DNA of 36,389 nt from Acidobacteriota bacterium (GTDB taxonomy: Bacteria; Acidobacteriota; Thermoanaerobaculia; UBA5066; Gp7-AA6), in NCBI GenBank assembly GCA_031370065.1, contig JANMPW010000002.1, positions 1 to 36,389 of the forward strand, written 5' to 3'. The position numbers and the translations under genes were made by a program. A model generated the notes under the pieces. The model did no database searches and was not told the origin of the DNA. It saw only the letters and a program-made list of their open reading frames with translations. Shown here piece after piece: positions 1 to 36,389 of the stretch. Positions within the stretch are counted from its first letter, which is position 1; the number at the start of each line of letters is the position of its first letter.

Positions 1-132
1 TGCTCCGAGACCTCGTATTTTCCGATTTTGTTGAGCATTGCCCCGCCGCCGGACCCCCTCAGTGTAAACGAAGCGGGGGGCCCCCGAAACCGTTGCCCGG
101 GAGAGGCTTGGGATGGGTACACTGGGGCTTGG

Positions 133-666
133 ATGAGCCGCGCGGTGCTCGCTCTGGTGCTGGTGATGACGGCGCTGCCGGCGGCCGCATGCCGCAGGCT
201 CGAGACGAAGGACTTGGACGCGGTGCGCGCATTGCGGGCCCGCGCTCTGCCGCGATTCCGCCCCCCCGCGGACGGGGTGTTCACTGCCGCTCAGCTGGCC
301 GCGTTCCTGAAGGTGCGCCGCGCCGCCGGGAACCGAACCGAAGCGCAGGCGGCCTCCGCCCTGGGGGCCGACCCGGCCGAGATCGCATGGGTCCGCGCGC
401 GGATCGTCGAGGCCCTGCTCGCGCTCGAGGCGAGGCAGGTGACCGACGCCGCGTTCGAATCGTACGGCGGCGCCATCGCCCGTTTGCGCGAGGCGCGCCG
501 ATCGACGCGGGACCCAAAAACGGCGGCACGGCTCGACGTCGAGATCGCCGGGCTCGAGCGCGAGCGGGCCTCGCTTCGCAAGGGCGAATCGCCGGCCCCG
601 GCGTCCTTGAAGAACGCTGCCCGCCTCGCGCCGCGGCGCGCCGAGCTCCTGGCGCTCGGACTGTGA
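133..666 (+). CDS. hypothetical lipoprotein / secreted protein
   Basis: In-frame ATG at 133 within ORF 28..666 gives the N-terminus MSRAVLALVLVMTALPAAAC, a hydrophobic signal followed by a lipobox-like Cys. The body is Ala/Arg/Glu-rich and looks helical; no family recognised. Its TGA stop overlaps the GTG of the next gene (GTGA, 663-666). Confidence 0.5.
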   Translation: MSRAVLALVLVMTALPAAACRRLETKDLDAVRALRARALPRFRPPADGVFTAAQLAAFLKVRRAAGNRTEAQAASALGADPAEIAWVRARIVEALLALEARQVTDAAFESYGGAIARLREARRSTRDPKTAARLDVEIAGLERERASLRKGESPAPASLKNAARLAPRRAELLALGL

Positions 667-1709
667 CGCCCGTCGAGCGCTTCCTCGACGAAGAGATTGC
701 CGCGGGTTCGTTTCCGGGCGCGGTCGCGCTCGTCGGGTCGGGCGACGGGGCCCTGGAGATCGCGGCCGCGGGATACGCGTGCCTCGAGCCCGAGCGCGTC
801 GAAGTCGCGCGGGAAACCCTCTTCGATCTGGCCAGCCTGACCAAACCCCTGTGCTCGGGTGCCCTCGCTGTGGTCGCCGGGGATGCGCTGGCACTGGACG
901 CGGCGCCGGGACGCTACCTCCCCGAGTGGAAACAAACGCGGTTCGAGGGAATCCGCATCGAGCATCTGCTCACCCACACGTCCGGGCTCTCGGGGTGGTA
1001 CCCGCTGTACACACGGGGCGAAGGAGCGGCGTCCTATCGGAAGACGCTGGTGTCGATGGAGCCGCAGGCGCGGGCGGGCGACCAGGTCCTCTACAGCGAT
1101 CTGAACTTCCTTCTCCTCGGCGAAATTCTCGAGACGATTTTTGCGGCGCCTCTCGATCGCCTCTTCTCCGACCTCGTTGCGGGCCCGGCCGGCTCCCGCG
1201 CCGGCTTCCTTCCTCCGCCGGGCGCGGCCGCGGCCGCGACAGAAAAGGGCGATCGCTTCGAGCGGGCGATGACGGAATCGCGGGGATTGACCTACGCGCG
1301 GTTCCGCGACGCAGTGGTGCGCGGGGAAGTCCATGACGGGAACGCCTTCCGGCGCGGCGGCGTGGCAGGGCACGCGGGGCTCTTCGCCACGGCGGCGGAT
1401 GTGTACGCGCTCGCCCGGACCTGGCTCGAGCCCGACCGCGTGGACGCCGGCAGGGACCGCACGCCGGATCTGTCGGAGGCGCGGGGCCTCGCGTGGCAGG
1501 GCCGGCGCGGCGCCGGTTCGGCCATTCCCGAGATGTCGCCGCGAGCCTTCGGTCATACGGGATTCACGGGGACGTCGCTCTGGATCGATCCGGACAGGGG
1601 GCTCGTGAGTGTGCTGCTGACGAATCGGATCCATCCCGAGGTTCGCGAAATCCCGTTCAACGAGGTGCGTCAGCGCTTTCACGCGGCGGTCTACGCCTCG
1701 TACGCCTGA
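663..1709 (+). CDS. serine hydrolase, beta-lactamase / penicillin-binding-protein family
   Basis: The C-terminal 348 aa of ORF 93..1709 starting at in-frame GTG 663 (VTPVERFLDEEIAAGSFPGAVALV...). It has an SxxK active-site motif (LASLTKPL), a YSD motif in the Tyr-x-Asn (YxN) motif position, and HTGFTGTSLWIDP near the C-terminus, as in class C-like esterases. The upstream 190 codons are Arg/Gly/Pro junk overlapping the previous gene in another frame. Confidence 0.85.
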   Translation: MTPVERFLDEEIAAGSFPGAVALVGSGDGALEIAAAGYACLEPERVEVARETLFDLASLTKPLCSGALAVVAGDALALDAAPGRYLPEWKQTRFEGIRIEHLLTHTSGLSGWYPLYTRGEGAASYRKTLVSMEPQARAGDQVLYSDLNFLLLGEILETIFAAPLDRLFSDLVAGPAGSRAGFLPPPGAAAAATEKGDRFERAMTESRGLTYARFRDAVVRGEVHDGNAFRRGGVAGHAGLFATAADVYALARTWLEPDRVDAGRDRTPDLSEARGLAWQGRRGAGSAIPEMSPRAFGHTGFTGTSLWIDPDRGLVSVLLTNRIHPEVREIPFNEVRQRFHAAVYASYA

Positions 1710-1727
1710 GGTAGACTCCCGCTTCTC

Positions 1728-2921
1728 ATGGCGGAGACCGGTTCCGACATCGTCATCCTCGAGGGCGCGCGGACTCCGATGGTGGAGTACAACGGCGCGT
1801 TTGCGGACGTCACGGCCATCGACCTGGGCGTCCACGCGGCCCGCGAGGCACTCAAGCGCTGCGGCACGGAGCCTGGCGAAGTGGACCACGTCATCTTCGG
1901 CAACGCCCTGCAGACCTCGGGAGACGCGATCTATGGTGCCCGGCACGTCGGCCTCAAGGCGGGAGTTCCCAAGGAAGTTCCGGCCCTGACGGTCAACCGC
2001 CTCTGCGGGTCGGGGTTCGAGTCCATCGTGCAGAGCGCGCACCGGATCCTCCTCGGAGAAGCGACGACGGTCCTCGCCGGAGGAATGGAGAACATGTCGC
2101 AGGCGCCCCACGTCATCCGCGGCGCGCGCAAGGGCCTGCGCTTCGGCCAGGGGCAGCTCGAGGACTCGCTGATGGTCGCCCTGCTCGACTCCTACTGCGG
2201 CCTCTACATGGCCCAGACGTCCGACCGGGTCGCGGCGAAGTACGGGATCTCGCGCGCGGAGCAGGATGCCTACGCGCTTTCCTCGCAGCAACGCGCGGCG
2301 CAAGCCTGGGAGGCATGTCGCCTGTCGGAGGAAGTCGTGCCGGTGGAGGTCCAGACCGGACGCAAGACCGTGCGCGTCGAGAAAGACGACCACCTGCGCC
2401 CCGACTCGACCCTCGAGGCGCTCGCGGCGCTGCCGCCTTCCTTCGGCAAGGACGGGGGCGTCACGGCCGGAAATGCGTCCGGGATCGTGGACGGTGCGGC
2501 CGCCGTGGTCGTGACGACGGCGCGGGCGGCAAAGGCGAAGGGGCGCAAACCCCTCGGCCGGTTGGTCTCGTGGGCCGTCGTGGGAGTGGAGCCCGAACTG
2601 ATGGGCCTCGGGCCGGCTCCGGCCGCGCGCAAGGCAATCGCGAAGGCCGGGCTCAAGCTGGAAGACATCGGTCTCTGGGAGATCAACGAGGCCTTCGCGG
2701 GCCAGATCCTCGGTGTGATGCGCGAGCTCTCCCTCGACCGCGAGAAGTTGAACGTGAATGGCGGGGCGATCGCGCTCGGACATCCGCTTGCTGCCACGGG
2801 GACGCGCTGCACGCTGACCCTGCTCAAGGAGATGCGGCGGCGCGGCGTGCGGTACGGCCTGGCCGGCGCGTGCATCGGCGGCGGGCAGGGCATCGCGGTC
2901 GTCGTGGAGTCGGCCGCTTAG
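1728..2921 (+). CDS. acetyl-CoA C-acetyltransferase (thiolase II)
   Basis: 397 aa. It has the thiolase hallmarks NRLCGSG (active-site Cys), GGMENMS, NEAFA, NVNGGAIALGHPLAATG and CIGGGQGIAVV at the C-terminus. Confidence 0.95.
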   Translation: MAETGSDIVILEGARTPMVEYNGAFADVTAIDLGVHAAREALKRCGTEPGEVDHVIFGNALQTSGDAIYGARHVGLKAGVPKEVPALTVNRLCGSGFESIVQSAHRILLGEATTVLAGGMENMSQAPHVIRGARKGLRFGQGQLEDSLMVALLDSYCGLYMAQTSDRVAAKYGISRAEQDAYALSSQQRAAQAWEACRLSEEVVPVEVQTGRKTVRVEKDDHLRPDSTLEALAALPPSFGKDGGVTAGNASGIVDGAAAVVVTTARAAKAKGRKPLGRLVSWAVVGVEPELMGLGPAPAARKAIAKAGLKLEDIGLWEINEAFAGQILGVMRELSLDREKLNVNGGAIALGHPLAATGTRCTLTLLKEMRRRGVRYGLAGACIGGGQGIAVVVESAA

Positions 2922-2934
2922 CGCGGTCCCGGCG

Positions 2935-3273
2935 GTGGGTCTTCTCGTGAACTGGACCGAGAGGATCCTCGACTTTTCCGTGCGCGCTGCAGCCGTGGAT
3001 GACTTCCTGAAGGACCTGCGCGCGCATGGAACGGCGGACCTGAATGCCGTCCTCGCCACGCTCAACGAGAGCGGCCTCTGCCGGGAGGCGCTGGACTATT
3101 GGACCGGAAACGCCTGGATCGAGCTTGCGCCGAACGCCCCGACGGTCGCGCTGGCGGGGTCGGCTTTCGCCCCGCAGCTGACGCTGCGGAATTTTTGTGG
3201 AGAGGCCGCCGAGCGGGACGAAGACATCCCCTCCGCGTCCGAGGAGGAGTCGAAGGATCATGACGATGCGTAA
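2935..3273 (+). CDS. hypothetical small protein with acidic C-terminal tail
   Basis: 112-aa ORF (GTG start; alternative GTG at 2947) with normal amino-acid composition and clear G/C preference at codon position 3. No motif recognised. The tail is ...ERDEDIPSASEEESKDHDDA. Its 3' end overlaps the hbd start. Confidence 0.55.
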   Translation: MGLLVNWTERILDFSVRAAAVDDFLKDLRAHGTADLNAVLATLNESGLCREALDYWTGNAWIELAPNAPTVALAGSAFAPQLTLRNFCGEAAERDEDIPSASEEESKDHDDA

Positions 3274-4114
3274 AGTGGGCGTCCTCGGGGCGGGACTGAT
3301 GGGCTCCGGCATCGCCGAGGTGTGCGCCAAAGCCGGCTACGACACCGTGGTTCGCGAGGTGTCGGAGGATCTGGTCAAGAAGGGGCTTTTGCGGATCGAA
3401 GGGTCGCTCGGCAAGGCCGTCGAAAAGGGCAAGCTCGCGGTGGCGGACCGGGACGCCGCCAGGAAGCGGATCTCCTCGACCACGCGGCTCGAGGATCTCG
3501 CCGACTGCGACCTCGTGATCGAGGCCATCGTCGAGAACCTGGAAGTGAAGAAGGAGACCTACGGCGCGCTCGACCGGCTCTGCAAGCCCGCGACGATCTT
3601 CTGCTCGAACACCTCCTCGCTCACGATCACCGAGATGTCCGCGGCCACCCAGCGTCCGGACCGTTTCGCCGGCCTGCACTTCTTCAACCCCGTCCCCGTG
3701 ATGAAGCTCGTCGAAGTGGTGCGCACGATCTCGACCTCCGACGAGACCGCGGCGGCCGTGTTCGAGTTCGCCCGCTCGCTCGGCAAGGATCCCATCCGCA
3801 CGCACGACAATTCGGGCTTCATTGTCAACCGGCTCCTCGTGCCTTACCTCCTCGACGCCGTGCGCGCCCTCGAGGAAGGCGTCGGCACGCGCGAGGACAT
3901 CGACAAGGGTATGGAGCTCGGGTGCGGACATCCGATGGGCCCGCTCAAGCTTCTCGACTTCGTCGGACTCGACACGACCTACGCCATCGCGGAGATCATG
4001 TTCGACGAGTACCGGGAAAAGCGCTTTGCGCCCCCTCCGATGTTGAAGCGCATGGTCCTCGCCGGGCGCTACGGGAAGAAATCCGGGCGAGGCTTCTACG
4101 AGTACGGAGGGTAG
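3260..4114 (+). CDS. hbd: 3-hydroxybutyryl-CoA dehydrogenase (3-hydroxyacyl-CoA dehydrogenase family)
   Basis: N-terminus MTMRKVGVLGAGLMGSGIAEV is a Rossmann GxGxxG motif. FFNPVPVMKLVEV and GFIVNRLL motifs are typical of Hbd/PaaH. The start could equally be ATG 3266 (MRKVGVLGAG). The ORF-track start at 3197 lies inside the previous ORF. Confidence 0.93.
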   Translation: MTMRKVGVLGAGLMGSGIAEVCAKAGYDTVVREVSEDLVKKGLLRIEGSLGKAVEKGKLAVADRDAARKRISSTTRLEDLADCDLVIEAIVENLEVKKETYGALDRLCKPATIFCSNTSSLTITEMSAATQRPDRFAGLHFFNPVPVMKLVEVVRTISTSDETAAAVFEFARSLGKDPIRTHDNSGFIVNRLLVPYLLDAVRALEEGVGTREDIDKGMELGCGHPMGPLKLLDFVGLDTTYAIAEIMFDEYREKRFAPPPMLKRMVLAGRYGKKSGRGFYEYGG

Positions 4115-4118
4115 GGCC

Positions 4119-4904
4119 ATGGGCGAGCTCGTTCGCGTCGAAGACCAGGAGGGCGGGATCCGCGTGATGACGGTCACGCGGCCGGAAAAGCTGAATGCCC
4201 TGAACGCGGCCGTCCTGGACGATCTCGCGGGCGCTGTCGCGCGCGCGGAGACCGATCCGGGCCTGCGCTGCGTCGTCCTGACCGGAGCCGGCGACAAGGC
4301 GTTCATCGCGGGGGCGGACATCGCCGAGCTCTCGAAACTCTCGCCCCTCGAGGGCCGGGAGCACGCGCGGCGCGGACAGGCCCTGTTCGACCGCGTCTCG
4401 AACCTGCCGGTGCCGACGATTGCCGCCATCAACGGCTTCGCGTACGGCGGCGGGCTCGAGCTCGCGATGGCCTGCTCGCTGCGGGTGGCCGCGGAAAACG
4501 CGCGCATGGGCTTGCCGGAGACGTCGCTCGGAATCCTCCCGGGATACGGCGGCACGCAGCGGCTGGCCCGGCTCGTCGGACCCGCCCGGGCGATGGAGCT
4601 CGTCCTGACCGCCGAGAAGGGCCTGACGGCTGTCGAGGCGGAACGGATCGGCCTCGTCAACAGGGTGTTCCCGGCGGGCGAGGCGCTGTCCGGGGCCCTC
4701 GGCATCGCGAAGAAGATCGCGGGCAACGGCCCCGTCGCCTGCCGCTATGCGATGGAAGCGATCCGGCGCGGCCTCGAGATGCCGCTCGCGGAGGGCCAGC
4801 TGCTCGAGGCGACGCTCTTCGGGCTCTGCGCGGCGACCTCGGACACGAAGGAAGGAATGAACGCCTTCCTCGAGAAGCGCCCGGCGCGCTTCGAAGGACG
4901 CTGA
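4119..4904 (+). CDS. crt: enoyl-CoA hydratase (crotonase family)
   Basis: 261 aa. Crotonase-fold motifs: LNALN, VVLTGAGDKAFIAGADI, AAINGFAYGGGLELAMACSLRVA, GLPETSLGILPGYGGTQRL, and EGMNAFLEKRPARF at the C-terminus. Confidence 0.92.
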   Translation: MGELVRVEDQEGGIRVMTVTRPEKLNALNAAVLDDLAGAVARAETDPGLRCVVLTGAGDKAFIAGADIAELSKLSPLEGREHARRGQALFDRVSNLPVPTIAAINGFAYGGGLELAMACSLRVAAENARMGLPETSLGILPGYGGTQRLARLVGPARAMELVLTAEKGLTAVEAERIGLVNRVFPAGEALSGALGIAKKIAGNGPVACRYAMEAIRRGLEMPLAEGQLLEATLFGLCAATSDTKEGMNAFLEKRPARFEGR

Positions 4905-4918
4905 GGGGACAGTCGGCG

Positions 4919-6088
4919 ATGGGTACGGATCTCGTCAGCGCCTGCATCTTCTGCGCGGGGTGGCTGCTCGGCATGGACCTGGCCCCGCGCGATGGGCTTG
5001 GCGGCCAGATGGGCTTTTCCTATGCGACGATGGCCCGGCGCTACGATGTGACTCCACGGCGCGTCGATTCGTCGGACGTGACTCCGAAGTTCGCCCTGAT
5101 CGGCCTGGGCAACGCCTGGCCCGCGGCGGACGGGCTCGGGGCCGGCACGCCAGCTTCCGAATGGCGTGGGCGCGTGGCCTTCGGCGCCTCGCACGACCAG
5201 CAGGAGCGAAAGGCCCTGGAGGACCTCGACCGCGTCCTCGCCTCGGGCACGGGCCGCTACGAGAATTTCGCGCTGCTGGGACGACTGCCCCTGGGTGAGC
5301 ACGACTCGGTCGAGCTCGCCGTGGACCGGCGCGCGGAAAGCGCCACGGACGTCATTAACATCGGCGGCGAGAACAACACGCTCTCCTCGTCGCGCTCCCT
5401 TTCCGCCTCCCGGATCGACGCGGCCGCCGGCTGGCGCCACCGGTGGCCGGGGTTCGAGGCCGCGGCCGCATTTCGGTGGACCAAGCCCGCCGGCTACAAC
5501 TCGGCCGCCGGTTCGTTTCAGAACGCCTCGGGTCCCTTGTATGGCGGGGATGCCGAGGTGCGCTGGCGCCGCGCCGGTTGGACGCTGCTCCTGCATGGCG
5601 AAAGGATGTGGGGAAACCTCGACGTGCACCGCGAGAGCGCCCCCGACTTCGTCGACCGCGACGCCTCGCTTCCGGCCTCCTTCGAAGCGGTGCGGCTGGG
5701 TGCGGGGTATTCCTGGCCCCGCACAGACCTCTTCCTGACAACGACGTACGACCGGCAGCACCTGCCCTTCGTGTCGCTCGCGGTCCTCGGAACCGAGACC
5801 GTCGCCTTCGACCGCGGCTACGAGCCCGACTCCGTCAACGACGAGTTCTCCTTCGACCTTGCCTTCCGGTACGCGATCACGCCCGCGATTCGCCTGCGCA
5901 TCGGGGTCGTGCTCGCCTGGGGGGCGGAGACCGTGACGCTTCGGGATTCGGCGGGCGCCGTGCCCGACCTTGTGCTGGACGTGAAGCGGCGCGGTGTTTT
6001 CGGCGGAGGGCTCTCCGGCTCTCTCGGCGCTCCCGAGACGGCGCTTTTCATCGGGGCAGACTTCGCGATCGGCGCACCTTCGCCGTAA
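4919..6088 (+). CDS. hypothetical protein, possibly beta-strand-rich (outer-membrane barrel-like)
   Basis: 389-aa ORF 14 nt downstream of crt. It shows good GC3 periodicity and ordinary composition. Repeated alternating aromatic/polar segments (AEVRWRRAGWTLLLHGERMWG, VRLGAGYSWPRTDLFLTTTYD, FSFDLAFRYAITPAIRLRIGVVLAWG) suggest amphipathic beta strands. No family recognised, and the N-terminal signal is not convincing. Confidence 0.55.
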   Translation: MGTDLVSACIFCAGWLLGMDLAPRDGLGGQMGFSYATMARRYDVTPRRVDSSDVTPKFALIGLGNAWPAADGLGAGTPASEWRGRVAFGASHDQQERKALEDLDRVLASGTGRYENFALLGRLPLGEHDSVELAVDRRAESATDVINIGGENNTLSSSRSLSASRIDAAAGWRHRWPGFEAAAAFRWTKPAGYNSAAGSFQNASGPLYGGDAEVRWRRAGWTLLLHGERMWGNLDVHRESAPDFVDRDASLPASFEAVRLGAGYSWPRTDLFLTTTYDRQHLPFVSLAVLGTETVAFDRGYEPDSVNDEFSFDLAFRYAITPAIRLRIGVVLAWGAETVTLRDSAGAVPDLVLDVKRRGVFGGGLSGSLGAPETALFIGADFAIGAPSP

Positions 6089-6119
6089 CCTGCTAAAATC
6101 GTCGGGGAAGAAAACGCTC

Positions 6120-7370
6120 TTGCATCCTCCGGACTCCGACCTCATCTACGACTGGAACCGCGCCGGGGGGGCCGTGTCTCCCGCGCGGGGCAAGGTCGAG
6201 CTCGACGACGAGACGCTGCGGGACGGCCTGCAGTCGCCTTCCGTCAAGAGTCCCTCGATCGACCAGAAGATCGGCATTCTCCACCTCATGGAGGCGCTCG
6301 GAATCGATTCGGCGGACATCGGCCTTCCGGGAGCCGGGCCGCATGTGGTCGAGACCGTCACGCGCCTGGCCCAGGAGATCGTCCGGGGCAGGATGAAGAT
6401 CCGTCCCAACTGCGCGGCTCGCACGGTGGCGGCGGACATCCTCCCCATCATCGAGATCTCGCAGAAGGTCGGCATCCCCATCGAGGTGTCCTGTTTCATC
6501 GGCTCCTCGCCCATCCGCCAGTACGCCGAGGACTGGGATTTCGACCGGATGCTGCGCCTGTCCGAGGACGCCGTCGCGCTGGCCGTCAAGGAAGGCCTGC
6601 CGGTCATGTACGTGACCGAGGATACGAGCCGAGCCCACCCCGACCACATTCGACGGATGTACTCGACGGCGATCCGCGCGGGCGCCGGGCGCATCTGCGT
6701 GTGCGACACGGTCGGCCACGCCACGCCCAACGGCGTGCGCAACCTGGTGAAGTTCGTCTCTCAGCTTGCCGCGGAGCTCGACCCCGAGGTCCGCGTGGAC
6801 TGGCACGGCCACCAGGACCGCGGGCTCGGCGTGACGAACGCGCTTTGGGCGCTCGAGGCGGGGGCGCACCGGGTGCATGCCTGCGCGCTCGGCATCGGGG
6901 AGCGTGTCGGCAACACGCCGATGGACCAGCTCCTCGTCAACCTGCAGCTGCTCGGTTGGATCGACCGGGACCTCACGCGCATGAACGACTACTGCGCCGC
7001 GGTCTCCGAGGCGACCGGCGTGCGCATCCCCGACAACTACCCGGTCGTGGGCCGCGATGCCTTCCGGACTGGCACGGGCGTGCACGCGGCGGCGATCATC
7101 AAGGCGCGCAAGAAGGGCGACGAGTGGCTCTCGGACCGCGTATACTCCGGCGTTCCGGCGAGCATGATCGGGCGGCACCAGGTCATCGAGGTGGGGCCGA
7201 TGAGCGGCGTTTCGAACGTCGAGTGCTGGCTCGAGGACCGCGGCATGGAGTCTCGCCCCGAGCTCGTCGACGCGATCTTCCGCCGCGCGAAGGAGAGCGA
7301 CCGCATGCTCCTCGACGAGGAGATCCTCGAGGTCGTGCATCGCCTCACGCCGGCTCCGGCGGCCCATTAA
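6120..7370 (+). CDS. LeuA/HMGL-family (2-isopropylmalate/homocitrate synthase-like) TIM-barrel enzyme
   Basis: VELDDETLRDGLQSPS is the DRE-TIM metal/substrate motif. CDTVGHATP and WHGHQDRGLGVTNALWALEAGA (HxH metal ligands) and ERVGNTPMDQL are also present. At about 416 aa there is no room for a full LeuA C-terminal allosteric domain. I chose TTG 6120, preceded by GGGGAAG 9-10 nt upstream. The ORF-track start at 5994 overlaps the previous gene by 95 nt. Confidence 0.8.
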   Translation: MHPPDSDLIYDWNRAGGAVSPARGKVELDDETLRDGLQSPSVKSPSIDQKIGILHLMEALGIDSADIGLPGAGPHVVETVTRLAQEIVRGRMKIRPNCAARTVAADILPIIEISQKVGIPIEVSCFIGSSPIRQYAEDWDFDRMLRLSEDAVALAVKEGLPVMYVTEDTSRAHPDHIRRMYSTAIRAGAGRICVCDTVGHATPNGVRNLVKFVSQLAAELDPEVRVDWHGHQDRGLGVTNALWALEAGAHRVHACALGIGERVGNTPMDQLLVNLQLLGWIDRDLTRMNDYCAAVSEATGVRIPDNYPVVGRDAFRTGTGVHAAAIIKARKKGDEWLSDRVYSGVPASMIGRHQVIEVGPMSGVSNVECWLEDRGMESRPELVDAIFRRAKESDRMLLDEEILEVVHRLTPAPAAH

Positions 7371-7437
7371 CGGCGGACGCCGCGGCGGGCCCGTTCCGAA
7401 GGCGCCCGGCCCGTCCACGCGTTTTCTCGACCGCGAG

Positions 7438-8337
7438 CTGCCGACGTATCTCGAACACCTGGCCGTTGAGCGGGGACTCGCGCGCGCGAGCGTCGCCGCG
7501 TACCGGAGCGATCTCGAGGCGTTCGGTCGGTTCCTCGCGAAAGCGCGCATCGAAGCGGCCAGGGCTCGGCGCGCGGACCTCGGCCGGTACCTGACGGAAC
7601 TTCGGGGACGGGGTCTCTCCGCGCGCTCCGCTGCGCGCGCTCTCTCCGCGGTGCGCGGGTTTTACGGGTTCGCGGCGGCGCACCTCGGTTTCGACGAGGA
7701 CCCGACCGCCGACATGACCAATCCGAAGATCGGGCTCGCCCTGCCGAAGAGCCTTTCGGAAGGCCAGGTGGAGGCCCTGCTCGGCGCGCCGGACACGGCG
7801 AGTCCACTCGGGCTGCGCGATCGTGCCATGCTGGAGCTCCTGTACGCCTCGGGCCTACGGGTGTCCGAGATCGTGGGCCTTCCGCGGGACGCCGTCGATC
7901 TGGACGCGGGGATTCTGCGCGTCTCGGGCAAGGGCGGCAAGGAGCGGCTCGTTCCGTTTGGCAAGTCGGCCGCGCGGTGGATCTCGCGGTACCTCGAGTC
8001 GGCCCGCCCCGGGCTCGACGGAAAACGCTCGCCGCAACTTTTCCTTTCCGTGCGCGGCGCGGCCATGACGCGGCAGCGATTGTGGCAGCTGATCGAGGGC
8101 TACGGCCGCGTGGCAGGGATCCGCGCTCGACTGGCGCCGCACGCGCTGCGGCACTCGTTCGCGACGCACCTGCTCGAGCATGGCGCGGACTTGCGAGCCC
8201 TCCAGATGATGCTCGGCCATTCCGACATCGCGACGACCCAGATCTACACGCGGGTGTCCCGCTCGCGGCTGCGGCGGGTTTACGACGAGTTCCATCCCCG
8301 GGCGGGCAAGCCCGCGCGCGGGAAGGCGGACCGATGA
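7438..8337 (+). CDS. xerD: tyrosine site-specific recombinase XerD/XerC
   Basis: The catalytic domain is unmistakable: LLYASGLRVSEIVGL, GKGGKERLVPFG, PHALRHSFATHLLEHGADLRALQMMLGHSDIATTQIYTRV, and FHPRA close to the C-terminus. The N-terminal core-binding domain (YLEHLAVERGLARASVAAYRSDLEAF...LSAVRGFYGF) is encoded in the same frame from at least 7423. The first ATG/GTG/TTG in that frame is at 7651, so the 5' end given here (CTG 7438) is a guess. See finding. Confidence 0.8.
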   Translation: MPTYLEHLAVERGLARASVAAYRSDLEAFGRFLAKARIEAARARRADLGRYLTELRGRGLSARSAARALSAVRGFYGFAAAHLGFDEDPTADMTNPKIGLALPKSLSEGQVEALLGAPDTASPLGLRDRAMLELLYASGLRVSEIVGLPRDAVDLDAGILRVSGKGGKERLVPFGKSAARWISRYLESARPGLDGKRSPQLFLSVRGAAMTRQRLWQLIEGYGRVAGIRARLAPHALRHSFATHLLEHGADLRALQMMLGHSDIATTQIYTRVSRSRLRRVYDEFHPRAGKPARGKADR

Positions 8338-9101
8338 CGCCCAGCCCTGGCCCCTGCCAGGAATGCCCGCGGGGCCCCGGGCGTTTTGCATCCCGAATGC
8401 ACCCCAACTCCATCCTGGCGGGGCTCTTCCTTGCCACCGGACTCCTGGCTTCGTCCTGCCTGCGGGCAGAGCTCATCGTCTTCGAGGACGGGCGCGTGGT
8501 GAAGGCCTCCGGCTACCTTCTCTTGGGCGAGGAGCTGGAAATCCGGCTTCCGGGCGGGGGCAGCTACCGGGTGGACCTCTCGCGTGTCGAGCGGATCGTG
8601 GACGATGAGGTCGTGGTCGACACCGTGGTCGTCGAGGACGATGCGCTCAGTTCCGGGCTCGCGTACGACCTCTCGTACAAGGAGGGGCGCAGGCCGCTCT
8701 TCGGCTCCGACTTCGACGCCCTCATCGACCGCGAGGCGAAGAAGCAGAACATCGACGCGTCTTTCGTGTCGGCGCTGATCCGCGCGGAGTCCAACTACGA
8801 GCCGCGCGCCCTCTCGCGCAAGGGCGCCCGGGGACTCATGCAGCTCATGCCGGCGACGGCCCGGCGGCTGTCCGTGCGTAGGCCCTTCGACCCGGCTTCG
8901 AACGTGCGCGGCGGAGTGCAGTACCTGCGCGAGCTCGTGGACCGCTTCGGTCATCACCCCGAGCTCATTCTCGCCGCCTACAACGCGGGGGAGGGCGCGG
9001 TCGAGACCTATGGCGGCGTTCCCCCGTACCGCGAGACGATCGCCTACGTGAATCGGATCCTGAAGTGGTGGCGCCCGGCGGAGCTTGCAGCCGAGCGTTA
9101 G
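8334..9101 (+). CDS. lytic transglycosylase (SLT domain) with N-terminal signal/lipoprotein-like segment
   Basis: SLT motifs are present: ALIRAESNYEPRALSRKGARGLMQLMPATA (catalytic Glu-Ser) and AAYNAGEGAV. ATG 8334 overlaps the xerD stop (ATGA). An alternative ATG at 8397 gives MHPNSILAGLFLATGLLASSC, a signal plus Cys. Confidence 0.85.
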   Translation: MTPSPGPCQECPRGPGRFASRMHPNSILAGLFLATGLLASSCLRAELIVFEDGRVVKASGYLLLGEELEIRLPGGGSYRVDLSRVERIVDDEVVVDTVVVEDDALSSGLAYDLSYKEGRRPLFGSDFDALIDREAKKQNIDASFVSALIRAESNYEPRALSRKGARGLMQLMPATARRLSVRRPFDPASNVRGGVQYLRELVDRFGHHPELILAAYNAGEGAVETYGGVPPYRETIAYVNRILKWWRPAELAAER

Positions 9102-9124
9102 CCCGCAGCACTCCCGGGAAAGTC

Positions 9125-9174
9125 GTAGGGGCGGCCCTTGGGGCCGCCCGGGCGGGGCAAGCCCGGGCCCCTAC
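9125..9174. terminator. GC-rich nested hairpins between convergent genes (terminator-like)
   Basis: There is a 9-bp stem 9129-9137 (GGGCGGCCC) / 9141-9149 (GGGCCGCCC) and an alternative stem 9147-9153 (CCCGGGC) / 9161-9167 (GCCCGGG). An outer pairing is GTAGGGG 9125-9131 / CCCCTAC 9168-9174. The structure lies between the slt stop (9101) and the stop of the minus-strand gene (9171). There is no clear U-tract. Confidence 0.4.
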
Positions 9175-9515
9175 GAGCCGGCCCGCGCGATCGATCTGAC
9201 GAGGATCGTGTCTCCTTCGATCCGGCCCGCGATGCGGACCTTTTCGCCGGCGAATGGTCGGGGCAGCTCCTGGTCGTCCAGCTGGAAGGTCGCCCCCTTC
9301 GCGACGCACTTGAGAGTGCACTCCTTGTCGTTCTTGCCCATGTTGCCCTTCGCTCGCATGGGGGCGTGGTCAGGGCCGCATTCCGTGTCCGCGATAAAGC
9401 CAACGAAGATCTGGTCCGCGGGCGGATCGCCCGCGAGAAGCCCGAAGACGGGGAGCGCGCACGCGAAGAGCCGGGGCAACGGCCCGCGCTGACGGCCCCG
9501 GTAAGATGCGGCCAT
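9171..9515 (-). CDS. small secreted Cys-containing hypothetical protein
   Basis: In-frame ATG at 9515 within ORF 9171..9701 gives 114 aa: MAASYRGRQRGPLPRLFACALPVFGLLAG (signal-like), then FVGFIADTECGPDHAPMRAKGNMGKNDKECTLKCVAKGATFQLDD...KVRIAGRIEGDTILVRSI. GC3 bias is good. The part upstream of 9515 is antisense to the M20 peptidase gene. Confidence 0.6.
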   Translation of the reverse strand: MAASYRGRQRGPLPRLFACALPVFGLLAGDPPADQIFVGFIADTECGPDHAPMRAKGNMGKNDKECTLKCVAKGATFQLDDQELPRPFAGEKVRIAGRIEGDTILVRSIARAGS

Positions 9516-10920
9516 GAGAATGCAGAGCATACTCGCAACAGCGATGTTGACGGGCGCGGCGTGGGCCCGCACGGCGGTCGGGGCGGGCCCGCCGGACTTC
9601 GCCGCGGCCGAGAGCGAGGCGGTCGGCCTGCTCCAGGCGTACCTGCGGCTGGACACGACGAACCCTCCTGGAAGCGAACGGCTCGCCGCCGACTTTTTCA
9701 AGGAGATCTTCGACCGGGAAGGGATCGAGAGCCGGATTTACGACCTCGGCAAGGGTCGCGCGAACATTCTCGCGCGCCTGCCGGGCAACGGGGCGAAGCG
9801 GCCGCTCCTCCTCCTCAATCACCTCGACGTCGTGCCCGCAGATGCAGAGCGATGGACCGTCCCGCCGTTCTCGGGGGACATCCGGGACGGCTTCGTGTGG
9901 GGGCGCGGCGCCACGGACATGAAGGGCACGGCGATCTGCCAACTCGTCACCCTGCTGCTGCTGAAGCGGTCCGGCGTTGCGCTCGACCGCGACGTGATCT
10001 TCCTCGGGACGGCCGACGAGGAGGAGGGCAGGGACAACGGGGTCGCCGCAATGGTGGACCGGTACCGGTCCGACCTGCGCGACGCCGAGTATTGCCTGAC
10101 GGAGGGCAATACGATCTCCGTCGAAGACGGGCGCACCGTGGCCTGGGAAGTGGACGTCACGGAGAAGGCGCCGCTCTGGCTCAAGCTCGTCGCCAAGGGC
10201 AAGGCCGGCCACGCCTCGATCCCGGAGCCCGACGGGGCCGTGGCGCACCTCATCCGCGCCCTCGCCCGGATCCTCGACTTCGAGCCGCCGGTGCGCCTGA
10301 TCCCCGCCGTCGATGCCTATTTCCGCCAGCTCGCTCCAACGTCGAAGGGCGAGGTCGGCCGGGCGCTCGCCAATCCCCGCGCGGCACTCGACGACCCGGT
10401 CCTGCGCAGGCTCCTGCTCTCGGACCCGACGCGCAGCGCGTATCTCCGTACGACCATCTCCGTGACAGGGCTCTCGGGAAGCGAAAAGATCAACGTCATT
10501 CCCGGCGAGGCAACGGCCGCGCTCGATTGCCGCCTGCTGCCCGGCGAGGACCCGCACCGGTTCCTCGCGACCCTGCGGGAGGTCGCCGCGGATCCCTCGC
10601 TGCGATGGGACGTGCAACTGTCCGAGATCGCCACCGAGTCGCCCATCGACACGGCGCTCTTTCACGCGATCGAGCGCGCGCGCAACCGCTTTTCTCCGGG
10701 AGTGCCCGTTCTGACGCCGCCGTTGACGTCGTCCACCGACGCCTCGCGGCTGCGCCAGATCGGGTTGGTGGTCTACGGATTTGAGCCGTTCCGGCTTTCG
10801 GAGGACGACGACCGCAGCCACGGGGACGACGAGCGGCTCTCTGTCGAGAACGTCCGCTTCGGACTCGAGGTCACTTACTCCATCGTCCTCGATGTCGCGG
10901 GGACTCCCGCGGGGCGGTAG
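9514..10920 (+). CDS. M20/M25/M40-family metallopeptidase (ArgE/DapE/ACY1/CPG2-like), secreted
   Basis: N-terminal signal is MRMQSILATAMLTGAAWA. Family motifs: LLLNHLDVVPA, GRGATDMKG, FLGTADEEEG and HGDDERLSVEN. The start could also be ATG 9520. Confidence 0.88.
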   Translation: MRMQSILATAMLTGAAWARTAVGAGPPDFAAAESEAVGLLQAYLRLDTTNPPGSERLAADFFKEIFDREGIESRIYDLGKGRANILARLPGNGAKRPLLLLNHLDVVPADAERWTVPPFSGDIRDGFVWGRGATDMKGTAICQLVTLLLLKRSGVALDRDVIFLGTADEEEGRDNGVAAMVDRYRSDLRDAEYCLTEGNTISVEDGRTVAWEVDVTEKAPLWLKLVAKGKAGHASIPEPDGAVAHLIRALARILDFEPPVRLIPAVDAYFRQLAPTSKGEVGRALANPRAALDDPVLRRLLLSDPTRSAYLRTTISVTGLSGSEKINVIPGEATAALDCRLLPGEDPHRFLATLREVAADPSLRWDVQLSEIATESPIDTALFHAIERARNRFSPGVPVLTPPLTSSTDASRLRQIGLVVYGFEPFRLSEDDDRSHGDDERLSVENVRFGLEVTYSIVLDVAGTPAGR

Positions 10921-11052
10921 CGAAGAGCGGCGCTCCGCTTGGGTGTCGTCGGGCCACCCTTGGGCCGCCCGCGATCGTCACGTGTTGTCGAGGCGGGCGG
11001 GGCGAGCCCCGCTCCCACAACCCGAATGCGCGATCGGCGCTCTGTTGACCGC

Positions 11053-12414
11053 CTAGCACGACCGGCGTTTCATCGCGAAGTAGAACGGAAGGCCGAGCAG
11101 GAGAATCGCGACGCCGGCCAGCGTCTCCTTCGGCTGCTCGCGCACGGTGTTGGCGGCGAGCAGGATGGAGCTCACGACGAAGAGCAACGGCACGACGGGG
11201 TAGCCCGTGCAGCGGTACGGCCGCGCGAGGTCCGGCCGGCGGCGGCGGAAGATAAAGAGCGCGATGCCCGTGGCGGCGTACGCCAAGATCACGGCGAAGG
11301 TCGCATAGGTGTAGAGCTGGTCGTACCGGCCCGAGAGACAGAGCAGCGACATCCAGATCGCCTGCACGACGAGCGCGAACGCCGGGGTGCGAAACCGGGG
11401 GTGCACACGGCCGAAGGCCTTCGGGAAGAGTCCGTCCTTCGAGAGGGCGTAAACGATGCGCGGGCCGGGGACGATTCCGGCCGACAGGCACCCGAGGGCG
11501 GCAGCCGTCACGGCGAGGGCGATGACCGAGGCGGCGCCGGGCCCGAAGAGCCTCGTGGAGGCCAGGGTGGCCGGCTGTGCCACGTTCGCCATCTCGGCGG
11601 GTGGGATTGCTTTCAAGAAGGCCACGTTCACGGCCACGTAGAGGACCGTGACGACGGCCGTGCCGACGAGCAGCGCCAGCGGGAGATTGCGCTCGGGCCG
11701 AGCGACTTCGCCCGCCGCGGCGACGATTTCATTCCAGCCGTAGAAGCACCAGAACACGGCGATCATCGCCGTGCCGAAGGCCGCTGCTGTGATCGGGGCC
11801 GCGGGCGATGCGGGCGCGAAGATTCCGGGGGAGGGCGCCAGCGCGCCGCCGACGGCGATCCAGAGCAGCGCGAGGAGGATGAGCGCCGTGAAAAGGCCCT
11901 GGATCCGAGCCCCCTCGCGCACCCCGATGTAGTGGGTCGCCGTCAGGACCAGAACGGCGGCGACAGCTACGAGCTGGCCCGCCGTGATCGAGACCGGGCC
12001 GAGGGCCAGGACGACGTGCCTGTTGGAGAGGCCCGGGAAGAATACCGAGAGGTACTCGGCGAAGCCGGCCGCGACGGCGGCGTCGGCGCCGGCCAGGATG
12101 ATCCAGTAGGCGACCCAGGCGTAGAGAAACGCCGGCAGAGATCCGAAGGCCTCGCGGATGTAGACGTACATGCCGCCGGACTCCGGGATCATCGCGCCCA
12201 TTTCGGCGTAGACGAAGCCACCGGCGATGGAAAGAAGCCCGCCGACGACCCAGGCCGCCAGAATCCACGGGCTCGAGGGCAGCGCCTTCGCGATGGCGCT
12301 CGGCGTCAGGAAGATGCCGCCGCCCACGACGAGGCCGAACACGAGCATCGACGTGTCCCAGAGGTTCAGGCCCCGGGACAGTCCGGGGGATGACGCCGGT
12401 CGCGAGGCACTCAC
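11053..12414 (-). CDS. APC-superfamily amino acid permease
   Basis: 453 aa, about 12 hydrophobic segments. The N-terminal GGGIF...AEMGAMIPESGGMYVYIREAFG signature is typical of APC/amino-acid-polyamine transporters. Its GTG start overlaps the kce stop (GTGA, 12411-12414). Confidence 0.9.
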   Translation of the reverse strand: MSASRPASSPGLSRGLNLWDTSMLVFGLVVGGGIFLTPSAIAKALPSSPWILAAWVVGGLLSIAGGFVYAEMGAMIPESGGMYVYIREAFGSLPAFLYAWVAYWIILAGADAAVAAGFAEYLSVFFPGLSNRHVVLALGPVSITAGQLVAVAAVLVLTATHYIGVREGARIQGLFTALILLALLWIAVGGALAPSPGIFAPASPAAPITAAAFGTAMIAVFWCFYGWNEIVAAAGEVARPERNLPLALLVGTAVVTVLYVAVNVAFLKAIPPAEMANVAQPATLASTRLFGPGAASVIALAVTAAALGCLSAGIVPGPRIVYALSKDGLFPKAFGRVHPRFRTPAFALVVQAIWMSLLCLSGRYDQLYTYATFAVILAYAATGIALFIFRRRRPDLARPYRCTGYPVVPLLFVVSSILLAANTVREQPKETLAGVAILLLGLPFYFAMKRRSC

Positions 12415-13235
12415 CCCGCGGCCGGCAGATGGAGGATTTGCCGCGCCTCCGAGATCGAGGCGGGCTCTCTTCCGACTTCGCGCGCGATGCGGACGATGCG
12501 CTCGACGAAACGGGCGTTCGAGTCCGCAAGCTCGCCCTTGCGGTAATGGATGTTGTCTTCGAAGCCGACGCGCACGTGTCCCCCCATGGCGATCGCGAGC
12601 GTCGCCATCGCGGTCTGACGCCGGCCGATGCCGGCAACCGTCCAGGTGCAGCCGGCCGGAATTGAGCGCGCGAAGTGAAGCAGAGTCTCGGCAGTGGCCG
12701 CGGCGGCGCCGGGCACACCGAGCACGAAATCGAAGTGGGCTGGCGGCGCGAGCAGGCCCTTCGCGAAGAGGAAGTCGGCCGTCGAGAGCATCCCGTCGTC
12801 GAAGATCTCCAGCTCTGGCACGATCCCGAACTTGCGGATGCGCTCGAGGATGGTCCGGATCGTCGGCAGGGAATTCTCGAAGATCTCCTCGCCGAAGTTG
12901 CAGGTACCCAGGGTGAGCGTGGCCATGTCGGGCCGGAGCGTGAGCGCTTCGATCCGCTCCTCGACGCCCATGCCCACGGCGCCGCCCGTGGAGAACTGCT
13001 GGATGATCGGGCAGCGCGCGCGGATCGCCGCTGCGTAGGCCCGGAAGGTCTCGAGGTCCTGGGTGGGCCGGCCGTCGGGCCTCCTGCCGTGGACGTGCCC
13101 GATCGTTGCGCCGGCGTCGAAGGCGCGTTTGTACTCGTCGCCGACTTCGTCCGGCAGAAGGGGGAGGTTCGGCTGCTGCGTACGCATGACCTCGGCGCCC
13201 ACGCCTGCCACGGTGATGAGAAGCGCGTCGCTCAC
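12411..13235 (-). CDS. kce: 3-keto-5-aminohexanoate cleavage enzyme (BKACE/DUF849 family)
   Basis: 274 aa from in-frame GTG 13235: [51 protein letters not shown]...[11 protein letters not shown]. This is the TIM-barrel BKACE pattern with HxH and a GFED-type Zn site. Its position next to kal/kamDE/kdd supports Kce. The upstream 160 codons of ORF 12411..13715 overlap kal out of frame and are Arg/Pro-rich. Confidence 0.85.
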
Positions 13236-13600
13236 GGGCGGCTCCTCTGCTTGTCGAGCGGCACGACGCAGGTACCCACGGCTCGCGCCACGACCTCCGG
13301 CGGCTCCATGAGCCGCGCCGAGGAGCCTTCCCCCGGCGCGATGACCTTGCGCGCCTCGAAGCGCATCTCGCGGGACGTCTTGCCCACGCGCGTGATCTCT
13401 GCCTCGACCTCGAGGTAGTCGCCGCCGCGGACCGGTGCCAGAAATTCGACCGACGAGTAGGCGCGCAAGAGGCCCTCGTCCCCGTCGTGGCGGATGAGCA
13501 GCTCGGTGGCTGCGTCGCCGAAGAGCTTCAGCACGAACGCGCCGTCCACGAGGCCTCCGCCGTAGTGCGCCTGCTCGGCGCCCACACGCAAACGGAGCAC
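13232..13600 (-). CDS. kal: 3-aminobutyryl-CoA ammonia-lyase (hot-dog fold)
   Basis: 122-aa hot-dog-fold-like protein ([24 protein letters not shown]...[44 protein letters not shown]). GTG start with GGAG 8 nt upstream. Its stop overlaps the kce start (GTGA). The functional call rests mainly on size, fold and its conserved position between kamE and kce. Confidence 0.7.
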
Positions 13601-13617
13601 GACGCGCTCCGACCCGC

Positions 13618-14376
13618 TCAGGAGTCCGCTCCGGAAAGGCCGTGACGGCGGGAGAGCTCCTCGAGCAGGAAGGCCGCCACGCGGGATGCCGTCGTGCCCG
13701 GGCCGAAGCCCGCATCGTAGCCGAGCTCCTTCGCGAGGGCGTGGTCCACGCGTGCCCCGCCGGCGACGAGAACGACGCGGTCGCGCAGCCGCTCCGCCTC
13801 GAGCATGTCGACGAGGTCGGTCAGGTGCCGGATGTGGATCTCGTTCTGGGTCACCGTGGCGGACACGAGGAGGGCGTCGGCCTTCGCGTCGCGGACCTGC
13901 CGGGCGACCTCGGCCACGGGGACCTGCGCGCCGAGGTTGCGGGCGTCGAACCCGTGGTAGCGCTCGAGGCCGTAGTCGCCGGCGTAGCCCTTCATGTTGA
14001 AGATCGCGTCGAGGCCGACCGTGTGGGCGTCAGACTCGAGGGCGCAGCCGAGGACCACCAGGCGCCGGCCGAATCGCAGGGCGATCTCGGCGTCGATCTC
14101 TTCGCGATCGAGCGCGGCCGCCGGGGCTTCCTCGGCCGTGATCGCGGCAACGTCCACGTCGTGGGTGGCGCGCCCGTAGACGATGAAGTACGTGAAGTCC
14201 GGAGCGATCGCCTCGGCGAGCGTCACGTACGGCTCGCGGATCCCCATCTTCGACACGTAGCGCTTGGCCGCCTCGGCCGCCACGGCTGACTTCGGGATGG
14301 GCAGCGTGAACGAGATCTGGACGGCGCCGTCGTTCTTCTTGTCGCCGTAGGGGCGGACCGCCTTCGGCGCGCTCAC
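13618..14376 (-). CDS. kamE: beta-lysine (D-lysine) 5,6-aminomutase beta subunit, B12/PLP-binding
   Basis: Cobalamin-binding DxHxxG motif ([10 protein letters not shown]) in a Rossmann-like C-terminal half, and N-terminal [19 protein letters not shown] typical of KamE. I chose GTG 14376, which overlaps the kamD stop (GTGA). Confidence 0.9.
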
Positions 14377-15932
14377 CCGCTGGCTCCTGCGGGCGCCTCG
14401 CTCCACGCCTCCATAAAAGGATTGGCATACGCGGCGCCGAGGCGAACCACGCCGTCAAACCCGCGGCCACGGTCCCGGGGCCGGCGGGTGTCCGCGAAAA
14501 CGCCCGAGGCGAGGGCTTCGACCAGGCCTTTCTGGCCCACGGTCTCCAGGATCCGCTCGGCATCCCGGAGGACCTCGTGCGCGCGTTTCACGATCCGTCC
14601 GCCCGGCGGGAACGTGATTTCCTCGGAGAGATGCCGCGCGTTCTTCCGGATCGTCTTCGCCTGCTCGATCGCCAACCAGCGGTCGTGCAGGAAGGGGGTG
14701 TGCAGCGCCTCGGTCAGCATCCCGAGCAGGTGGATCGACTGGCCCGTCGCGACCGACGTCAGCATGAAGAGCGTGTTCTGCTGGTAGCCGCGGAAGATGT
14801 TGCCCGTCATGTGCTTGGTCGGCGGCATGTACTTGAGCGGCGCGTCCGGGAAGATCTCCCTCGCCGTCTCGGCCTGCGCGATCTCGTAGAGCAGTCCGTC
14901 CTCGAGCTCGGGGTCGATCTCGAAGGCATGGCCGAGGCCGATCTGCCAGTCCTCGAGGCCGGCGTTCTTCGCGAGCCGCTCGTTGATGAACTGAGAGGCG
15001 AGAACCGCGGGCGCCTGCTCGATGGCGTCGGCCGTCGTGAGGTAGTTGTCCTCGCCCGTGTTGATCACGACGCCCGCGGCCGCGTTGATCCGGCGCGAGA
15101 AGTTCTGGTCGATCAGAGTGCGCAGAGGGTTGATGTCCCGGAAGATGATGCCGTAGAGGGCGACGTTCAGCATCATGTCGAGGCGCTCGAGGGCGCCCAT
15201 CGCCGCGATCTCCGGCATGCACAGGCCCGAGCAGTAGTTCACCAGGCGCACGTACCGGCCGATCTCGGGCTCGACCGCGTCCAGGGCCGCGCGCATCAGG
15301 CGGAAGTTCTCCTGCGTGGCGAAAGTCCCGCCGAAACCGGAGGTGGTCGCGCCGAAGGGCACGTGGTCGAGCAGCGACTGCGCCGTCGAGCGGATGACGG
15401 CGATGCACTGGGCCCCGGCGCGGGCGGCCGCCTCGGCCTGCACGAGATCCTCGTGGATGTTCCCGGTGGCGACGATGGCGTAGAGGAGCGGCAGCTCTTC
15501 GGGTGGATGCGAGGCCTGGCGGCGCTCGCGCTCGGTGCGGTTGCCGCGGATCCGCGCCACCGTCGCTTCCACGTGGGGCGCGACGGCCTCGCGCCAGCGC
15601 GGGTGCTCCGAGAGCGCGGCGGCTTTCTTCGGGTCGGCCAGGAGCGCGGCGGCTTCGGAAACGCTTCGGGCGCCCTGCTCCAGGGCGCTGCCCATCCAGA
15701 GGGCCGCCCCCTGCGCGAGCCTGCCGCAGGCCTGGAGGGACTCGATCACCCGGTTAGGAATCGGGACGTCGTCCGCGTCCACACCGTCCACGCCGCAGAG
15801 ACGCAGGACGGTGCGCTCGGTCGCGACGGTCGTGTATTGGCTGGTCTCCTCCCGCACCCCGTCCGCGACCTGGCGCGCGAGGCGCCGGCAGCGCTGGATC
15901 TGTTCGGGGCAGAGGCCGAGCTTCGGGACCAT
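14373..15932 (-). CDS. kamD: beta-lysine (D-lysine) 5,6-aminomutase alpha subunit
   Basis: 519 aa, alignable along its whole length to my recollection of Clostridium 5,6-LAM alpha. Matching stretches include LLYAIVATGNIHEDL, GATTSGFGGTFATQENFRLMR, NYCSGLCMPEIAAMGA, INTGEDNYLTTADA, LKYMPPTKHMTGNIF and HLLGMLTEALHTPF. Confidence 0.95.
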   Translation of the reverse strand: MVPKLGLCPEQIQRCRRLARQVADGVREETSQYTTVATERTVLRLCGVDGVDADDVPIPNRVIESLQACGRLAQGAALWMGSALEQGARSVSEAAALLADPKKAAALSEHPRWREAVAPHVEATVARIRGNRTERERRQASHPPEELPLLYAIVATGNIHEDLVQAEAAARAGAQCIAVIRSTAQSLLDHVPFGATTSGFGGTFATQENFRLMRAALDAVEPEIGRYVRLVNYCSGLCMPEIAAMGALERLDMMLNVALYGIIFRDINPLRTLIDQNFSRRINAAAGVVINTGEDNYLTTADAIEQAPAVLASQFINERLAKNAGLEDWQIGLGHAFEIDPELEDGLLYEIAQAETAREIFPDAPLKYMPPTKHMTGNIFRGYQQNTLFMLTSVATGQSIHLLGMLTEALHTPFLHDRWLAIEQAKTIRKNARHLSEEITFPPGGRIVKRAHEVLRDAERILETVGQKGLVEALASGVFADTRRPRDRGRGFDGVVRLGAAYANPFMEAWSEAPAGASG

Positions 15933-15955
15933 TCGGTCTGAAAGTATAGCCGTGA

Positions 15956-15977
15956 GGTCAGGCAGACGAGCCTGACC
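15956..15977 (-). other. perfect 8-bp stem-loop at the P-loop gene / kamD junction
   Basis: GGTCAGGC (15956-15963) / GCCTGACC (15970-15977) with a 6-nt loop, covering the stop codon of the P-loop gene (15958-15960). A third GGTCA lies at 15981-15985. On the mRNA strand it is followed by the locally AT-rich CACGGCTATACTTTCAGACCGA and then the kamD ATG. Confidence 0.4.
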
Positions 15978-16872
15978 ACAGGTCAGCTCCGAGGTCGAAG
16001 ATCGGGACCTCCGGGAACTCCCGGCGCACCGCCTCGAACATCCTCGCCGCCGGAAGCGGCGGCCGCGCGGGCGCCGTCGGGTTGGCGGTGAGCGCGAGCA
16101 GGCGGGCCCTCCGGCGCACGGCGAGGCGGACGCCCTGCTCCCGCAGCTTCTTCCTCTCTTGAGGCGACAGGAAAATGGCGGTGAAGTCCTCGGCGACGAG
16201 CACGTCTCCGGATTCCGGTGGATTCTCGCCGAGCCAGACTTCCGTCAGCGCGCCTTCCACGCTGCGGACGGGGGCCGTCGGTTCTGCCTTCGGGAGCTGG
16301 ATGAGCTCGACGGCGTCGCGCGCGACCCCGAGCACGGATTCGAGGGATTCGGCCGCTGCCATCCCGACTGACAGGACGATCGCGTCGGCCACGCGCGCGC
16401 AGGCGAAAGCGCGGCGGCCGATCGCCCCGTCGAGGAGCACCATGGCCGCCCCGGCCGATTCGAGCGCAGTGGCCGTCTCGGCCATCTGCGACGCCGTCGA
16501 GGGTCCGATCACCTCGATCTCGCCTTCGCCATGCGCCCGGCGAATCTCGACCGGGCCGAAGCGGGTCGCGAAAGGTAGCGTCGCGACCGGCGAGGTCGGG
16601 AACGACGCGGAAGCATAGGTCGAGGCAGCGGAGGCCACGAGCTGCCCGGGAAAGACTCGAAAGCGCGGCTTCGCTTCGCCCGTGATGGCGTCGAACCTTT
16701 CCCCGTCCCGGCCCGCGGACGTCGTTGCCCCGGCGACACCGGCCCGGTGCAGCTCTGCGAGCACGGCCACGAGCGCCGTGGTCTTTCCAACGTTTTTGGC
16801 GAGCCCGAGGAAGGCGACGCGGCGCGCGCCGGACCGGAGGATCGTTTCGGTGAGCTCGCGGGCGGCGGTCAA
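15958..16872 (-). CDS. P-loop NTPase of unknown function (candidate aminomutase accessory / reactivase ATPase)
   Basis: 304 aa. Walker A is FLGLAKNVGKTTAL near the N-terminus, with a later hydrophobic-Asp segment AMVLLDGAIGRR (Walker-B-like). Its TTG start overlaps the kdd stop (TTGA, 16869-16872). GC3 bias is good. No other domain recognised. Confidence 0.7.
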   Translation of the reverse strand: MTAARELTETILRSGARRVAFLGLAKNVGKTTALVAVLAELHRAGVAGATTSAGRDGERFDAITGEAKPRFRVFPGQLVASAASTYASASFPTSPVATLPFATRFGPVEIRRAHGEGEIEVIGPSTASQMAETATALESAGAAMVLLDGAIGRRAFACARVADAIVLSVGMAAAESLESVLGVARDAVELIQLPKAEPTAPVRSVEGALTEVWLGENPPESGDVLVAEDFTAIFLSPQERKKLREQGVRLAVRRRARLLALTANPTAPARPPLPAARMFEAVRREFPEVPIFDLGADLWSGSSA

Positions 16873-17918
16873 CGCGCGGGGCTTCCCGAGAGGGCCGCGA
16901 AGGCCTGCGCGAGCGCGGCGTGCCGGCGCAAGAGGCCGAGCGCCGCCTCGTCATGGCCGGGGACGAACCCGTTGCCGATCATCAAGGACGTGGGCTTGGC
17001 GAGGCCCTCGGCCCCAAGGGCCGCCGCCGAGAACGAAGTCGCCATGCCGAAGAACAGGACCGTCCCGTCGTCCCGCGCGCAGAGAACGCTCGCGGCTTCG
17101 GTGCCCGAGGCGTTGGCCACGTTGACGACCAGATCGGCCATGCTCCCTCCCGTGGCGGCCTCCACGGCGGACAGCATCGCCACCGCATCCCGGGCGTCGA
17201 TCGCGAAGACCTCGTCCGCGAGACCGAGCGCTCGTGCGCGCTCCGCGGCCCGCGGCGACGGCTCGACGGCCAGGACCTTGCCCTCCGCGCCCACCTTCTC
17301 CCGGGCGGCTGCAAGGCACAGGAGGCCCGCTTTTCCGGTCCCGATGACGACGACGGTCTGGCCGAAACGCGCATCGCGGAGCACGCTCGCGGGCGCACCG
17401 GCCACGTCGAAGGCCGCCAGGGCCACCGCCTCGGAAAAGTCCTCCGGCAGGCACGCGAAGAGCGTCCGCTCGAAGAGGATGGCGGTTCCCGTGACGTCCA
17501 CGCGCTCGGTCTCGACATGGATGTCGCCGATCGTCTCGAGGTGCAACGGCGTCAAGGTCAGTGAAACGAGAGAGGCAATCCTCTCGCCGGGGCGGACACG
17601 GCCCGCCGCGGGATGACGGGGCCCCACGGCGCTCACCTCTCCGAGGAGCATTCCTCCCGAACCGGTCACGGGGTTCTGCATCTTGCCGCGTTCGCCGACG
17701 ATCCGGGCGATCTGCGCGCGGACCGTTTCGCCGGTCGCGGACTCCGTCTCGCGCAGCTGAAGGAACGACGCCGAATCAATGGAAAGTGCGCGGACCGCGA
17801 TGGCCATTTCGTTCTCGAGGGCGCGGGGCGTCGCGTCGAGCCGTCGGGCGACCTGCGGCAGGACGCCGGGAGGGTCGAGGGAACGGTGCAGGCCGAAGGG
17901 ATGCGGGTTCAATGCCAT
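16869..17918 (-). CDS. kdd: L-erythro-3,5-diaminohexanoate dehydrogenase
   Basis: 349 aa. The N-terminus HPFGLHRSLDPPGVLPQVARRLD...LSIDSASFLQL matches my recollection of the Kdd N-terminal signature. A Rossmann motif VVVIGTGKAGLL sits mid-protein. GAGGA lies 6 nt upstream of the ATG. Genomic context is the kam/kce/kal genes. Confidence 0.82.
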   Translation of the reverse strand: MALNPHPFGLHRSLDPPGVLPQVARRLDATPRALENEMAIAVRALSIDSASFLQLRETESATGETVRAQIARIVGERGKMQNPVTGSGGMLLGEVSAVGPRHPAAGRVRPGERIASLVSLTLTPLHLETIGDIHVETERVDVTGTAILFERTLFACLPEDFSEAVALAAFDVAGAPASVLRDARFGQTVVVIGTGKAGLLCLAAAREKVGAEGKVLAVEPSPRAAERARALGLADEVFAIDARDAVAMLSAVEAATGGSMADLVVNVANASGTEAASVLCARDDGTVLFFGMATSFSAAALGAEGLAKPTSLMIGNGFVPGHDEAALGLLRRHAALAQAFAALSGSPAR

Positions 17919-17929
17919 CGAGGTCCTCG

Positions 17930-18733
17930 TCAGGGAAGCAGGGCCACGATGCGCAGGGGACCCCCGGAGCCCCCGGCAATCTTCATGGGAAGGGCGACGA
18001 CCCAGGCGCCCGTTTCCGGAAGCTCGTCCAGGTGTGCGACGTTTTCGAGACCGGGAACGTTCGCGCCGTTTGCAATCTGGTGCACGATGAAATCTTTGGA
18101 GGCGCCGTAGTCGATCGATGCCGTGTCCACGCCGAGCGCGCCGACCTTGCGTTTGCGCACGAGATATTCCGCCGCCTCCTTTCCGTAGGACGGAAAATGC
18201 AGCTTCGAGACGTCTCCGGGCGTGTCGTCTCCGAGGTAGGTCTTCTTGTCCGGCCAGCGCGCACTCCAGCCCGTCTCGAGGAGCACGATCGTGCCAGGGG
18301 TGATCGTCCCATGACGGCGTTCCCAGTCCCGAACGTCCTCGAGGGTGAGCCGGTAGTCCGGGTCGGCTGCGGTCTTCTTCCGAATGTCGATCACGGCAGC
18401 CGGAGCGATGAGCTGGCGGACGGGGATGCGGTCGGCGGTCAGGCCATCCTTGGCAAAGTGGATCGGCGCGTCGAGGTGCGTCCCTCCATGCTCCGGTGTG
18501 CAGAATGTGTTCGACGAATAGAACCAGCCTCCGGGCGTCTGGCCATACGCCTGCGACCTGAGCTCGAAGGCCGAGGGGGAGTTCGGCCAGTAGATCGTCT
18601 TCTCATCGAAGGCGTGCGTCAGGTCGACGACCCTCGCCGTCGCGAGGTCCGGAGCCTTCGAACCCTGGGCCGCGCTCTCGTGGGCACCGAGAAGGGAGCA
18701 GAGCACTCCCGCTGTAAGCGTCGATTGCCGCAT
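17930..18733 (-). CDS. cyclase-family protein (kynurenine formamidase-like metal amidohydrolase fold) with signal peptide
   Basis: The HGGTHLDAPIHF motif (HxGTHxDxPxH) is typical of the putative-cyclase/arylformamidase family. N-terminus MRQSTLTAGVLCSLLGAHESAAQG looks like a Sec signal. Its stop is only 11 nt upstream of the kdd ATG. Confidence 0.85.
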   Translation of the reverse strand: MRQSTLTAGVLCSLLGAHESAAQGSKAPDLATARVVDLTHAFDEKTIYWPNSPSAFELRSQAYGQTPGGWFYSSNTFCTPEHGGTHLDAPIHFAKDGLTADRIPVRQLIAPAAVIDIRKKTAADPDYRLTLEDVRDWERRHGTITPGTIVLLETGWSARWPDKKTYLGDDTPGDVSKLHFPSYGKEAAEYLVRKRKVGALGVDTASIDYGASKDFIVHQIANGANVPGLENVAHLDELPETGAWVVALPMKIAGGSGGPLRIVALLP

Positions 18734-18876
18734 GGGCCCCTCCTATTCTTCCGCCACGCCGCGGGCTGGGGAAGGGCTGGTCGACGCGACCTCTTCGACC
18801 GAGAGGCTGCGCGATTTTGCTTCCACCTTCTCTTTCCGCTTGGGATGCATCGCGAGCCCGGATATTTTCACGGATC

Positions 18877-19875
18877 ATGACAGCCGTCGAGCGTTCGGAC
18901 GAGGCCTGGCCGATTTCCTTCGCAGACGTCCTCGCCGCAGAGGCCCGCATCCGCCCCCTGATCGCTCCGACACCTCTGCGCCGCTACGCCTCGCTCGACG
19001 CAGCGGTCGGGCGCGGCATCTCCGTGTGGGTCAAGCACGAGAACCAGGCACCGACGAACTCCTTCAAGATCCGCAACGCCCTGTCGGCCGTCACGCTCCT
19101 GTCGGAGCAAGAGCGGCGCCGGGGCATCGTGGCGGCCACGCGCGGCAATCACGGCCTCGGCGTGGCCTGCGCCGGCGCCCTTTATGGCGCCCCCGTCACG
19201 ATCTGCGTTCCGCGGGGCAACAACCCGGAGAAAAACGAGGGGATGCGCGGTTACGGGGCGACCCTGATCGAGGAGGGCCGGGACTACGATGAGTCCGTGG
19301 CGGTCGCCGAACGGCTCGTGCGCGAGCGCGGCCTGAGCCTGATCCACTCCACGAACGACGCACGCGTGCTGGCTGGCGCCGCGACGGTGACGCTCGAGAT
19401 GCTGCGCGAGATTCCCGAGCTCGATGCCCTCGTCGTGAGCGTGGGCGGCGGTTCCCAGGCGGTGGGCGCCCTCACGGTCGCGCGGACGCTCCGCCCCTCC
19501 CTGCCGGTCTACGGCGTCCAGGCGGCGGGGGCCTCGGCCGCGCACGACTCGTGGCACGCCGGCAAGCCCGTGCCAAAGGATTCGGCGGACACGTTTGCGG
19601 ACGGCCTCGCCACGCGCAGCGTCTATGCGATGACGTTCGGGCCCATGCAGCGGGGCCTCGCGGAATTCGTGACGGTGACCGACGCCGGGATCGCAGAGGC
19701 GGTCCGCGTGCTTCTGCGAACCACCCACAATCTGGCCGAGGGAGCCGGCGCCGCCGGCCTCGCCGGCGTTCTGGCCCTCGTGGATCGGCTGGCGGGCAAG
19801 CGGGTCGGGATCATTCTCTCGGGAGGCAACATCGACCGCACGACGCTCGCACGAGTCCTCAACGGGGAGTTATGA
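18877..19875 (+). CDS. PLP-dependent serine/threonine dehydratase-family enzyme (Trp-synthase beta-like fold)
   Basis: From ATG 18877: IRPLIAPTPL, HENQAPTNSFKIRNA (PLP-lysine motif SFK), GIVAATRGNHGLGVACAG, VSVGGGSQAVG. Exact substrate (threonine, serine, hydroxyaspartate or racemase) cannot be told from sequence alone. Confidence 0.85.
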   Translation: MTAVERSDEAWPISFADVLAAEARIRPLIAPTPLRRYASLDAAVGRGISVWVKHENQAPTNSFKIRNALSAVTLLSEQERRRGIVAATRGNHGLGVACAGALYGAPVTICVPRGNNPEKNEGMRGYGATLIEEGRDYDESVAVAERLVRERGLSLIHSTNDARVLAGAATVTLEMLREIPELDALVVSVGGGSQAVGALTVARTLRPSLPVYGVQAAGASAAHDSWHAGKPVPKDSADTFADGLATRSVYAMTFGPMQRGLAEFVTVTDAGIAEAVRVLLRTTHNLAEGAGAAGLAGVLALVDRLAGKRVGIILSGGNIDRTTLARVLNGEL

Positions 19876-19930
19876 TGGGCGGCGTCAACCGGGCGCCCGC
19901 TCGCGTCGTCAGATCAAACGGAGGACACAG

Positions 19931-20230
19931 ATGAACCGAAGGATCCTGGCCTCGCTCGCACTGGCCGGCGCTCTTGTGGCGAGCGCGCCGCTCGCGGCGC
20001 TTCCGGTCTACGTGAAAATCGCTCCGCCTGCGCCGCGGGTCGAAGCGAAGGCCGTCGCGCCGGGTAAGGGCTATTTCTGGATCGGGGGATACCACCGCTG
20101 GAGCGGGACAGCGTACGTCTGGGTGCCGGGCCGTTGGGCGCTGCCGTCGCACCCCGGCGCCGTCTGGGTCCCGGGACACTGGAAGAGCACTCGCCACGGC
20201 TGGGTCTGGAAGGCCGGACGCTGGCGCTGA
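19931..20230 (+). CDS. small secreted YXWGXW/WxxGxW-repeat protein
   Basis: 99 aa. Signal is MNRRILASLALAGALVASAPLAA. Repeats follow: GYFWIGGYHRW, YVWVPGRW, AVWVPGHW, HGWVWKAGRW. GGAGGA lies upstream of the ATG. Confidence 0.75.
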   Translation: MNRRILASLALAGALVASAPLAALPVYVKIAPPAPRVEAKAVAPGKGYFWIGGYHRWSGTAYVWVPGRWALPSHPGAVWVPGHWKSTRHGWVWKAGRWR

Positions 20231-20248
20231 TCTGGCGGGGCAGGGGTT

Positions 20249-22474
20249 TCACCAGACGATGAGCCCGTCTTTCGCCTGCTTTTCGAGGAACTTCTCGACA
20301 AGGGCCGGCGTCGCTTCGCCGTAGTACCACCAGCCGGCCGAAAGCGCCTCGGAACAGACGCGCCGCGCGATGTCGGCGGCGTTGGTCTTGCCGTCGATCC
20401 AATTCATCGCCTCGGTGGCCATCAGGGCAGAGAGCGCCGGGCCGTCCTCGTCGTCGCTCGGTGTCTTCGCTTTCGCGGGCGTCTCTCCTGCCTTGCGCAG
20501 CTTTTCCGCGCGCTCCTTCTCGTCGCGCCGCACGCGGCGTTCGGTCCGACGCTTCTCGGACACCCGTACCTCCAGGGCCATCCAGGTGTCGAGCGTCGCG
20601 GCGGCGAGCCGGGGGATGCGCTGTGAGAGGCGCTCGAGGGTCACGTCCGGTGGTGTCGTCGGAGCGTTCCCGAGGCGTTGCTTCAGCGAGCCGGCGACGA
20701 CCCGCAACATGGCGGTGCGATCTGCGATTGCCGCGGCCCCGACGGGATCCGGCGTGGCAATCGCGCCCGAGGACTCCACGGCGGCGATCTCCTTTGCGAG
20801 CGCGACGTCGAGGAGGCTTGCCGCCGCGCGGCGGCGCTCGTCGTCGGTCCCCTTTCCGGCTGCAATCCAGGCCTGCGCCGTTGCGAGGTCGCGCCCGAGG
20901 CGCTCGACCCCGCGCGCCGCGACGAACACGGCGAGGCCGGACACGTCGCCCGCGTCCGCCGTGGCGAGCCACCACGCGGTCGCCGCGACGACGAAGGCGT
21001 TGCGCTTCAACTGCGTCGGGTCGATCTGCCAGAGGTCGTCGGAAGACGAATGGATGTTTTCGTCGGGCCAGTTGGTGAGCGTCGTTCCCGCAACGCCCAC
21101 CCAGGAGTCGTTGAAGACGAGGTGGTCGGTCGAGTCGAAGTAGGGGACAGCCTCCGCGTGAAAGGGCTCGCGCGTGCCGAGGCGGGAGAAAATCGGCTTC
21201 GAGAAGGCCACCCCGGGCGGGATGGAATCGGACTGCCAGGCGGGCAGGTAGGCGTTGTTGCCCTTGACCACCGCGTCGAGGACGCTCTCCTCGACGTCGG
21301 AAAGGTAGGACGGCCGCGACCACGGCGTGCGGGCCATGAACTGCGTGCGAAACCCGACGGACTGCTTCGCGCCGACCATGTCCTGATTGAGGTCGACGAG
21401 GATCTTATTCTCGTCGCCAGGGTGGTCGGCGAAGTACCGGTACTCGGAGTAGATCTCGTCGCACCACCAGAATCGGATCCCGCGGCGGGGTTTGGGCAGC
21501 TTGCCCTCGGCGATCAAGCGCGTCAGCGTCCGGCCGATCTCGAGCATGCTCGCGACCCCGGACTGGTTGTCGTTGGCCGAGAACTTCTCCTCCTGGAGAT
21601 GGCTCGTGAGCACGATCTCGGGCAGGGAGGGGTCGGTCCCCGGGATCCGCGCCTCGACCATCGCGGTCTTCTTCTCCGGAAGAACGGACGACTCGACGAC
21701 GATCCGGACGCGCAACGGCACCGAGGACCCCGGCCCGGAGCCTCCCCACCGGTGGGAGACTTCGCCGCGAAGCAGGTTCGAGAGGGCCTTGCCCTGGCGC
21801 GCCGAAAGGATGAAAGCGAACGTCGTCTTCTCGCCGTGAGGGCCGTCCTCGGCCGGGACGCCCTGCCACGCGATCTGGTCCGGCGCATCGGCCAGCGGGT
21901 TCAGGCGCGTGGAGGAGTAGGCCAGGATTCCCGCGGCGCCGCGTTTCCAGACCGCCTGCTCCATCACGGCCGCCGGCGGCCCGTAAGCAAGAACGACCCT
22001 GCCCCGGACGTTCTTCCCCTCGTAGTCGGAGGCTCCTTCCCCGGCGCCCACGTCCACGAGCTCGGCCGTGACGTCCGCCGGGCGGGAGTTGTCGGCGATC
22101 GAGGTGGCGACCTCGGCGTAGGACCCCAGGCGCGTTTCCTTCGCCGCCGCGCCTTCGCCCTCGAGCAGCCACGCGTCGGCCCGGTGGCAGGTCCACGAGG
22201 GCGCCTCAGCGACCTGATCGATCCAGCGGACATCGCTCAAGCCCGCAGCCTTCGCCTTCTCCTCGACGTAGCGCGCGACGGCGAAGAATCCCTCGGATCC
22301 CGAGGGTTTGTGCCACTGCGTCGTGATCCGCAGCGTCTCGAACGCGAGGTCGCCAGAGAGCTCGTTGACGAGGAGCCGCTCCGTCCGTTCAGCGACGAAG
22401 GGGGAGGACTGGGCGAGGAGCAGGGATGTGGTGAGGCACCCGAGGGCGCCAAGGGCCATCTTGAGCATATTCAC
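20249..22474 (-). CDS. secreted M28-family metallopeptidase-like protein (large, multi-domain)
   Basis: 741 aa. Signal is MNMLKMALGALGCLTTSLLLAQS. The central SANDNQSGVASMLEIGRTL motif is typical of M28/aminopeptidase-like domains, with a PA-like insert upstream. The C-terminal roughly 250 aa are not recognised. Confidence 0.78.
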   Translation of the reverse strand: MNMLKMALGALGCLTTSLLLAQSSPFVAERTERLLVNELSGDLAFETLRITTQWHKPSGSEGFFAVARYVEEKAKAAGLSDVRWIDQVAEAPSWTCHRADAWLLEGEGAAAKETRLGSYAEVATSIADNSRPADVTAELVDVGAGEGASDYEGKNVRGRVVLAYGPPAAVMEQAVWKRGAAGILAYSSTRLNPLADAPDQIAWQGVPAEDGPHGEKTTFAFILSARQGKALSNLLRGEVSHRWGGSGPGSSVPLRVRIVVESSVLPEKKTAMVEARIPGTDPSLPEIVLTSHLQEEKFSANDNQSGVASMLEIGRTLTRLIAEGKLPKPRRGIRFWWCDEIYSEYRYFADHPGDENKILVDLNQDMVGAKQSVGFRTQFMARTPWSRPSYLSDVEESVLDAVVKGNNAYLPAWQSDSIPPGVAFSKPIFSRLGTREPFHAEAVPYFDSTDHLVFNDSWVGVAGTTLTNWPDENIHSSSDDLWQIDPTQLKRNAFVVAATAWWLATADAGDVSGLAVFVAARGVERLGRDLATAQAWIAAGKGTDDERRRAAASLLDVALAKEIAAVESSGAIATPDPVGAAAIADRTAMLRVVAGSLKQRLGNAPTTPPDVTLERLSQRIPRLAAATLDTWMALEVRVSEKRRTERRVRRDEKERAEKLRKAGETPAKAKTPSDDEDGPALSALMATEAMNWIDGKTNAADIARRVCSEALSAGWWYYGEATPALVEKFLEKQAKDGLIVW

Positions 22475-22507
22475 TCCATCTCGTTGGCCGCGAACTCTAT
22501 CGCAGCG

Positions 22508-24448
22508 TCAGTCGAGCGTCAGGATCAGCAGCGTGCGGTCGTCGTCCGCAGGGCGACCCCCGGTGTGAGTTGCGACGGCGGACAGGATCGCATCGCGCAC
22601 GGCCGCGGCGCCCGCCGCGGAATGCGCGCGAAGAACCGCCTCGAAGCGCTCGAAGCCGAAGGCCTCGTCCTTCCCGTCCACGGCTTCGATCAGGCCGTCG
22701 CTATAGAAAACGAGGATGTCGCCGGCCGTGAAGCTCTCGGCGCGGGACGGAAAGGCCTTGCCGGGGAAGAGACCGAGCGGGAAGGAGGCAAGCGCGAGGG
22801 CGTCGAGCCGCGTTCCCGAAACCCGGTACGGCGCCAGTTGCCCGGCATTGGTCAGGGTCCCTCTGCGCGTCGTGCCGTCGTAGGCGAGGAACGCGAGCGT
22901 CATGTAATGCCGCGGGTCCGTCGAACGGTGAATCAGGTCGTTCATGCGCGCGAAGAGCTCGCCGCCGTCGTGGCCCGCCTCGATGAGGGAGGAGAGGCCG
23001 GCCTTCGCCATCGCGACGAGCAGGCCCGTCGGCAAGCCGTGCCCGGAGACGTCGCCGAGCGCGAAGCCGAGACGGCCGTCCGGCATCCGGACGTAGTCGT
23101 AGTAGTCGCCGCCGATCTCGGCGACCGGCTCGAAGTGCGCGAGCACGGAGACTCCATCGAGGCGCGCCTCAGGCGGGGGAAGGAGCTTGTGCTGGATCGT
23201 CCTTGCGATCGCGATCTCGCTCTCGAGGCGTTCCTTGCGGGCCGTGTCGAGCAGCAGGCGCTGGATGGAGTCGGCCATGCCGTCGAAGGAGCGGGCGAGG
23301 TCCCCGATCTGGTCGCGCGACTTCGAATGGACCCGCTCGGAGAAGTCGCCCCGCGCCACGGCCGCGGTGGCGCGAGTCAGGCGGTTGACGTTGCGCGCGA
23401 TCGACCCGACGAGCACGAACGCGATCGCCAGGGCGACGGCGTAGACGCCGAGGACGATGGAGACGAGAACCAGGAAGGCGATCCGGACGACGCCACTGAT
23501 CTCATCCACGCCCTGGGTGAAGAGCTGACTGAAAATGACTTGGAGCGAGGTGACCGCGGTGAGGACCGCAACGTTCCTGCCCGTCTCGGCCTTTTCCTCC
23601 GCGGCGTTGAGCGCGGTCTCGAGGTAGAAGGCGTGGACCCAGGTGCTTCGCCACACATCCGTGCCCGCAGGGGCCGCCCCGCGCGGACGACGCACGATTG
23701 TCTCCTTGCGGTCGCGCAGCTTGCCCTTGCCGACCCGCAGTCCGCGGTCGCGGGGCTTGTCGTCGATCGAGAAATTCGGTCCCTCCTGGCGCGACGTCCC
23801 GACGTCGATGCCTGTCTCGTATCCGGTGCGGTCGGCGAGCTGCTGGAGCCACGGCGTTTCCGGCTCGTTCAGGTGAACGAGCTGCACCGTGCCGGCCTTT
23901 TCTCCGGGCACGGCGAGCCAGACGTCGTTCCCGTCGACGAGAAAACCGGGCCGGTCGAGTCCGCGCGCCCAGGGGGCGGGCGCCCCCGCCGGCAGCCAGG
24001 GCGCGTCGGAAGCCGTCACTTTGCCGTCGGAGGCAACCGAGATCCCGGGCAGCCGGGCGTCGGACCTCGCGGCGGCTTCCCCGACGGCCGTGATCTCGCG
24101 GCGCAGGCGATTGGCCACGTACTGGTGCGCGACGATGTACCCGGTGAGCGAAAGCAGGGCGGCGAGCAACGGGATGGGCACGACGCCGATCAGAAAGTAC
24201 GAGAACGCCAGGCGCAGCGCGAGACGTCGGACGATCACCCGGAACGCGGCGACCCCGAGCCTCCAGAGCAGGATGCAGGCTGCCTGGGCCGCCACGGCCT
24301 TCGCGAGGAGGGCCCAGCATCCGCTCTCGGGCGCTGCGCGCTCGATCAGGACCGTCGCCGCGATGGCGGCGGCGAGGACGACGAGCCAGACTCGCGTGGA
24401 CTTTCTCAGGGCCACGTCCGCGTATTCTAGCGACCCGGCGTCGGACAC
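22508..24448 (-). CDS. membrane sensor protein phosphatase: TM segments - extracytoplasmic region - HAMP - PP2C/SpoIIE domain
   Basis: HAMP-like segment is SIARNVNRLTRATAAVARGDFSERVHSKSRDQIGDLARSFDGMADSI. PP2C/SpoIIE motifs: ARTIQHKLLP, EIGGDYYDY, ALGDVSGHGLPTGLLVA, YSDGLIEA, DDRTLLIL. Several N-terminal hydrophobic helices. The start could be a downstream GTG. Confidence 0.88.
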   Translation of the reverse strand: MSDAGSLEYADVALRKSTRVWLVVLAAAIAATVLIERAAPESGCWALLAKAVAAQAACILLWRLGVAAFRVIVRRLALRLAFSYFLIGVVPIPLLAALLSLTGYIVAHQYVANRLRREITAVGEAAARSDARLPGISVASDGKVTASDAPWLPAGAPAPWARGLDRPGFLVDGNDVWLAVPGEKAGTVQLVHLNEPETPWLQQLADRTGYETGIDVGTSRQEGPNFSIDDKPRDRGLRVGKGKLRDRKETIVRRPRGAAPAGTDVWRSTWVHAFYLETALNAAEEKAETGRNVAVLTAVTSLQVIFSQLFTQGVDEISGVVRIAFLVLVSIVLGVYAVALAIAFVLVGSIARNVNRLTRATAAVARGDFSERVHSKSRDQIGDLARSFDGMADSIQRLLLDTARKERLESEIAIARTIQHKLLPPPEARLDGVSVLAHFEPVAEIGGDYYDYVRMPDGRLGFALGDVSGHGLPTGLLVAMAKAGLSSLIEAGHDGGELFARMNDLIHRSTDPRHYMTLAFLAYDGTTRRGTLTNAGQLAPYRVSGTRLDALALASFPLGLFPGKAFPSRAESFTAGDILVFYSDGLIEAVDGKDEAFGFERFEAVLRAHSAAGAAAVRDAILSAVATHTGGRPADDDRTLLILTLD

Positions 24449-24470
24449 ATCGGCTACAATCGGTCGGGAC

Positions 24471-24974
24471 GTGAAGTTTCTCCGGCAAGCCGCGCTCCTG
24501 CTCCCCTCCGCCTTCCTCCTGAACGTGCTCGTCTTCCTGTTGACGCACGGGCGGGATGATCCCGGCTTCGGTATCTACCCGTTCTTCCAGGCCTGGACCG
24601 GGGACGCCGCGCCCGCGCCGGAAAGTCGCTTTCTCCTGCAGGCTCTGGTGTTCTTCTCGCCGGCCTACGCGGTGAGCCTTTTCGTCATCCTGAGCGTTTC
24701 ACTCGCGGAGCGGGCCGTTTTCGGCAAGCGCAAGCGCCCCGTGCCCTCGACCTACGGCCGCGCCTTCAGCGCCGCTTTTCCGGTTCTCTTCTTCGCGGCG
24801 AGCGCGGTCTTGATGTGGATCGGGGAGCGCGAGGCGCTGAAGCAGGCCCCCGGGTCCCTCGTGGCCCCGCTGCTCGCGGCGGTCGCACCCTTCGCGGCAG
24901 CGGGGCTCGCTCTGGTTCCGGCCGCCGCCGCGGCGGGGCCGCTGGCGCTGCTCTGGAAGGCGGGACCCGCATGA
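24471..24974 (+). CDS. hypothetical integral membrane protein
   Basis: 167 aa from in-frame GTG 24471 of ORF 23889..24974. It has four or so hydrophobic segments (LLLPSAFLLNVLVFLL, LLQALVFFSPAYAVSLFVILSV, FSAAFPVLFFAASAVLMWI, LVAPLLAAVAPFAAAGLALVPAAAAAG). Its stop overlaps the guaA ATG (ATGA). The upstream part of the ORF is antisense to the phosphatase gene. Confidence 0.55.
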   Translation: MKFLRQAALLLPSAFLLNVLVFLLTHGRDDPGFGIYPFFQAWTGDAAPAPESRFLLQALVFFSPAYAVSLFVILSVSLAERAVFGKRKRPVPSTYGRAFSAAFPVLFFAASAVLMWIGEREALKQAPGSLVAPLLAAVAPFAAAGLALVPAAAAAGPLALLWKAGPA

Positions 24975-26512
24975 CCGCGCTGCCGCGCCCGATCCTGATC
25001 GTGGATTTCGGGGGTCAGTACACGCAGCTGATCGCGCGCCGGATCCGGGAGGCGCGCGTCTTCTCCGTAGTGCTTGCGCCGAGCGCCTCCGCCGAGGAGA
25101 TTCGGCGGTGGAACCCGGTCGGCATCATCCTGTCGGGCGGACCGCAGAGCGTCTACGACAAGGATGCCCCCGTGCTGGCCGCGAATCCGATGGCGGCGGG
25201 CGTTCCGGTGCTCGGGCTTTGCTACGGGATGCACTGGCTCGCGCAGTCGCAGGGAGGACGAGTCGAGCGCGCGGAGGGCCGCGAGTTCGGCCGTGCGACG
25301 GCGCGGGTCGCGACCGACTCGCCGCTCTTTGCGGGGCTCGAAGAGCAGCAAACCGTGTGGATGAGCCATGGCGACTCGGTCCTCGCACCGCCGCCCGGGT
25401 CCCGGGTCATCGGCTCGACCTCCGATACCCCGATTGCGGCCTTCGAGAACGCCGAGCGCGGCCTTTACGCGCTCCAGTTTCATCCCGAGGTGCGGCACAC
25501 GCCCCACGGCACCGAAATCCTGGAAAACTTCCTCTTCCGCGTCTGCCTCGTGAAGCCGGAATGGACGATGGCCTCTTTCCGCCACGAGAAGGTCGCGGCG
25601 ATCCGCGCTCAGGCGCCATCGGGCGCGGTCATCTGCGCGATCTCGGGTGGTGTCGACTCCTCGGTCACCGCGATCCTCCTGCGGGAAGCCCTCGGGGACC
25701 GCGTCTACCCGATCTTCGTCGACCACGGCCTCATGCGTGCGCACGAGCGGGTGCAGGTGGTCGAGGCCTTCTCCCGTCTCGGGATTCGCGTGCACGCGGT
25801 CGACGCGGCCGACCTCTTTCTATCGCGCCTCTCGGGCGTCACGGACCCAGAGCAGAAGCGCAAGATCATCGGGCGGACCTTCATCGACGTGTTCGAGAAA
25901 GAAGCCAAAAGCATTCCGGACGCGCGCTTCCTCGCGCAGGGGACCCTCTATCCCGACGTCATCGAGTCGGTCTCCATCAAGGGGCCGTCGGCCGTCATAA
26001 AGACGCACCACAACGTGGGCGGCTTGCCGGAGCGCCTCGGCTTCGAGTTGATCGAGCCGGTGCGCGAGCTCTTCAAGGACGAGGTGCGCTTGCTCGGCGC
26101 CGAGCTCGGTCTGCCGCGGGAGTTCCTGGCGCGCCATCCGTTCCCGGGCCCCGGCCTCGCGGTCCGGATTCCGGGTGAGGTCACAGCGGAAAAGGTGGCC
26201 CTCCTGCAGAAGGCCGATGAGATCGTCCTGGAAGAAATCCGCGCGGCCGGGCTCTACGACTCCATCTCCCAGGCCTTCGCGGTCCTCCTGCCGGTCCGTT
26301 CGGTGGGCGTCATGGGCGACGGCCGGACGCACGAGTTCGTGATGGCCGTGCGCGCCGTGCAGACGACCGATTTCATGACGGCCGATTGGTTCCGTATGCC
26401 CCACGACGTGCTCGACGCGATCGCCAGCCGCGTCGTGGGCAGCGTGCGCGGGATCAATCGCGTCGTCTACGACATCACGTCGAAGCCGCCGGCGACGATT
26501 GAATGGGAATGA
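24971..26512 (+). CDS. guaA: GMP synthase (glutamine-hydrolysing)
   Basis: From ATG 24971: ILIVDFGGQYTQLIARRIRE, GLCYGMHWL (GATase Cys), FHPEV, AISGGVDSSV (PP-loop SGGVDS), HHNVGGLP, and C-terminal KPPATIEWE. Confidence 0.97.
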   Translation: MTALPRPILIVDFGGQYTQLIARRIREARVFSVVLAPSASAEEIRRWNPVGIILSGGPQSVYDKDAPVLAANPMAAGVPVLGLCYGMHWLAQSQGGRVERAEGREFGRATARVATDSPLFAGLEEQQTVWMSHGDSVLAPPPGSRVIGSTSDTPIAAFENAERGLYALQFHPEVRHTPHGTEILENFLFRVCLVKPEWTMASFRHEKVAAIRAQAPSGAVICAISGGVDSSVTAILLREALGDRVYPIFVDHGLMRAHERVQVVEAFSRLGIRVHAVDAADLFLSRLSGVTDPEQKRKIIGRTFIDVFEKEAKSIPDARFLAQGTLYPDVIESVSIKGPSAVIKTHHNVGGLPERLGFELIEPVRELFKDEVRLLGAELGLPREFLARHPFPGPGLAVRIPGEVTAEKVALLQKADEIVLEEIRAAGLYDSISQAFAVLLPVRSVGVMGDGRTHEFVMAVRAVQTTDFMTADWFRMPHDVLDAIASRVVGSVRGINRVVYDITSKPPATIEWE

Positions 26513-26548
26513 CGCAAGAAGAACGCTGAAGGCGTAGTCCTTGCGTCA
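26510..26548 (+). other. 9-bp inverted repeat spanning the guaA stop codon
   Basis: TGACGCAAG (26510-26518) pairs with CTTGCGTCA (26540-26548) around a 21-nt loop. The right arm runs into the first palindromic repeat unit. Confidence 0.35.
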
Positions 26549-26577
26549 TTCCGAGGGCCGCAGGCCCGAGGGATCCC
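26545..26577 (+). repeat. short palindromic intergenic repeat unit, copy 1 (GTCATTCCGAG-hairpin-CGAGGGATCCC)
   Basis: Sequence is GTCATTCCGAGGGCCGCAGGCCCGAGGGATCCC. It contains a GGGCC/GGCCC hairpin (26555-26567) flanked by direct CCGAGG repeats. An inverted, related copy lies at 26601-26630. Confidence 0.6.
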
Positions 26578-26600
26578 GAACTTCCAGGGTCGTTCGAGTT

Positions 26601-26647
26601 GGGATCTCTCGCTGCGCTCGGGATGAGAGATGGGTCGGGATGACCGA
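26601..26647 (-). repeat. short palindromic intergenic repeat unit, copy 2 (inverted) plus partial copy 3
   Basis: The reverse complement of 26601-26630 reads TCTCTCATCCCGAGCGCAGCGAGAGATCCC. It has the same ends as copy 1 (TCATYCCGAG ... CGAGRGATCCC) and a shorter central hairpin. The reverse complement of 26635-26644 is GTCATCCCGA, a truncated third unit. Confidence 0.55.
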
Positions 26648-26673
26648 TGAGGGGGCCGGTCGGCTGAAAAGGA

Positions 26674-26699
26674 AACGGGCCCGCTTGCGCGGGCCCGTT
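26674..26699. terminator. intrinsic-terminator-like hairpin (probably for the minus-strand lipoprotein gene; possibly bidirectional)
   Basis: An 11-bp perfect stem AACGGGCCCGC (26674-26684) / GCGGGCCCGTT (26689-26699) with loop TTGC. On the minus strand it lies 20 nt after the stop at 26720 and is followed by TCCTTTTCAG. On the plus strand it is followed by GTTTGCAATTT. Confidence 0.6.
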
Positions 26700-26719
26700 G
26701 TTTGCAATTTGAGAAAGAG

Positions 26720-27325
26720 TTACTTGGCGGGCGCCGCAGCAGCCGCGCCGCCGGCCTGCATTCCGAGCGAGACCATGATCTCGGTCGCCTTGTCCTTGAC
26801 GGTCGTGGCCTTGGCGATGGCGTCGGCCCACTTGCCGCCCTTGAACGCTTCCTGAGCCTCGCCCCAGGCCGTGGTCGCCGCGGCGAGCCCGTCCTTGGCG
26901 GCGGTGAGCTTGGCCGCGTCGAGACCGGCGGGGAGCTTCTTCGACTGCGAGAGGATGTCCACGCGGCTCTTGATCGCGTCGAGCATCTTCGGAAGGCTCT
27001 CGCTCATCTGGTTCCAGGTCGCCGTGAGCTCGTCCTTCTTGGCCTTGGCCTTGGCCAGCACGTCGTTGGACTTCTGCTGGATCGACTGCGCCGAGGCGAG
27101 CGCGGTCTTGTAGTCGCCCTTCGCCATCTGGTCCTTGGCCACTGCCATGTCGTCCGAGAGCGACTTCACGTCGTCGGGCACGAGGTTCTCCGCCTCGGTG
27201 CGCGCGCCGCTGACCGCCTCTTCGGCGAGCTTCATGGCCGCTTCGGCCGGGGCCTTCCCGCTGTTGCAGGCGAGGGTCGCCGCGCAAACGAGCACGAGGG
27301 CGTATTTCCACGATGTCTTCAGCAT
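26720..27325 (-). CDS. alpha-helical lipoprotein, unknown function
   Basis: From ATG 27325, preceded by GAGGAGGAG: MLKTSWKYALVLVCAATLACNSG (lipobox LAC). The mature part is Ala/Lys/Asp-rich and helical, with an apparent internal duplication (AKDQMAKGDYKTALASAQSIQQKSNDVL versus AQEAFKGGKWADAIAKATTVKDKATEIM). Confidence 0.7.
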   Translation of the reverse strand: MLKTSWKYALVLVCAATLACNSGKAPAEAAMKLAEEAVSGARTEAENLVPDDVKSLSDDMAVAKDQMAKGDYKTALASAQSIQQKSNDVLAKAKAKKDELTATWNQMSESLPKMLDAIKSRVDILSQSKKLPAGLDAAKLTAAKDGLAAATTAWGEAQEAFKGGKWADAIAKATTVKDKATEIMVSLGMQAGGAAAAAPAK

Positions 27326-27380
27326 TTCTCCTCCTCTTTCTTTTCTTGGAATCATTTCAAATCCTGCGGTTGGTTCTTAT

Positions 27381-27578
27381 TCAGGGAATCCGCAGCTTCT
27401 GGCCGACGCGAATCATGTTCGGGTCCTTGAGGACGTCCTTGTTGGCCTCGAAGATCTTGGGGTAGAGGCTCGCATCGCCGTAGTACTGCTGGGCAATCTT
27501 GGAGAGGGTCTCCCCGCTCTTGACTTCGTGCCACTGGGTGTAGTCCGCGCCGCCCTGTGCAGGCTTGTCGTCCGGCAT
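27381..27578 (-). CDS. small LysM peptidoglycan-binding domain protein
   Basis: 65 aa. [53 protein letters not shown] is a canonical LysM domain. AAGGAGGAAG lies immediately upstream of the ATG. Confidence 0.85.
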
Positions 27579-27641
27579 GCTTCCTCCTTCGGGTGTTCTC
27601 AGGCTGGAGAGAGCGAACCGTAGGACGCCGGGTGCCGCTTG

Positions 27642-28724
27642 TCAAGCCGGAGCCGGGTTGTCGAGGATCGCGGAGATGGCCGAGAGCCCCGCTGCGACCC
27701 GGTCCGGGCGCCCCCCGAAAGCGAGGCGAAAGTGCGCGGGGGAGCCGAAAAAGCGGCCCGGAGCCACCGCCGTGCCCGTCTCGGCGAGCAGGCGCGCCGC
27801 GAAGGGCGAAGCGTCGGCGAACCCCTCGAGGCGCGGAAAGGCGACGGTGGCGTGGGATGGCGCGCAGGCGAGGTCCGACCGACGGACGAGCCAGGCGTTG
27901 ACCGCGCCGCGGTTGGTCTCGACGATCCATCGCGCCCGGGCCGCAAGCGCGTCCAGATTCGCGAAGGCCACGACGGAAAGGCGATCCGCCGGCATGGGCG
28001 CCCAGACGTCCACGAGGTCGCGCGCCCGGCGGATCCTGCGCGTCACGTCCGGATCGGCCAGTGCCCATCCGCACCGGAGGGACGCGAGCCCGTAGGCCTT
28101 GGTCAGGCTGCTCGTCGACACGAAGAAAGGCGAAAGCGTCGCCGCGGGGGCCGGCCTCTCCTCGAAGACGGTGTCCAGGTAGACCTCGTCCACCAGGACA
28201 CGAAAGCCGCGCCGCGCGGCCAGCGCGCCGAGGGCGAGAAGGCTCTCGGGTCGCGCGAGGGCACCGGACGGATTGTGCGGATTGGAGAGAAGGATGAGGC
28301 GCGTGCGCGGCGTGAGTGCGGCCGCGATGCGCTCGACATCCACGTCGTACCCGTCCTCGAACCGCCTCTCGAACGTGCTCACCGAGGCGCCGAGCAGCCG
28401 CGCGGCTGCCGGCATGGGGTCATAGAAGGGGCTCTCGACGAGGACCTCGTCCCCGGGTTCCAGAAGCGCCGCGCAGGCCAGGAAGTTCGCTCCCGAGCAT
28501 CCGCCCGCCATCGCGACGCGATCGGAGGCCACGCCGTAGCGGCGCGCGATCGCGTCGACGAGGGGCGGGTATCCGTCGGGGCTTTCGCCGGCGATGTCGA
28601 CTGCGTCCCTCGCGCCGGGAAGGTCGTCGAGCGTGCAGGCGAGAAGGTTGCTGCCCGCCAGATCGATCTCAGGGCGCGGGCGTGTCTTCGCCCACTCCAT
28701 GTAAGGAGCGGTCGCGGGCGTCAC
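27642..28724 (-). CDS. PLP-dependent aminotransferase, class I/II
   Basis: From in-frame GTG 28724, which overlaps the permease stop (GTGA); alternative ATG at 28700. Motifs: LLSNPHNPSG, VLVDEVY, STSSLTKAYGLASLRCGW (PLP lysine) and a C-terminal RLAFG. The upstream 236 codons of ORF 27642..29432 are out of frame over the permease gene. Confidence 0.87.
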   Translation of the reverse strand: MTPATAPYMEWAKTRPRPEIDLAGSNLLACTLDDLPGARDAVDIAGESPDGYPPLVDAIARRYGVASDRVAMAGGCSGANFLACAALLEPGDEVLVESPFYDPMPAAARLLGASVSTFERRFEDGYDVDVERIAAALTPRTRLILLSNPHNPSGALARPESLLALGALAARRGFRVLVDEVYLDTVFEERPAPAATLSPFFVSTSSLTKAYGLASLRCGWALADPDVTRRIRRARDLVDVWAPMPADRLSVVAFANLDALAARARWIVETNRGAVNAWLVRRSDLACAPSHATVAFPRLEGFADASPFAARLLAETGTAVAPGRFFGSPAHFRLAFGGRPDRVAAGLSAISAILDNPAPA

Positions 28725-30052
28725 GGCGAGTCGCCCCGGGCCTTCGCGCGTCCGGCGCACGCGAAGTAGATCGGCAGCCCGGCCGCAATCAGTCCGACCC
28801 CGATCGCCGAGCGCGTCGGGTTGGAGCGGATGACGCCGGCTAGAACGAGGGCCGACGCTGCGAGGAAGAGGATTGGCAGAACCGGATAACCGGGCGAGAG
28901 GTAGGCCTCGGGTCCCCGCTCCGAGGGCGGAAACCGGCGCCGGAAGCGCATGACGGCGGCGATCGTGAGGGCGAAGAAGATCCAGTCGGCGAACACGACC
29001 GAGTCGACGAGGTCTCCGTATGTGCCCGTCAGGAGGAGCACGATCCCCCAGAGCGCCTGCAGAAGGATCGCGCGGTGGGGCGTCCCGAATCGCAGGTGCA
29101 GGTTCGAGAGGCCGGGGAAGAACACTCCGTCCCGGGCCATCGCGTAATAGATGCGCGTAGGCCCGAGCATCGTCAGGTCCAGGAACCCGAAGGTCGAGAT
29201 CGCGATCGTGCCTGCGATCCATCGCTCCGCACCCAGCCCGAAGAGACGTTGGACGGCGTTGGCGGCCGGCGTCGAGGTTGCCGCGAGGCCGTCGCGCCCC
29301 AGCGCCGCCAGGTAGACCACGTTGACGAGGACGTATACGGCAATGACGAGGAGGGTCCCTACAACGAGTGCGCGCGGAAGCGTTCGTCGCGGTTCGCGGA
29401 TCTCTTCGGCCAGGACGTTCGCGTTCTGCCATCCCCCGTAGGAAAAGAGGATTGGCACGAGGGCCGCGCCGAAGACGAGCAGCGTGGCAGTCGGCCGCGA
29501 CGCGGTCGCGACCGGGTCGGCGCGGGGCAGCGAAGGCGCCAGCCAGAGGCCTCCCACAATGAGGGCCGCGAGCGCGCCTACCTTCAGGACCACGAGGACG
29601 TTCAACAGCCGGCTTCCAGGCTTGACGCCGGCGCAGTTCACGAGGGCGACGAGGATCAGCGCCAGGACGGCGAACGGCCTTGGGTCCGCGCCGCCCGCGC
29701 CCGAGAGTCGCAGGAGATACTGGGAGAAAGTGATTGCGACCGCCGCGATGCCTCCTCCCTGGATCATCACCAGCGAGGCCCAGCCGAAGAGAAAGCCGAC
29801 GACCGGGTGGTAGCCCTCGCGCAGGTAGACGTATTCGCCGCCCGCCTTCGGAAAGAGCGCCGCGAGCTCGGCAAACGCGAATGCTCCGGCCAGAGCGATC
29901 AGTCCGCCGAAGGCCCAGGCCCCGAGGATCCAGGCGGACGAGGGGAGCCGCTCGGCGACGAGATAGGGGTTGATGAAAATGCCCGCGCCGATGATTCCAC
30001 CGACGACGACCATCGTCGCGTCGAAGGTCCCCAAAGCGCGGCGCAGTGCCAT
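28721..30052 (-). CDS. APC-superfamily amino acid permease (paralogue of 11053..12414)
   Basis: 443 aa, multi-TM. GGIIGAGIF...AELAALFPKAGGEYVYLREGY. The N-terminal region aligns with the other permease (LPSS.WIL.AW..GGL...G.F..AE). Confidence 0.9.
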   Translation of the reverse strand: MALRRALGTFDATMVVVGGIIGAGIFINPYLVAERLPSSAWILGAWAFGGLIALAGAFAFAELAALFPKAGGEYVYLREGYHPVVGFLFGWASLVMIQGGGIAAVAITFSQYLLRLSGAGGADPRPFAVLALILVALVNCAGVKPGSRLLNVLVVLKVGALAALIVGGLWLAPSLPRADPVATASRPTATLLVFGAALVPILFSYGGWQNANVLAEEIREPRRTLPRALVVGTLLVIAVYVLVNVVYLAALGRDGLAATSTPAANAVQRLFGLGAERWIAGTIAISTFGFLDLTMLGPTRIYYAMARDGVFFPGLSNLHLRFGTPHRAILLQALWGIVLLLTGTYGDLVDSVVFADWIFFALTIAAVMRFRRRFPPSERGPEAYLSPGYPVLPILFLAASALVLAGVIRSNPTRSAIGVGLIAAGLPIYFACAGRAKARGDSP

Positions 30053-30082
30053 GGGGCGGGCTCGATCCCTACGGCGGACCGC

Positions 30083-30784
30083 TCAGCGCCGCGCCCGCAC
30101 GGGCCCGACCTTCGTTTCGATGAACTTGCCGTTGACGTCGAAGTCGTAGGCGACCTTCATGGAGCCGACGACGGCGCAGGCATGGCACCCATCGCGCAGC
30201 AGGAAGTCCAGCATGAAGCGCTGGCCTCCGTTCTTCAGGTTGGCGGCCCCGGGAGCGGTCACGCCGAAGCGCAGGCCCGGAAAGATCGAAAGGTTCGGGA
30301 ACCGCTTGACCAGGGCGGCATAGGTCGCGTTCTCCGCGAGCGCGTCGGCGCGGATCAGCGAGAGGTCGTCCATGTCGATCATCGGGGGCTCCCCGTTCAC
30401 CAGGAAGCACACCCGGTTCTCGTTGGCGCGGAAGGGGTACTCGGCGTGCGCGATGTCGACCTTTCCCGTGTCGCGAAAGTCGCGCAGGTATCCCTGGTTT
30501 CCGGTGCGCCGGGCGAAGGCCAGGGCGGGCTCCGGCGCTCCCGCCTTCTGCATCTGGGACACGAAGCACTCGCCGAAGCGCCCCGGCGTACGCTTGTCGC
30601 AGGCCTTGTGCATCGCCTGCAGGAACGACGGGGGAAGCGTCCACACCGCGTCGGGGCCCACCGGAACCGGTGCGGGCCCTGCCGTCGGAGAAGGCGACGA
30701 CGCCTCCTGCGCCGAGGCCGCCGAGACGATCGCCAGCAGGAGAACGGCGAAGCGTGCGCTCATCGTGGTTCGAGCTTTTATCAT
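30083..30784 (-). CDS. hypothetical secreted protein
   Basis: From ATG 30784 (or ATG 30763): MIKARTTMSARFAVLLLAIVSAASAQE signal, a Pro/Ser-rich linker, then a globular roughly 190-aa part with four Cys. No family recognised. The rest of ORF 30083..31723 is antisense to dnaE. Confidence 0.6.
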   Translation of the reverse strand: MIKARTTMSARFAVLLLAIVSAASAQEASSPSPTAGPAPVPVGPDAVWTLPPSFLQAMHKACDKRTPGRFGECFVSQMQKAGAPEPALAFARRTGNQGYLRDFRDTGKVDIAHAEYPFRANENRVCFLVNGEPPMIDMDDLSLIRADALAENATYAALVKRFPNLSIFPGLRFGVTAPGAANLKNGGQRFMLDFLLRDGCHACAVVGSMKVAYDFDVNGKFIETKVGPVRARR

Positions 30785-30811
30785 CTTTCGGAGGGATAGA
30801 ATCGGTCTCCG

Positions 30812-33800
30812 ATGTCCGGCGACTTCGTCCACCTTCACCTTCACAGCCAGTACTCCCTGCTCGACGGCGCGAACAAGCTGCCCGAGCTCTGCAAGCGGGT
30901 GGCGGAGCTCGGAATGCCGGCAGTGGCCGTCACGGACCACGGCAACATGTTTGGCGCGTTCCACTTTTTCCACGAGGCCCTGCAGCACGGGATCCGGCCG
31001 ATCATCGGCGTCGAGGCGTACATCGCGCCGTCCAACCGCCAGAATCGGGAAGCGAAGGCGGCGAGCGAATCGGGCGAAGGCTACGCGTACCACCTGACGA
31101 TCCTCGCCGCCACGCAGAAGGGCTACCGCAACCTCGTGCGCCTCGTGTCCGAGGCCTACCTGACGGGCTTCTACCACCGGCCCCGCATGGACAAGGAGCT
31201 GCTGCGGGAGCACGCCGAGGGACTCATCGGCCTCTCGGGCTGCCTGAAGGGCGAGGTGGCCGGCGCCCTGTCTCGCGGCAACTACGCCGCGGCGAAAAGA
31301 GCCTTCCTCGAGTACGAGGACATCTTCGGCAAGGGTAACTTCTACGTCGAGATCATGGATCACGGCTTGCCCCAGCAGACCGCGATCGTCCCCGACCTGC
31401 TGCGGCTCTCGACGGAGACCGGGGCGCCGGCAGTCGCGACCAACGACAGCCACTACCTGCGGCGTGACGACGCCTTTCCCCATGAAGTCCTGCTCTGCAT
31501 CGGCATGGGCAAGACGCTCGAGGACGAGCGCCGGATGCGTTTCTACAACGACGAGTTCTACGTCAAAGATCCCGACGAAATGAAGGCGCGGTTCCGATCC
31601 TGGAGCGCGGAAGCGGTGACGAACACCGTGGCGATCGCCGAGCGCTGCGCCGTGTCGTTCGACAGCGACGGCCTCCACCTGCCCACGTTTTCCGCGCCGG
31701 GAGGCCGGCCCCCGGCGGAGCACTTTCGCGACCTCGCGAGCGAGGGCCTCGAGCGGCGCCTCACGGAGCTCTCGGCCGCCGACGCTGCGGCGATCCCGGC
31801 CGAGAAGTACCGGGAGCGGCTGACCTACGAGATGGGGGTCATCGAGAAGATGGGCTTCCCCTCGTACTTCCTCATCGTTTCGGACTTCATCCGCTACGCG
31901 CGCGAGCGGGGCATCGCCGTGGGGCCGGGCCGCGGCAGCGCGGCGGGCTCGATCGTCTCCTGGGCCTTACGGATCACCGAGATCGATCCGCTCAAGTACG
32001 ACCTTCTCTTCGAGCGGTTCCTGAACCCCGAGCGCATCTCGATGCCCGACATCGACATCGACTTCTGTCAGGCGCGCCGGGGCGAAGTCATCGAATACGT
32101 CACCGCGAAATACGGGCGCGAGAACGTGGCCCAGATCGTGACGTTTTCGCAGTTGAAGCCCAAAATCGCCGTGCGCGACGTGGCGCGCGTGCTGTCTCTT
32201 CCGGTGGCACTCGGGGACCGGATCGCCAAGCTCGTGCCGGACGGGCCCGACGTCAACTTCGAGCGGGCCTTCCGGGACTCGCCGGGCCTGAAGGAGGCGA
32301 TGGCGGCCGACGAGTCGATCGCGCGGGTCGTCAAGATCGCCGAGCGCCTCGAAGGCCTCTCGCGCCACGCCGGGATCCACGCGGCGGGGGTCGTCATCGC
32401 CCCGCGCCCGATCATCGAATTCCTCCCGCTCTATCGGACGAACAAGGACGAAATCACGACGCAGTTCGACATGAACGCGGTCGAGAAGATGGGCCTGCTC
32501 AAGATCGACTTCCTGGGGCTCATCACGCTCGACATCCTCGAGGCTACGGTTGCGGCCGTTGCCGACCGGCTGGGCGTCGCCGTCGACCTCGACCACCTCC
32601 CGCTCGACGACGAGCCGACGTACGAACTCTTCCGCTCGGGGCGCACGGCCTGCGTGTTCCAGTTCGATTCGGGGGGAATGCGGGACCTCCTGCGTCGGGC
32701 CAAGCCCAGGGTCTTCGTGGATCTCGCGGCCCTGAACGCCCTCTACCGCCCCGGCGCTCTGGACGCCGGGACCGTCGAGGACTACGTGCGGCGCCGTGGC
32801 GGCACGCGCGTGACCTACCCGCTGCCTGAGCTGGAGCCGATCCTCTCGGAGACGCTGGGAATCCTCGTTTACCAGGAACAGGTCATGCGCATCGCGCAGC
32901 TCGTCGCGGGGTACTCGCTCGCCGAAGCCGATCTGCTGCGCAAGGCGATCGGAAAGAAGAAGCGCGAGATCATGGTCGCGGAGGGCGAGAAGTTCCTCCG
33001 GCGGTGCGTCGAGCACGGAACGCCGAAAAAGAAGGCGCAGGAGCTCTGGACCCTGATCGAGCCGTTTGCGCGCTATGGTTTCAACAAGTCTCACGCCGTG
33101 GCGTACGCGCTGGTGGCGTACAAGACGGCCTACCTCAAAGCCCACTATCCGGTCGATTTCCTCGCCGCGAACCTCTCGGCCGAGATCGGATCGACCGAGG
33201 GCATCGTTAAGGTTCTCGGCGACTGCCAGGAGTCGGGCATCCCCGTTCTGCCGCCCGACATCAACGAATCTGGAACGAGCTTCGCGGCCGTTGGCGCGGC
33301 GATCCGCTTCGGCCTGGGCGCGATCAAGGGCGTGGGCGAGGCGGCGGCCCAGGGGATCCTGGAAGAGCGCCGAGAGCGGCCGTACGCCACCTTCACCGAC
33401 TTTGCGATGCGCCTCGATTCGCGCATGGTCAACAAGCGCGCGCTCGATGCCCTGATTGCGGCCGGCGCCTTCGACTCGCTCGGGAAGAACCGCGCGACCC
33501 TTGCGGCCGCGGCCGAACGGGTGCTCGGCCGCGCAGCCCGTTTTCGGGAGGAGACGGCCCTCGGCCAGTCGAGCCTCTTCGGCGGCGCCGCCGCGCAAGA
33601 CGGGCCGCCGGGCGACGAGTTTCCGGACCAGCCCGAGGGCCCGCTCGACGAGAAGCTCAAGGGCGAAAAGGACACGCTCGGCTTCTACGTCACCGGGCAT
33701 CCACTCACGCGCTTCGCGGACGAGATCGAGCGGTTCGCCCAGTCGCGCATTGCGGACCTCGGGTCGCGGGTCGAGCAGTCGGTCCGCATCGCCGGAGTGC

Positions 33801-34288
33801 TCGGCGCCCTGAAGAAGCAGAAAATCAAAAAGGGAGTCAACGAGGGCAAGACGATGCTGAAGGCGTCGCTCGAGGACACGAGCGGCACCGTCCCCGTCGC
33901 GATCTTCGCCAGCCTCTACGAGAAGGTGCAGGACTGGGTCTGCGAGAATCTGCCCGTGCTGCTGACGGCGACCGTGCGGGAGGCCGGCGGCGCCATCGAG
34001 CTGACCGTGCAGGAGATCACGCCGCTCGAGGGCATCCGCGAGCGCCGCGCCCGGGAGCTCGCGATCCGCGTCAATCTCGCCTTCGCCGACGAAAGCGTTC
34101 TCGCGCGGCTGCAGGAGAGGCTCCGCTCCCACCCGGGGACGACCCCCGTGTCGATCCGGTTGATCCGGCCCGGGGAGTTCGAGGCGACCCTCAAGGCGGC
34201 CGACTCGATGCGGATCGCCCCTTCTCCCCGGTTGACGAGCGAGATCCAGGCACTGGCGGGGGAGGGGTCCGTCGAGTACGTCTTCTAG
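30812..34288 (+). CDS. dnaE: DNA polymerase III alpha subunit
   Basis: 1158 aa. The PHP domain starts FVHLHLHSQYSLLDGA. Further motifs: GRGSAAGSIVSWALRITEIDP, MPDIDIDF, GIHAAGVVIA, KIDFLGL, FNKSHAVAYA. A C-terminal OB-fold region is present. Confidence 0.98.
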   Translation: MSGDFVHLHLHSQYSLLDGANKLPELCKRVAELGMPAVAVTDHGNMFGAFHFFHEALQHGIRPIIGVEAYIAPSNRQNREAKAASESGEGYAYHLTILAATQKGYRNLVRLVSEAYLTGFYHRPRMDKELLREHAEGLIGLSGCLKGEVAGALSRGNYAAAKRAFLEYEDIFGKGNFYVEIMDHGLPQQTAIVPDLLRLSTETGAPAVATNDSHYLRRDDAFPHEVLLCIGMGKTLEDERRMRFYNDEFYVKDPDEMKARFRSWSAEAVTNTVAIAERCAVSFDSDGLHLPTFSAPGGRPPAEHFRDLASEGLERRLTELSAADAAAIPAEKYRERLTYEMGVIEKMGFPSYFLIVSDFIRYARERGIAVGPGRGSAAGSIVSWALRITEIDPLKYDLLFERFLNPERISMPDIDIDFCQARRGEVIEYVTAKYGRENVAQIVTFSQLKPKIAVRDVARVLSLPVALGDRIAKLVPDGPDVNFERAFRDSPGLKEAMAADESIARVVKIAERLEGLSRHAGIHAAGVVIAPRPIIEFLPLYRTNKDEITTQFDMNAVEKMGLLKIDFLGLITLDILEATVAAVADRLGVAVDLDHLPLDDEPTYELFRSGRTACVFQFDSGGMRDLLRRAKPRVFVDLAALNALYRPGALDAGTVEDYVRRRGGTRVTYPLPELEPILSETLGILVYQEQVMRIAQLVAGYSLAEADLLRKAIGKKKREIMVAEGEKFLRRCVEHGTPKKKAQELWTLIEPFARYGFNKSHAVAYALVAYKTAYLKAHYPVDFLAANLSAEIGSTEGIVKVLGDCQESGIPVLPPDINESGTSFAAVGAAIRFGLGAIKGVGEAAAQGILEERRERPYATFTDFAMRLDSRMVNKRALDALIAAGAFDSLGKNRATLAAAAERVLGRAARFREETALGQSSLFGGAAAQDGPPGDEFPDQPEGPLDEKLKGEKDTLGFYVTGHPLTRFADEIERFAQSRIADLGSRVEQSVRIAGVLGALKKQKIKKGVNEGKTMLKASLEDTSGTVPVAIFASLYEKVQDWVCENLPVLLTATVREAGGAIELTVQEITPLEGIRERRARELAIRVNLAFADESVLARLQERLRSHPGTTPVSIRLIRPGEFEATLKAADSMRIAPSPRLTSEIQALAGEGSVEYVF

Positions 34289-34322
34289 AAGGGCTTTTGA
34301 AGTCTCCGGAGCGCTGCGGCGG

Positions 34323-35546
34323 ATGCCGCGGCGTCTGCGCCCGCTGGTGATCGCGGCGAGGGACACTGCGGGCGAGCGCGGCGTGGCCCTCTATCTCGCC
34401 GGCGGGATCGTGCGCGATCTGCTTCTCGGGCAAACCGTGCGGGATCTCGACCTCGTCGTCGAGGGGGATGGAATCGACTTCGCCCGACGCCTCACGGCGC
34501 GGCTCGGAGGATCGATCCGGGAACATCAAAGATTCGGCACCGCCGCGCTCGCGCTTCCGAGCGGCGAAACGGTCGACGTGGCGTCGACACGCCGCGAGAC
34601 CTACTCGCACCCGGGTGCCCTACCCGGGATCGTCGCGGGGGTTTCGATCGAGGAGGATCTCGCGCGGCGGGACTTCACGGTCAACGCGATGGCGCTCGAG
34701 CTCGCGCCTGGCCGGAGGCTGGTCGATCCCTTCGGGGCGGCGAGGGACCTGGCGCGCAGCGAAATCCGGGAGCTGCATCCGCGGTCCTTTTTCGACGATC
34801 CCACGCGCATCTTCCGAGCGGTGCGTTACGCCAACCGTCTGGGCTTCCGCATTCCGTCCGAAACGCGCGAGGCCATCGCCGCCGCGCTGACGGGACGCGC
34901 CCTCGCGCGCGTCTCGGGCGACCGGGTGCGGCGAGAGACTCGCCGGCTCCTCGAGGAGCCCGAGCGATGGCGGGCGATCGCGCTGATGTTTGCCGTGGGC
35001 TTGTCAGAAGCCGTCGAGCCGGCCCTCGCCGCCGACCCTCTCGCCGCGAACAGGGTGCGCAGGGCCGAGGGGTTGTCCCGTGCGTTCGAGGGCCAGACCA
35101 CCTGGCTCTGCTACCTTCTTGCCTGGATGGGACACGCGGGCGAACGGGAAGTCGAACGCGTCGCAGAGCGCCTCGCGCTCGCCGGAGCGGAGGGTCGGAT
35201 CTTTCGGCGGTGGCCGGAGGTGGCCGGGCAACTCTCCGGAGCCACCGCGACACGGTCCGTCCCGGCGGTGCGTCGCGGCAGGAAAGACCTGTCCGCGGAC
35301 GAGATCGTCGCGGCCGCGGCCGGGGTGCCGGCGCGGCAGCGTCGCGTGCTGCTGGAGAGCGGCGCGGCAGCGCGGTGCCTGCGCCTCGAGATCCGGGGCG
35401 CAGACCTGCTCGCCGGCGGCGTGCCGGCCGGTCCGGCCGTGGGAGCGGCCCTGGCGCAAACGCTCGCCGCGCGGCACGCCGGGCGCATCGGGGCGCAAGA
35501 CGAGCTGGCATTTGCTCTCGCGGCGGCAAGGGCGAAGCGAGAATGA
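34323..35546 (+). CDS. cca: CCA-adding tRNA nucleotidyltransferase / poly(A) polymerase-family protein
   Basis: LAGGIVRDLLLG...DLDLVVEG is the GG.VRD...D.D nucleotidyltransferase head motif. RRDFTVNAMA and FFDDPTRIFRAVRYANRLGF are also present. CCA-adding versus A-adding or poly(A) polymerase activity cannot be distinguished by eye. Confidence 0.82.
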   Translation: MPRRLRPLVIAARDTAGERGVALYLAGGIVRDLLLGQTVRDLDLVVEGDGIDFARRLTARLGGSIREHQRFGTAALALPSGETVDVASTRRETYSHPGALPGIVAGVSIEEDLARRDFTVNAMALELAPGRRLVDPFGAARDLARSEIRELHPRSFFDDPTRIFRAVRYANRLGFRIPSETREAIAAALTGRALARVSGDRVRRETRRLLEEPERWRAIALMFAVGLSEAVEPALAADPLAANRVRRAEGLSRAFEGQTTWLCYLLAWMGHAGEREVERVAERLALAGAEGRIFRRWPEVAGQLSGATATRSVPAVRRGRKDLSADEIVAAAAGVPARQRRVLLESGAAARCLRLEIRGADLLAGGVPAGPAVGAALAQTLAARHAGRIGAQDELAFALAAARAKRE

Positions 35547-36193
35547 CGCCGCCGCTCCTGGTTCTCGCAGCAGCGCTTGCGGCGGGCCCCCCTCCAACCG
35601 CCACGCCCGAGCCGCCGCGCGGCCCCACCTTTTGCGCGGAGTGGATCCGCCAATCGAGCCAGGGGTACGAGCGCCTCACCCTCTTTCGCGATCGGACGCT
35701 GGTCTGGAAAACGCACCAGGGCGGCAAGGACCAGGTCAAACGCGAGCATCTCGCCGCCTCAGAGACGCAGTTCTTTTGCGACTTCTTCGCCCGCAGCGAC
35801 ATCTGGAACGTGACCGCCGACATGCGTACGGGACTCGCGGGGGAGCTCGCGGGCGAATCGGCAGTCACTCTCGCCCGCCCGGACGGCAGCCGCAAGGTCA
35901 TCCGGTACGACGACCTGTCGACCGGGGACTGGGCGTCGTCGTCGCTGCGCTCCGCACTCGAAGGCCTCAAGGGAATCTTCCTGAGCCCGCTCGCCCCGCC
36001 CTCGCGCTTTGCTCCCGACCTCCTGCCCCCGGGCACGCTCCTGCGCCGGCTGGACGGCCACGTCTTTCGTGTCGTGCACCTGGAGAGAGCCACCGGCTAC
36101 GTCGAGATCGAAGGCGTCAACGAGCCCTATTCGCAATGGGTGAAGATCGAGGAGCTTCGATACCAGTTCGCGCCGCCAGAGCCGCCGCGATGA
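35543..36193 (+). CDS. hypothetical protein (N-terminal hydrophobic/Pro-rich leader)
   Basis: 216 aa from ATG 35543, which overlaps the cca stop (ATGA). Its own stop overlaps the rsmD ATG (ATGA, 36190-36193). MTPPLLVLAAALAAGPPPTATPEPP is followed by a globular part. No family recognised. GC3 bias is good. Confidence 0.6.
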   Translation: MTPPLLVLAAALAAGPPPTATPEPPRGPTFCAEWIRQSSQGYERLTLFRDRTLVWKTHQGGKDQVKREHLAASETQFFCDFFARSDIWNVTADMRTGLAGELAGESAVTLARPDGSRKVIRYDDLSTGDWASSSLRSALEGLKGIFLSPLAPPSRFAPDLLPPGTLLRRLDGHVFRVVHLERATGYVEIEGVNEPYSQWVKIEELRYQFAPPEPPR

Positions 36194-36389
36194 GTGGGCG
36201 CGGAGCGAGCGCACCCGTCGTGCGGGTGCTCGAAGGACGCTGGAAGGGCCGCAAGCTCGAAGCCTCCCCGGCGGCGCGCCCCACGTCGGGCCGCGCGCGG
36301 CAGGCCCTCCTGAATCTGCTCGCGGACCGGGTGGCGGGCGCCCGGGTGCTGGATCTTTACGCCGGAACGGGCGCGGTCGGAATCGAGAT
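36190..36389 (+). CDS. rsmD: 16S rRNA (guanine966-N2)-methyltransferase RsmD, 5' part (runs off window)
   Basis: VRVLEGRWKGRKLEASPAARPTSGRARQALLNLLADRVAGARVLDLYAGTGAVGIE matches the RsmD N-terminus (GG..kGr.L......RPT.dr.reAlFn.L) and the SAM-binding motif DL[FY]AG[ST]GA.G.E. Confidence 0.8.
   Translation, partial: MSGRGASAPVVRVLEGRWKGRKLEASPAARPTSGRARQALLNLLADRVAGARVLDLYAGTGAVGIE

Follow-up and report, generated by a model that had tools for sequence, protein, structure and literature searches.

Within the 36,389-nucleotide stretch of DNA analyzed here (the window), which derives from a soil or sediment acidobacterium of the Thermoanaerobaculia (Acidobacteriota), we found a known pathway cluster in a new form: a complete gene set for beta-lysine breakdown that comes with its own presumed importer, at a locus that lacks kamA. 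We consider it likely that kdd, a kamB-like gene, kamD, kamE, kal, kce, and an APC permease gene form a seven-gene catabolic cassette within a conserved Thermoanaerobaculia backbone, immediately preceded by an exported, unrelated cyclase, and that the cassette enzymes act along the route set out below. The enzyme identities rest on homology; the pathway flux we infer.

Gene layout and predicted enzymes

Eight minus-strand genes in the window are genuine, and their open reading frames and junctions reproduced those of the preliminary description. The run opens with a cyclase-family hydrolase (17930-18733), followed after an 11-nt gap by Kdd (16869-17918), which overlaps the KamB-like P-loop gene (15958-16872) in TTGA. 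After a 25-nt gap comes KamD (14373-15932), overlapping KamE (13618-14376) in GTGA, and after another 17 nt Kal (13232-13600), overlapping Kce (12411-13235) in GTGA; Kce in turn overlaps the APC permease (11053-12414) in GTGA, with which the cassette ends in the window. Neighboring genes either overlap or lie no more than 25 nt apart, and no junction carries an intrinsic-terminator-like site, the sole minus-strand match lying inside kdd. The same gene order was found again in 21 related loci, and hence the arrangement in the window is not due to chance. The GC content of the cassette (~0.68-0.72) was the same as that of its flanks.

Searches with Pfam profiles and with NCBIfam models, at NCBI's equivalog cut-offs, bore out the earlier assignment of Kdd, KamDE, Kce, and Kal to the 3,5-diaminohexanoate route. 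Kdd scored 223.7 against NF052381 (cut-off 200; PF00107 also matched), KamD scored 749 against NF052384 (cut-off 600; PF09043, E = 1e-225), KamE scored 334 against NF052385 (cut-off 280; PF16554 and PF02310 matched), and Kal scored 165.7 against NF052388 (cut-off 160; PF03061 matched). Kce (371.7 against NF052387, cut-off 382; PF05853, E = 3e-95) and the KamB-like protein (207 against NF052386, cut-off 210) fell just below their cut-offs, which points to a divergent branch. The cassette's first gene, kdd, is by homology that of an L-erythro-3,5-diaminohexanoate dehydrogenase, 41-49% identical to Kdd of canonical kamA-containing clusters, and kamE is that of a predicted B12- and PLP-binding 5,6-aminomutase beta subunit, whose DxHxxG motif reads DAHTVG in translation. 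The gene that had been labeled only P-loop does encode such a protein (Walker A motif GLAKNVGKTT), which the profile match refines to a putative KamB-like lysine 5,6-aminomutase reactivase subunit. Likewise, placing the DUF849 protein as Kce among the BKACE families proved sound: the second-best BKACE model scored only 239, the best solved structure was 2Y7D (Kce; E = 5.5e-71), and the HxH and GFEDN motifs align, so that by sequence its nearest relative is genuine Kce. The permease (PF13520, E = 3e-61) is of the APC amino-acid superfamily and is presumed to import the substrate.

In the proposed route, the permease would import the substrate, and KamDE, using adenosylcobalamin and PLP and kept active by the KamB-like protein, would convert (3S)-beta-lysine to 3,5-diaminohexanoate. 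Kdd would oxidize and deaminate this to 5-amino-3-oxohexanoate, from which Kce, with acetyl-CoA, would yield acetoacetate and 3-aminobutyryl-CoA, the latter being split by Kal into crotonyl-CoA and ammonia. Some 6 kb away, the backbone encodes thiolase, 3-hydroxybutyryl-CoA dehydrogenase (Hbd), and crotonase (1728..4904, plus strand; Pfam and NCBIfam matches), housekeeping enzymes that could then turn crotonyl-CoA into acetyl-CoA. Their genes have no linkage to the cassette, as they also lie beside the cyclase in three cassette-less loci (L131, L132, and L153). We found no CoA-transferase or acetoacetate-activating enzyme in the window. That such a pathway should sit in a GC-rich host, earlier noted as a surprise, is less striking given that the class Thermoanaerobaculia was named for an anaerobic thermophile, a name that need not describe the lifestyle of these MAGs.

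A conserved cassette without kamA

Across the related loci compared, the seven genes from Kdd to the permease behaved as a presence/absence cassette. The order Kdd-KamB-KamD-KamE-Kal-Kce-permease recurred in L001-L007 and L083; it was kept, with extra genes inserted before KamD, in L085 and on the contig carrying P0103, and contigs L086-L102 and L104 maintain it as far as each contig reaches. An APC permease homolog followed Kce in all acidobacterial cassette loci that extend that far.

The reported lack of kamA in the window held up. A tblastn search with clostridial KamA gave no match there at E ≤ 1e-4, and the single CxxxCxxC match in the window falls within an open stretch of 90 residues (nt 8905), which fails the coding-frame (GC3) test. 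Neither was kamA present in any of the 21 acidobacterial cassette loci, in sequence fetched around each (flanks of up to 10 kb on each side where the contig allows). The beta-lysine-forming step is therefore missing from the locus throughout the clade. Of 47 Kdd-bearing loci in other phyla, 45 carry kamA inside the cluster; the exceptions are L072 and a 4.6-kb contig (L045). A kamC gene was also lacking: tblastn with KamC gave no match in the window or in L001-L007.

Beyond the permease, an exported M28 peptidase ends the cassette in six of the nine more distant acidobacterial cassette loci (those not nearly identical to the window), as the next gene on the same strand (L005, L006, L007, L083, L085, and the contig carrying P0103). 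The window has lost this gene and keeps only an exported M20-family metallopeptidase or deacylase (9514..10920, plus strand; PF01546 and PF07687), convergent with the permease and with a signal-like N-terminus, MRMQSILATAMLTGAAWA. Within the clade, M20 occurs solely beside the cassette (the window, L001, L002, L004, L006, and L089-L091) and is not present in the cassette-less L131, L132, and L153; it is possibly an accessory gene of the cassette.

Origin of the beta-lysine

As the operon has no kamA, beta-lysine would be either made with a gene encoded elsewhere or taken up from outside. Our working guess, to which we give about an even chance, is that imported L-lysine is converted by a KamA-family enzyme encoded elsewhere. 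Second, and more tentatively, we rank a supply from outside, where the cell would have no KamA and the permease would import external beta-lysine, or beta-lysine freed outside from a conjugate, perhaps by an exported exopeptidase or deacylase (M20 in the window; an M28/PA/TFR peptidase in relatives); methanogen N-epsilon-acetyl-beta-lysine and beta-lysyl natural products are possible sources. Such a supply is consistent with the absence of kamA from every acidobacterial cassette locus in the fetched sequence, as against its presence in 45 of 47 canonical ones, and with the cassette having gained a permease of a kind that canonical clusters lack. The same-strand M28 gene of six relatives and the confinement of M20 to cassette loci point the same way. 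Moreover, where kamA usually lies, the independently kamA-less Spirochaetales locus L072 has genes for an ArgE/DapE-type deacylase and for a transporter of the NhaC type; this keeps the idea alive, although the deacylase would not be the cyclase. However, an exported exopeptidase with an amino-acid permease fits ordinary scavenging of peptides and L-lysine equally well, free beta-lysine is rare relative to lysine, and the window itself has lost M28. A literature search found no paper on N-acetyl-beta-lysine catabolism, and hence offers no precedent either way.

Rather less probable than a supply from outside is turnover of the cell's own solute, with a KamA/AblA-type gene and an acetyltransferase in a separate operon and the cassette recycling the solute after an osmotic down-shift; kamA would then be kept outside the cassette to prevent a futile cycle. 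Other osmolytes are known to have separate synthesis and breakdown clusters, which makes this conceivable by analogy, and one relative (the contig carrying P0103) does have a GNAT acetyltransferase inserted within its cassette. Yet we saw no ablA or ablB homolog in any fetched locus, and the cassette permease and exported peptidases indicate an external supply; the idea is wholly inferential.

The cyclase belongs to the chromosomal backbone

The gene at the head of the run encodes an exported cyclase-family (isatin-hydrolase-like) metallohydrolase that is a backbone gene and a positional neighbor, not a pathway enzyme. The earlier label, amidohydrolase-like with a signal peptide, was right about the signal-like N-terminus but not about the fold, as the protein matches PF04199 (E = 8e-44) and, among solved structures, best 8F9X (C-PTE; 1e-42) and isatin hydrolases (1e-33 to 1e-38). 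Its HGGTHLDAPIH stretch is an intact HxGTHxDxPxH metal motif, and N-termini are signal-like but differ in sequence between orthologs; export is predicted from these sequence features.

The backbone order in our scan of cyclase loci was GuaA / SpoIIE / M28 / PALP / ParB-like / cyclase, then SLT / Xer / HMGL / Crt / Hbd / Thl. Xer/HMGL adjoin the cyclase without any cassette between them in L121, L131, L132, L137, L150, and L153, and SLT and Crt/Hbd/Thl are present too wherever the contig shows them. Upstream of the cyclase, the window retains a ParB-like remnant of 35 codons (18743..18850, minus strand, read from sequence; full gene ~320 aa), while the whole gene lies between PALP and the cyclase in relatives (L002:6254-7192, with orthologs in L004, L005, and L006).

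These data bear on the notion that cyclase and permease bracket a dedicated system in which the exported cyclase deacylates N-acyl-beta-lysine outside and the product enters through the permease. Only 11 nt separate the stop of the cyclase gene from the start of kdd, the signal-like N-terminus and the metal motif fit such a role, and kdd was next in 10 of 10 metagenome loci with a cyclase at least 78% identical and followed by 600 nt or more of sequence. But where cyclase identity was 70-78%, kdd came next in only 2 of 27 loci, and below 70% in none of 18; homologs at 65-75% identity sit in unrelated contexts. In ten kdd-less loci, the cyclase adjoins SLT, Xer, or HMGL of the backbone; the cassette of L083 comes without a cyclase, the L006 cyclase has decayed (an internal deletion of ~50 aa and an altered metal motif), and 1.6-2.1 kb of unrelated genes separate cyclase and Kdd in L100 and L104. 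The nearest characterized relatives, furthermore, act on isatin, lactones, and phosphotriesters rather than acyl-amino acids. Gene context thus largely refutes a deacylase role, which we regard as very unlikely, and the cyclase, being part of the conserved backbone, does not bracket the system; of the two linkages examined in related genomes, only the permease proved a constant member. Still, the cyclase is probably co-transcribed with the cassette in the window, where the 11-nt spacing and a Shine-Dalgarno-like sequence upstream of the cyclase make this possible, and it may have a local functional link in this lineage.

Least probable of all is that the cassette acts on another diamino or beta-amino acid or is a decaying remnant, as the slightly low Kce and KamB scores and the absence of both kamA and kamC might suggest: all seven open reading frames are intact with strong third-position GC, KamD identity of 68% to 98% across the clade with preserved order indicates purifying selection, and each enzyme best matches a lysine-pathway equivalog by a wide margin.

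Comparison with known systems

The cyclase resembles isatin hydrolases (5NMP, 4J0N, and 5NNA) and C-PTE (8F9X; PMC12135135) in its PF04199 domain and HxGTHxDxPxH motif (E = 1e-33 to 1e-42), but differs in its signal-like N-terminal extension, and nothing ties it to isatin or organophosphates. The cassette enzymes resemble those of the canonical 3,5-diaminohexanoate clusters of Fusobacterium, Clostridium, Bacteroidales, and Thermotogae (exemplified here by loci L009-L081): kdd, kamD, kamE, kce, kal, and kamB-like genes are shared at 41-63% protein identity, with the same predicted chemistry from beta-lysine to crotonyl-CoA and acetoacetate. Unlike the window, canonical clusters have kamA after kdd and before kamB (45 of 47 loci), a MutS-like kamC occurs in 40 of 75 non-acidobacterial loci, and none of the 75, all KamD loci, has a homolog of the window's permease or cyclase. 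The Fusobacterium nucleatum pathway, whose gene organization is given in Figure 2 of PMC3149608, also uses a butyrate-acetoacetate CoA-transferase (PMC3149608), whereas the window has none.

Natural variants with one pathway gene replaced or missing from the cluster are known. One of them, seen in 'Candidatus Cloacamonas acidaminovorans' and on a Bacteroidetes contig, has a CoA-ester beta-transaminase (Kat) instead of kal and keeps kamA (PMC3149608), whereas the window has kal but no kamA. The Spirochaetales locus L072 (CAYPIQ010000004.1), of independent origin, has KamD, KamE, Kce, Kdd, and KamB but no KamA within 10 kb, and its cluster includes a transporter. It differs in having a cytoplasmic ArgE/DapE-type deacylase, an NhaC-family transporter instead of the APC permease, a Kat-like aminotransferase and CoA-transferase in place of Kal, and a sigma-54 activator. 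The closest non-acidobacterial KamD proteins (58-60% identity) are those of Alicyclobacillus and of compact Bacillota clusters from uncultured MAGs (L008, L023, and L047). Like the window, these compact clusters do without kamC; unlike it, they have no permease and keep kamA. Their order, Kdd-KamA-KamB-KamD-KamE-Kal-Kce, is that of the window plus kamA, and the 4-nt overlap of kdd and kamB in the window falls where kamA would be expected.

A beta-lysine cassette on the minus strand

The window, which has a GC content of ~70% over its whole length, carries eight minus-strand ORFs head to tail, separated by 4-nt overlaps and by gaps of 11, 25 and 17 nt, and both the ORFs and their junctions match the array that the preliminary description had read there. 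The enzyme assignments made with it hold as well: Profile searches with each ORF placed Kdd, KamD, KamE and Kal above their NCBIfam equivalog cut-offs, and Kce and the KamB-like protein just under theirs and far ahead of any other model. At the head of the array stands a cyclase-family gene (17930-18733; PF04199, E = 8e-44), followed by kdd (16869-17918; NF052381, 223.7 against a cut-off of 200), encoding 3,5-diaminohexanoate dehydrogenase, and by a KamB-like P-loop gene (15958-16872). Next come kamD (14373-15932; NF052384, 749 against 600, with a PF09043 match) and kamE (13618-14376; NF052385, 334 against 280, with PF16554 and PF02310 matches), the two subunits of the adenosylcobalamin- and PLP-dependent beta-lysine 5,6-aminomutase; kal (13232-13600; NF052388, 165.7 against 160), for 3-aminobutyryl-CoA ammonia-lyase, a step at which Kat can substitute; kce (12411-13235); and an APC permease gene (11053-12414). 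We refer to the seven genes from kdd to the permease gene as the cassette. Going by the identities of its enzymes, it would yield acetoacetate, crotonyl-CoA and two ammonia from beta-lysine, a chemistry that is established for homologues (PMC3149608).

The KamB/KamC reactivase pair is incomplete: The P-loop product scores 207 with the KamB reactivase subunit model (cut-off 210), and the MutS-like KamC is missing from the window and from every acidobacterial locus, while 40 of the 75 loci from outside the Acidobacteriota have it. Genes for the final steps of the fermentation (butyryl-CoA:acetoacetate CoA-transferase and Bcd/Etf) are likewise missing: None of the scanned window ORFs has a CoA_trans, acyl-CoA dehydrogenase or ETF domain, and the window offers just the genes for thiolase, Hbd and crotonase, which belong to the surrounding backbone of conserved chromosomal genes. 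Neither a lysine or cobalamin riboswitch nor any other Rfam element was matched in the whole window at the gathering threshold, nor at E <= 1 over 10500-19500, and no sigma-70-like promoter was found, which means little in so GC-rich a non-model phylum.

The composition of the window shows no anomaly and no mobility signature lies beside the cassette, where repeats stay at chance level except for one GC-rich hairpin-like pair around the gene of an M20 metallopeptidase; we therefore do not propose that the cassette was transferred recently. The pair consists of two similar 23-nt elements (CGGGCGGGGCRAGCCC...), one at 9149-9171 after the stop codon of the SLT gene and the other at 10994-11016 in the convergent spacer between the permease and M20 genes, which may act as terminators or represent a short repeat of intergenic sequence.

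The cassette is a presence/absence block in a conserved backbone

A metagenome scan with an alignment of the cyclase returned 80 loci, 55 of which have at least 600 nt of sequence after the cyclase gene. Here, kdd came next after the cyclase in 10 of 10 loci at a cyclase identity of at least 78%, in 2 of 27 at 70-78%, and in 0 of 18 below 70%. In six cassette-less loci (L121, L131, L132, L137, L150 and L153), the genes upstream of the cyclase are, where visible, the same GuaA, SpoIIE, M28, PALP and ParB-like genes as in the window, and Xer and HMGL follow directly downstream. The SLT, crotonase, Hbd and thiolase genes also occur in these six loci where the contig shows them, and in the window they lie beyond the cassette. 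These cassette-less joins therefore identify the stretch from Kdd to the permease as a block that some loci have and others lack within a conserved backbone, of which the cyclase and the thiolase, Hbd and crotonase genes are members.

Acidobacterial relatives that carry the cassette show the same independence. The distant relative L083 has the cassette and no cyclase; in L006, the cyclase (6259-6984) has a ~50-aa internal deletion and the metal motif HGGSHVNAPHH instead of HGGTHLDAPIH, and it is probably decaying, with the cassette downstream intact; and on two metagenome contigs (L100 and L104) unrelated genes separate the cyclase from kdd. The earlier suggestion of a dedicated acyl-beta-lysine salvage locus that includes the cyclase is thus largely refuted, as the cyclase occurs in this backbone in ten loci without kdd and is missing from one locus with the cassette. 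As a point of method, a gene lying this close upstream proved to be a positional neighbor when cassette-less relatives were compared.

The cyclase has a PF04199 domain with an HxGTHxDxPxH metal motif, and EHGGTHLDAPIH, which five orthologues keep unchanged, aligns with 8F9X and 5NMP. Solved structures match the protein from residue 32 onward, the best of them being the cyclase-phosphotriesterase 8F9X and isatin hydrolases, with kynurenine formamidases distant; residues 1-31 are signal-peptide-like, a character that the N-termini of the orthologues share without sharing the sequence. By homology, the protein may be an isatin, lactam or amide hydrolase, and its clade hydrolyses isatin, lactones and phosphotriesters (PMC12135135).

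Upstream of the cyclase, the window retains a 35-codon remnant (MHPKRKEKVEAKSRSL...; 18743-18850, minus strand) of a ParB-like gene of ~320 aa in full. The gene has been deleted in L001 and L003 as well as in the window; L002, L004, L005, L006 and many metagenome loci still have it whole, between PALP and the cyclase. Elsewhere in the backbone, a conserved 389-aa protein (4919-6088, plus strand), encoded between crotonase and an IPMS/HMGL-like gene, is found in most related loci and matches no Pfam or NCBIfam model.

A divergent Kce, a constant permease and variable peptidases

The DUF849 protein, whose place among the BKACE enzymes had been left to be checked, matches PF05853 over its full length (E = 3e-95) and is closest to genuine Kce both by profile and by structure. 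It scored 371.7 with the Kce model, versus 239 with that for 3-oxoadipate:acetyl-CoA acetyltransferase and 194 with that for the dioxohexanoate enzyme, and its top PDB match was the genuine Kce 2Y7D (5.5e-71; next, 1e-49). It is 46-57% identical to the Kce of kamA-containing clusters. The score falls about 10 bits short of the equivalog cut-off of 382; its orthologues in L002 and L083 scored 371.9 and 378.6, versus 445 for a canonical Fervidobacterium Kce. Judged from its sequence, the window protein is a divergent branch of Kce. Its gene overlaps kal and the permease gene by 4 nt each, an arrangement kept by every related cassette locus whose sequence extends to Kce.

The permease is an APC-family protein of full length (PF13520, E = 3e-61, residues 16-424) that reached no NCBIfam equivalog, its best match being the subfamily model TIGR00909 (244 versus 557). 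It accompanies the cassette in every related cassette locus that extends far enough, and from this constant linkage we predict that it imports the substrate. Of the linkage that the preliminary description had proposed for cyclase and permease across relatives, the permease half thus stands, and the cyclase half does not, the cyclase being a backbone gene that L083 lacks. Among unrelated genes at 28721-30052 (minus strand), the window encodes another APC-family permease, which shares 37% identity with that of the cassette.

Peptidase genes beside the permease vary among the relatives. The permease gene is followed on its own strand by the gene of an exported M28 peptidase, directly in L005 (14898-16952), L083 (14904-17030), L085 (6796-9240), L006 and L007, and also on the contig carrying P0103. 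This peptidase combines PA and TFR-dimer domains, an architecture like that of glutamate carboxypeptidase II; its gene is fragmented in L002. The window has lost the gene and has no copy of it. It keeps a convergent gene (9514-10920) for an M20 metallopeptidase with a signal-like N-terminus, which in this clade was seen only where the cassette is present and is missing from L005, L007, L083 and L085.

Genes unrelated to lysine chemistry have been inserted in or beside the cassette of relatives, among them genes for PAP2, a sulfatase/TPR protein and ABC-2 transporter components. On the contig carrying P0103 (JGI 3300047160), the insert between kamB and kamD holds a DinB-family gene, a 154-aa ORF, a GNAT acetyltransferase gene and a faint cytochrome-c-like ORF; the GNAT protein, which has weak Pfam matches, recalls by its place beside beta-lysine genes the beta-lysine acetyltransferases.

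kamA is absent from the acidobacterial loci

The gene for lysine 2,3-aminomutase, kamA, is indeed missing from the window, as first noted: The sole CxxxCxxC match lies in a 90-residue open stretch that failed a coding-frame test, and a tblastn search of the window with clostridial KamA gave no match. No kamA was found in or beside the cluster, and the flanking sequence retrieved, up to 10 kb on each side, is free of it in L001-L007, L083, L085 and 12 metagenome cassette loci as well.

To place this absence, we took the 80 loci returned by a KamD-profile scan with one genome per species and mapped the window proteins and a KamA query onto them. Outside the Acidobacteriota, 45 of 47 Kdd-bearing loci carry KamA, the exceptions being L072 and L045 (a 4.6-kb contig), and the usual order is Kdd-KamA-KamB-KamC-KamD-KamE. 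No homologue of the cyclase or the permease occurs in any of the 75 non-acidobacterial loci. The order of the window is kept in the seven acidobacterial loci L001-L007, with which three more distant relatives, L083, L085 and the contig carrying P0103, agree. The nearest KamD homologues are 75-98% identical, and those bearing a name belong to Thermoanaerobaculia or Acidobacteriota; the KamD of JBGPGG01, a MAG that is a GTDB species representative, is 95% identical, and an exact look-up of the window KamD returned no record. The sources include Danish environmental (MFD) and soil-catalogue (SMAG) MAGs, most others being JGI metagenome contigs.

Two further groups appeared in the scan. In 28 of the 75 non-acidobacterial loci (among L011-L082; mostly Bacteroidales MAGs), KamD, usually with KamE, has no Kdd or Kce within 10 kb; in these cases the genes of the lysine pathway are dispersed, or else the aminomutase serves another pathway, e.g., that of D-lysine. 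Lysine-pathway clusters that include KamA as well as Kdd, Kce, KamB and KamDE were also seen on three archaeal MAG contigs (L033, L059 and L070), from Promethearchaeia/Promethearchaeota and an uncultured archaeon, of which two bear an Asgard-group label; their KamA is 71% identical to the clostridial query.

Possible sources of beta-lysine

The cell may make its own beta-lysine through a KamA-family gene elsewhere in the genome, to which we give roughly an even chance, a small part of it falling to a KamA that serves osmolyte synthesis. Homologue searches with a Bacillota KamA, with a profile of high-GC KamA-like representatives and in a 50%-identity representative library, together with a cluster look-up of ten high-GC representatives, returned no KamA named Acidobacteriota or Thermoanaerobaculia among the best 120-150 matches listed, in a family that is very large.

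Supply by external beta-lysine or its conjugates we consider possible, at a clearly lower probability. We entertain, tentatively, a Thermoanaerobaculia clade without lysine 2,3-aminomutase that would be fed by beta-lysine or conjugates from other organisms, where beta-lysine would be freed extracellularly by an exported M20 or M28 peptidase and then taken up through the APC permease. Candidate conjugates are the methanogen osmolyte N-epsilon-acetyl-beta-lysine and beta-lysyl natural products. Other readings, or no resolution, take the remaining probability.

The best comparative support for the idea that some kamA-less clusters salvage conjugated beta-lysine comes from L072 (L072:4943-17946; CAYPIQ010000004.1), a locus of an uncultured Spirochaetales MAG that differs from the window in lineage and in hydrolase. 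It encodes KamD-KamE-Kce-Kdd, an ArgE/DapE-type M20 deacylase without a signal peptide, an NhaC-family transporter and KamB, such that the hydrolase and transporter fill the usual kamA slot; KamA itself is absent within 10 kb. The opposite strand carries, upstream, genes for a class-III aminotransferase of Kat-like type, for CoA-transferase A/B and for a sigma-54/PAS activator. The M20 protein of the window and the L072 deacylase share 24% identity over 138 aa, and we therefore rejected them as orthologues. If supply from outside holds for the acidobacterial clade, L072 would be a second, convergent instance of beta-lysine salvage, and organisms of anoxic soils and sediments would be trading beta-lysine compounds as a nutrient.

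Discussion

The 3,5-diaminohexanoate route in genomes and metagenomes is usually read as lysine fermentation to butyrate, with kamA presumed to be included; a 2007 paper reportedly completed this pathway. Here, two lineages have the lower pathway without kamA and in the company of genes for uptake and hydrolases, namely, a widespread soil and sediment acidobacterial clade (21 loci) and an independent Spirochaetales cluster. The presence of kamDE, kdd and kce is therefore not by itself a predictor of lysine fermentation. N-acetyl-beta-lysine is a compatible solute accumulated by methanogens, and the question arises whether it or beta-lysine is an environmental substrate with dedicated consumers.

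The searchable literature yielded no account of a beta-lysine cassette without kamA, of a route by which N-acetyl-beta-lysine is catabolized, or of lysine metabolism, fermentation included, in Thermoanaerobaculia. All of the enzymes are known; the novelty lies in the architecture, which keeps a consistent form throughout a lineage. Among known systems, the compact Bacillota clusters L008, L023 and L047 have the exact order of the window, with kamA and without kamC, and the acidobacterial cassette hence looks like a cluster of this compact type from which kamA was removed and to which a permease was added.
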